From NCBI GenBank assembly GCA_036785375.1, contig JAWMAR010000025.1, positions 2,418,001-2,482,000 on the forward strand: a DNA stretch of 64,000 nt, given 5' to 3'. The position numbers and the translations under genes were made by a program. This stretch comes from Leucoraja ocellata (lineage: Eukaryota). Within the stretch, counting starts at the first letter, position 1. Each line of letters begins with the position of its first letter. Of the stretch, positions 1 through 64,000 are shown in pieces. The notes beneath the pieces were generated by a model. The model did not search any database. It saw only the letters and a program-made list of their open reading frames with translations, and was not told the origin of the DNA.

Positions 1-714
1 AAGTCTTGGCAGCTTGGATTTATAATGGTCTTGGTTACAACATCAGTGCCTTTTGCTTGCCTGTTAAGAAGTTGACAGTCTTGTAAAGGAATTGAAGTTA
101 CTGATTTTCTAATTAAATGTCCGCTTGCCTTCAGTGCTAGTGAGTAGTTACTTTGAGATGTGGTGAGTGGAAGAAGCCAGTTGTTTGCAGCGATATTGTA
201 GATTGTAGGTACATTTACTTATAAATGATAGAATTGCTTGTGTATGCAGGTTCATGATCATTCTGTTCATAGTTTGTTGTGCATAATGGGTTACAATCCC
301 ATGATCTTTAACTTCCTTCTAGTTCTCTGTTGCGTGTTGGCACAGTATTTGTCTCAGGCGAACAAAATACTGCACTTTTGGTATTGACACTTGCATGTTT
401 TCTATGATCAATGCTGGGATCAGAGACTAATTAAACATTCTGCTGCTGCTATTTAGCTAATTGTCCACGGACCTCAGTGAGCTTCATTCACAAACTAAGC
501 CAACAAAAAAATCCTGCAAATAAAAAGTTGTGTTACAAGTTGCAAAGTTGGCTGGTAATTGAGAAAGCAGCGAATCATCTTTATCCCGAACAGTGGGGTG
601 ATTAACTAGTAAGATCAAATTGGAGCAGTTCTGACCATTATGGCTTTAATGTATTTCCTTTTAGCCAAACAAAATACCGACATTTACAAATGTTCTGTTT
701 TTGTACTATAGCAG

Positions 715-825
715 GATTTGTCTCAGGAAGCATTTGCCACTCAGGCTCCTCAAGGGTTGACTTCCAACAAACCCAACCAGGAGGAGCTGACCCTCATGCA
801 GCAGGGGCGTCCATCTAGTCTGCCG
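715..825 (+). CDS. ARID1A: ARID1A coding exon (human exon 4 equivalent); alternative tandem acceptor would start at 712
   Basis: tagcag|GATTTG...CTGCCG|gtgagt; encodes DLSQEAFATQAPQGLTSNKPNQEELTLMQQGRPSSLP, matching ARID1A ELSQD...RPSSLP; phase 0/0. Confidence 0.9.
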
Positions 826-2887
826 GTGAGTGCACTTCCAGTTCCTTTCTTGCACCTACAAGGACATTCAATAGTTATCAAGTGATTTAGTAGACCACCT
901 CTGGAATAAATATTCCACTTTTTTAGGGAAGGGTAGGTTCATTGCTGCTTTCTCATTCACCAGTTTCTTGTGCTGCCTCGAATATTATGGCAGTTAGGCA
1001 CTTTACCACCGTTGGAATATTGTGATCTCTTGTGCGTGTGTAGGTTAAATCTAGTGTTTATGATTTGGCCCAGTGGTCAATTGTTTAATGCTTCATTGTA
1101 TAAGTCAAGTTATGGCTTGATCAGAATTTTATAGGATCAAATACAGTATAAAACTGGAAAATATTGAAAGGTCTGGAATAGGCAACTTATTCTGATAATT
1201 TAATTTCTTTTAATGTAGAATGATCATACAAAGTTAATTTTCATGGGACAGTGATGATACAACATCTAAGCTTTGTTATAATAATTAAAGTCTCCAGAGT
1301 TTGGTGTCCAGATTTCTAATTTAATGAATGGTGCTTATAATTATGACTGGGCTAATTAATATAGTGGAATTAAATGCAATTCATTATATTCCACCATTTC
1401 AATAGAGGAGGGATAATCTAGAGGAGGACCGGTCAAAAATCGAGTGATTTGTTTGGGTTTTCCCCAGTAAAATTAAGGCTGAGGTTTGAGGAGGGAATAA
1501 GATATGCTGTATTATTGAGGTGAAAACGGGCAGCTGTCATGATGAGTAAGCTTTACAATTAGAATCTCAGCTTTCGGCTCATATAGAGCGACAGGCTGCA
1601 AATAACCATGTTCGGCTGGTGACTGAAGAGAGTTTGCTTAATAGGAGAAAGCTTCTACTGATCTAATACTGGATATTGGACTAACAGCATGACAACTGGG
1701 CAGTGAAAGTAGTGGAGAAAGTGTAGACTGAGAGGGAAATGTCATCAGAGAAGATGTACATCAATGGTAGTATAGAAATGAATGAAATGTTTTTTGAAAT
1801 TTGGTCAGCAGCATGATATTTCCATCTTTGTAGTGCATGAATGAATTACCCAAAGAAAATGAGATGGGATATATTACAGAGATTGAGGTGAGCAGTTTTA
1901 GTGATGGGAGATGCTATATAACAATGCGTCCCATTTCTTGCACTTACTGTACTGATGAATGAAGGCAAGCAGTCATACGCTGCCTTCACTGCCTGTCTAC
2001 CCATGTGGCCATGTTTAGAGAACTGTCTACTTCTACCCCGTGATTTTGTGGTTCTACAACATCCCCAGGGTCCTCCCATTCACTATGTCCTTGGCTGGTT
2101 TAGCTTCCCAAAATTTATCATTTCTCATTGTCTGATTCAATTCCATCTGCCACTCTTTTCCAGTTGATTCAGAACCTGTTGTAACCTGCAATAACCTGCA
2201 CCGAATTGTACATATATTGGTCTTACTAATCATGCAAATTAATGCCATTGCTCTGCTCATTCTATAAGATCATCTATATCATCCTGCAGACTTTGACAGC
2301 TCTCCTATCAATGGCCATCAGTCTTATCTCCAAATTTGCTGTTCATATCTCATTCTCCAGATTGGTGGACAGACTTTAAATCGGACAAAATAAATCCCTT
2401 CGTCACCCTCTGCTTCCCGTAACCAGATTAATATTGAATCTAGATTGCCACATCATTGGATCCCATTAGCTCCAACCTTTTGGACAAACTCCCCAATGCG
2501 GGAGTTTGTCAAAGGCTGGATGAAGTCCATGTAAACAACATAAAACATTCTGCCCCCCTCACCTTTCTCTGCTAGCTAGCCTTTGGTGTTTATTGCGAAC
2601 GTGGTATTTCCACACCATATCATGCTGGAATTATCCGCTCTGCCTTCCTGCATCTCTGCTGTTGGCAACTGGAAATGGACACAGTGCCTTGGGGGCATAC
2701 TTACTTGTTTGACTTGATATAGGTTCCCAGTCATTTGGTCTCTGAATAGTCCAGTGTATGAAAGTAGTTGTTTCTCTGGGCAACATTTGAATTTTAACCT
2801 GCTGCATGATCACAATTATTAGACATATTTCCTATCCCACATCATTGGTCTGGCTATCAATGAAAGTGGATCGTGTTACTACATGAA

Positions 2888-2978
2888 CTGAAGAAGGGTT
2901 TCGGCCCGAAGCGTTGCCTATTTCCTTCGCTCCATAAATGCTGCTGCACCCGCTGCGTTTCTCCAGCATTTTTGTCTT
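2888..2978 (+). mobile_element. Solo Penelope-derived terminus (hammerhead-like motif)
   Basis: CTGAAGAAGGGTTTCGGCCCGAAGCGTTGCC...CTCCAGCATTTTTGTCT, near-identical to the 59457 copy. Confidence 0.85.
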
Positions 2979-4877
2979 ACTACATGTAATGGTTTGCCCC
3001 AACCCAGCTTGACCAGGCTGCAGCACAAAAACAATGTGTAAGTGAGAAATGTTTGTACTGTACTTAACGGAAGCTTGAATCTGTAAGTTTGTCAGATTTT
3101 TTAATGTTAGATTTTCCATCCGGTGAGACATTCTTGGAGTTGAGTAGTTAGTTTGAATGTGCTCCTTGTAGTTGTATAATTGACAGTCTTCATACGTTTG
3201 GCTAAGTGTATCTTTTTGCAGCAAGATCCTGGTGTTTAAAAGTTAACTTATTATTGATTTATCCTATAGTTGTGGTGATCTGCCATTATTAATGTGTAGA
3301 ATAAGATGACATTTACTGGTAATGTTCAGTTGCCTATATAGCAAGCCAAACCCTTGTGCACATCCGGTTGGTTTGTACACTTTCTTGCATCTTGGTAGGC
3401 AAATATTATGCTGTTGCATTTTTTACAGAGGAGTGAATAAGAATGCAAGACTGAAATGGGGACTTCTGCAGTCCTGAGAATAAATCATGAATCAGCCGCT
3501 GCCTGGTTAAACAGAATAAGTGAAACAAATTGTACACTTTGTAGTTTTTGGATGCATTGTAGTTCACTTTGTGTTTTCAAATTGTTAAGCTGCCTTCAGA
3601 GCTAGGTGCTATCTTATGATTGGCTGTGTATAGATATTCATCGTTGGGGGCCTGTTTCCTGTTGCTATTCTTGTGCCTCCCTTTTGGAGCTTGCTTCCTG
3701 TCTGTATGTGTTATGCTGAATCAGGGTGCCAGGGTCCTGTTTGTGCCTATTTGCTATGTCAATCCAAGCATCCTGTTACATTGAGTTTGGTGCTTAGTTT
3801 CTCAATTCTGTTTTTTTTTAAGTCCTAGCGTGAATCTAAAATGCAAATTGCTTTCCTGCTGCATGTTCTATATTGTCTTCCAATTCCAGGCTTAACTTGA
3901 ATGTTCTTCTCAACTAGACACGTGCAAGTAAGTCTGGGGGCTCTTGATCTGCTGGACCGTTGCTATTATGTGCAATAACATCCTGCATCAATAATTCAAG
4001 CTAATAATCATCTTAGGAATTGTGTCCGTACTCCAGATTTGGTATCTATATTTCAAACCTTGAGGATTAAAAATAGTTTTTGCCAGTAAACCGCAAATTA
4101 ATGTTGTGCATAAGAGGGAGAGATGGTCACTGCTGACAATGTTGAAATAGGATAGAACTGTTTGTGCCAAATAATTCTCCCTTGCTGCAGTTTTCGCCTG
4201 CCTTTTGAAGACGTGCAGCCCTATGTCTTTCAGCAGTTTTGTCTAAATAGCATGATTGGACATGTGTTTTTAACGAGGTGTTTGACTGATTGTAATCTGC
4301 TTCTGGCTTTAGACAGCTATGTGCATAAGGCCTGCCTTTAGTGTTCAAGAGTAGTCTCTTTCTGCTTTCACCTCTTCCAGATTTTGAGTGCTGTCTGACG
4401 ATGAAATTTGAGATCTGCTTGCTTTTGGTAGATAGTACATTCAACTCCTCAGTTGGAATAGGTAGTCAGATTTTCTTTGTGCATGTCAATATTTTTTGAA
4501 ATGTCTTTCTGGTTCTAATGTTAATCTGTAAAAGTGCGGGGTTCAATGAAGCTAAACTGCTGCACAAATTATGGGTTATCAGCTTTAGAATCTGCTAAAA
4601 TGATTACATTTTTAAACCTGTCAGAAGTTCAAGTTGTTTAGTTAGATTTCTGAACTGTTGTAGAATCCAAGATACACAGATCTGGAATAATGTAAAATTG
4701 TAGGTTCCCTCTCTTCCCACCAGACTAAATTGTAACTGGGATTCAAGGGTCAAACAATTTAGTAGATTGAATAAAAATGGCTTTTCACTCTGGATATCAT
4801 TTCTGATTTGGAAACAAAGCATGGTTGCAGCAGAAGAAGTGCTAAAATGGGTGTTATTCATGTAGAAAAGGTCAGAC

Positions 4878-5287
4878 GCTAGAATGTAGAAGATTGAGGG
4901 GGGGATCTTATAGAAACTTACAAAATTCTTAAGGGGTTGGACATGCTAGATGCAGGAAGATTATTCCCGATGTTGGGGAAGTCCAGAACTAGGGGTCACA
5001 GTTTAAGGATAAGAGGGAAGTCTTTTAGGACCGAGATGAGAAAATATTTTTTTACACAGAGAGTGGTGAATCTGGAATTCTCTACCACAGAAGGTAGTTG
5101 AGGCCAATTCATTGGCTATATTTAAGAGGGAGTTAGATGTGGCCCTTGTGGCTAAAGGGATCAGGGGGTATGGAGAGAAGGCAGGGACTGGGATACTGAG
5201 TTGGATGATCAGTCATGATCATATCGAATGGCGGTGTAGGCTCGAAGGGCCGAATGGCCTACTCCTGCACCTATTTTCTATGTTTCT
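4878..5287 (+). mobile_element. CR1 LINE 3' end with 12-bp TSD
   Basis: RLRGDLIETYK-like ORF2 end, ...GGGCCGAATGGCCTACTCCTGCACCTATTTTCTATGTTTCT tail; AAAAGGTCAGAC at 4866-4877 and 5288-5299. Confidence 0.9.
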
Positions 5288-5984
5288 AAAAGGTCAGACA
5301 ATTTGGGGATGGGAGAGTCCAGTGATTGGGAAGTGTACAATTAATTAAGAAGTTTTAAGGAACCATTTGCACATGAATGGAATGGCTGTTGCCAAAGACC
5401 TCCCTGGATGATTGGTGAGGAAGGAAGTGATAGAGGATGTTTTTGGGCTTCCTACAGCATTATTTATCTATTCACAGCAATCACATTGGTTTACTTTTGA
5501 CCTGTAGCTGTTCTTCTTACGGTGTGGAATAACATTACTGTGGAAAGTGGCTCAGACAAATCAATGTGTTCAAGTTTGAAAATACAGGATGCATAATATA
5601 TTAGTGTCATGGTGCAATGAGAACACAGCTAAAGTCTGCATGTCTCAAATTGTAGCTACCAATTGGAATTAAATATATAAAATGTGCCAATATTTTCCAT
5701 TAAATTGTTGGGAGAATCCTAAATCGGGATTAAATATGATTCACAGTGTATACATTTAACTAGTTTTTCTTTTCACTTGCCTGTGTCGCGGAGAAGCATA
5801 ATTCACCGACAGTCATTTTAGAGTTTCCAATCTTAAAACATTGATTCACTGCTTTATGAGAGAAGTGAACCTGTTCTAACCTGTGCAAATTGATCTGGTT
5901 TAAGCCATTTAGTCACTTGCATTTACAAAACCCACGTTGTCTGTCAAATTTTGATGGAAATGATGTATTTAGTTCACTGCCAAG

Positions 5985-6960
5985 TGGAGCACAGTCATGG
6001 AGTTGTACAGCACAGACAAATACCTTTTTGGTCCACAACATCCATACCAATCTTTTTCCCGTATACATTAATCCTATTTAAGTGCACTAGGGTTGTGTCC
6101 TTCTCTACCTTTATCTATTTAAGTGCCTGGCTACATATCTTTTAAACATTGTGATTGAATCTAGCACCTTCTCTGACATCAAGTTCCCAATATCAACCAC
6201 ACTCTGAAGTTTTAAAACATTTCCCCTCAAATCCTCTTTAAAACTCATTAATTATGCCCTCTTGTTTTGGATATCCCTATAGCAGGGGGTAGTAAGTTCT
6301 GCATGTCTATCTGTTCCTCTTTTAATTTTTTTAATACTTTTATCTAGTCACACTGCCTTTGTACCAGGAAAATCAGACTCAGTCTATCTAATCTCTCCCC
6401 ATAACTAAAGTCCTCCAATCTAGGCAATGGTGAATCTCCTTTGTTCCATCTCCAGCACAAATGCAATCATCTCAATGAGTGGCAACAAAATGTGCACACA
6501 ATAGTCAAGTGCAGAAAACTAGTCTTTTATAAGTTGCAACATAATGTCCTAACGTTTACATTCTTTGTCCAGTGCTTTGAAGATAACCTGCCACATGCCA
6601 CCTTCACCATGCTATCTACCTGCGTTGCCACTTTTGGGGAAGCGATTAAGTTGAACCCCATGGTTCCTCTGTTCATTAACATTGTTTAGTGTCCTCCCAT
6701 TTCCAGCTAACCTATATCCTGATGTAGCCTTAGGCAACCTGCCTCACTGTCCATGACACCGCCAATTTCCGTGTCATCTGCAAACTTACTAATTGTGCTT
6801 CCTATATTCACATTCAAGGCATTTCTACATTTCACAAAGAAGCGGCCCAGCAGTGGTCTGCACTCTGGTCACACAACCCTAATCAGAAAAGCATCCTTGT
6901 ACAACTGGTCTCTGCTTCCCATCACCAAGCCAATTCACCTGAAAATTAGTTCTGGCTTTG
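5985..6960 (-). mobile_element. Old CR1 LINE remnant
   Basis: Reverse-strand RT motif (GTGTCATCTGCAAAC = FADDT) and degenerate CR1 3' region; boundaries approximate. Confidence 0.65.
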
Positions 6961-7407
6961 CATGATGTCGGAATAATTCAGTACCTACATACCTACTGGA
7001 TTCCGTACCTACATTCGGAAATATTTTTAGAATTTGTCTATATAAGCTCAAAGGTTTTTTGCTGCAGCTCTTTAAGTTGAGACGGTGAACAAAACCAGTA
7101 GCTGCATTTTTGCAAATTGACTCTTTCCTATCCACTTTCCCAGACCTTCCTTCAGACGGCTGTTAGGAGTTTTGAAAGATTGTTTCCGTAAGTATTCTGG
7201 GCTGGAAAATCGATTGTGTATGGAGCTTGTGGCTATGCACTCGGATAGCTGGTGGTTCCATAGAGAATTAGTTTATTACTGTTCTTTGGAGAGTTTAATT
7301 TTAGCATACCAACTGATTTTACTCTTGAGAAAGTTTATACTACAAACCAGTCATCATTAGTCTCCCCTCAGCAACACCCCAGAGAAAACAATCCCAAGAT
7401 TGTTTAA

Positions 7408-7621
7408 GAAGGAACTGCAAATGCTGGAAAATCGAAGGTAGGCAAAAATGCTGGAGAAACTCAGTGGGTGAGGCAGCACTATGGAGCGAAGGAAATAGGC
7501 GGCGTTTCGGGTCGAGGCCCTTCTTCGGTTCTGAAGAAGGGTCTTGACCCGAAACATCTCCTATTTTCTTCGCTCCATAGATGCTGCCTCACCCGCTGAG
7601 TTTCTCCAGCATTTTTATCTA
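7408..7621. mobile_element. Inverted pair of Penelope-derived termini with 15-bp flanking direct repeat
   Basis: Arms ~7433-7528 and 7531-7621 are inverted; CCCAAGATTGTTTAA at 7393-7407 and 7622-7636. Confidence 0.88.
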
Positions 7622-8810
7622 CCCAAGATTGTTTAATCTATCTTTATGGCAAATACTCTAATCCAGGCGAGAATCATATCCTACTGATTCTCGCCTGCAG
7701 CCCCACCAAAGCCTCCACGTCGTCCCTGTAATGCGGCGACCAGAACTGCATACAATACTCCAAAGGGGTCCAACCAAAGCTTTATATAGCTATAACATGA
7801 CTTCCTGACTTTTATATTCAGTGCCCTGATTGAAGAATGCCATCACCATCTTTATTACCCTATCTACTTGTGTTGCCACTTTGAGGGAGCTCTCCCTTTA
7901 ACTCTCAATTCTATATAATTTTTGTGTAAAGTTGAGTGGTGGAAGTGCAGAAAGTAATGGAAATTTGAGTTCTTCAATGTATCAAGTTAACCCACTATTA
8001 CATATTTTGGAATCCATGCAGCCAACTACACTAAGATGTTGCTCATAATCCTGCTTCTCTCATTTGCATATTGGGTTTTACTGAATGATGTTTGCAGTTT
8101 TTTTAGAAGACAAACTGCTGTTTTGGAAGTTTTTTTACCTCTTCCTCTTCCTCTGGTCGCTTGACTGAACACGTAGATCCGCTGACAGATTTGATCGTTT
8201 GTGAGAGTCAGTGAATCAATCTAGCCTCTGTGTACTGCAGATGAGTTAATTTTATTTTCTGTGCAATGCAAAAATGCAAGTTACCAACACTGGCCTGATA
8301 TATTAATTAGCCCTTTATGGTGTTTGGAGTGAGCAAGCACCCTGGGACATATTAGGATTAACTTCAACAAATGTTTCATGGTCATATACGGCCAAGCCTT
8401 GCTCTTTGCCCATAATGCAGTTCGATATCTTGTTTTCAACTGCAAAAAAACACATTTGCTGTAAATTTATAATCATTTTCCACTGAAATAAAGCTGCATA
8501 ATGAGTGAAACTTGTTTGATAATATCTGACTCCATAATCGCCCCTTGTTAATAAACCCAGACTCACTCTATAATATGTCCAATCTGCATTGCTATCTCAG
8601 CATTTTTAATTTGGTGCCATACACAGACTTATTCCCAACATTCTTCTCGGCCGTCGCCATTTTATGGTTGGAAGATTTTAATTTTTGCCTTAATGGTGCC
8701 TTATGTGTTGTTAAACTGCAGAAAATTGTGGGTCATACCTGGTGTGCATATGGCAAATAACCGCTCTTGACTTGGCTCTTGACCTTGCCCAACAATGATA
8801 TCTATTCTCC

Positions 8811-9090
8811 ATGGGTAGCTACCAACCAAAATAATTCTCCAATTTTATGTAACTAACCTGCACCCCCGCCCCCCCGTCCCATCTCCCTCCCCTTTTTTGC
8901 CCTTCCATTCCCTGTGCCCCATCTTGATTTAAGCTATTTCTCCCTCTCCTCTCCTGTCTTCTTCCATTTATATTCCTCCTTCTGGCTTCACAATTCACAT
9001 CTTTTCTATCCTTAACTCCTTGCTTCACACTTTCTTTTCACCTCTTCTTGAATCGTCCATTGTGAGGATCTATTTCCCTCTATTCACTTC
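8811..9090 (+). mobile_element. Penelope-like element 3' UTR remnant
   Basis: GGGTAGCT..CAACC..AATTCTCCAATTTT.GTAAC followed by C/T-rich UTR with CTTCACAATTCAC shared with the 56.9 kb copy. Confidence 0.6.
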
Positions 9091-10201
9091 TGAAACAGGT
9101 CATGATCTTTTCATGTCTAACCTTCTCTCAAGGTTCTTTGTTTTATGGAGCAAATTATGTCGCATTTTGCAGTGCACCCTTATTACTGACATCCCTCATG
9201 GCTGGAACTGTTCTAGTAAAATGTTATTGCCCTTTCTCCAGAATCTTCACTTTGCTAAAATTATATGATCAGGATTAGATACAGTGTTCCAATTTTGGAG
9301 TGAGAAATCGATTTTCAACACACTTGTATAGCAGAATTTCTTGATTCACTCTTGACTGGTTTTAAGATCGTACTGTCCACCAGTACTGGAAAATTTTACA
9401 CATTCCCAATGTTTAATAAAGTCAAGTGCCTCATGCAACTGGTACATACTCGGTCCCTTTGCTTTGGCAACCTACACAATATCCCATTAGCAGAAATGCT
9501 TATGATTAACAGGAAGATATATGTTTATATCTATTACTACACGTTATACAGGTTTTTTATTTGAAACTGGAAAGTCCCATTGTTCCTTCACAGTTCCTAT
9601 AAATGTTTCCTATGTCTGATGTGGATAGCCTACATTAAAATTGATGTCCTTTTTATTTTGCCATTCGTTTAAAAGACTATGCCCTATAGTGGTTGTCTGG
9701 TTTCACATGGGAGAAATTGGAGTAACTCTATAATATTTTGGTAGGTAAACCATTAAACTTATAAAGCTCTACATGTTACCTCAATTTCCTCCTTCCTTTT
9801 TAAACTACATAAAACCTCTGATTGGCTAAACTAATAATAAATAATATTACCAGTCCAAGCTTAAAAAGTCCAATAAAATCCATGTTATTAGGATAAACCT
9901 TTCTCCAATTTTAGAAATCCTGTTTGCTGACCATTTGCTATGCTGGTTTTAGATGGATATGAATAAATGAATTGAACAAATCTGAATGTAATTCTATACA
10001 TGAATTCTTGTGTATGTGGTTAACCTTTTATCCCTATGAAGAACTGATTTCACATTGCCTTAATGTTCAAAAGCAGCTTCCCTCACTCTGATAAATTGGA
10101 GTTCACTTGAATCCTTTAACACTAGAATATAAAAATTAAATGAATTAATGTAATTGCAATAAATATTGCCTTCAAATTATTACATAACTAAGTTCAGCTG
10201 C

Positions 10202-10377
10202 AGAAACAACTGCAGATGCAGGTTAATATTCAAAAGGATGCAAAGTGCTAGAGTGACTCAGCAGGACAGAATCTCCGGAGAACATGGATAGGTAGCGTTT
10301 CGGGCCTGCCCTGCTGAGATACTCCAGCACTTTGTGTCGTTTTGTGTATTAATCAGCACTGCAGTTGTTTGTTTCTA
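10202..10377. mobile_element. Older inverted pair of Penelope-derived termini
   Basis: AGAAACAACTGCAG... / ...CTGCAGTTGTTTGTTTCT with family motifs (CAAAGTGCT.GAGT.ACTCAGC, TACTCCAGCACTTTGTGTC). Confidence 0.7.
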
Positions 10378-11335
10378 ACAATTTATACAATTTGGTTATA
10401 GTAAACAATTGGCAATAGTGAACCATCTCTTCTTTTCCTCCCGCCCCCCCCCCCCAATGATCCATTATAACAAAGGTTTACTATAATGTTCTATTACAAA
10501 ATGATATGTTCAATAAATGTTGCTAGTTCACCATTTCTTCCCTGGAGGTGTTTATTCTTGCTGGGCTATTCTTCCAGCGCTCAAAGTTACATTGGCCGAT
10601 AGAACATTAGACGCAAGGATTAGAAAATGTCATTCTACAAAGGAGAGCCAAGATATTGGTGAAGAAAGGGACAACAGTGCAAGATACACAAACAATTTGT
10701 AAGAATTTCTTTAGATATCCAAGTGTCTTTCTTTTTGCATAAGGCAATATGGTCCTTTACAGACAGGAGCAGAATAATTTCTTGGGAAATAGTGGCAGAG
10801 AAATTATATTCGACCGCCTTAAAATAAAGAACACCTAAAAATGGTGGAGGTCTTGAATAAATGCAGAGCTCAAAGAAAGTAACATTAGTTACCGAAACGA
10901 AATGGAGAAATTGATGGGACTGAAAGCCAACAAATCCCCAAACTTTGGAGATGGTGGATACACTGTTTGTCAATATCCAAAATTTCTCAGATTCCAGAAA
11001 GCCTTGTACAGTTTGGACTATAACAACCTGCTGTTTACACATCTCTGCAAAGTACCTGTGAAATTTGCCCCTCAACATCCTACTTAATATTTGGCAACCA
11101 GAGCTGTATATAACTACAGGATAATGCATCCTTTCTTAACTAAATAGATTCTGCCATTAGTTGTTGCAGGACATCCTGTCTCTGGAGCATTACAATATTT
11201 ATTGTTTTGTTTCTTCCTGTTCACCATGCATCTCTACTCATAGGAACACTGGTGATTCTGAGAGGATCATATGTAGGAATTTAAAATCAATATGGAAAAT
11301 TTAGAAAGGATAGGAGCAGAGATTCCTCCAGTATA

Positions 11336-13004
11336 CATAGAAACATAGAAATTAGGTGCAGGAGTAGGCCATTCGGCCCTTCGAGCCGAATGGCCTACTC
11401 CTGTGCCCTACATAATGTTTGGGACAAATGCCCATCATTTACTTGCCTGTGTACTCCACAATTTGAAATTTGTAATAGATAAAATCAAATGTGGTTAAAA
11501 TGCACTTTGTCAGATTTTAATAAAGGCATTTTAACATTTTGGTTTCACCATGTCGAAATTATAGCAGTGTTTATACATAGCCCCTCCCATTTCAGGGCAC
11601 CATAATGTTTGATACACATGGCTTCAAGGGTCTTTGCAATTGCTCAGATGTGTTTAATTGCCTCCTTAATGCAGAGCTCTCAGCACCTAGTCTTTCCTCC
11701 AGTCTTTCCATCACATTTGGAAACTTTTATTGCTGTTTATCAACATGAGGACCAATGTTGTGCCAATGAAAGTCAAAGAAGCCATTATCAGACTGAGAAA
11801 CAAGAATAAAACTGTTTGTGACATCAGCCCAACCTTAGGTTTACCAAAATCAACTGTTCGGAACATCCTTTAGAAGAAAGAGAGCACTGGTGAGCTTACT
11901 AATCGCAAAGGGACTGGCAGGCCAAGGAAGACCTCCACAGCTGATGACAGAATAATTCTCTCAATAGTAAAGGAAAATCCCCAAACACCGACAGATTAGA
12001 AACGCTCTTGAGGAGTTAGGTGTGGATTTGTCAATGACCACTGTCCGCAGAAGACTTCATGAACAAAAATACAGAGCCTACACTGCAAGATGCAAAATGC
12101 TAGTTAGCCACAAAAAGTTGAATGGCCAGGTTACAGTTTGCCAAGAATTACATCAATGAGCAACCACAGTTCTGGAAAAAGGTCTCGTGGACAGATGAGA
12201 CGAAGATTAACATATCAGGGTGATGGCAAGAGCAAAGTATGGAGGAGAGAAGAAACTGCCCAAGATCCAAAGCATACCACCTCATCTGTGAAACACAATG
12301 GTGGGGGTGTTATGGCGTGTGCATGTATGGCTGCTGAAGGTACTGGCTCACTTATCTTCATTGATGATACAACTGCTGATGACAGTAGCATAATGAATTC
12401 TGAAGTGTATAGCCACATCCTATCTGCTCAAGTACAAACAAATGCCTCAAAACTCATGGGCCGGTGGTTTAATTCTACAGCAAGACGATGATCCCAAACA
12501 TACTGCTAAAGCAACAAAGGAGTTTTTCAAAGCTAAAAGGTGGTCAATTCTTGAGTGGCCAAGTCAACCACCCAATCTGAACCCAATTGAACAAGCATTT
12601 TATATGCCGAAGAGAAAACTGAAGGGGACAAGCCCCCAAAACAAGCATAAGCCAAAGATGGCTGCAATACAGGCCTGGCAGAACATCACCAGAGAAGACA
12701 TCGAGCAACTGGTGATGTCCATGAATTGCAGACTTCAAGCAGTCATTGTATGCAAAGGATATGCAACAAAATACTAAGCATGACTACTTAGGGGGGGGGG
12801 GGGGGTTTGACAGTGAAGGTTGGTTGTAGCTGCTGTAATTTCTACATGATGGAACCAAAATGTATAAAGATGGACTTCATTAAAATCGGACAATGTGCAC
12901 TTTAACCACATGTGATTTTTTTTTTCTATTACAAATCTCAAATTGTGGAGTACAGAGGCAAATAAATAAATGATGGGTCTTTGTCCCAAACATGGAGAGC
13001 ACTG
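11336..13004 (+). mobile_element. Tc1/mariner (IR/DR type, DD34E) DNA transposon, decayed
   Basis: TA|CA..GTGCCC left end and GCACTG|TA right end; long imperfect TIRs; inner direct repeat CATAATGTTTG at 11411 and 11601. Confidence 0.92.
11745..12777 (+). pseudogene. Tc1 transposase pseudogene
   Basis: MRTNVVPMKVKEAII...GRPRKT, WTDETK, VKHNGGGVM, QQD-x34-E (PNLNPIE), ends GYATKY*; one in-frame TAG and frameshifts. Confidence 0.92.
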
Positions 13005-13096
13005 TAAAACTGGCATGTGCTCACGGAGCAGAATGGTCTCCTTTCATGCTGTAACCATTCTTTGTTTCTGCATTGAAGCCATTGAAAAATAAATAA

Positions 13097-13198
13097 AGCA
13101 TTATAAAGATGGTGTTAGATGAGGAAAGATTTAATAATGATAATGGAGCATTATAAAGATGGTGTTAGATGAGGAAAGATTTAATAATGATAATGGAG
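13097..13198. repeat. Perfect 50-bp tandem duplication
   Basis: AGCATTATAAAGATGGTGTTAGATGAGGAAAGATTTAATAATGATAATGG x2 + AG. Confidence 0.95.
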
Positions 13199-16100
13199 GT
13201 TGAGTACTAGGCTAATTGTCGTGTTTCTACTATATAAATGTTACGTTTTATGCAGCTATACAACGGCAGAGATTAGCACGGCGCAACAAAAAAAATTGGT
13301 GGGTATATTGCGCTTTCTTGCTAATGAATAAATGTCCCAACATTCCGTCCAGGTATGTAGTCAACTGGATCATGCTTGACCCAGCCTACCCTGTATTTGC
13401 TCCCAGAACTATTCCTGTAGCAGGACTAATGTTGTGCATTCACACATTTCAAAAGTATTTGTGGCTTTGTTGTTTTGTTCATCCGAGAAGCAGTGATTTG
13501 GGGTGCGACTAGTTCTCAAGTAATGGAATCCAAGACTGATCCACCTATGAAGTGCATGCTGCCAAAAGCCGCTTCTGATGTTTTGTAATGCCTGTTGTTA
13601 AAGACATCTAAATCAAATGAAATGGATATAAATAATTACTGATTTTTTTAATTACAAAAAAATCAATTTTTGTCAAAGCATGTATAAATAAAGGAGAGTT
13701 AAAAAAGAAAAAGACACTTCCTGGTGGTTAAATGCTGAGTGGGGCACTGCTCGGGCCAGATACGAAGTGTTACTTTCCCTTCAGGTTGGGTTAATCCAAA
13801 GGTGACTGACCTTTGATTCCAGGGATGGAGTGAGTGATTGTGCACTTCACTATTATTTTGATACCTTGAGTTAGAGCAGATTGCCAGATCCGTAATATCA
13901 TTTATAATTGCTCTGGGTTTTGTGGAAGATTAGCCAGTGATGAATGTAGAACTGCCATCAAGGTACAATGTATTCCTGATTTCCATGTCTGCCGCAGATG
14001 TGCAAATGTACAAAACAGGAAGTTCCTGACTCTTCCCTCTACAACTTGCTGAATTCTCCATGGATTTGATGGCTAATCATTAGCACAACCTGGCTTGATT
14101 AAAGATGAATCAGTAGATCTGGCTTCTGATACCTCTCCTGGTTTCAGATTGTAACAAGCAGAGGGCAAGGTTTTCTGGACATGTAATTTTATTTGTGATT
14201 CAAATTTAAAAACATGGATTGATTGTTTGTTGATCGAGGGTTAACTATCTTTGATAAGTGTCGCCAGTGGAGGGAGACAAATTCAGTTAATTTTCATTAT
14301 TTAAAACCTGTTTCAGTCAATAAGATTTGTCAGCTTTCAGTTTCTATAAGCACAGATAAATCAAAATAACAATGAGATAATGGGCTGTTGTGACTTGCTT
14401 GTAGAGATTATACAAGCTAGCCCATGAATTTGTTAGAAATCTATTTGTTCTGATCTCAGGGTACAATGCATTCGGAACTTCTGCCACTTTTGACAGTGAA
14501 GGTTGGTTGTAGCTTTGTATTGAAGCAAATAGTGCATTTCAGAATTCTTGCGCTTTTTTCAAGTCCTCACTGGGGTTGCAACAAGCTTTCTTTCTTTGAG
14601 GAAATGGGGTTTTAGCGCCTGTTTTTCATTCTCGAAGGCCTTTAGCTGCTGAATTTAATAGTAGAGAATGTTGTCAACATTTATACTTGGCAATACAGCC
14701 ACATGGGCCCAAATGTCATGGGTTGAACAACTTTGGCCAAATCTTTTCATTGTGTCCAATCTACACGTTTTTGCCCCGTGTTTGTCCTACTGCTGTCAGG
14801 TTGCTGACCAACAGACAGGTTGGATTGGTTACTTGACTTTGTGCATGTTTGGAAACCTTGAACAACATTCTGAAAGCGCTATATACATTTTGCATGGTTG
14901 CTGTATATTGTTGACACCAGCATTTTATCATGGAAATGCAACATTGGCTTGCATAAAATAGTGGGGCCTAATCTGACCTTGCGCACACAAACATTAAATA
15001 GGGTGAGTAGCCTGGTTTAAATGGGAGAATTGGAGTAAAAATAAATGGGGTGGTGAGGGATTATATGGTTTGTTTTAACCTGTTTCTGACTAGATATTGC
15101 TTTCATTTCCAATTTCAAAGTTTGTATCAATGTGTTTAGATGGAACAATGTTATGCTTGCTTTGTCTCTTATATGCTCCGATCATAAATTGTATATCTTT
15201 GACTTGTTTGACTTTGTTTTCATATTCTTACCTCTGTGGGCGAAGTATCACCCATTTGTGGTTTTTGCGACTTCTCGCTTTTTAACACTCCCCCTTTTCC
15301 CCCTTCAATGTTTCCTATCTAGGGGATCCCCATATTATGTAAATTCACAAATCACTACGCAAAATTTGCGATACTGAATAAATTTAGGTTAATGTGGGGA
15401 AAAAAACTTATTTCCTGAGACATGCAGAGATGCCGTGGCTTTGGATTATGGAAATTGTCATATGGACCAATTTCTAGGACTACAACTCCCTCCCCAGTAA
15501 TCCAGGAATTTCCTTGTGTTCTAAATGAAAATCTTTGTGAAAATATCTTTGTGGATTTTCTGATCAAACATTAGTTTTGATGATGTGAAATTGGGAAACT
15601 AAATAGTAGTACCATTTTCCCATGCACTTGACCTTAAAATCAGCACTGGTTCACTAACTCCGTGCAAATCTGTTGAATGCGTATACATTGGATTTAAATG
15701 TAGGTCTGTGAATGATTCATAAACAATGACCACAAGAAAACATAAACCTGTGGAACTTTAGTGTTTTGGGAATGTCGATAAGAAGGTGGGGTGGAATTTA
15801 GTTTGCTGTTCAAAGAAATTACAAGTGGTTCATTTCAAAACATGTGGTTTGATTTCCATGAGTGTAACTTGGAATAACCTACAAGAACAATACAATTGTG
15901 CATATTGCCGTCCTAAATAAGACCTGCTGATAAGACATGGGAGGAAAATATCTAATTTTTGAGTTCGATTTTCGAAACTTTTTTCAAGTTTAGGAGTATG
16001 CTTTAAGTCTTGTAATCACAGATCTAGATGTTTGCTAATTGCTTTGACTAAAGCTTTGAGATACTGTAATAAAATTATTTAGTTGTTGATGGATACTGTT

Positions 16101-16390
16101 TTTATAGTCCTTGTGCAATGTACCTATTGGTGGAAAATGACCCTTTGTCTTAGGAAGAATATGTTGCCCTTGTAAGGGTGATTGTTGGATCTAACCAGCA
16201 GACCATTGTCATTTTACAGGGTTAAATCAAAATATTATGTTGCATATGATTGGTGTTCAAAATGATTTGCCTTTAATTCTATCTTGGGTGGAGAAATAGA
16301 GTGCAAGAGGGCAAAACTTTTAATTTCAGATCTACATCATCTGTACTCTCTAGGCTCTAGTATTTCTGGAACCAATGTCTCTTACAGAAG

Positions 16391-16935
16391 CCATAGGATA
16401 ATTCATAGAACAGTACAGTGGAAGAATAGGCTCTTTGGTCCACAATGTCTGTGCAGAACATGATGTCAAGACCATCACATATCTGCGTGCACATAACCCA
16501 TATTCCTCCATCCCCTGCATATCCATATGCATATTCAAAAGTCTTTTAATTGCCACTAATATCTGCTTCAACCTCCACCCCGGGCAGTGTATTCCAGGCA
16601 CTCGCTACCCTCTGTGTAAAAATACTTGCCCCGCCCTTCTCCTTTAAGCTTTGTCCTTACCTTAAAGCTATGCCCTCTAGTATTTAATATTTCCATCCTG
16701 GTAAAAGATTCTGACTGTTTACACTATTTGTGCCTCTTATAAATTTATATACATCTCTCAGGTCCAAGCCTGTCCAATATTTATCTGGAGCTAATACCCC
16801 CTAATCCAGGTATTATTGTGGTAAACCTCCTCTGCACCCTTCCCAGACCCTCTACATTCTGTAATGGGGCGACCAGAACCGCACATAATACTCCAAATGT
16901 GGCCTAACTGAAGTCTTGTAAAGCTGCATCATGAT
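16391..16935 (-). mobile_element. CR1 LINE 3' fragment
   Basis: Reverse-strand RPHLEYYVRFWSP motif (GGCGACCAGAACCGCACATAATACTCCAAATGTGGCC) and CR1 tail. Confidence 0.8.
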
Positions 16936-19527
16936 TTCAATTTCATTGAGTGACCAAGGAATTGGAGACTCCTTGGATAAGGACTTTGGCAAAGCTGAAT
17001 ACTTAAGGTTAATTTAAGTTAATGAAAATATTGATGTGTCTGCTAGTTACTGTCAGGCAGGTCAAGGTGGTTGGGTAAATCTGTTTTTTTTTTAGGGCAT
17101 ATTTGCAAATGTACCATAAATGTGCTTTGTAAAGGTGAAAATATTGATGAAAAGAGCTAGGGGTGGATGCTTAGTTGCTAAAGTTTACTACGTAAAGACA
17201 AAGGAGTTGGAGGCTTATTCACTCCCATGAAGTCTGTTCCTCTGTTAAAGCATGGCTGATTTGTGCCCAATTCTTTGGTCTATCCATTAATTCCTTTAGG
17301 CAGCAGAAATATATCAATTTTTTAAACTTCCATTTGCACCAAACGTCCATAATCATTTTTCACATTTTAACCTTTGTGGGACATGAGCATTCTAGCAAAC
17401 TTATTTTGCATCCTTTCAAGACGGGTGAGAGGTGACTTAATTGAACTAATGAAGGTCTTGAGAATTCATGGCATGGTGGATGCTTCCTACAGGAATATCT
17501 AGATCTAGAGTCACTGTTTTAAAAATATATTGTCCTTTACTCATGAGGCAAAAATCCTTCTGGCTTCGAGTCTTTCAAGCATTCTTCAAACTGAGTTGAT
17601 AGTAGAGTCATTGAATAATTTCATGCTAGTGGTAGATGAAATTTAGAAAACCATGGGGAAAGTGTTTCTGTGGGAATGCAGAGTGTAGGTTCCAGTCATA
17701 TCAGCATGATCTTATTAAATGACAGAAGGCTTAATAGTGGAATAAAAGACGCAGCTGTTGTCGGGCTTAAAAGTAAGACCTAGACCCGAGGATGGGCCCG
17801 TTGTTCTCTTGTGGCCTGGTGGTTTCCAGTGTGGATTTGGCAGTTTGAACTTGAGGTCCAGCCAGCAGGAAAACTGAGCTGGTTTATGGTGGCTTTTGCT
17901 CTAGTGGTTAATGTCGGCTTTTTTTTTGTTCCATAACATTCCAAAAAATATACAGGAACTAAGATCAGCGTCTGTGCATCATAAAGTTGCCAGGAAAATT
18001 ATCTTTATATAAAGAAATATAAAAATACTTGCAGTAGTGGGATTTGATCATAACCTCTTTCCATAGCTTACTTTGCTTCCATAATTCTGAAGCATACACC
18101 TATTTCTAATTGTTTACATGCTTAATATTGAATGAAGTTGACTCGTAGTTTGAGGCCACTCAGTCTAATCGACAATAGTACTGTTGTGACGGCTCTTATA
18201 ATGGTTAAAGACAAATTCTGGTCTTTGGTAATTGAGTTACCTGTACTTGTGATGTTAGTAAATGGAAATGAAACTATGTATTTATAACAACTTGATTGAA
18301 TGTTGCATACAATTAGAAACCTCTTCATTATTAAATTGTGCTATATTTTGGTTAAAGTAAGCATTCATTGACTAAGAAACAACTCGTGGTCGTTAGGCTG
18401 TCTGCATGTATAATTCAATCTTACCCTTTGGTTTTTTTTATTGGATCTATAAAAAAAAGAGCAGATTGAACCTCATTTTAACATTTCATGTAGAAGGCAG
18501 AAGAGCACCCTCAGTACTGCACTGGACACAGCTTATTCACAAGTATATTATCAGTCAATTAGAACCTAATTTCTAGTAACAGTACCACAGATAACTGATT
18601 AAAATATAGCGGCAGTTGTATTTTGCAAATTTGAGTTTTGTTATTTTTCTCTAACTATTTTCTTATCTTGTTTCTGTTTTAAAAATAAAATTCTAAATAT
18701 TTTTTATCAACTTCAGCATGTTACAGAATGGAAAAGAATGCATGCACATTTTCACACATGGACATGAAACATCCTTGTTGGTCAATAAGATTCCTTCTTC
18801 GATTGAATCTGATAGTACATAGGTTCTCTGGAGGTCTGAAATAATAAGTTTATACACTTTTGTTTCTTTGCCAAGAATCCAGTAGAGGTATGATGCCTTT
18901 TATTTCCCAGAGTCTTTGGTCCAATTAGATTGTTTTCTCCAAAGTGCACATTGATTTCTTATTTAAATGTTCTGACCCATTTACAAGACATCAACTGCTG
19001 TGTAATTTGGTTACTGACTGTATTGTCGTGTAGATGATATTGTTATAATACCTAGCTCAGCAATTCATGTTGTTGCAACAAATGCATAAACCAGTGGAAC
19101 AGGAGTTAACTATTTAAGGGTTAAAATCATTCCAATGTAAACATCCTGCTTGACTGATACGGCCACGGTGGATGTATAATTTACAATTGAATAATCCCAT
19201 TACACAGTGTCTAACTACATTTTGCTCTATTCATGGATTGTTGATGGACAGAATCCTGAGGAGAGAGTCATTGTTTCTGTCAAAAATATTCCCATTGTTC
19301 TTATCGAGCAAGTGCTCTTTAAATAGCTATTCTTCTCCAGCCACTTGTGCTTTGGGGACAGAGCGAACAGTCATTGCTTTAATTGTGGTGGAGGCAGAAA
19401 CTCTTGTGTGTTGGTATTTTATGAGTTAAAGTAAATAATTAGCATAACAATCATAATCCTTTTAAATAGCCCCAAGTGCCGCAGAGGTTACCATTTCCCT
19501 GTCATCGGTTAGCTAATGCGTTAAAGC

Positions 19528-19652
19528 TGAATGGTCTCGACCCAAAACTTTGCCCATTCCTTCTCTCCAGAGATGCAGCCTCACCCACTGCGTTACTCCA
19601 GCATTTTGTGGCTACTTTCGATTTAAACAAGCATCTGCAGTTCTTTCTTACA
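19528..19652 (+). mobile_element. Solo Penelope-derived terminus, degenerate
   Basis: CTGAATGGTCTCGACCCAAAAC...CCAGAGATGC...TTACTCCAGCATTTTGTG...CATCTGCAGTTCTTTCTTACA. Confidence 0.8.
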
Positions 19653-20802
19653 ACTTTATTTTGTTTCCTCTAGCTCTGACCCCCCCACCCCCACCTGCCA
19701 CCGTAGTCATAAGCATTGTTCATTGATTTTTACCTGTCATAAGATTTCAGGTTGAATGGGAGACATTGGTTTGTTCTTTCTTTAGTTTGTTAGTGTTAGG
19801 TCTTGGGTAAGCAAGCGAGTCGATTTATATTGAAATAAATTAGTTGAAATGTTTTCAACTAAGTGTTGTTTTGCCTCCTTGCTTCTACTTTGCTTTGAAG
19901 AGAATAATCCTTCAAGACTTAGTTCCTTGAAGATCATTAAGGTAAGCCGGCATCACTGAGCTTCACAGATCGTGATTTCATTTCTGCACTTAATTACAAT
20001 GATCAGGAACTTTGTCAGTAACTAAATGGGTGTCAAGGATTCAACTTATGAATTGAATAAGGGCCTGGAGCCACCTGTGCCATTTAATAAGATTGTTCAG
20101 AGATGGTACCTTCAGAGTTTACACTTCCGTCTGCTTCCTCCTCAATAAGCCTTCATAATAGGCATGACATGAGAATTGTTGCTATTGAAACAGGCCATAA
20201 AGGCATGAGAGCTGTGAATTTAAATGTGAGCTTTGAATTTGAATGCACTGCGTCAGTCTGCACCTGCATTCAATGATTTGTCTTTTTCAGGAAGTGAGAT
20301 TTGGGAGATTGCAACTAGTTGGACTGAACTTCCGTCAGTGAAAAGTCAACGCTGGTGCCTCATGACCTTTAATGGGGTGGATGATGTTGTGGACATTGGG
20401 AGGAGTTTGAGATTGATCAGAAATAACTGAAGCTGCAACAAATTAAAGAAATAGAGGAAATAAGCAGCAATTAATGGGCTGACCCCAAAGCTTTCTTGTG
20501 TTACTTTTTTACCTTTAATTTACTTTTACCTCATTTGTAAGTTTTGGTGACCACCACTTTATGGAGTTTGGGATCATTTACAGTTTGTGACAAAAAATAT
20601 CTTCTATCTGGATTTTTGGTCATTGATCCAGTAGACAGCTTATGGCATCAACTTCCTTAATATTGTCTCAGTGTTAGGATGAATCACTACTCGCTCAAAG
20701 CAAAAACTGTAAATGTGGATCAGTGGAAACATTAGAAATATTCAGCAAGTCAAACAACACGTGTATGTGTGTGTGTGTGTGTATATATATGTAAGAACAA
20801 AG

Positions 20803-20999
20803 TAGAAACAAGGAACCGCAGATGCCGATTTAAAGACAAAGTGCTGAGGTAACTCGGCGGGTCAGGCAGCATTTCTGGAACATGTGGATTGGTGATGTTT
20901 TGGGTTGGGACTCTTCTTCAGGCTGATGAAGGGTCCAACTAAAAGCATCACCTATCCCTGTCCTCCAGAGATGCTGAGTTATTCCAGCACTTTGTCTTC
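20803..20999. mobile_element. Inverted pair of Penelope-derived termini
   Basis: Minus arm ends TCTTCTTCAG; plus arm starts CTGATGAAGGGT at 20923. Confidence 0.75.
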
Positions 21000-21104
21000 A
21001 TCAATTTAATTTAGTTGTCATAAATAAGGGCTATGATCTATAAACTATGTTGCGTATGGTTTTCAGTCTGACCATGTTCAATACGTAGTGCCCCTCATTA
21101 ACTC

Positions 21105-21402
21105 GGGGTGCCACAGTGGTACAGCAGTAGAGTTGCTGCCTTACAGCGCCAGAGAACCAGGTTCGATCCTGACAATGGGTGCTGTCTGTACGGAATTTGT
21201 ACATTCTCCCTGTGACCATGTGGGTTTTCTCCAGGTGCTCCAGTTTGCTCCCACACGCCAAAGATGTACAGGTTTGTAGGTTAATTGGTTTCGGTAACAT
21301 TGATCCGAGTGTGTAGGATAGTGTTAGTGTAGGGGGCGATTGCTGGTCAGTACAGACTAGGTGGGCCAAAGGGCCTGTTTATACCCTGTATCTCAAACTA
21401 AA
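21105..21402 (+). mobile_element. tRNA-derived SINE (HE1/V-SINE-like)
   Basis: A box-like GTGGTACAGCAGT, B box GGTTCGATCC, central V-like domain, CR1-type tail GGGCCAAAGGGCCTGTTT. Confidence 0.85.
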
Positions 21403-21619
21403 GACTAACTGATGTTTACAGAGATTACCTTCATTGGAATGACAATAGGTGCAGGACTAGGCCATTCGGCTCTTCGGGCCAGCACCGCCATTCAATGAGA
21501 ATGAACATTCTGTTACTCACAGTTTTGGTTACAGCTTCTCTAAACCTGGAAAAAATGCCCATCAGAAGGAAACTTTCCAATGTCTTTTGGAGAGAGAGAG
21601 AGAGTCAACATTTAAATTT

Positions 21620-22143
21620 AATGTGTAGGAAAGAACTGCAGATGCTGGTTTAAATCTAAGGTACAAAATGCTGGCGTAACTCAGTGGGATAGGCAGCATC
21701 TCTGGAGAGAAGGAATGGATGACGTTTCAGTTGAGACCCTTCTTCAGACTGCCAGGGGAGTGGGCGGGACAGATAGAATGTAGTCGGAGACAGTAAGACT
21801 GGTGGGAGAACTGGGCAGGGGGAAGGGATGGGGAGAGGGAAAGCAAGGGCTATTTGAAGTTAGAGAAGTCAATGTTCATACCGCTGGGGTGTAAGCTACC
21901 CAAGCAAAATATTAGGTGCTGTTCCTCTAATTTGTGCTGGGCCTCACTCTGACAATGGAGGAGGCCCAGGACCGAAAGGTCAGATTGGGAATGGGTGGGG
22001 GAGTTTAAGTGCTGAGCAACCGGAAGATCGGGAAGGTTAAGACAGATTGAGCGGAGGTGTTCAGTGAAACGATCGTCAAGCCTGCGCTTGGTCTCGCCGA
22101 TGTTCAGAAGAAACGATCGTCAGGCCCGCGCTTCCTACACATT
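21620..22143 (-). mobile_element. 5'-truncated Penelope-like retroelement: GIY-YIG endonuclease C-terminus plus 3' terminus with hammerhead-like motif
   Basis: Minus strand 22101..21850 reads open: IGETKRRLDDRFTEHLRS...PVAQHLN...HCQSEAQHKLEEQHLIFCLGSLHPSGMNIDFSNFK*, followed by pyrimidine-rich UTR and CTGAAGA...GAAACGTC terminus. Confidence 0.88.
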
Positions 22144-22399
22144 TACTCTTGGGGGTTGAGTGGTCTAAGACTTGAGTGTGTCGGGATGTTATTGCTTAAT
22201 TATTCCAGGTGAAGAGAATATTTTTATTTTGAGAGGAATTATTTTGAGGGATGGTGTAGAAAGTGTTCTGATTTGCGTGGCAACGTTGTTTGGGCAGAGG
22301 GGAGCATTGTCTAAAGAGGGACCGTGGCAAGAGTGGTTAAATGTATAGGAGGTGGCAGTGAGTGAGCACATTCACTGCATATGCAAAGCTAGGTATCCT

Positions 22400-22785
22400 G
22401 TGCTAAGTAACATGTCTCGCATTCCAAAGCCTTTCCACTATCTATAAGGCATACAATGGGAATTTAATGTTATATTCTATACTAGCCCAGATTAAATGCA
22501 GCTCTATCACCAGTTCTGAAACTTGAATCTGTGCAGGACAAATCGTCCTGTTTGATTGGCAATACATCCACTATCTTTGACATTCATTTCCCTCCATGAC
22601 TGTCATACTGTGGCTACAGTGTGCACTATCAACAACGTCTCTTGCGATTACTTGCCAAAGCTGCTCTGACAGCACTTTTGAAACCCACAATTTCTACTAC
22701 CACGAAGGGCCATCTGATGGGCAATAAATGCTGGCCTAGCCATCGGCAATAGCATCCTTAAAAAAAATGAATGAATAAATAAACT
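22400..22785 (+). mobile_element. Degenerate CR1-clade LINE 3' remnant
   Basis: Tail GGGCAATAAATGCTGGCC...ATGAATGAATAAATAAA; degenerate RT C-terminus; family assignment uncertain. Confidence 0.5.
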
Positions 22786-25272
22786 CCTTGGAGTATTCAA
22801 CTCTCATTCATCAGGTCAGAGCCTGAAATAAAACTGGGCAGGATTTCAAAAGAAAGCTCAAGGCTTTTGTTAGGGAGCCAGCCAGGAGTGTGAGATTCAG
22901 TGTGAAATACTTGGATAGCTTCCAGTATTTTGATGGTAATGGCAGATGGGCAATAAATCGAAAGCACATGGAAAGCGTGTGAGACAAACCAATCCACTCA
23001 CATTGTTATTGTTTACAAATGTAAATGTTGGCAGTGTAATAAGCATTTTTAAGATGAGAGAGCAATCATGTTAGCGAGAGACTGAATCTCGCACACACTG
23101 CAGGTCAACAATGTGGGGTCGGGATGCGATAGCAATTTCTATTGGCCACGACTGGGAATTGTTTACTTTGGCTTTTTTTTGTGGAGTTATATAACATTGT
23201 GCTTCATGGCATGTGTGAAATCTTGTCAATAGTGGATTCCCTTGCTGCAATTTCCTGCTGGTGTCAGCATAAATATCCTGGGTGCTTTCTGTCTCCTCAA
23301 TTTCAATGTAGTACCATTAACATTACAAATTCTAGATGAGTAAAATCAACATTTGTATTTAATGCAAACTCAAATATTTAAATTTGTTGCTTATAATGAA
23401 AGCAGCTTTATATAATACTACAGGGCAGTAGTGTTTGTAGGATGACATTGCAGTATTAAACCTGGAATGCTGATGAGCTTGTGTGTGTGTATATCTGTGC
23501 CATGCAGCTGACTTAAGAGCAAACTGTTTAAATTTTAACTTATAATACATCATAACCTATGTATTGGTTCTATCTGTTAGCTTTTGCCTCGAGAATAAGC
23601 CAGATTTTTTAAGCATTCCGTACAGGACAAGGTTTTGCGGCTGCCATTTTCTCTTTAACCACCATTTTGTAAGATAGTTAAAAAGCAGACAGTCTAGTGT
23701 AAAACAGGCCAAGTTAATTTCAGAAGCCTAATATTTGATTGTTTGTGATTATTGTCTTTGCTTGTTTAATGGGGTCTGTGGGTGGGTGGGGAGTATTCAT
23801 GTGACTAGAAGTGAGTTTGTGCCCTGTGGTGAAAATGATGCAGCTTCCTTGCATCATTATTATATCCGATTTAAACTGCTGCTGAGATGCAGTTTGCCAG
23901 TTGAAGGCCTGCCTGGTATTTTCCCTCAGTTATAGCTTCATCTGAAACAACATTTATATATAATGATTTGAAGATGGTGTGATAGTTTTAGTGTAGAAAA
24001 CTTCCTCTGAGTTTATGATTTGAAGCTGAATAGTGAGCTGGTTAAGAGGTGGATTAATTGACCTTTGGGGAGAGTACAGGTGAAATGAGTTTGTGGTGCA
24101 GTAAAAAATCTGTATGTTAAGTGTATAGTCCAAATTATATTTAATGAAATGCTGTGAAATATTAGGGCTTTCACATTCTCAAACAAAAATGAAATTGTAA
24201 AAGACAATTAAGTTTGGTTACAACAATGCAAGGTCTTTGACAAATGGTAATTGCAGTATGACTTCTGTACACAGGAGGTTTAACTCTGGCCCTTGTCCTG
24301 TCCTGCTAATTATTCAATTGTTGTCAAATGCTTTGAAGACATTTTCAAAGACCAAGAAAAAAGTAGTTCCAGTAATTTAAATGTGATGTGATGATGTCAT
24401 TATGCCTGAGAGGATGGTAATCCCAGACCGACAAGCTGTGCCAGTCAGGGCTATACTTAAAACGTGGCAGGATTATTCATAACTACTCGTCCTCCTGTCA
24501 ACCCCACCCCAACTTTCACCACGTATTTTTAAGTGAAAGCTTAACTTCAATATTTCCCCAGAGGTGGGGTTTGAAGGTTTTGCAAAAAACATTACTTCCT
24601 CAAAGTTTGTGGGATGCTGAACATCTACCCTGCTGAGCAGTGATGTTTTAAACATACCATTCTTAAAGCTAACCCCTTCCTCGCTGAATTCCCACTACTT
24701 TCTCACCTATCCCCTTCACATCTTCACTCTTTTAAAAAAAATGTTTGTAGATTTTCTCATGCCTGTTTGAATGCTAACTGAAAACGTTTTGGATATTTGC
24801 AGAGCATCAGCATCTCCCCCAAAGTAATGCACTGATTTATTTTGGAATCAAATAAATATTTTGTGATTTCAGTCATTACAATTTGCACAATTTGGTGCTT
24901 GGTTTTGGTGTCATTGCTGTAAGGTTTTCAGTGTGTGAATATGGAACAATGCTTTCAGCTTCGAGGATTTTGGCAGCAGGACAAGCCGTGGATATTGGGG
25001 ATCAGCAGATTTTTTTTGCCAGTTAGGTCGCTGATTAGAAACGAGTTCAGGGAACAAAATATGGAACAAAGGAGTTGCAGTAAATATGTTAAATTCAGGT
25101 TATTGCTTGCAAACAATAAAGAAAACTAGTTTACATTTTGTGTAACAAATCCTATTATGCACATTCTGACTTCTAACAATTATTGCCATAGTAATATTCA
25201 AAGATTATAATTATTATTTGAGAAAAATCTGATATAAATGCAGGTGAACTGATTGTGCCCATGGGTTTTTAG

Positions 25273-25584
<312 letters not shown>

Positions 25585-25667
25585 TAATCCCAATTTTGCT
25601 ACCACCGCATGCTGTGCAAAACCTCATTCGTTTGGTTAGCAACCAATGCAAATTCTTTACCCGCTAG

Positions 25668-25757
25668 GTAACCAGATGCCACCCCGCCCTTCAAGTGGAC
25701 AATCTGATGGAATTCTTCACCCCACCATGAATCCATCTGCGATGGGGCAGGACCGAG
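25668..25757 (+). CDS. ARID1A: ARID1A exon 6 equivalent (90 nt)
   Basis: gctag|GT...CGAG|gtgagc; [30 protein letters not shown]. Confidence 0.95.
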
Positions 25758-26167
25758 GTGAGCAGAGTCGATTCATTCACTGAGAGTGAAAACCAATAAT
25801 AAATACACTTGGTAGAGCATGCCACAGGTATCATCTTGGATGCTGCAAGAAAATTGTGTACTAACAAATTTCAGGGCTGAAAGGATTTTCTTTTTCTGGC
25901 TAATTCTTTTTTTTACTTTTGTGGGATGGTACAGTTTTAGCTACCAGTTGCTCTCTGGTACCTGTTCGTTGTAAGAATTTCAATCATTGTTGCCTCAATG
26001 CTTGCTATACGGGAGTCTATTCATCTTATCGTGTCTTTGGCAGTTCTTTGGTGTAATCGAAAAACTTAATTCCACTGACTTCTTCCCTGCATGCTCAACT
26101 ATTTATTATTCCTTTCAAAAGTGCAAAAGTCCATGCCTAAACAAGTGAGATCAGTTAACTAACTATT

Positions 26168-26470
26168 TAAGAAGGAACTGCAGATGCTGGAAAATCGAAG
26201 GTACACAAAAATGCTGGAGAAACTTAGCGGGTGCAGCAGCATCTATGGAGCGAAGGAAAAAGGCAACGTTTCGGGCCGAAACCCTTCTTCAGACTGGTGG
26301 GGGGAGGCGGGGAAAAGAAAGGAAAAAGGAGGAGGAGCCGAGGGCCCTCCCCGCCTCCCCCCACCCCCCATCAGTCTGAAGAAGGGTTTCGTCCCGAAGC
26401 ATTGCCTATTTCCTTCGTTCCATAGATGCTGCTGCACCCGCTGAGTTTCTCCAGCATTTTTTGTGTACCT
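26168..26470. mobile_element. Young inverted pair of Penelope-derived termini with 17-bp flanking direct repeat
   Basis: ~110-bp near-perfect inverted arms (26197-~26310 / ~26350-26472); TCAGTTAACTAACTATT at 26151-26167 and 26471-26487. Confidence 0.92.
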
Positions 26471-26987
26471 TCAGTTAACTAACTATTGACCAGGCACTGA
26501 ACTAGCAATCTTTCTGATATGAGACTCGTTCACATTCTGAATAAACTCAGAACTTTGTGGGGTGTGAATGGGTGCATAGCATGTTAATTGTCAAACTAAT
26601 CTATAAATATGGGCTAACAGTCGGGAAATGTTCAAACCTATCACATTGGGCAATTTAATTTAATATATTATCTGGATTTATTTTTAACAGGCGTAGGTAG
26701 ATGAGATAGTGAAGAAGGCATTTGGTATGATTGCCTTCATAGGCCACGGCATTGGGGACAAGAGTTGGGATATTTTGCAGCTGGGCAAAGCTTTGGTCGG
26801 GCTACACTTGGAGTATTGTGTACATTTCTGGTTGTTACACTGCAGAACAGCAGTGGTAGCATTCTATGCAAGCAACAAATTTCACAGTGCCTTGTCACAT
26901 GTGACAAAGTATTCCATTCCATAACGTATTCCATTAGAAAGAATGGAGAAGAAATTCACAGGATGCTACCTAGAATGGAGCACTTTA

Positions 26988-27286
26988 GAGTGGCACGGTG
27001 GAGCAGCAGTAGAGTTTCTGCCTTACAGTGCCAGGGACCTGGGTTCAATTCTGACTACGGGTGTTTGTCTATACTGAATTTGTGCGTTCTCCCTATGACC
27101 GCGTAGGTTTTCTCCAGGTGGTCAGATTTCCTCCCACATTCCAAAGACATGCAGGTTTGTAGGTTAACAGGCTTCTGTAAATTGTCCCCAGTTTGTAGGA
27201 TAGAACTAATGTACAGGGATCGCTGGTTGGCATGGACTTGGTGGGCCAAAGGGCTTGTTTCCACACTGCATCTCTAAAACTAAAAA
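26988..27286 (+). mobile_element. tRNA-derived SINE (same family)
   Basis: TGGCACGGTGGAGCAGCAGT...GGGTTCAATTC...GGGCCAAAGGGCTTGTTTCC. Confidence 0.85.
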
Positions 27287-27622
27287 CCACCTAAACTGAC
27301 GATTTCCACTGTTTAGGGCAAAGGAGCAATGTTGGATTGTAGCTGCCTGCAGCTCCTCCCCCTAAGTTGTAAATTGTCATGACTTAGAAATGTATCACCA
27401 TTTCTTTATTATCAATGGATCCAATCACTGGAACTCCCTACCAAGTAATGCAGTGGCCATGCCTTTAGCTGTGTGGACCTCAGTGGTTCAAAATATTGAC
27501 ACTACTGCCTTGACAATAATTAGGAATGTTGGTAAGGTGCTCATAACTTTCACAGTGAGATGTGACTCTGCATTCACCTATATCCTGTTTTGATATAATT
27601 CTTCCTTTTCACTTCTTAACAG

Positions 27623-27790
27623 GCTATTTGCAGAGACCTCCCCAACTGCCTCAATACAACTCCCCACAAACAGGGTCAGCACTGTCCCCACGTCAGTCAT
27701 CTGGGAGCCAGATGCATGCTGCAATGAGCCCATATCAGCAGAATAACTCTGGAAATTATGGACCTCAAGGCGCTCAGTACGCACCTCAAG
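27623..27790 (+). CDS. ARID1A: ARID1A exon 7 equivalent (168 nt)
   Basis: aacag|GC...CAAG|gtgagc; [32 protein letters not shown]...[11 protein letters not shown]. Confidence 0.95.
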
Positions 27791-28652
27791 GTGAGCTTCA
27801 TGTTTTGTGCGACAAATATGAATGGTAGAGTTGAAACTTGTTGAAACATTGTGAATTAATGCAATTCTCTTTGGACTGTAAGATGAAAAGGTGCTTAATA
27901 GATGAGCTGCTTGTTTTCTCAGATATCAGCATGTTTGCTATAAAAACAAAGACTTGCAGCCTTCTAGAATTAGTGGTGAGCAACAGTTTTAAAGGAATTA
28001 ATAAAATCATAATTGATTTAAAAAGTATTGGAGAAATTAATGGGATGAAATGACAACAGATTTCCAGACATAAAATGCTGGGGTAACTTAACTACAGGCA
28101 GTATCTCTGGAGATGCTTTAGAGTTTAGAGATATAGTGTGGAAGAATTTGTTCGAATTTACAAGATGACGAATAGCTATTGGCAGCTCAGGTGCCAAAAA
28201 GTAGTCATTTAATTGACTAAGACTAATTCAGTTATCATGAGTTTCTGTTGCCCTAATACCAAACAGTTGAATCACATTTTGTCCTTTAAATCAGCATTGA
28301 AGGGTTGAATTGAAACTGGATAATTCAGATCGCAGAGTGTATGCTTTAAACTAGAAGGTCGCAAGTTCAAGTCTGTTCAGATGGTGTGTGATCTTTTTTT
28401 TTTTAATTAAGCGGTATGGGATCAGGACTTAAGTGGACTTAAATTAGAGAATCAGCTGTGATTGTATTAAATGTGCTGGATGACATTGGCTCAGTTTTAT
28501 TGGTAAAAGCAAAGCACAGATATAAGCTCATTGAGCTAAAACAATAACAATTTCTCTCTCTCTAGCTCATGCCTAATTAATTCCAACATATTCTATTATT
28601 TCTGATGAACAAGGGCACTTATTTTATTTTGTTCTACAATTCTTTTAAACAG

Positions 28653-28968
28653 GAGGCTACCCCAGACAACCCAACTATAACGCAATGTCCAGTGCAAACT
28701 ACAACTTAGGAGGCACCATGAATGCCATGTCTGCTGGCAACCAAATGCATGGTCAGGGTCCAGCACCACCTTATGCTGGAATGCCGCCTGGGAGAATAGG
28801 CCCTGTAGCGATGGGTAATCGTCCATATGGGGGCAACATGACCCAGAACACAGCAAATCTATCAGCACAAATGACCTCAGGGATGTGCCCGCCACCAACT
28901 ATGAACCGCAAGGCTCAGGACACAGCAGTTGCTGCAATGCACGCAGCAGCAAATTCGGTACAGAATAG
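28653..28968 (+). CDS. ARID1A: ARID1A exon 8 equivalent (316 nt)
   Basis: aacag|GA...AATAG|gtaagt; [17 protein letters not shown]...MGNRPYG...[23 protein letters not shown]. Confidence 0.95.
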
Positions 28969-30429
28969 GTAAGTGCATCATTGACCAAATGGCTGGAAGA
29001 ATAAAATTAAGCAACAGAAAACAGCATGAAATGAGAAGTTCAAGGGAATAAATATTTTGGGAAGGTTGAATTTTAGATGTCGCATTTTTATTTTTATTAA
29101 CATGTTATAATGAAATGTGCTGTTGTAATCTGGGCTCATTTCAAATATGGCTGAGAGCAGACTAATGGAACCTTAATTGGTTAAAGTTAACAATTGGGCT
29201 TAAATTGTTGGGGTGGGGACGTGAGTCTGCAGTGGAGATTCGTGAATTTGGATTTCTTGTGGTGTGCATGTAAATGTGTCCATCTCAGAAATTGATATCC
29301 AGGTAGACCTGTCTGTTGCATTGGAGTGGAAGGTATTACGGTTGTGAATTCAGGGCCTGTTTGCTCCCTGTCTTTTCCTATGAAGTCTAATTAGTCTCCA
29401 TTTCTGCAGTGAGGGTAATGAGGAGGTTTGGGACTGAAGTTGAACTGGGAATTGATTAGTGTGATTTCACAGAAATTAAATCTAACCAGTAAACAACTTC
29501 AAGCAGGCTGAGCATCCAATCACTGAGATTGTGGGTGTATCAAGCAGCAATACAACCTACTGGTTTTCCAGCCAAATATTGCTGTTCCTTGGTGCCGAGG
29601 AAATGGTAAGGTAGAAGGGGAAAACAGCCGTTGATGTTATCTTTCACCACAGATAAAAACACTGCTTTTATATAGTTGTTCCAGGCATCTATGGAACTAT
29701 TTCCAACGTCCCTGATTTTTTTTGGTTTTAACATTCTGTCATGTATTGTGAACACAAACTGACAATAAACGCAAACTTGAACTTGAACTTGAACAATTGC
29801 TATACAATCGATAAATAATGTTAGTGGTGATTTTACAAGCGTTTAGTTCTGTGTAACAAGGTTTCTCCCAGAACCTCTAAATCAGAGACTTTCAATTATA
29901 TCAGGTACTCAAAAAAATAATAATTGCATGGAACTAGTGACTACTCTCTGAAAACTAAATTGTGAGGGAGAGATGGAATAAAGACGAACAGCATCTTAAC
30001 AGGACTCAAATATATTAAACAGACAGCTAGAAAATAAAATGGTCAAAACATTATGGCTTAGAATTTGCTAATTAAGTTTATGACGTAAATCTCAACAGAT
30101 CAATAAGTTTAATTTGTTAATGATATATTTTGTTTTTCAATGCTTGGGTGATTATTGCAAGCGCAGCACGCATATCAATAGCAGCTCACTAAACTAATTG
30201 AGTAGAGTATTCCAGAACAAGGAGGCTTGCCCTTAAAAATAAATAATTAAATGAACAGATGAGGTGCGTTGAGCTGGGACAATTGGACTGAGTTTTACAG
30301 CACTTCCCATGAATAGGAGAATTCTACAAGGTCAAGGTCACCACCTCTATAATTAGTATCGGTGGAAAAAAATAATCAAAATTGTTAGATTAAGTTTTGC
30401 TCATTAGGTCATTTAAATTATACCATTAG

Positions 30430-30782
30430 TCAGAGATACAGCATGGAAATGGGCCTTTCAGCCCAATGAGTCTATGCTAACCTTTGATAACCCATTTACA
30501 TGAATATTGCACTAATCCCTTTTTTGTGCCCACATTCTCATCAATTCCCCTCAGATTCTACCACAACTCTACATACTATGGACAATTTTCAGTGGCCAAA
30601 TAACTGCCAACCTGTATGCTTTAGCAATGCTGGAGGAATCTGGAGCACTTGGAAGCCAAACCAATGCAATCACAAGAAGAACATGTTAACTTCACACAGA
30701 CTGCTCTTGAGGTCAGGGTTGAATTCCAGTCTCTGGCGCTGATGGGGAGAGCGGCTCCTCCAGCTTCAGTGTTGTGCCACCC
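30430..30782 (-). mobile_element. tRNA-derived SINE, older copy
   Basis: Degenerate reverse complement of the same family. Confidence 0.65.
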
Positions 30783-31215
30783 AATGGTAAAAAGGCATTA
30801 AAAAACAAATCAGTTACAACCTGATTGTATGAGGAAAATTAGCTAAAGATGCTGAAACCTCATGTGCTTAAGATCTGATACTAAACTTTTGTTTTGGTTA
30901 AGAGCAGTGTCCTAGTTGTACCATCAGCTTTATGTGTTTGAATTATTGCAGGACACTGGCGAGGTACAGTGTCTTTGAACACTTGACCTTTGCTATATCC
31001 ACCAGTGATTTCTCAGGCCTGGATTGGCACCCAATTGCTTCCGTATTGGAATTGTGCCTTCACACATCACTACAAACAGATAAACATTTCTTCATCAATC
31101 ATTCCACACGTCATCATTTGTGTTCTTTGTAACAATATTTAAACTGTAATATGCCACATTTATGTATCAGCCAGAGATGTCGCATGACTCTATAATTTCC
31201 CCTCTTATCATTCAG

Positions 31216-31361
31216 GCAATCTACTTATCCAACTATGAATCAAGGAGGTATGATGGGTTCTGCCTCGCCTTACAATCAAGGCATGAACAGCATGGCAGGG
31301 ATGATGAATCCACAGGGTTCTCCATATTCCATGGCTGGAAACATGGCAAATAGTTCTGCAG
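31216..31361 (+). CDS. ARID1A: ARID1A exon 9 equivalent (146 nt)
   Basis: ttcag|G...GCAG|gtaatg; [48 protein letters not shown]. Confidence 0.95.
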
Positions 31362-33499
31362 GTAATGGCACAGACGTTATAACTCCAAAATATGTCTTCA
31401 GCATAGTGGCAACATGGTAATGTTTCTCATCTTGCTAGGTATATATGCCAGAAGATTTCTCAAGAGAAGCTTATTCACATTTTGTAAGCAATAATTTTAG
31501 TATAGCGCACGGTTCAGTTGAAACTTTCATCGGAGACTGTGGCTGGTCTCTTGGCCAACTGCAAAAGTGTCATTCAGTTGAACACACTGTTCAGAATCCT
31601 GTCTTAATATATATTCATCCGTCAGCAAATTGAGAATAGATTGTTTAGTCTTATTATATTGTCATCGAAAGATGTTATGTGTGCATATCGATTCCATGAT
31701 TCTTGTAATATGATGCACTATTTCAAAAGTACTCGTTTCAGACAAAGTTGCAAAATATCATATGCATTTTCATTAGCTTCTGATAAAACAAATGCAAAAA
31801 CGAATTATGTTGACTTTGCATTGATTAGTGATGAGGCTAGTATTGCCTATTGTCAGATTTGTGATTGTCCTCTTGAATACACATGGAATAAATCTGGCAG
31901 TTCAAACCTGGGAATCCATGAGGCAATGTGGATCATCACTGACAGCAGAAATGTTTGCTAGAATCATTAATTCTCATGGCATGATATATCCTTACTGTTT
32001 GATCAAATCAGAGGATCAATCCTGATTCAATTAGGAACACTTTTGAAACACAGAAGACGTTCCTGATGCAACACCAGGCATAAGAAGGAGGTGCCTGTGT
32101 GGTGAAATTGCAACACACGATGACATACATGCCAAAAAGCGAAATCAATATTCCACAGAATATTCAGCAATCTCACATCACTGCAGTGCTGTCGCATCTA
32201 GATGCACAACGTGATGGACAATTAAACTCCAAAAACATCCCTATCTTCAACAATGGCATGGCCCAGCATGAGATTGTGTGCCATGTTCAGTAGGATGTAC
32301 CAAATAAAAGGCGATAATAAGTGGGGAGAGATGTAGAAAAACATAAATTGGCCTAACATACAAAAGAGAAAAATAGACTAAAATTTAAAAAAGGGAAGAA
32401 GTTGACATGGGAGTCAATTAAAAGGCGTAACCAGAAAGTGTTAGGAAATGCTATTAACACACAGTGTGCATTCCCAAGAACAAGAGTGGAACTGGAATTG
32501 GTACTAAAAGAGGTCATTATTACATTTTTTTATAGGAAGCTGTGTCAAGTGGTGCTGTTGTTCCATGGATTTGGTGTAAACTCCAGCCTTTTCTGCTGGT
32601 GTGCCCAGCTCTACGGCGAACCACAGTGCTTTGAAACTGTTGTGAACCTCTTCTCTTCCTGTAGTTAGGCACTGCTTTGTCAGGAACCCACAATTTTCCC
32701 ATGGCTGGGTATGGTAGCTTGTGAGAACTGGGGTTGCACCCATCGATTTGAGCAGTGAGGTTGAGATATGAGACAGGATTGCATCCTGACTGAAAAGATG
32801 AGCACAGCTCATTGTTAGGGACTAACAGTGGCTGTTTAAATATAACAGAGCTCAAATTCCGATTTTGATGCATACTGTGATTGATGTTACAGTAAGCACG
32901 ATGAATGCGTTTTAAAATGAATTTTTGGTAAGTTAAATAAAATCGTGTAAATATTTTTCCTATTATTTCGATGAAAATATTGACACTTTTACCACTCCAA
33001 TTTATATACCAAGGCTAACCAAAAGTGGTCACCGATAAATGAATGAATCAGAAGTTATGCCGCTTTGGCTCCAGCCAGATGCTACCTACAGAAGTTGGAT
33101 GAACAGTCAATTCACATGTTTTTCATGTTTTATCATTGGACAATTTCCTGTTCATTCTTTCAGACATGAAAGGCCTACATGTTATAAAAAGGGCATTTCT
33201 TTAATATGGATGCAGCAATGTTGCTTAACATTCAGCATGGTGTTTGAGCATACAGTTGCCACAAATACTTCCTTCAGTTATTGTATTGTTTCTAATCACT
33301 AAATGCAAAAAGGCAAAAAAATAGCCTTGTGGTCTAGTTTATATTTTGTATTCATAATTCATAACTCATGGACTACGAAAACCGTGACGGAAACCGTGAT
33401 AAAAATATTTAAAACTTGGTAGAAGGGTGAAAGCCGTAGAGTCAATTAAGTCTGAATAATGAACCTTGTACTACTTCAGTATTTAACATCTTCACACAG

Positions 33500-33609
33500 G
33501 TATGGCTCCCAGTCCTGAGATGATGGCGCTTGGGGAAGGAAAATTACCACCAACACAGAAAGCCAACAATAAAGCAGATGGAACGGCAAAGTCTGATACT
33601 AAGTCGAAG
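33500..33609 (+). CDS. ARID1A: ARID1A exon 10 equivalent (110 nt)
   Basis: cacag|GT...AAG|gtaaga; [37 protein letters not shown]. Confidence 0.95.
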
Positions 33610-34627
33610 GTAAGAACACTCGTGTATTAGTTCCCTTACATTTATAATAATGCACTAGGGTTTTAATATTAAACTGTGGGGTGGACACAGTGCTTGCTGT
33701 TATGGGGAACCAGATGATAATGATTCAGTGTTTAACACTGAAAACAGCTGTCGTTTGTCTGGGACTTCAATCCACTTGACTGACCCTGAGCCACAATAAC
33801 CTTGTGTTTAATGTATTCCAGATAATTTGAGCTTACGAAATAAAGGATACCTATTGATTAGGATTTAGAATTTTGTACTAAGGACATCCGATGCCAGTAT
33901 CAATTGGCACTAGATCAAGTACAGCATTCTGAAGGAGAGTAAAATTTGCTTGGCTCCTTCCTAACACTTGGACTCAATTCAAACATCAGCCATTATAGTG
34001 GCATATTTTATCTAGCTTTATCGAGTAGGAGTTCCCGCTAATGTTGAGATGTTCAAGGAGCACCAGACACCGCCACCATATTCTTTCAACCTGAATCGCC
34101 CTTTCTAAAGATAGCATCATCTGATCAATGGGGAGTGAAGAGCATTAATATATTTGCACAATAGCAAGAATGGGCTGGTAGGTTTTTAGAAATAGAAACA
34201 CGAATGAAATGATATGTACTGAGATATTTATGATCTCATTGACCTCGGATTTCCTTTCAGATTCCAATGGCTATATGTGGGCCTTTCTCTTTTACACAAA
34301 TTATTTTGTAGCTTTGGTGAATGTATTTCTGTTTTACTCATCTTGGAGCTGTAGTTCATGTATTTACCTTGTATGTTGAACAATGAGGCAAAGATGTTTA
34401 TGAACTTTATTGAAACCTCTCATAATTTAATTCTGCACGAGATTTCACTTTCACCAGAGTTGGTTTGCTCATTGTGATCGTTTTCATGCAGTGTGGACTC
34501 CAATCTGCGTCTGGTTGTTGTTTCTGCCTGATTTGGTGAAAGTTCTGTATGGATTGTCTGCGAACTTCAAGCTACCTATTTTCTGGGGGTTGTAATGTTA
34601 GTTACAGATGAATCTGTCTCTTTACAG

Positions 34628-34837
34628 AAGACGAGCTCTTCCACGACCACTAATGAGAAAATTGCAAAATTGTACGAGTTGGGTGGGGAGCCAGAGCGAA
34701 AGATGTGGATTGATAGGTACTTTGCCTTTATGGAAGAGAAGGGCACGATGATGATGAATCTCCCTGCAGTTGGCAGGAAACCGCTGGACCTTTATCGACT
34801 CTATATGTCAGTCAAAGATATTGGGGGGCTTACGCAG
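34628..34837 (+). CDS. ARID1A: ARID1A exon 11 equivalent (210 nt), N-terminal half of ARID domain
   Basis: tacag|AAG...CAG|gtgagt; [39 protein letters not shown]...[26 protein letters not shown]. Confidence 0.98.
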
Positions 34838-36139
34838 GTGAGTTTGAAACGGCTTTTAACTTCAGCTGGGAGCCTGGTTGCAAAGTTCACTGATAATTTT
34901 AAACTTTTGTTCTATATTTCACCCTTTTTTTAAAAAGTGTATCCATCTTGGCCGTTTTTATTTTGCCAAACTTGTTTTCAACTCATTGGTCATCCTGAAA
35001 GCAATTCCTGCACAGCAACACTTGTTAGTTTAGAATATTTATTTGAATAATACCACTGCTTGTTTGAATAATCCCACCCTTATTTAGAGTGGGGGAAGGG
35101 TCTTGAGGGGGGGGGGGGGGGGGGGGGCTTAGATTAAAGTAACTGCAAGCCCCTGTTGTATGTCTGCTCATTCTAGCTCAATACTTTCAAAGTTAGTCAG
35201 GTGATATGAACGCAGTTCTGACAGAAGCACATTTCATCCCATGTTCAGAAATAGATTTATTTAGAATTCCAAGACCATCTCCTGTCATTTACTACCCCAT
35301 TAACAAAATCTAATTCATTTCAGTCGTTGATAGATGGGCACATAATTGGGACTGTGCAGACTTTCACCATAAACAGAGATAAAAGTTTTGATGCAACTGT
35401 ATTTCAGAAACCTTTTTTGCGGTTAAATTAAATTAAGAATTTACAGTCGATACTAGATCATTTGGTGTTTGTCATTAGGACGTGGTTAGAGTGGTGTACT
35501 GTAAAATCCAAATTTCTAGCACAATATACTCACAGTCAAAGTGAGAACAATGGATGACCAGCGAACTGCCCTCATGTTGGGTATGTCCAGGCAGGTTGAA
35601 AGAAGGTAGGATCTTATGGACAGTCTTGATTTAAGATATTTACCTGCCTATCCCAACCTAGACTTGTTTGCTTACAGTTCCCATTAGAATTCAGGAAGTT
35701 ATGTTCATGGGTAGCTGCAGTGTCCACACGAATTGTTCCATCTATAGTTAAAAGGAAAATCATGCATTATGTATAATATCTTTCATTAGGCCCTGACTCA
35801 AACTCACACCCAATGAATTGCATCTGAAATGGGGTCCCTGTTTTGTTGTAAGAACGCAAGGAGCTTCTACAAGCAGCAACGTGATTCTGCCATTTAGGGT
35901 AATCTTTTTTAGGGTTAGTTGAGAGATAATAGTTGGCCAGGGTGCTGTTTTCAGATGTGATCTTTTGCATTCACTGGAAAGTACGGGAATTGGTTCTCAT
36001 CTCATCCAAAAGAGCAAACTGCCCAGTACTGCACAAGTATTTGGTTTATTATTGTAATCTTTGTGGCATGCTATCCGGTCAGCTAAAAAAAATACATGAT
36101 AACATTCAAGCTGTCTACAGTGTCCAGATATATTGTATC

Positions 36140-36332
36140 TAGGGTATAAGGGTATAACGTTTAATAAAGTCCAATTAAAGATAATTCAAAGGTGTCCAAT
36201 GAGATAGCTCGGAGGTCAGGGTTGCTCTCTAGCTGGTGAGAGGATGGTTCAGTTGTCTGATAGTAGCTGGGAAGAAACTGTCCCTGAATCTGGCGGTATG
36301 CGTTTTCAAACTTCTGTACCCCTTGCCTGATG
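36140..36332 (-). mobile_element. LINE 3' fragment (probably Rex1/Babar); related copy at ~44990-45220
   Basis: Shared AAAGTCC.ATTAAAGATA...GGATGGTTCAGTTG.CTGATA..AGCTG block; minus frame RQGVQKFENAYRQIQGQFLPSYYQT. Confidence 0.6.
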
Positions 36333-36726
36333 GTTAAATTGTGATGCATGCATTTAGGTGTATTCTGGGCATTGGAATGGTGTTGCTGTAATTGATGGCT
36401 GAATGTTTTTCAACTACAGTTGATTATTACCCAACCGCAAATCAAAAACTCAGATTCAAATCCAAAAGAGAGTGAAGATGCTGAAAAACAGAATTAAAAA
36501 CAAATGGCTGAAAAAACTGAGCAGGTCAGGCAGCATCTTCAGTGTTGACAAAGCAATCGTTAGTTGAGGTAGCAGAAAAGGTGGGGTTGGGTGATGGGTG
36601 GAAGAAGGGATTTTCTCTGATTTTTAAATAGTGGGGCAGTTAAGATCCATGTTCAGATTCCAAATGATAGTAAATAGAGGATTGTGTATTTCTCACCACA
36701 CTACCTATTCCCCAAAACAGCCTTAG

Positions 36727-36978
<252 letters not shown>

Positions 36979-37101
36979 TAGGGTTCAAGGCTTTGGGAAT
37001 TGATTTGATAATTCAGGTTTACTCTGTAGCTGCTAGTAGATGGAATGGGGAAATTAAAAGGTATTAAATTACTTTACCTAACATGTCATTCATTAACTCC
37101 A

Positions 37102-37295
37102 AGGTAGACACAAAATGTAACTCAGCGGGACAGGGAGCACCTCTGAAGAGAAGCAATGCATGATGCGGTACAGAGATATATCTCAATCCGAAACGCTGCC
37201 CATTCCTTCTCTCCAGAGATGCTGCCTGTCCCGCTGAGTTACTCCAGCATTTTGTGTCTACCTTCGATTTAAACCAGCAGCTGCAGTTCTTTCCT
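37102..37295. mobile_element. Inverted pair of Penelope-derived termini with 14-bp flanking direct repeat
   Basis: ATTCATTAACTCCA at 37088-37101 and 37296-37309. Confidence 0.88.
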
Positions 37296-39404
37296 ATTCA
37301 TTAACTCCATTTTGGTGGAGTAAGATGTTTTTTACAAGGTGAATTAATGACATCATTAGTAAGGAATGCAATGCTGTCAATGTGAAAGGAGGTTAATCAT
37401 GAAGAATTCTGTCATTTGTTTTCCAAACTGTTGAGAGATTTCAGAGTATCAGACATGCAACTAATCATCTGAAAAGCAATTGTAGCTAAAATTAATTTAG
37501 CAGAAGAAAGTATGCACTGTGACTGCAGTTTATTGAGATGTCAGAAATAAAGTGCAGTGAAGGGGTGGTGGAGTTGGAGGGGTGTTGGAGTTGCATTTAT
37601 TTACCCCTTTGGCCACTTGTATGTTTACACTAATCTTTGCTCCAATTTTCCTGATATCTTATTCTAAATTGTCCATTTCCATATCCATTGACTTTATCAG
37701 TCCTTTCTGTTTCAAACTGCCTTTCATTGTAGTGCTGGCAAATCATTTTAAATGGGTGCCCAAGTGTTTCTTCGTCTCTTAAAATATAGCACTTGAATTC
37801 CAGTATCTGGGTCATGAGACCCATTGTTATATGTTGCCTGATAAGATTATCCTACTTGGTTTGGAAGGAAAAGTATGCAGTATGTTACTATATATAAAAA
37901 ACAAAATATTGGAAATATTCAGCTGGTCAGCATTCGAACAGAGAAAAATAGTTAATATCTGAATGACATGCTGCGGCTGAGGAATGTTGGTGTAGTGCAG
38001 CTGCAGTTACATACAAGAGACTCGGCATTCCTGCCTGTTGTTCTATACTGGCCACCTCTCCCTGCCACTTTCAATAAATGTCATTAGATCTGTGAGTATT
38101 ATAGTAAACGGTGTTTCCTTGTATACTTAATTTTGTTATCCATTCTGGGTGATTGAGTCCATGATTTGAGTCTGAAGTCTGTCCTTACAAGGGCATTATC
38201 CGTGTGATCACTGCACAGAGTTGTATGGGGGGAAAAGGAAGGAATTCCAAGAATGTCAGCCCTGCCCAGCAGCTCATGTGACATTCCAGCTGACTGCTTT
38301 GCATGTTGCCATCCCAGATTCCCTGGAGATACCCGAGAGTTGATGAATGGGAAGCGTGTTTAGAAACTGAATGAAGCAGAGTTCAGTCGCCTGACTGCAG
38401 TGTAACCTAATTCCCATATTGCACAGTAAGGGGAGCCCAACTGCATTCTTAAGGCAGTGACAAGTCACTAAGCAGGAGGGGAATCCCCTGACTGAGCAGG
38501 GTGAAAAGGTGAAACAGAGCTGGGTGTAAATAAGGCTAACCTTCTGTTGATCTTCCCTGCTCACATTTAATGAACAGCAGCGTGAATCATCAAGACTATT
38601 GTAGTACCTGAGAGCACTTGATTATGAGCACAGTATTGTACACCAATCATAGACGTCTGTATCTGAGCAGCACCATCTATGACATGTCACAATGATCTTG
38701 TCTGAACAGAAGAATGCATGAGAATAATGATCAACACCATTGTTACTGCTTTCATTGATTGTCCTTCAAATGAATTGTATCTGAACACAATATTTAAATA
38801 TACCTGTATATGATTTTTGAATATTTTTCATATTGAATTGATTATATTTGTCTGAGTTCATGTCTTCCCGATCTGAGGAATAGGTTAGATTGTTAACTAC
38901 AGATCGTATCCCACCTCTTTTCACAACACAATGCACACCTCCCGGCGAAGTGACAGGCCCAGTCTCTCACAAAAGAGGTCCTGCCACAACAAATTGCCCA
39001 TTGTTCCCCTCTATTGCATACCCTGCCTGGATCTTTGCTCCCTGCATCCACCACTGGTCACACACTCGCCCCTCTGGCCTCTTCTCTCCTTTTTGATATT
39101 TTCGTTTTATTTCCCCACAATCCACCCAATACAAAAATCTCTGGGTTTTGAACCCTCCACATTTATCCGAGTCCAAACTCCTCCAGTCTATTCCTTCTGC
39201 TCATCTTGCCTCCCCACTCACTGATCACCCATTTATTCTCTCTTAACCTTTCTCTTCAGTCCCCTCCTGTCCTGTCCTCCTTCATCCCTGTTCTCCAAGC
39301 CTTTTCCTCTTGTCAGCTCGCACAATCATGTCATAGTTTTACATTGTTCCTGAGCCATTGACTCCCCCATTTGATGCTAACATGTGATCTTTTTTTTATT
39401 GCAG

Positions 39405-39537
39405 CTGGTTCAGGTTCACTGCAGGGCCCTCAGACCCCACAGTCCACCAGCAGCTCAATGGCAGAAGGAGGAGATTTAAAACCACCAACGCCCGTCTCAA
39501 CACCCCATAGCCATATGCAGCCAATGCCAGGATCCAG
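39405..39537 (+). CDS. ARID1A: ARID1A exon 13 equivalent (133 nt)
   Basis: ttgcag|CT...CCAG|gtaaat; [45 protein letters not shown]. Confidence 0.96.
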
Positions 39538-39705
39538 GTAAATAAGATAGTCATGTATGAGGTACCAGTTCATGTTGAACAACCTGAATGAAAATCTCAA
39601 TGCATTCACGTTTCTTGAAATTGTTGATTGTGGGCAACTGCAATAGTGATGGAGTTGTGTTTACTTCGCTTCATCAATTCCCAAAGCAAAGGTTGATAGA
39701 GTGAG

Positions 39706-39798
39706 ATAGACACAGAAAGCTGGAGTAACTCAGTGGGAAAAGCAGCATCTCTGGAGAGAAGGAATGGGCGACGTTTTGGGTCGAGACCTTTATTCAGA
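39706..39798 (-). mobile_element. Solo Penelope-derived terminus
   Basis: AGACACAGAAAGCTGGAGTAACTCAG...GACGTTTTGGGTCGAGACCTTTATTCAGA. Confidence 0.8.
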
Positions 39799-40054
39799 GC
39801 TGGCAACTCGGAGGAAAGATGATGCTTTTATGATGCAGAGATGCACTAGCGCTAAGTGTAGTTAGCATATTTGAATGATAGATAGCCCAATGGAATGGAG
39901 GGTGTGACCGTCCAGTTACTGGTTGCTTTTCCCACTATCCCATATTACTATCCAATATTAACTAAAGCCATCTGTTTGTCAGTTGCTGTTTGGAAAAACT
40001 TAACAAATTATAAAATATCTGTGTTTATCTAATTTGTGTTTTGTTAACATTCAG

Positions 40055-40227
40055 AAACAACTCTGTGAGTGTCCAGGATCCATTTGCAGACACCAGTGAC
40101 CCGGCTTTCCAAAAGAGGACCGCTGTTCCTCAAAACCCAACCTACCCCCCCAGCATGAATACCACAGACCTAATGGTTCGTATGCCATATGAACCGAACA
40201 AGGATCCATTTGGTGGGATGAGGAAAG
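40055..40227 (+). CDS. ARID1A: ARID1A exon 14 equivalent (173 nt)
   Basis: ttcag|A...AAAG|gtagga; [21 protein letters not shown]...[16 protein letters not shown]. Confidence 0.95.
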
Positions 40228-41867
40228 GTAGGAGTAATGTTTTAAGATTAATTTCCTAAAATAGAAACATTTTATGAAATGACCAATGAACTTGGTTTAC
40301 AGGTTGAATTTATTTTTGCCACTATCTCAGAGGTATTGATCTTGTAATGCCTGGTAAATCGTGTTCTTGCAGGTTGTCGTATTTTCATCTGTCATGCTCA
40401 AATTCATAGCTTAAAAACCAAGGTGTACAATCTATTTTGGTCTTGATGGAATTAGGAAACAAAGGAGAGGAAATAGAAGTGAACTTACAGTAGAGGCCCC
40501 AACAGTAGTTTTGTGTCAAACTAATTAGGATAGGAGAGGTCAATGTCGAAGTCCAAGTAATCACAAGAGACTTTAATTTGTTCTGGTGTTGGTTCTTACA
40601 AAATATAAATGCTAGTTTTCAGAAGAAATCCTATACTTTTCAGACCCATCATCAGCCTATTTCTAGCTCACAATCGTCTAGTCCTTGAAGTTGCAATGAT
40701 CATCCTCTGCACAAAACTCCTGCGAATATGGAACTACCCCAGTAATATACTCCACTACTTGTTCTGCAACTGGTTCAACTACTGAAATTAAACATTATAC
40801 TTGCTGTTTGACATTAACATCAGCTGTATGACAGGATATGTACATGGGTGAGGATGTGAGGTGAAATAGGTTTTTGGCTATGGGCATTAGCTCACCATTT
40901 GACACAGGCTAGGTCGGCATTGTCTCCTTGGAGGTTTTTTAAACAATTTTAACAAATGTAAACAATTTTCCAAAGGATCAATGAAAGGGAAAATATAATA
41001 TGATAAAATGGTTAATACTTCTGTTGCATGGCTCCAAGTTTGATCCTGACCTTGGGTGAATGCTCGGGAGTTTTTCCCATGACTGCGTGGAATTCTCTGA
41101 TTATTATTTTTTCCCCACCTCCCATAATGATATCTTAACAGACTTATGTAAACTACCCTGTAAGTTAATATTGGTCCATGACTATAGTGATGCTTGTGGC
41201 TGCCACAAAATCCTGTCCTTGCACCAAGAGCATCCTGCGCTGCTTGGCATCACTACCATTGTCTAACTAGGATAAATCTAGGCAGACCTAGCATCTCAAA
41301 ACTGGGGATCCATGCGATGTTGTCTGTTCCTGCAGCAAATTTCAATCGTATCATAATCTGTAGTACATGGCATGCTCCTTCACTAGAACATTACTTTTAA
41401 TTCGGCATATATCAACCCAAGTTTGAAAGTTAGCGTGTGTCAGGATCAGCATCAGGTGTAACTACAAAGAAAAGCTAACCTGATGAAGTTACTTTTTGAG
41501 ATGCAGAAGAGAGCCATTCAGCCCATCAGGTGCAGGCCGGCTCCCAGCAGAACAGCTGCATTATCTGGATTTCAACAACTTCTCTCCCCCGTGACCATCA
41601 TCTGTCCTTTTATTGCGTTACTATTTATCCATACCTGATGAACTCTAGTGCCACTATACTATTATTGCAGCTTAGAGCATTGTCCTAACTAGGTAAAATG
41701 ACGTGCCATCAATAAATAAAACTAAGAAATCTTGCAGCCGATTGATCTAATAATACATTTTCACAATTTCAGTTCAGGATGGTAGAGTTAAGACAGCAGC
41801 CATGATCGTTTTGACCTTCAGAGCCAGCTGATTCCCTCTTCTTTGTAATGTATCTTTCTGCCTATAG

Positions 41868-42000
41868 CTCCTGGACAAGATCCTTTCATGTCAACTGGAC
41901 CCTCTCCCAATGCTGGAATGGGAGACCCTTACAATCGCCCTCCTGCAACAGGAATGGGGCCACGTCAGCAGTATGCATATGGATCTGGATTTGAAAGGAG
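41868..42000 (+). CDS. ARID1A: ARID1A exon 15 equivalent (133 nt)
   Basis: ctatag|CT...GGAG|gtaaat; [45 protein letters not shown]. Confidence 0.93.
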
Positions 42001-42039
42001 GTAAATGTTTGGAGTAACAAACACTAACATACTCTGCTT

Positions 42040-42410
42040 GGAGTGTAGGATTCTGAGGGTTCATGAGGTTTATGAATAAAGTGAATACTCAGTCTTTTCC
42101 CCTCAGGGTAGAGGACTCTAAAACTAGAGGGGACAGTTTTAGTGAGAGGAGAAAGTTATAAGAGAGATCTCTGCAACTTTTTCCATTCAGGATAGTCCGT
42201 ATCTGAAATGAGCTACCAAAGGAAACTATAAAAGTAGATACAATTATTACTTTTAAAAGACATTTAGACAGATGCAGATAGGATGGATTTAGACAGCTAT
42301 GGGCCAAATGTAGAGAAATGAGACAACCTCAGCATGCCAACTTGATCAGCATGGACAAACAAGGTCGATCAAACGTATTGTTTCCGTGCTGTGGAGCTCT
42401 ATGAATCTTG
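42040..42410 (+). mobile_element. CR1 LINE 3' fragment
   Basis: CTAAAACTAGAGGG...GAGCTACCA...TTTAAAAGACATTTAGACAG...TTTCCGTGCTGT tail. Confidence 0.75.
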
Positions 42411-43333
42411 ACTCCATAACTTCCTCTGGGGTTAACTGTTAATTGCTAAAGGTAACCAAAGTTACACTTAATTTATGAAGTTGAACTAATTTATTATAAA
42501 TACTTTGCCACGGCTAATACAGGATTGCATCCAATATATTTTGATTAGGCCATTCTGTTAAATAAACTGCTCATAATTTTTATAAATCATTTTAGTGTCT
42601 ATTCTGTTTCCTCGGTTCCTCGGTAAATCAACTGTAGTGTGTTTGCACTTTTTTTATTGCTGGATTTTTCCACTCCTGAAAATGTCCTCATTAATTTGCT
42701 CCGTGCCCACTTCAGTGCAAGCATGTTTTCACGCGCAAAGTTTTAGCATATGCATCCCACTCTTGCATGGCTCTTTGTCATGCCTATGAAAGGAATGCAT
42801 CCAGAATGTTTTTAACTACCATATTGACCTATCCTGCTTTCTTTGAGAATCTGTAGACTTGCATTTCAAGGTCCCCTTTTCTCTGCACTACTTAATGTCC
42901 TCTTATTTATCGTATATTCCCAAGGCTTTTTGTACTTCCCAAATGTTTACCTCACATTGGGACTAAATTCCTTATCCTACTTTTCTGTCCAACAAATGGG
43001 ACACTTTCTCACTTCCTGCAGCCTGAAGCTTTCTTCCTCTATAATTCACACAGCCAATATTTTATCTTGTATGCAATTTTCTCTACCATGTCTTCTTTTA
43101 AGTCTTAAATCACAAATGTATTACAGAAACCAAATGCTAAAGCACTGAGTAAGATGAATCTTGAATTGTCTCCTGCAGCAGACATTGGTTTTGCAAAATG
43201 TATCCCCAGAGTTTCATTATTCTTTAGGTTCCAATTCTTGTCAGTTGATGGTGGAATGTTGTATCTAGAATGTTTCTAACCTGCCCTCTCAACCACTTTA
43301 ATCTTGTGCTTTCCTTCAACTTTATTTACTTAG

Positions 43334-43438
43334 GTCAGAACATGGAATGGGCCCAGAGGGGACAGTACAACCTAGTGTGGTGTCAGTCAATGCAGATTCC
43401 AGCATGTATTCTCCAAATCGTTACCAAGCTCAGCAGCG
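43334..43438 (+). CDS. ARID1A: ARID1A exon 16 equivalent (105 nt)
   Basis: cttag|G...CAGCG|gtaagt; SEHGMGPEGTVQPSVVSVNADSSMYSPNRYQAQQR. Confidence 0.92.
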
Positions 43439-43985
43439 GTAAGTGTGGAATGCTTAAGTTTCTTAAAAGTGGAATGTTTTTTGCAAATGCTACATTCAGA
43501 ATGTCGTATCTTTTAATCAGAAATCTCTGCTGAAAGTTAAGTGTGGTAGATGATTTCCGTAAGTTAAGAAGAAGAGCCAGCAATTTTTAGATAGCATAAT
43601 GTGTTATTTCTTTAATTCTGCTTTTTACCACTGAGGTGGTATTTTTGTCAAACTGTGAGCCATTGGTTAAGGACCAATTTACAATTCCTTATCAATCAGC
43701 TGTAGAAATGCATTAGGGCCAGGGTAGTGCCAAACAGAAACACAATCCTTTTAAGTCTGGAAATTACTGCATGTAAAAGGATCAGAAATATTCATGGTGG
43801 ACAGTCTTTTCCTAACTTGCAGTTCTCCCCCAGCAGGCCAATTATCACTAGATGGTCTGCTCAATACTTCCTACCAAGAATTAACATTTCAAGTAGAAAA
43901 CTCGAGTGGGAGTTATTTTGTCAGTGTTGTGTTACAGCTACTAATTTTGATTTTACTCTTGCTTTTCCACAAACCATAAAACCAG

Positions 43986-44079
43986 GCATGATCCTTATGG
44001 AAGTCAGTACTCTGGACAGGGAGCTCCAGCTGGACAGTCTTATTCTAACCAACAACCTGGAATGTTTCCGCAACAGCAA
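43986..44079 (+). CDS. ARID1A: ARID1A exon 17 equivalent (94 nt)
   Basis: accag|G...CAA|gtaagt; HDPYGSQYSGQGAPAGQSYSNQQPGMFPQQQ; phases fit neighbours (2 to 0). Confidence 0.9.
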
Positions 44080-44610
44080 GTAAGTACCCTGGTCTTTTGG
44101 GCTGATTAAATTCAGCATGGAATTCTGGCATAAAAAAACAGAAGGACATGTTAGTCTGGTCAGCCTCGACCAAATAGCTCCTGTTTTTAAATGTTGCCAT
44201 TTGTTGAAGCAGTTTATACCAGTAGTATGCTGTAGTTGGTCATCTTCAGATGTACTTCGGTTCCAGTGCTCACATAACAGGTTTGTATGTCGCTTAATGG
44301 TTATTAGCAAAATAGAGCAGAGGAAATCTAATCTACATTAGTCGGGCTAATCCTCCCTGAATATCTCCCGATACACACACAGCCATCTGTACTGATGTAA
44401 TCAGACTTTCAGAAAAACTCTTAGCCATTAGTTAACCCATTGTTGCTGAACTGAGCTGGAAGTGAAATGTATCTAATAAGTTTGATATATCTTTGCGTCA
44501 GTTTATGTACTTTGGCATGCTCTACATCAGTGGAGCATAGATGAAATGAATGGAGATTATCCACTTTGAACATGAGAAAAACGAATAGGAATATTTTAAG
44601 GGTAGAAGAA

Positions 44611-44905
44611 AAGCGCAGCTGCCAGAGTTACCACTTCATGGCGCCAGAGATCCAGTTCCATCCTGTCTGTGGAGTTTGCACGTTCTCCCTGTGACTGCAG
44701 ATTTTCTCCCGGTGCTCTGGTTTTCTCCCACGTCCCAAAGACAAGGGGGGTTTGTAGGTTAATTGGCCTCTGTAGATTGACCCTAGTGTGTAGGGTGTGG
44801 ATGAGAAAGTGGGATGATATAAAACTAGTGTGAGCGGCTAATCGATGGTTGGTCTGGACTCAAAGGGACAACGGGCCTGTTTCCATTCTGCATCTCTAAC
44901 CTAAA
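44611..44905 (+). mobile_element. tRNA-derived SINE (same family)
   Basis: GGAGTTTGCACGTTCTCCCTGTGAC...GTAGGTTAATTGGC...GGGCCTGTTTCC. Confidence 0.8.
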
Positions 44906-45292
44906 TTCTAATAAACTAATTGTTATGGGGAAATTAGTAGATTTAGATGCTGAGTTTTACAAAGCATTAAATGCTAATTTTATTTATTATTATTATGTGT
45001 ACTGAGGTACAGTGAAATGCATTTTTTTGTTACGTACTATCCAGTCAACAAAAAGACTATACATGATTACCATCAGTGTGCAGAGACAGAAAGGGTATAG
45101 CAAGATACAGTCCAGTAAAGTCCGATTAAAGATAGTTTGAAGGTGTCCATTGAGATAGACGGGAAGTCAGGACCGCTCTCTGGTTAGTGATGGGATGGTT
45201 CAGTTGCCTGATACCAGCTGTGCACAGATAGGAAGAACAATGACCAACTGTTTATCTCAAAGGAATTTCTCAATGGAGAGGAAGTGACTTAA

Positions 45293-45348
45293 GTAGGGTA
45301 ACTTAGCAAGGGTAGGGCAACTTAGCAAGGGTAGGGTAACTTAGCAAG
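45293..45348. repeat. 19-bp tandem repeat x3
   Basis: GTAGGGTAACTTAGCAAGG / GTAGGGCAACTTAGCAAGG / GTAGGGTAACTTAGCAAG. Confidence 0.9.
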
Positions 45349-45349
45349 T

Positions 45350-45510
45350 TAGTCAGCATCCCTGGAAAACATGGAAAGGTGACGCTTCGGGTCTGGACTC
45401 TTCAGTCTGAAGAAGAGTCCTGAGCCGAAACGTCACTTATCTATCTTCTCCAGGGATTCTGCCTGACCTGCTGAATTTCTTGTTTTGTGAACCAGCATCT
45501 GCAGTTTTTT
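45350..45510. mobile_element. Inverted pair of Penelope-derived termini
   Basis: GGTGACGCTTCGGG...CTTCAGTCTGAAGAAG...GAAACGTCAC...CCAGCATCTGCAGTT. Confidence 0.75.
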
Positions 45511-46345
45511 CTCCAAAGGAAAGGAAGTATTACTTCATACGTAGTGCCCAACAAAGTTTCTTGACTTTTGTTTTGGAAAGTTCAATTTAAGAATATATCA
45601 GCGAAGGAGGATTGATATATATATTTTTAGAAAGTTAACCAAAGCTCCAGGAATTAAGAAGACATGCTGTAAGATTGCAACTTGTATTTCCTTAAATTTG
45701 ATGGATGATCTGATGCTATTAAAAATTATAAATGCAGGTCAGCCAAATCAGTGGTGGGGGAATATAGTGCACGGGATATAATTTTCACAAGTAAAGTTAG
45801 AACAAACATTTTTTACATAAGATGATGAAGTGTGAAAAGCTTTCCCTAAATAATTTAATGCTGTGGATTAGTTACACATTTCAAGACTGGACTATAAATT
45901 GGAGGGAAATAATTATGGTTGAGGGACCTTTCCCATTTTACAAATACAGGGTAGTAGAAAGTTTAATTGGGGCACAATTACTTACAGTGCAGTTCAGCAA
46001 TTGGCTGCAATCTGCCAATTTGCACAATAGATATTATTCATAGCTGAGGGAGTGAACTAATCGTTCAGGAGAGAAAATGAGGCCAAACCTCAAAACATAG
46101 CCAAACATTCCTACAATATAAACACTCGTTTCTTTAGAGCCTACTTTATTATGGGGGTTTGGGGATTAAATTCCTTAAGTACCTAAAGTTAATGAAGTGA
46201 TTTTTCAGCAAGATTAAGTTACTAGATTAAATGATCTCTGCATTGCACAGTTGCCTATTTATAAGGTTCAGATTTTATGCTGCAAGAATCATTTTATTTG
46301 TAAGAAATGTAAGAAATCTGAACACTCTTGTATAATTTTTGTCAG

Positions 46346-47138
46346 AACTTCAAGCGACAAATGGATGGAACGTATGGGCCTCCGGCCAAGAGGCACGAGG
46401 GTGAAATATATGGAATGGCCTACACTGCCCAGCAATCGCAGCAAGATATGTATAACCAGTATAGCAATGCCTATCCAGGTACTGATCGCCGGCCAGTGCA
46501 GAATCAGTTTCCATTTCAGTATGGCAGAGAGAGAATGCAAGGTCCCCCTGGTGCAACCACTTCACAGCCAGTGCCCTCACAGATGATGGGAGGTCCATTG
46601 CAGTCACCACCAGAAGGACCACAAGGAACGGTGTGGCCGGGGCGAAATGACATGACGTACAACTATCCCAACCGACAAGGTCCTGGCACTCCACCACAAG
46701 CTCCAGCATATCACAGCATGAATCGTTCCGAGGAGATGATTGGACCTGATCAGAGAATGAACCATGAAGGCCAATGGGCTTCCCATGTTAACCAGCGTCA
46801 GCAATCTTTCACCCCTTCTGCACCTCTTCCACCAATTACAAGACCATCACAGTCCACCTACCAAACTCCTCCGTCAGTGCCAAATCATATTTCCCAAGTG
46901 TCCAGTCCAGCTCCCATGCAGAGACCACTGGAAAACCGCACTTCACCCAGCAAATCGCCATTTATCTATTCAGGAATGAAGATGCAAAAAGTTGGACCCC
47001 CCATGCCTGCATCTCATATTTCTGGGCCCTCTGCGCAGCCACCACTGATAAGACGAGACATCACGTTCCCTCCTGGTTCAGTTGAAGCATCTCAACCAGC
47101 CCTGAAATCTCGCCGGAGACTCACCACCAAGGACGTTG
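46346..47138 (+). CDS. ARID1A: ARID1A exon 18 equivalent (793 nt)
   Basis: gtcag|AAC...GTTG|gtaagt; [20 protein letters not shown]...[11 protein letters not shown]...[16 protein letters not shown]...RRRLTTKDV. Confidence 0.97.
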
Positions 47139-48697
47139 GTAAGTGATATTAAAATGGTAGTAGTCATTGCTCGGGTCAATTAGATTGGGAGCTCTTTCCT
47201 AATACTAAATTAAGTCCCAAGTAAAATGGAACTTGTTCCCCCCCCCCCCCCCCCCCCCCCGTGATTTTGGTATTTAGGTATTTTGGAATAAGATTTTAGT
47301 TAATTCATCAGACCTTTGATTTGATATGACACAGGTTAAATGCGCAGTTCAATATGTCCATTGTGTTCATTCCGGGTAAGCTTCTCAGTTTAAGATTCTG
47401 TGTTTGCCGTTAACTGTGGTGGTTTATAACCATATAACAATTACAGCACGGAAACAGGCCATCTCGACCCTTCTAGTCCGTGCCGAACACATAATCTCCC
47501 CTAGTCCCATATACCTGCGCTCAGGCCATAACCCTCCATTCCCTTCCCATCCATATAACTATCCAATTTATTTTTAATTTGCTGTATCTTTAAATGTAGC
47601 CCAGTCAGCTTGCATTTGTGGCACATTTTACTTTCTTTGAAAGATGCACTGTTAATAGTTATATTTTCTGTACACTTAATAATGCTTTAAATTTGAAATG
47701 AGCGAGCAATAAACTAACTTTGTTATTTTAACACGTGTTTAGAGTCTGATGTTGCTGTGACATTGATGTTACTCTATGACCTTTGGTACAAGTGACATCC
47801 TTTCTTGGATCTACCTCCATCGAGGAATTTCCTGTAGATCTGGACAACAGATTCTGATTAAGGTTATCTGGCTTAGTGCTGCTGCTGCAAGCCTGGCCCT
47901 ATACCCTCCACAAAGCCAGATGTGAAGTTAGAGGAGTTCAGGACTACTAGAATTTATTTTGCTTCCCTTAGCTCAACATTTCAAGAAAAATTAGTTGTGG
48001 AGCAAGTCTGGTGTAAGGATTCTGGGAAAAGAGCCAGCGCAGGTTTAGTGGGTCAAGTGGGTGCCTCCAATACCACATCCTGTCAGTTGACCAAACAAAA
48101 TAGTATTAATATCTCATTTGTTAAGAGGTTTTAAGTTATTGAGTGAAGTGGTCTGCTGGGCGATTTGAGAAGTAGTTGGTTCATATTCAGATGGGATTTT
48201 GACCTTGTAGAAAATGGAAAAAAGGGGAGATACCCTTTGTTCTGAGTTCTGAGAATTCACGAGTTAATATGGAGATGGAATGATGCATTGTACAATGAAG
48301 ATACAAAGTCAAGAAAAATAAAGCATCTGTGGGCTTGAAGAGAACAACACAAGAATGTTTTATCTTGAGTATCTTTGCCATAAGCATTGTGATGTTCAAT
48401 GATAACGTAGTCACTTCCACACATTCGGGTGAAGGAACAATCCTATCCAGTAAACCATGCTGCGGAGAAACAGGGTCTGATTTTTCGGCAAAGTTTGGGA
48501 TTGAAATCAGATGGATCAGGTGGTTCCTGCACATTTGAATTATAAATCTGTCTTTCGAGCAGTAATATTGGACCATAGTATTAAAATGTAGAAGGAGAGA
48601 TATTGCAATAATGTGTAATGCATGTGTTGGACATGTGTTAATGTGGTGGGTCTTTCCCAGATTGTGGTTTCAGCATCATTCTTTGTTCCATTCCCAG

Positions 48698-48828
48698 GCA
48701 CCCCAGAGGCTTGGCGGGTGATGATGTCCCTTAAATCTGGCCTCCTGGCTGAAAGTACATGGGCCTTGGACACCATTAATATTTTATTGTACGATGATAG
48801 CAGTGTAGCCACCTTCACGTTATCTCAG
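48698..48828 (+). CDS. ARID1A: ARID1A exon 19 equivalent (131 nt)
   Basis: cccag|GC...CAG|gtaagt; [44 protein letters not shown]. Confidence 0.98.
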
Positions 48829-51365
48829 GTAAGTAAACTACATGAGACCAAAAATAAACCTTAAATATGGGGAAAATCAGGTTGCTAAGCATAGAGTTTG
48901 AGATCGAAATCCGAGAAATGAGTTTAATTTTGACACGGCAGGTTAAAATGTAGTGTCATTGCCTGGTTAACTATCCAGATAGAATAAACTTATTCCAGTG
49001 GTGACTCCAGGCATTGGTTGATTTTGGATGGACTCGAAGCCCAGACAAAATGCAATATTATAACTGAATAAAGCATTTACAAGTTTTGGTGTCTTCCAAG
49101 TGCTCTGGCTACTATGCATACTTTCTTTGTTGCCCTTCTGATATTTTTGGAAGCCCGGCCATCTGAAACATTAGCAAGAAATTTGGCACTGCAACCGGAT
49201 GTGGTATTTAAGCCGATGTTAAAACGCATTGAATCCCTTGGTGCAATGATTCCTTCTCTGAATTGTATTTGAGCCACATCACCCTGAGTTACCATGCTGT
49301 GCCTTTATTAATTAACAATATTCTTTAAAATCTCGATCTTGTCCTGATAGTGCATGAATGGGGAGCATGCATTAGAGTACTCGAGTACCAGGCCAGACTT
49401 GCTAGGGGAGAGGTGGAAGGAGGCTTGTGGAGTACTTTGAAAAGCAGGGCTGGTTACTACTCCTTGCCTTTTCTGTACTTTCTAATGGAAAGGAATCTGT
49501 TTTGTTCCTCTCCACAACTCATTCTTTGAATGTTGCAGTCTGGGTGTGTCATATTATTTATAGATTTTAACACACTGATATCAGTCTTGCACGCTATGGT
49601 TCAGTATATTAAATTATTGTTTCATCAAACTGTTTTATCACAAAAGAGGGGTTGTTGAGAAAGGTGATGTTAGGTGGCACATTATCCCTTTGCCCTGCTG
49701 GTTAGACCATTAGGAACCTCATTTGGAACTCCCCCAGCCTTGGACGGCTGTCCATAACTGCATCTGATTCATAATTTAATTTGGGTTGCAAGACAACTGG
49801 TGCAAAATGTTTCTTTCTACAGATTTGATGTTTAAAGTTTGGGCAGATCAGAATGAGCTTCATTGAGAATGATGCATAATAGCTGTGCCCACTGGTACGA
49901 TTTGCTGGTTAAATGGCGGCATTGTTCCATTCAAGGGATTAATTGATATCTGATCTTAATGGGGAAAATAATTTTGTAGGAGTTGGTTATCAATGTCAAG
50001 TCCATGCCTCGAGTCAGTTTGCAAATTGTTACCCTCCCAGGTGGGAAGTGTAAAGTGCAATTAATCCGGTCAGTCAGGTCAACCAGAAACTATTTACAAA
50101 ACACATGGCCCAATCAATCCATGTCTGTGTTGATGACCTTGTGATGATGCTACATGGAGATATTGTATCTAGTTTTAGGTGCGAAGATATTTCTAATAAA
50201 AATATAAAGGGTCCTTCACTTTCTAAACAATGCAAAATCAAAGGTAGTTGTGCTTAACCTTTATAAATTACAAGTTAAACTCTCAGCTATTGTGTCCAAT
50301 TCTGAAATTGTGTAATGAAAGAAGATAGTTTGCAAAGAAACTGGGGAACAAAGATTGTTCTCAAATCAGAAAAGGTTAATGGGAGATTTGATGGACATCC
50401 TCAAAGCCACAAAGGTTTTTGACAAAGTAAATTGGAATCAGTTGTTTCCATTGTAAAAATGGTTGCTTATTAGAGTACATCAAAAATAATTGGCAAAAGA
50501 ATCAAAAAAGGAATTGAACTATTTATGCAGCATGTTGTGGTCTAGAATATATGGCCTTAAGATATTGAACCAAATTCAATGCTAACCTTTTAAAATGGAA
50601 TTGCTTGTATACTTGAAAGAGCAAAATTTGAAGGAGACAAAGCAAACAAATGGGACTAATTGGATCGCTCTTTCAAAGAACCCATGAGCTAAATGGTGTC
50701 CTGTGCTGTATGATTCTATGAACACACACGGCAGGGTTTACATGAATAATGGCCTCTTAATTAGCATTGCTTGTGAATCTGCAGGCGAGCGAAAGCCTGT
50801 GCATTCAGGAAGGGAGGCGAAGTTGAAAATAATATAGTAAAACTTCCTAAAGTAATTAATGGGTAGTGGTGATTAGATTTATTGAGTTTCAATTTATGCA
50901 GTCGAGCTCGAAGTGTCACTGCAGGATTGTTGCAACTCTAATCTCTTGAGCCTAAGCACAGTGCGCATGCTTTATCTGTTGCCAGTATCAAGAGCAAGCA
51001 TATTGTGACACTTGACTGAGAGCTTTCTTTATTCCTTTGGAGCATGTGTATCTGCTGCTTGACTAAACTTGAGTAATGTGCTGCCATCTTGAACTCCTGT
51101 CATCCTGGAGTGGAAGGCTGTACATTGGTTCTTGATTAGGGAGCTGCAGTATTTAAACTACTACATCAAAGTACAGTGATAGTGGGTGAAGTATGGCATG
51201 TGAGGAATCAGCACACCACAGATCACAATCTTCCTGCTACCCTTGAGGTTTATCCCAGGATTGAAACGGGTACCAAGGTGACATTGTGCTGAAGTCTGCT
51301 CTCCTTCACTGCTTCATGATGTTGGTCTGTGCTTGTCACCTCACTTGTGTTTTATTTTTTCCTAG

Positions 51366-53063
51366 TTACCCGGATTCTTGGAGCTTCTGGTGGAATATTT
51401 CCGGAAATGCTTGATTGAAATATTTGGAATCCTGAAGGAGTATGAGATTGGACATCCCGGCCAAAAGACACTCCTGGATCCAAATCTGTTTGGGAAAGTA
51501 AAGGAACCATCAGAGCTTGAGACGGAGGGAGGCAGGGAATACATCAGTGAAGAGGAAATGGCAGCTAATCTAACTCAAGATGCAACTGCAATTGAGAATG
51601 CAGAAAAGAATCCCAAGCATGTCAGCAAGTTTGACAGACTTCCTGTGAAAATGGTTATAAAGGATGATCTATTTGTGGTAGATAATTCAGATAAATTGGG
51701 CAGGGTACAGGAGTTTGACAGTGGTTTGCTACACTGGCAGATTGGGGGAGGCGACACTACGGAACACATCCAAACACACTTTGAGAGTAAGACACAGGTA
51801 CCCCTGCGGAAACGAACCATGACCCATAAAGGATCCACAAAAAGGCACGCAGCTGAAAGCAAAAAAGGGACCGAAGGAATCGCTGAGGCAACAGTGAGTG
51901 GTGAGGAGTCCGAGAAAAGCATAACTGCGACCATAGATGATGTTCTGTCAGCGAGGCCTGGCTCCTTAAACAAGGAAGCAGTTAATGGGTCATTAGCGGG
52001 AAACACAGATAACAACAAGTTTCCTTTTGCTATTCATCAGGCACAAAGTCATAAAAATATCAAAATTCTGGAGGATGAGCCGTGCAGCCGGGATGAGGTG
52101 CCGTTATGTATGATGGCCGACTGGCAGGACTCTTTAGCGAAGCGGTGTATTTGTATATCAAACATTATCCGCAGCTTGTCGTTTGTGCCTGGGAATGACG
52201 CAGAGTTGTCAAAGCACCCTGGCTTGCTGCTTATCTTGGGCAAGCTTGTATTGCAGCATCACGAGCACCCAGAGCGGAAACAAACGCCGTTAACATACGA
52301 GAAGGAGGATGAGGAGGATGAAGGTGTAAGCTGCGATCGTGATGAATGGTGGTGGGACTGTTTAGAAGTATTACGGGAAAACACTCTTGTCACAATGGCC
52401 AATATTTCTGGGCAGTTGGACCTGTCTCTGTATCCAGAGAGTATCTGCCTGCCACTTTTGGATGGATTGTTGCACTGGGCTGTGTGTCCTGCAGCGGAGG
52501 CCCAAGACCCCTTCCCAACGCTAGGCCCCAATTCAATGCTCTCTCCCCAGAGACTCGTCCTGGAGAGCTTGTGTAAACTTAGTATCCAGGACAATAATGT
52601 GGACCTTATCCTGGCAACGCCTCCCTTTAGCCGCTTGGAGAAACTTTATGGGATACTGGTCCGGCTCATTGGGGAACGCAAAAGCCAGGTGTGCCGTGAA
52701 ATGTGTATGGTACTGTTGGCAAATCTGGCGCAAGGAGACAGCTTGGCTGCCAGAGCAATTGCCGTTCGTAAGGGAAGCATCAGTAACCTACTGGGCTTTT
52801 TGGAGGATAGTCTTGCAGCCACTCAACTCCAGCAGAGTCAGCCCAGCCTGATGCACTTGCAAACTGCACCTATTGAGCCAACCAGTATGGACATGATGCG
52901 GCGGGCAGCCAAGGCCCTGCTAGCAATGGCAAAAGTAGAAGAAAACCACTCTGAGTTCACGTTGCATGAGGCACGACTGCTAGATATCTCTGTATCGCCT
53001 CTCCTGAACTCACTGGTTACAAATGTAATTTGTGATGTACTCTTCATGATCGGCCAGTCATGA
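51366..53063 (+). CDS. ARID1A: ARID1A terminal coding exon (exon 20 equivalent), BAF250_C/ARM-repeat region
   Basis: cctag|TTACCC...CAGTCATGA; 565 aa [21 protein letters not shown]...WQDSLAKRC...EWWWDCL...[11 protein letters not shown]; the IGQS end and exon sizes fit ARID1A rather than ARID1B. Confidence 0.98.
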
Positions 53064-54052
53064 CAGCTGTGGGAACCTTACTGTGTGTGTGCGTGATTGG
53101 AGATCTTTGAATCGACTGTTTCTGTCTTTATTTATGCAAAAACCACCTCTGTTCCCAAAACTTGCCCCACCTATTCTTAATAATGGAAGGATATCGTAGT
53201 CATTTTGATCAAGTACCAGAGGGGGGAAAAAAAAGATGAATGTTTGCTGCCTGTGTATAAGTCAGAAATTTTTTAACCAAAGTTGCTGTCTCATTTGCAG
53301 CGAGTTTGGGAGAATGCCTCATCCTCGGGCATCCCTCCCTGGAGGGCCCTGCTTCAAAATTTTTATGGTAAATTTTGGAAGCTAAATGACTTGGGAAATC
53401 TTTGGTTCAGTGCTGTGCTCTTGGATTGTAATTCAACCACTGGAAGGTGGCTCATGAGAAGCTCTGTGTACATTATGCAGGAGACAGCCTACACATTAAA
53501 CCCTGAACATATGTAACCTTTGACCAGCTGTAAACAATATTTCACATTGAACAATGCTGGTTTGGCAGCGAACTGTAGTTTTAAAACATTTTTTAGTTTA
53601 CAGTAAACGTGAAAAAAAGGCTTTTCCCCTTCTCAAAGTATCGTGTGTATCTACACCACCTCCCCTTGATTGTATGGACTTTTCCTCTTTCACTTCCTGA
53701 CTGATTTTAAACTGCAGCTACAGCCCCTGAGCTGTGATTGTATATAGAAGTTGTACAATGCACATACCCTCAAAGTTGGTTGTTTTTTTCCTTCTCTCGT
53801 AGAATGAGGTTTACAATTTTCATGACATGGTCAAGCAAAAAGTGATAGCTTTTATTTCCATCGGCCATATCCTGCGAGGGTAATGTACAAGTTTCTGTAT
53901 GTATAAAGTTGTGCTCTAGTTCAAGGAGAGCAACAGATCACGTTTTTCCTTTATAATCAAGGTGTGGAAAAAGTTTAGGTTCAGTTGAAGCTCACAAAAA
54001 ATAATGAAGAAACACAATTTGAGATTTTTCAGTGCTATGAAATCTGCATATT
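53064..54052 (+). other. ARID1A: ARID1A 3' UTR (end hidden by assembly gap)
   Basis: Follows the TGA with no recognisable transposon; ARE-like TTATTTAT (53128) and Pumilio-type TGTATATA (53739); several blocks resemble the human ARID1A 3' UTR as recalled. Confidence 0.8.
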
Positions 54053-54203
54053 NNNNNNNNNNNNNNNNNNNNNNNNNNNNNNNNNNNNNNNNNNNNNNNN
54101 NNNNNNNNNNNNNNNNNNNNNNNNNNNNNNNNNNNNNNNNNNNNNNNNNNNNNNNNNNNNNNNNNNNNNNNNNNNNNNNNNNNNNNNNNNNNNNNNNNNN
54201 NNN
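54053..54203. other. Assembly gap (151 N)
   Basis: Run of N. Confidence 1.
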
Positions 54204-55537
54204 GTTTTCGTTTAATTCCACAGGTCTGAAGGGATGCCTCTTTCGATGGCCATGACAAGTGCACGTGGGATAAAGGTTGAAGAGACGGTCATTTGGATCA
54301 CTGGACTGCATTGTCAACTGGGCCCAGCCTGCACCTTTGTTTGCACGCCAGCATCACTAGCTTATAGAAAGAACAGATATTAAGTGCCTACTCCTTCATA
54401 CTAATGCAGTATATTCTGGAGAGTTAAAACTCAAGTAGACGAAGCTGTGATATATAGATTGACCACTTGAAGAAATGCTAATCTTGGTAAAAGAGCTCCA
54501 ATAAGTACATTGGATTTTCAATAACTGCGTTGGTTTTGGACTCTGCAAATCATTTGAGGGCAATGCTCCTCCCTTCTGAAAATCTAGCGAATGTGATTAA
54601 ATAAATAAATAGCAGAGAATCAGTAAATGGATCAGATGCCAAAGTAAATAGTAACGAATCATGTACATGAGCCAGGCTGTAGGTGCTCGGGTAATTTGTG
54701 GGCATGGTATTTAACAGATTGATTTGAGGGCCTAGAAACTACCCCAGTAGAAGTCCTGGGGATTGATTACAAAGTCACTGCAATTGTAGGACTTGAAGGC
54801 TCTTAAACTTTATACGGGAATTTTACTTTCATCCAACATTAAATGTGCAACATCTTAAATTACAAGAATGTAAACAGCACATTTATACATGTTCAAGGAG
54901 TTGTTGCACTGAAGCCTTTTGTCAGTAATATAAACTGCGGTAATTGGTTGGGTGCTTCAATTTTCTGTTCCCAACAATGCTACTACATACAATTAAATTA
55001 CTACTTTTTCTTTGCCACTATGCAAACATTAGCAAACAATTTATTGTCCTGTGTAGGTGTTGACTTCTACCTGCACCTGATGTCTGTGACTAGATGTTAC
55101 TAAAATAAGAGGCAGTCTGACTGATTGCCCCTCCCATCTATGGCTTATTGGGGCCTGTTTCCTTCCACCTTGGAAGGAAACAGGACCAGGACTGAAGGAA
55201 GCGCTGGATATCTGCAGTTGACTACGAATATAACAGTCTGGTCTTGAGGAGTAGAAAGGCAAAGGTACAAAATCAAGAGTAACAATTTATGATTTTTAAA
55301 TCAAAATTTTGTAGGAGCAGCCAGCATGCTTTAACTGCAATATTCCTGTTTTCATGGGCATGAAGTCTGCTCTTGGTGGAACTTTTAGTAGACTCTGTTC
55401 TCAGCAGTTCCTGGTAGTATTGACTGTCCCATTGTGGTCAGCTGCTCTCATCGGTCCCTATACAAGGCAACACCTCTCTGTGTATATAAAATTACATTGA
55501 ATACAGAGCATGGAGATGAGTAACTCAGCCTAAGCTT

Positions 55538-55661
55538 GTGTTGGAGAGAACTGCAGATGCTGGTTTAAATGAAAGGTAGACCCAAAACCCTGGTGTAACT
55601 CGGCGGGACCAGCAGCATCGCTGGAGAGAAGGAATGGGTGACGTTTCGGGTCGAGACCCTT
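55538..55661 (-). mobile_element. Solo Penelope-derived terminus
   Basis: GAACTGCAGATGCTGGTTTAAAT...GGTGACGTTTCGGGTCGAGACCCTT. Confidence 0.82.
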
Positions 55662-56428
55662 GCTTGGTTCTATACTCCACACATGTCTCTTCCTATTTCA
55701 TTTCTTTTCTCTGCTTGAGCAGACATTGCTATTTATCCTGGAATAAACTGTCTGGCTGTGTGCAGTGTGGAGCCCGAATCATCAGTATTGTAAAATTGTG
55801 TGACAATATTGGCTGGTTTAATGTGGGAGGCTGCTGCTATTGTGGAAGTAGCAGGAGAAAGTATGGTAACTCTCCTGCTATGTATTTCCTAATGTTTCTA
55901 CTTTGTGTCCTTTACTATACCACCAGAGAGGTGATATTTGATATTATATTGAATTTCACTAATCAAAATATCCCTAGTTTAAACCTCAATTTCTGCCCCT
56001 ATTCTAACTATAGAGACTGGTACCAAATTAAATGACTGAACCTGTGATCCAGTGATGGCAACCGATGATCTGGATATGTTGGTTCAAATGTCATCAATTT
56101 GATTTAAAGTATTTGCTAACAAAGCAAAAGCTGGCAACTGGGATTAGCTGTTTTGACTAGTAAGGATGCGACAAGTTGAATTACTTCCTTAATAATTTTC
56201 ATCTAAGAATTAACTGAAAATATTGGATCCCTAAGAATCATCTTAATATATTGCCAAAACTTGGGTAAAGCAGCTAACATTTCCAATTACAGGTATGTGT
56301 TTGTGAGGGCAACATATTTGCTTCATTTGGATGCAGAGATATCACTTTTGTCCTTTGCTGATACTGAAATTTAGGTCAATTGAAGACCTAAAAAAGATTG
56401 AACATGCAGAAAGAATAGCAATAAAGTT

Positions 56429-56558
56429 CAGTCTGAAGAAGGGTCTCAACCTGCAACATTCACATATTCCTTTTCTCCCGAGATGCTGCCTGACCTGTTG
56501 ATTTACTCCAGCATTTTGTGTCTATTTTCAGTGTAAACCAGCATCTGTTGTTCCTTCT
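56429..56558 (+). mobile_element. Solo Penelope-derived terminus
   Basis: CAGTCTGAAGAAGGGTCTCAACC...TACTCCAGCATTTTGTGTCT...CCAGCATCTG. Confidence 0.8.
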
Positions 56559-56699
56559 GAATTAAAGCAGGAATGGGGTACTGATTTTGGATGATTAGCC
56601 ATGATCATATTGAATGATGTTGCTGGCTCGAAGGGCTGAATGGCCTACTCCTGCACCTATTTTCTATGTTTCTATCTCCCGGCTGCTACTCATTTTAAC

Positions 56700-57058
56700 C
56701 CCCCTTCCCATTCCCATTCCCATCATGGCCTTTATATTCTGGGCCGCCTCCATTGTTAGAGTGGCCACATGCAAACTGATGGAACACCACCTTATATACC
56801 ACTTACAATGCTTACAACCCGTTGGAATGAACAATGAATTCTGCAATTTTAGATAACCTCTAAAAAACCCCCTACCAGCTCTCCCCTACATCCCTGTGCC
56901 CCACCTGGACTCCAATCTATTTCCTTCTCCTACCAGCCGTGCTATTTTCATCCTAGCTTCACAATTCACTACTCTTCAATCCTGTTTCTCACTTGCTTTT
57001 ACTCCTTGTTCCAACCATTTGCCTATCAAACAAAACTTGCCTGTATCCAAGACAAAGC

Positions 57059-57100
<42 letters not shown>

Positions 57101-57183
57101 CTGAAGAAGGATCTTAATCTGAAATAACACCTATTCATGTTCAAGTGCTGAGGTACTCCAGCACTTTATGTCCTTTTGTGTAC
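56700..57183 (+). mobile_element. Penelope-like element 3' remnant
   Basis: CKLMEHHLIYHLQCLQPVGMNNEFCNFR* (homologous to the 21850 copy), C-rich UTR, (CA)n, CTGAAGA at 57101. Confidence 0.8.
57063..57098. repeat. (CA)18 microsatellite
   Basis: Direct reading. Confidence 0.95.
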
Positions 57184-59354
57184 TCTTAACTTAATTTTTC
57201 TGTTTTTATCACTTGTTTCCAGTATCTGCTGTTTAAAATGATCCATTCTTTACAGTTTGAGTAAAATAGAGATGTGATCACTAGTGGAAAAAAAAATTCA
57301 ATAGATTGCCAGCCAGTAAAATTGAATAAATTAGCAGGGAAATTGCAAAAGTGCTAAAATAACAAAAATGGGGATCTTCAACTGTGGAAATAGAAACTGG
57401 GATAGTGATATTAGTGCAATGTATGAGGGCATTGTGCTTGGGAGAATTTTATTGAGCTGCGTGTTTCTATCAGTGATAGGCAGCATTGTGTAGGAAGGAA
57501 CTGCAGATGAACAGACACAAAGTCTTAAGTCTGCAACTTTATGGGTCAGGCAACATCTCCGGAGAAAAGGAATACGTGACATTTTGTGTCGAAACCCTAT
57601 GGAGATTTGTAGATAGGAAAGACCAGAACAAAACATGGAGGGCAACAAATGGCCAAGGAAATGTGGAGCCCATAATCCCACATTGTTAGCTGGGGAAGGA
57701 GTGATAATGATGGCATGCAGAATGTAGGACGATGGGGTGGGGACGAGGAGAGGGGGCAGGATATATCATTCATTCCAATATATTTTAAAAAATGAGTCAA
57801 TGGAGAAGGGTCATTTTCAATTGGATGAGAACATATATGATGAGTAAATAAGAATCAAATCTTGGCAGGTAAAACTAATTAAAAAAGGTAGAGATGATTC
57901 AGATGCTATCTAGGTACATACTCATGAGGGAGATGGTTGGGGAAATTAAAACTAACACTACTTAAGATGATCAAAATGATAATTAAATACGTTTAAAGAA
58001 AAACAATTAGCAGATGCAAGTTGTTAATACAAGGGAGAGCCAGGCCAATTCGATGAGGTTCAGCAGTGAAATCTTTTATTTAAAAATGTGGATGAGGCGG
58101 GCGAGGGCACGTGAAGAGTGGTCACAAAATGGAATTTTAAAATATTCATTAGACGTGAATAGGAAGACCTGTCAGAGGAGAGGTGGTGTCACCTATTCCT
58201 TTTCGCCGGAAATGCTGCCTGACCGAAAGGTCTGAATGACAAATAAAGGATCTAAGTCTAAGTAAGTCATTGAGGGACTAAACAGAAAATCTTGCAGAGG
58301 CAGAAGATCTGGCGAAGGTACTAAATGATTTACATTAGCTTTTTTGCAAGGAAGTAGTTGAGATTCTGGATGGGTTTAAGCTAGATGAAATGAAAGGCTA
58401 GTTGCATTTGAAAATGGTTACAGCACCTGGTCCATGTGGAATGCTTCTCCGGTTAATGAGGAAAGCTATAGAGGAAATAACTTTCCAAGTACTTAGAGTT
58501 TTGAGAGGTGTCTGAGGACTGAAAAGATGCAAATATACACCCATATTCCAAAAGATCCATATAGGGATAAACACTGCAAATATTGGCCATTTAGTTTAAC
58601 TTCCAAGGTGGCGAATGTTCTAAAACAGGACAGAAATGTAGTTACTTGTCCAAGTATAATTAGAGAACATGGATTTGTTAAATGCAAATTATATCTTGAC
58701 TAACTTACTAGTTTTTTTTACACCAAGGTAATAGAAGTGTCGCTGCAGTGGACTTTCAAAATATTTGATGTTTCATGTCACATTATGTAGAGCTATTCCA
58801 TAAAAGGGATTATAGCACCATGGATACGAAGTGGCTAAGGACCAAGAAAACAAGAGAGATTGCTTTTTTTGGACTGGAGGCAAGTGCACAGATAAGGATT
58901 GGTAGTTGAACTATAAACTAGTGCACCATTCTAAAAAGGGTTCACTTTTTTACTTTTTCATGTTCCCTTGTGTGCATAATTTGTTGAATGTGGCAGAACA
59001 CGTTGAAAATGCAGTGTTAAAGAAAATGTACATGGGATCCTGAGCGTAAAAATTATGGAATACAAGAGCAAGGAAGTAATCAAAATTAAAAAAAAAAACA
59101 CTGGTTTGGATACAACAAGAATATTGGACACTTTAAAAATCTAAAAGTTTTAAGTAGATACTGGCTGAGATATATGAATCTTACTAGATATGGTGCCGGA
59201 TGGCTGATGGGTGGCTAATATGCCTCTAAAAAGAGTTGCAAAGAAAAACCTAGGAACTATCGACCAGTGAGCCTAACACTTGTGGTAGGAAAGTTATTGG
59301 AAAGGATTCTGAGGGATAGGAATTACATGCATTTGGAAAGATGGGCTTACTGGG

Positions 59355-59940
59355 ATAGAAACATGGAAAATAGGTGCACGAGTAGTTTATTTGGCCCTTC
59401 GAGCGTCCGTATGATCGTGGTTAATCATCCAAAATCAGTACCCTATTCCTGCTTTCCTGAAGAAGGGTTTCGGCCCGAAACGTTGCCTATTTCCTTCGCT
59501 CCATAGATGCTGCTGCACCCGCTGAGTTTCTCCAGCATTTTTGTGTACCTTCGATTTTCCAGCATCTGCAGTTCCTTAAACCCTATTCCTGCTTTCTCTC
59601 CATATCCCTTGATTCCATTAGCCCTAAGAGCTATAACTAACTCTCTCTTGAACACATCCATTGAATTGTCCTCCACTGCCTTCTGTGGCAGAGAATTCCA
59701 CAGGTTCACAATTCTCTGGGTGAAAAAGTTTTTCCTCATCTAAATGGCCTACGCCTTATTCTTAAACTGTGACCCCCTATTTCTGGACTCCCCCATCATC
59801 AGGAACATTTTTCCTGCATCTAGGCTGTCCAATCCCTTAAGAATGTTATACGTTTCTATAAGATCCTCTCTCATCCATCTAAATTCCAGTGAATACAAGC
59901 CCAGACAACTCATTCTTTCCTCGCATGTCAGTCCCGCCTC
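59355..59940 (-). mobile_element. CR1 LINE 3' fragment (interrupted by the Penelope-derived insert)
   Basis: Minus ORF RKNFFTQRIVNLWNSLPQKAVE...FKREL; same family as 4878-5287. Confidence 0.88.
59457..59579 (+). mobile_element. Young solo Penelope-derived terminus with intact hammerhead core, inserted into a CR1 LINE, 17-bp TSD
   Basis: ACCCTATTCCTGCTTTC at 59440-59456 and 59580-59596; CR1 sequence resumes across the insertion. Confidence 0.92.
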
Positions 59941-59994
59941 GGCATGATTTGTGTTATGGGAGTTTGCGCCTCAAATTTGAGTATTTTGAAGTAA

Positions 59995-60810
59995 CCAAGA
60001 AGGTTACTCATACTTTATTAGCCAAATGTTTTGCAACATACGAGGAATTTAATTTGCCATATAGTCATACTAATGAAAAGCTTCAGAACACGCAAAATAC
60101 ATTTTAACATCAACATCCACCACAGTGACCCCCACATTCCTCACTGTGATGGAAGGCGAAAAAGAAGTTCAATCTCTTCCCTTATTTGTCCTCCAGCGGT
60201 CGGGGCCTCTAAACCTTCCGTTGACGGGGAGATCTTATTCCCGTGGCCGGCGGCGGGCCTCCTCGTCGGGGCGTTCAAGCTCCTGCATCAGAGGGGAATC
60301 TCAGCTCCACCCCGCGCCGGGTGATCTACCTCGGGTTGGGGCTAGTTGACATCTTGCAGCTTCTGGAGCATCCCGACTCGGTCTCTCCAGAGACTGTGAG
60401 CCCTTGATGTTAAAGTCCACAGATGTTAAAGTTGGAGCGTGATCCCAGGCAAGGGATCTGCCCCGATGCTAAGTCCCCGCCCGCCCCGCGGTGGGGCTTA
60501 AAGTCAGTCCCAAACAAGGCTTGCAGCTCCACGATGTTAGGCTGCAGAGCAACCAGAGATACGACCCAGGAAACAATCGCATCTCTGGCAAGGTAAGAGA
60601 TTGAAAACAAGTTCCCCCCGCCCACCCCCCACATAAAACAAACCGGAGAACATTAACACAAAGTTTTAAAACACTAAAAATAACAAAAAAAGGATGAAAA
60701 GGACAGATGTAGGTGAGGCTGCCATCGAAGCGCCACCTGGCGGTTGATGAGGGTATTAGCATGAAACAAAAGCTTTTCACAGTACCTTGGTACATGTGAC
60801 AATAAACTAA
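59995..60810 (-). mobile_element. Unclassified GC/CpG-rich interspersed repeat(s), probably retroelement-derived
   Basis: Abrupt CpG-rich block between LINE fragments, ending in a TACCTTGGTACATGTGACAATAAACT tail; no credible ORF. Confidence 0.45.
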
Positions 60811-60829
60811 ACAAGATGGTACTATAATC

Positions 60830-61150
60830 GGTGAAGAAGCTTATCAGGAATTATCAGTCTTTTGCCCAGAGAGCGGCAATCAAGAACTAGAGGACATGGG
60901 TTTAAGGTGAATGGAGAAAGGTTTACTAGAAACCTGAAGGGCATCTTTTTCACACATGATGAGTGTGTGGAACGAGCTGCCAGAGGAGATAGTTGAGGCA
61001 GATATAATAACATTAAAAAGACTTACTTGGACAGGAAAGGTTTGGTGTGGATAAAAGCCAGGCATGGGGCAAATGGGCATAGCATGGGTAGGGCTTCTTG
61101 GGCATGGGCAGGATGAGCAGAAGGGCCTGTTTCCGCACTGCATGACTTTC
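60830..61150 (+). mobile_element. CR1 LINE 3' fragment
   Basis: AGAACTAGAGGACATGGGTTTAAGGTGA...GGAACGAGCTGCCAGAGGAG...GAAGGGCCTGTTTCCGCACTGCATGACT. Confidence 0.8.
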
Positions 61151-62626
61151 AAAGTGATTCAGTACAATGAAGATGAGATTATTTTCCTTGGATCAGAGAG
61201 ATCGTAAATTGGCAATGTCAATGTTCCAGGAGGTGAACAACAAAATTCCAGAATGTACTATCATTAAAAAGGAGACAAAGGGAGTCTTATTAACCTTAAC
61301 AATTGGATAAAGCCCAAGGACCTGATACATACAGCATGTGTCTATCTTCAGTTTAAACCAGCATATGCAGTTCCTTCTGCATGTGCTTCTGAGGTGTATC
61401 CAGGTCAGAGCCAAAGGAGGAGATTGCAGGGCGATAATGAATTTATATATCTTCATTTACCATACGTGAGGTGCCAGTATAGAAACATAGAAAATAGGTG
61501 CAGGAGTAGGCCATTCAGCCCTTCGAGCCTGCACTGCCATTCAATATGATCATGGCTTATTGGAAAAGATTCTGAATAGAGTTAATCTATGGAAGGCAAT
61601 GATTAATCAACAACCATCAGTGTGATTGTTAGGGGAAGATCTTAAACAATTTGATTTATTTTCCCCAAAGGTAACATCATGCTTTGAATAAGGCAATGGA
61701 GTTGATAATTTCCCTTAATGAAGGTACTGTAAATGAGGACATTTAGTCTCAAGTGATTGCATAGTTGTACCGAGTGACACTAAGAGATAAGTCACACTTT
61801 CATTCAATGATAATAAAGATATGAAGGGCCAATTGTCCTGCAGCTTGATTGGCTCTAGGATCTTTATATTGCCCATTTCTGTACTTTCAAACACTGTTTC
61901 AACTTGGGTGACTCCAATCAATAGCCATGATTGTTACCCTGTAAGTACAATATGAACTGGGCCCATCTGTTTCCACTGAAATCCTAACAATATATCTTCA
62001 TAACATGGAGCATCTCTCCTACATAAACTTAATACATTTTTATTCTTCCTAAATGGAAAGTACTTCAGAAATTCATGATAGTTTTTTGCCCTCTAATCAA
62101 AGTTCTTGCAGCAGTGTCTCTACGCATTGATTGAGATGGCTTCAGTTGATAAAACTAATAAAGCACTGTCGATAGCTCCCTCTGCAGGAATACACTGAAT
62201 TTAATTAAATAAACCCAATTCTAACGAAGAGTTCCAACCCAACAAAGTCACCAATTTATGTTCTACAGAGATGCCGCTTGACCCGTTTAGTTACTCCAGC
62301 ACATTGTGTCTTTTTTTGTACACGGGCAACTGCAGTTCATTGTGTCTCCCACCTCTCCACTCTGGTTCCAGCACATAGATAAATAACACCTCACCAGAAT
62401 TTTTCTGCAAATTATATTATATTTATTTTATATTTATTATATTTAATTCTTTACTTCGAACAGAATAAAAGAATAAAAAGCAAGTGTGAAACAGCATACA
62501 AAAAACAAAATATTTATAAAGTGTCATAAACAATATCTATAAATAAATGAAATCGTATGTGTCCGAAAAGGAGTAGTTATGTTTTCTTAACAATCCAAAT
62601 AATTTAAAGGGTGATAGAAGAGTTAA

Positions 62627-62939
62627 GGGCCTGTCCTACTATACGAGTTTATCCAAGAGCTCTCCCGAATTTAAAAAAAAAAAATCAAACTCGTAAGCAC
62701 GTAGAAAATACGTAGCGGGTACGTCGGAGCTCGGGACGTCCCTTAGTGGCTCATAACGCTAACGACAGGTACTCGGGAAACGCGGTAAACTCTTGAAGTT
62801 TTTTCAACATGTTGAAAAATGTCCACGAGAGCCCAGAGTACCTACGAGCAGCTATTACTGTACTTCTCCGAGTTTGAATCGGGGGGGGGGGAGAAACTCA
62901 GGAGAACTCTTGAATTACCTCGTACAGTGGGACAGGCCA
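62627..62939. mobile_element. MITE with ~21-bp imperfect TIRs, flanked by TTAA (Kolobok- or Harbinger-like)
   Basis: TTAA|GGGCCTGTCCTACTATACGAG ... CTCGTACAGTGGGACAGGCCA|TTAA. Confidence 0.8.
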
Positions 62940-63034
62940 TTAAGGAACCATCAAATAAGTGCAAGTTTTCTCCTGGTCTAACTAACCAAAATTATACATC
63001 TTGGTGATTGTCTCACCAACTACTTGCTAATCCC

Positions 63035-63630
63035 ATCTGATTCTTTCCTTCCTAATCCCATACTGCCCTTTCTGTCCTGGACCTCTTCATTGCCAGCATG
63101 AGGCCACATGCAAACTGGACCAACAACAACACATATTACCACTTGGGTAATTTATAAAGCAACGGTGTGAACATTGAATTCTCCAATTTTAAGTAATACC
63201 CCTCAAACTCTTCTTTGCTGCGCTCCTCTCTTCCTGGAATGCCCCCATTTCTCCTGCTATTTCTCACCCCCAACTCGCCCTGCTCCCTTCCCATCCTACA
63301 TACACTATCCTCCCATATCCAAGTCCCTCATTTTAACTTCCCCCCACCCCACTGTTCCATTCCACCTATGTCCCCTCTCTTTACATTTCACTCCTACTCT
63401 TTCCTTATCTGACATCTTTTTGGCTCCTCTTCACCTATAGCCTTTCACTTGCTCCATAAATCTGCCATTCACACCCCCCTCACTTGTATTCACCTATTCC
63501 CTGCCAGACTTTGTCCTTCCCCCACCTCCCCCCTACAACAATCAGTCTGAAGAATGGTCCCAACACAAAATGTCACCTATCCTTTCCTTCCAGCACTTTT
63601 TTTTGCTCGGGATTCAGCATCTGTGATTTC
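63035..63630 (+). mobile_element. Penelope-like element 3' remnant
   Basis: Degenerate GIY-YIG C-terminus (...GTGAACATTGAATTCTCCAATTTTAAGTAA), C/T-rich UTR, CAGTCTGAAGAA at 63543. Confidence 0.78.
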
Positions 63631-64000
63631 TTACAAGTTACATCAATTGCACTAACAGAATGACTGAAAGGTTATGGCTTCAAACTGATATTGATAAAAC
63701 TGGTGATTGATAAAAGATGGACACAAAGTGCTGGAGTAACTCAGCGAATTAGGCAGCATCTCTGGAGTAAAAGGATGGGCGATGTTTTGGTTCGGGACAT
63801 GTTGATTAATTAAAGCCATGCTATGCGTTTATATTTTAGAGCGTTGTTAAATTTTAAATTATTTGAAATCTAGGTAGTTTAGTGTGTTTAAAGTTTTGGC
63901 ACATGGGAGAAAACCAAGCCAATAATAGGGTGCATTAACCACAAAGCTCTTGTCCCTTATTGGTGCTGTGGCCCCTGGACCATATGTCGTGCACTAGCAG

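What the first reader, a model, noticed from the sequence alone, without database searches (positions are those of the whole stretch)
59457..59490. Minimal hammerhead-ribozyme core in an abundant Penelope-derived short element family
Seen: CTGAAGA-A-GGGT(TTCG)GCCC-GAAA-CG-TT at 59457-59484, and the identical core on the minus strand at 26265-26292. Other copies show stem II as GGGT(CTCG)ACCC (55650 minus) or GGGT(CTTG)ACCC (7539), so U-G and U-A alternate at the closing pair. A canonical CTGATGA box occurs at 20923. About 20 copies or remnants lie in 64 kb. Established: CUGANGA...GAAA...UH is the hammerhead catalytic core, and Penelope-like elements carry minimal type I hammerheads with palindromic stem III that can cleave as dimers. 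Here stem III is reduced to the palindrome ACGU/AACGUU. Inference: this genome has a very high-copy ribozyme-bearing non-autonomous Penelope family (retrozyme-like), easily mistaken for a generic SINE or MITE. Caveat: stem I is weak (about 2 bp, CAGU vs GCC/ACC), so monomers may be inactive.
Basis: partly seen in the sequence, partly recalled or inferred. Interest (0 to 1): 0.75.

Follow-up and report, generated by a model that had tools for sequence, protein, structure and literature searches.

The report
Penelope retrotransposon ends carrying hammerhead cores
The motif is a real minimal hammerhead-ribozyme core inside a very abundant ~120-base repeat that is likely the truncated end of a Penelope-type retrotransposon in a skate-like fish; this link is already known, and this particular copy is likely unable to cut itself because it lacks most of one required stem.

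Summary
Observation confirmed. The core lies at 59457-59484 (+) and 26292-26265 (-). The family has 28 arms at 22 loci (4.1% of the window); only 2 of 28 keep a fully intact core with palindromic helix III. The repeat is the 3' pseudo-LTR (pLTR) end of an endonuclease-bearing Penelope-like element (PLE), probably Neptune clade. Three arms run upstream into a GIY-YIG C-terminus. The 3' ends fall in two classes about 25-30 bases apart (the PLE 'tail'). Six loci are head-to-head inversions, and target-site duplications are 13-17 bp. 'Retrozyme' is not supported: there are no tandem arrays, and copies do not start at the cut site. The 59457 copy is a 123-bp insertion starting exactly at C3, so stem I is 1 bp (2 bp in copies with native context). 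A competing hairpin dominates the predicted fold, covariation does not exceed shuffles, and two RNA libraries from a related species show no end pile-up (weak test). One unexplained feature: 13 of 28 arms begin within a few bases of the core's 5' edge, suggesting a 'strong-stop'-like product or a short non-autonomous master. Known kind, new member; interest 0.3.

The parts
59457..59484 (+). Minimal type I hammerhead core: C3-A9 box 59457-59463, extra base 59464, stem II 59465-59468/59473-59476 with UUCG loop, GAAA 59477-59480, palindromic A15.1-U16.1 (ACGU) 59480-59483, H17=U at 59484 (predicted cut after it). Stem I only 1 bp here.
59457..59579 (+). Whole insertion, 123 bp: 5'-truncated Penelope pLTR end from C3 through the tail
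59545..59579 (+). Approximate optional 3' tail: present in 15 of 28 arms; 9 arms end about 25-30 bases earlier; contains the second of two CCAGCAT repeats (offsets +75 and +102)
59440..59456 (+). Left copy of 17-bp target-site duplication
   Evidence: score 17; null maximum 10 in 296 random sites; single copy in the uninterrupted paralogous LINE at 4879-5288
59580..59596 (+). Right copy of 17-bp target-site duplication
59354..59889 (-). Host element: 3' end of a LINE (the label CR1-like is recalled from its translation, not tested) interrupted by the insertion
26168..26472 (.). Head-to-head pair of the same young subfamily: minus arm with intact core at 26292-26265 plus tail, plus arm 26376 without tail; pyrimidine-rich pLTR sequence upstream; 10-bp palindrome at the junction; target-site duplication of 17 identical bp (26151, 26471)
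21626..22128 (-). Longest PLE end in the window: GIY-YIG C-terminal remnant (83 codons open, 22101-21853), stop, 103-bp pyrimidine-rich spacer, decayed hammerhead core at 21747, tail
56428..57176 (+). Partial tandem: core+tail arm (56433), LINE 3'-end piece (about 56561-56676), GIY-YIG C-terminal remnant (56676-56853), 3' spacer with (CA)20, second core arm (57101)
63047..63630 (+). Third GIY-YIG remnant (63047-63193, frameshifted), 351-bp spacer and decayed core arm at 63547
7393..7636 (.). Head-to-head pair joined at the core's 5' edge, one arm tailed, 15-bp target-site duplication
37088..37309 (.). Head-to-head pair with palindromic junction, one arm tailed, 14-bp target-site duplication
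2873..2986 (+). Solo tail-less arm of the young subfamily starting 2 bases before C3; 13-bp duplication with 1 mismatch (borderline against the null)
20806..20997 (.). Older head-to-head pair joined at the CAG-N-CTG palindrome; carries the CTGATGA box at 20923
45332..45512 (.). Older head-to-head pair joined at the CAG-T-CTG palindrome

Best explanation
The 59457 element is a 123-bp insertion flanked by a 17-bp duplication and is likely a dead, 5'-truncated copy of the 3' pLTR of an autonomous GIY-YIG Penelope-like retrotransposon (probably Neptune clade), whose pLTR carries a minimal hammerhead core that in this copy is predicted not to cleave. Shown: the core, the duplication, the family, the two 3'-end classes, the inversions, and the link to GIY-YIG coding sequence in longer copies. 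Inferred (about 0.85): the PLE protein nicks DNA and starts reverse transcription at one of two internal sites about 90 or 120 bases past C3, as shown in vitro for the anole Poseidon element, which yields tail-less and tailed copies. Inferred (about 0.75): the template was uncut RNA, because most copies read through the cut site into the core. Inferred (about 0.45): copies stop at the core's 5' edge because the RNA begins there, so priming at the first tail gives a ~120-nt 'strong-stop'-like cDNA that inserts alone or, after a switch at the CAG-T-CTG palindrome, as a head-to-head pair. Inferred (about 0.6): the core is kept in master elements as a weak, protein-assisted or dimer-dependent ribozyme, or as a protein-binding or promoter signal, and plays no part in the inserted copies.
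For: GIY-YIG link: 83 open codons end 103 bp upstream of the 21747 core. They are 78% and 73% identical to two Leucoraja erinacea predicted proteins and 48% identical to the C-terminus of an 813-aa RVT_1 + GIY-YIG protein. Two more remnants lie upstream of 57101 and 63547: 3 of 28 arms in all. In RNA reads laid on the 21747 copy, depth downstream of the cut is about 10 times that over the GIY-YIG end (X23: about 23,000 versus about 2,300), a similar ratio. Tail: 15 of 28 arms end at +115 to +119, 9 at +88 to +104, 4 elsewhere; 5 of 6 head-to-head pairs have one tailed and one tail-less arm. This matches the PLE layout in PMC3846280 and PMC8557442 and the two internal start sites in PMC11167929. 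Duplications: 14-17 bp at 4 of 22 loci plus one borderline 13-bp case. Partial tandem at 56428-57176. 5' clustering: 13 of 28 arms start between -6 and +7, 6 extend upstream, 9 start further in; 10 events in 14 bases versus 7 in the next 43 (binomial p=0.003; solo arms only, p=0.035). Loose-end consensus in all four runs keeps the core to its 5' edge and then loses agreement. Against activity of this copy: stem I 1 bp; stem II probability <=0.005 in the local ViennaRNA ensemble.
Against: The window fragment itself has no Pfam hit and no solved-structure hit; GIY-YIG hits in most relatives are below the curated cut-off. No PLE reverse-transcriptase remnant was found in the window with the 152 fetched proteins, so no full element was seen. 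The GIY-YIG-linked arms belong to older subfamilies; the young subfamily of 59457 extends at most about 70 bases upstream in this window. 17 of 22 loci show no significant duplication. The clustering interval was chosen after seeing the data, boundaries without duplications were judged by eye, and shorter arms are harder to detect. The upstream spacer differs between subfamilies, which alone would make the loose-end consensus degrade. Energy models ignore Mg2+, tertiary contacts and proteins. The reads came from related organisms and were laid on a diverged copy.
Confidence: 0.75

Rival explanations
1. A distinct non-autonomous ~125-nt element with its own master copies, transcribed from the core's 5' edge and mobilised in trans by the PLE protein (a Penelope counterpart of a SINE).
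For: 13 of 28 arms start at nearly one point. The young subfamily (59457, 26292, 26376, 2888; 95-98% identical) has no GIY-YIG-linked copy in the window. An ATG at +49 is followed by a stop within the tail in several older arms, so the tail is not a conserved ORF start. Trans-mobilisation by pLTR sequence is reported in PMC3846280.
Against: 6 of 28 arms continue upstream, including two of the young subfamily, and 3 reach GIY-YIG. A continuum of 5' truncations is expected of autonomous PLEs.
Confidence: 0.2
2. The 5' clustering comes not from an RNA start but from a preferred template switch or self-priming at the CAG-T-CTG palindrome, possibly on an antisense template, at the border of the pyrimidine tract; a 3' splice site at the same CAG is a further variant.
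For: 3 of 6 head-to-head junctions lie on this palindrome, and two others lie on different palindromes. Palindromic junctions were read as self-priming on an antisense template in PMC3846280. A pyrimidine tract followed by CAG precedes the core in long arms, and the D. virilis intron ends at helix I.
Against: 7 solo arms also start there with no inverted partner. No shared upstream exon is seen in short arms. No GT..AG RNA joint is among the 15 joints shown (332 more not shown).
Confidence: 0.35
3. A non-LTR retrozyme: tandem units cut by dimeric hammerheads, circularised and reinserted.
For: Palindromic helix III suited to dimers. Same-strand core-bearing arms lie 668-1394 bp apart at four places. 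Tandem retrozymes are reported for the one chondrichthyan sampled in bioRxiv 10.64898/2026.07.22.740005.
Against: No tandem array of the unit among 10 Tandem Repeats Finder rows. Helix I is 0-3 bp in 13 arms checked. Only 2 of 28 arms start near the cut. The close same-strand neighbours are decayed. No read-end pile-up in two RNA runs (table 6; weak).
Confidence: 0.04
4. A generic SINE or MITE whose likeness to a hammerhead is chance.
For: No Rfam hammerhead hit; no significant covariation; overall folding z-scores only -0.4 to -1.4 for six sense-strand slices.
Against: All descriptor features of PLE minimal hammerheads except helix I length are met. Physical link to GIY-YIG. No tRNA gene, and none of 15 A-box-like matches falls in an arm. 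Long variable duplications, tail and head-to-head layout fit neither class.
Confidence: 0.02

Closest known systems
Minimal type I hammerheads in pLTRs of metazoan Penelope-like elements (Cervera and De la Pena 2014, PMC4209133; Lunse et al., seen only as cited in PMC6765202)
   Same: Same core, extra base between 9 and 10.1, G10.1-C11.1 pair, palindromic 15.2-16.2, location in the pLTR, mostly dispersed single copies from truncated PLEs, massive copy number.
   Different: Helix I is 2 bp in native context and 1 bp at 59457, against 4-5 bp in the typical minimal motif (the D. virilis variant also has 2 bp). Helix II is 4 bp. The passages read name fishes, coelacanth, Xenopus and reptiles, not cartilaginous fish; supplements were not seen.
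Neptune-clade EN+ PLEs (Craig et al. 2021, PMC8557442)
   Same: C-terminal GIY-YIG followed by a hammerhead-bearing pLTR, optional 30-40 bp tail, inverted 5'-truncated copies, partial tandems. The CX2-5CxxC linker occurs in the 73%-identical skate relative P0002 and in 22 of 43 relatives long enough to show it.
   Different: No RT or linker is preserved in this window, so the clade is inferred from relatives; Nematis and Naiad also carry the linker.
Poseidon element PAc of Anolis (Frangieh et al. 2024, PMC11167929)
   Same: Two internal reverse-transcription start sites defining the tail; uncleaved RNA as the dominant substrate; no RNA-seq reads ending at the hammerhead cut; ribozyme needs protein.
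   Different: There the ORF starts at stem II; here no conserved ORF start was found in the arm. The strong clustering of 5' ends at the core edge is not described in the parts read.
Non-LTR retrozymes of animals (PMC7229834; bioRxiv 10.64898/2026.07.22.740005)
   Same: PLE-related, non-coding, type I hammerhead, present in a chondrichthyan.
   Different: Retrozymes are head-to-tail arrays of units each with a complete, in PMC7229834 canonical, hammerhead and make circular RNA. These copies are dispersed or head-to-head, have PLE tails and duplications, and mostly broken cores.

Membership tests
EN+ Penelope-like element | C-terminal GIY-YIG endonuclease just upstream of the pLTR | tested here: met
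   Remnants upstream of 3 of 28 arms; 48% identity to the C-terminus of an RVT_1+GIY-YIG protein. The fragment alone has no Pfam hit.
EN+ Penelope-like element | Telomerase-like RT in the same ORF | tested here: inconclusive
   No RT remnant in the window; 4 of 7 long relatives scanned carry both RVT_1 and GIY-YIG hits; no genome held.
EN+ Penelope-like element | Optional 30-40 bp tail at one end | tested here: met
   15 arms end at +115 to +119 and 9 at +88 to +104 of 28; 5 of 6 inverted pairs are asymmetric.
EN+ Penelope-like element | Head-to-head inverted and partial-tandem layouts | tested here: met
   6 of 22 loci head-to-head; partial tandem 56428-57176, interrupted by a LINE piece.
EN+ Penelope-like element | Target-site duplication of variable length | tested here: met
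   14, 15, 17 and 17 bp at 4 of 22 loci, one borderline 13 bp; null maximum score 10 in 296.
EN+ Penelope-like element | Internal promoter and 5' intron in the pLTR | tested here: inconclusive
   Pyrimidine tract plus CAG before the core; no spliced RNA joint among 15 rows shown, 332 hidden.
Neptune clade | CX2-5CxxC linker between RT and EN, and RT phylogeny | tested here: inconclusive
   Not preserved in the window; linker present in P0002 and in 22 of 43 long-enough relatives; no tree built.
Minimal type I hammerhead | CUGANGA, GAAA and UH boxes with correct spacing | tested here: met
   Intact with palindromic helix III at 59457 and 26292; 4 descriptor matches versus 0.03 expected.
Minimal type I hammerhead | Extra base after A9, G10.1-C11.1, palindromic 15.2-16.2 | tested here: met
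   Sequence against the list in PMC4209133.
Minimal type I hammerhead | Helix II forms and covaries | tested here: inconclusive
   4 bp possible; 77% of cells paired across 22 arms; covariation not above shuffles (57 of 500 reach the score); pair probability <=0.013 in three of four local folds, 0.26 in one.
Minimal type I hammerhead | Helix I of 4-5 bp | tested here: not met
   1 bp at 59457; 0-3 bp in 13 arms checked.
Minimal type I hammerhead | Self-cleavage after H17 (monomer, dimer or protein-assisted) | not testable with these tools
   No end pile-up in two fragmented cDNA libraries of a related organism; such libraries do not preserve ends.
Non-LTR retrozyme | Head-to-tail tandem units each with a complete hammerhead | tested here: not met
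   None among 10 tandem-repeat rows; one window only.
Non-LTR retrozyme | Canonical helix I (6 bp) with loop-loop contact | tested here: not met
Non-LTR retrozyme | Expression as linear and circular monomers | not testable with these tools
   Oligo-dT and single-cell libraries only.
tRNA-derived SINE | tRNA-like head with A and B boxes | tested here: not met
   0 tRNA genes; none of 15 matches to a recalled A-box pattern lies in an arm, 14.8 expected by chance; B box not scanned.

The most novel reading that the evidence does not exclude
In skates a Penelope element floods the genome with SINE-sized copies because internal priming at its first tail copies only the ~120 nt back to an RNA start at the hammerhead's 5' edge: a Penelope 'strong-stop' DNA that integrates on its own. 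The core has lost stem I and is kept as a promoter or RT-recruiting signal rather than a catalyst, giving on the order of a million fossil ribozyme arms if this window is typical.
Probability: 0.25. Interest if true: 0.55.

Novelty: new member of a known kind. Interest (0 to 1): 0.3.

Why it matters
The hammerhead-Penelope link is published, so the motif alone is expected. Two things are useful. First, the family takes 4.1% of this window and 0.22-0.27% of reads in two RNA libraries of a related species, and can be misfiled as a SINE, MITE or miRNA hairpin. Second, the role of PLE hammerheads and the source of head-to-head inversions are open questions (PMC8557442, PMC3846280, PMC11167929). 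A genome with this many copies in several subfamilies lets one map reverse-transcription start and stop sites, and test selection on the core across master lineages, from sequence alone.

Tried and rejected
Rfam scan of the whole window: no hammerhead family among 18 matches at E<=5. Pattern scans for the core in genome contigs, metagenome contigs and viral contigs: 0 loci each, so no outside loci could be aligned. No whole genome held. Sequencing-run search with the ARID1 last exon: no RNA holder listed on record; four raw RNA runs were offered by species label. Spliced exon supplying stem I: no shared upstream sequence in short arms and no RNA joint shown; left open because the reference copy is diverged and 332 joint rows were hidden. 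Cleavage-generated 5' ends: no pile-up, and 2 of 28 arms start near +28. Covariation of stems I, II and two downstream stems: not above shuffles. Conserved ORF start at the ATG at +49: frame open in the young subfamily but stopped or shifted in older arms, and no hit of 152 proteins on 9 arms. Downstream hairpin joining the +47 block to the tail: 88% of cells paired but no covariation, and folding z-scores not significant. The apparent 13-bp duplication at 58188 is a self-overlap and was dropped. Earlier-findings look-ups returned nothing. Literature searches listed no paper describing this skate family; Repbase and Dfam could not be checked, and it may well be annotated there.

Full report
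Setting. The window is 39-42% GC in most bins and holds exons of an ARID1-family gene on the + strand: an ARID domain at 34532-34930 and BAF250_C in 51366-53060. The finding lies about 6.4 kb past the last coding exon. No whole genome is held. The closest named relatives of a window-encoded peptide are from the skate Leucoraja erinacea, so the host is likely a skate or ray; I did not determine the species.

Observation. The core is at 59457-59484 as described. The pattern occurs 3 times against 0 in 100 shuffles, and a looser descriptor gives 4 matches against a mean of 0.03. A profile from 13 window copies finds 28 arms at 22 loci and none in the reversed window; they cover 2609 bases, 4.1%. 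Only 59457 and 26292 have both boxes, a paired stem II and the ACGU palindrome. Rfam has no hammerhead match among 18 hits.

The target copy. It is a 123-bp insertion (59457-59579) between two identical 17-bp repeats. It interrupts a LINE 3' end whose paralogue at 4879-5288 is continuous over the site (the label CR1-like is recalled). The insert starts exactly at C3, so the 5' strand of stem I is host DNA and gives 1 bp. Among 13 arms checked, six with native upstream bases give 2 bp, one gives 3, and the rest 0-1. In this subfamily a 6-bp hairpin that sequesters GAAA competes with stem II, whose predicted probability is <=0.005. These models omit Mg2+, tertiary contacts and proteins.

Penelope origin. 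Upstream of the arm at 21747 (-) lie a 103-bp pyrimidine-rich spacer and 83 open codons. The peptide has no Pfam hit of its own. It is 78% and 73% identical to two skate predicted proteins with weak GIY-YIG hits, finds 838 representatives at E<=0.001, and aligns at 48% with the C-terminus of an 813-aa protein carrying RVT_1 and GIY-YIG. Two more remnants precede the arms at 57101 and 63547. At 56428-57176 the order is core+tail, LINE piece, GIY-YIG end, spacer, core: a partial tandem. The CX2-5CxxC linker that marks Neptune and Nematis (PMC8557442) is in P0002 and in 22 of 43 relatives long enough to show it, out of 152 proteins examined. No PLE RT remnant was found in the window.

Structural signatures. 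The 3' ends form two classes: 15 of 28 at +115 to +119, 9 at +88 to +104, 4 elsewhere. Six loci are head-to-head pairs, and 5 of these 6 have one tailed and one tail-less arm. Duplications of 14-17 bp flank 4 of 22 loci, with one borderline 13-bp case; the other 17 show none above a null of 296 sites. PMC3846280 and PMC8557442 describe this layout: an inverted pLTR, a 30-40 bp optional tail and palindromic junctions. PMC11167929 shows that the tail lies between two internal reverse-transcription start sites, that uncleaved RNA is the dominant substrate, that the ribozyme cuts only with protein, and that no RNA-seq reads end at the cut.

Conservation and covariation. Non-CpG core cells match the majority in 157 of 168 cases against 1503 of 1775 downstream (p=0.001, non-independent cells, and edge trimming favours the core). 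By column, shared variants occur in 2 of 10 versus 44 of 85 (p=0.09), and parts of the tail are as conserved. For an 18-pair structure on 22 arms no measure clearly beats shuffles: 57 of 500 reach the covariation score and 26 of 500 reach the two-sided cell count. Four older arms share a mismatch in stem II. The evidence for selection on catalysis is thus suggestive at best.

Public reads. I laid four runs on 21600-22200 at 80% likeness: contigs of unrecorded kind from organisms B and C (X15, X18; 0.99 and 0.83 of exon words shared) and raw RNA reads of organism A (X23, X21; other runs with that label share 0.84-0.94). 143,123 and 115,348 contigs were laid, which shows abundance but is no copy number. 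RNA: 35,087 of 12,895,792 and 38,208 of 17,596,208 reads. Depth over the part downstream of the cut is about 10 times that over the GIY-YIG end in X23. No place where many molecules begin or end was listed, and none of the 15 joints shown is a spliced RNA joint (332 hidden). These are fragmented cDNA libraries swamped by dead copies, so both negatives are weak. Loose-end consensus sequences keep the core to its 5' edge and then diverge or turn into differing pyrimidine tracts.

The unexplained part. 13 of 28 arms start between -6 and +7 of C3 (7 solo arms, 3 inverted junctions), 6 run further upstream and 9 start further in; only 2 start near the cut at +28. Ten events in 14 bases against 7 in the next 43 gives p=0.003, solo arms alone p=0.035, with the interval chosen post hoc. 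The bases there, CAG-T-CTG, are at once a palindrome, a possible 3' splice site after a pyrimidine tract, and resemble an initiator (recalled consensus). My preferred reading is that the RNA starts there and that priming at the first tail gives a short strong-stop-like cDNA; a template switch at the palindrome and a separate short master are the rivals.

Comparison. It works like, and is very likely a member of, the EN+ PLEs with minimal pLTR hammerheads (PMC4209133). It fails the helix I criterion of the typical minimal motif and the tandem-array and canonical-helix criteria of non-LTR retrozymes (PMC7229834). Retrozymes and PLEs are reported for one chondrichthyan (bioRxiv 10.64898/2026.07.22.740005). 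Five searches listed no paper on this family; repeat databases were not available.

What I read. PMC4209133: parts 1-2 of 4. bioRxiv 10.64898/2026.07.22.740005: parts 1-3 of 5. PMC11167929: parts 1-2 of 4. PMC3846280: passages and Discussion. PMC2377424: part 1 of 4 and passages. PMC8557442, PMC6765202, PMC7229834, PMC5680766: passages. bioRxiv 10.1101/2025.06.08.657570: term search only, no hits. Lunse et al. (PMC5785218): not held, known only from its citation in PMC6765202. No supplements were seen; those of PMC4209133 and the 2026 preprint may list elasmobranch motifs.

Verdict. Real feature, Penelope origin well supported, retrozyme label not supported, activity of this copy unlikely. New member of a known kind; interest 0.3.

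Noticed in passing
window 28649-53063 (+): Exons of an ARID1A/B-type gene (ARID domain 34532-34930, BAF250_C in the last coding exon); 18 of the 28 arms lie before 53100, 10 minus and 8 plus, with no clear strand bias.
   Followed up: partly
window 56553-56589 and 59430-59456: The 56433 arm abuts a LINE piece at the same LINE position where the 59457 element inserted, in the opposite orientation; coincidence or a preferred junction.
   Followed up: no
window 12108-12777 (+): Frameshifted DNA-transposase remnant with a DDE_3 match below the curated cut-off.
   Followed up: partly
window 62623-62943: Element with 50-bp terminal inverted repeats (82% identity), MITE-like, lying between the 62220 arm and the GIY-YIG remnant at 63047; it may interrupt a second partial tandem.
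   Followed up: no
window 21108-21496, 26990-27287, 44663-44899: Another dispersed repeat family of about 230-300 bp with three copies, not examined.
   Followed up: no
window 22060-22145 (-): An imperfect tandem duplication of about 40 bases at the 5' end of the GIY-YIG remnant, like a template jump during insertion.
   Followed up: no
window 21600-22200, run X21: Single-cell reads lie 4-11 times more often on the + strand than on the - strand over the core and most GIY-YIG bins (element is on -); library chemistry is unknown, so sense or antisense cannot be told.
   Followed up: no
window 59504-59566: An 8-bp stem can pair the +47 block with the tail's second repeat, and its 3' part can alternatively pair with the first repeat; the two 3'-end classes each lie shortly after one repeat, a possible basis for two priming sites.
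   Followed up: partly
proteins P0001, P0002, P0007, P0068: Several public predicted proteins are chimeras of host or LINE domains with this PLE endonuclease fragment, probably gene-prediction artefacts from the abundant repeat.
   Followed up: no
window 13097-13198 and the N run near 54050-54200: A perfect 50-bp tandem duplication and a 151-base assembly gap.
   Followed up: no
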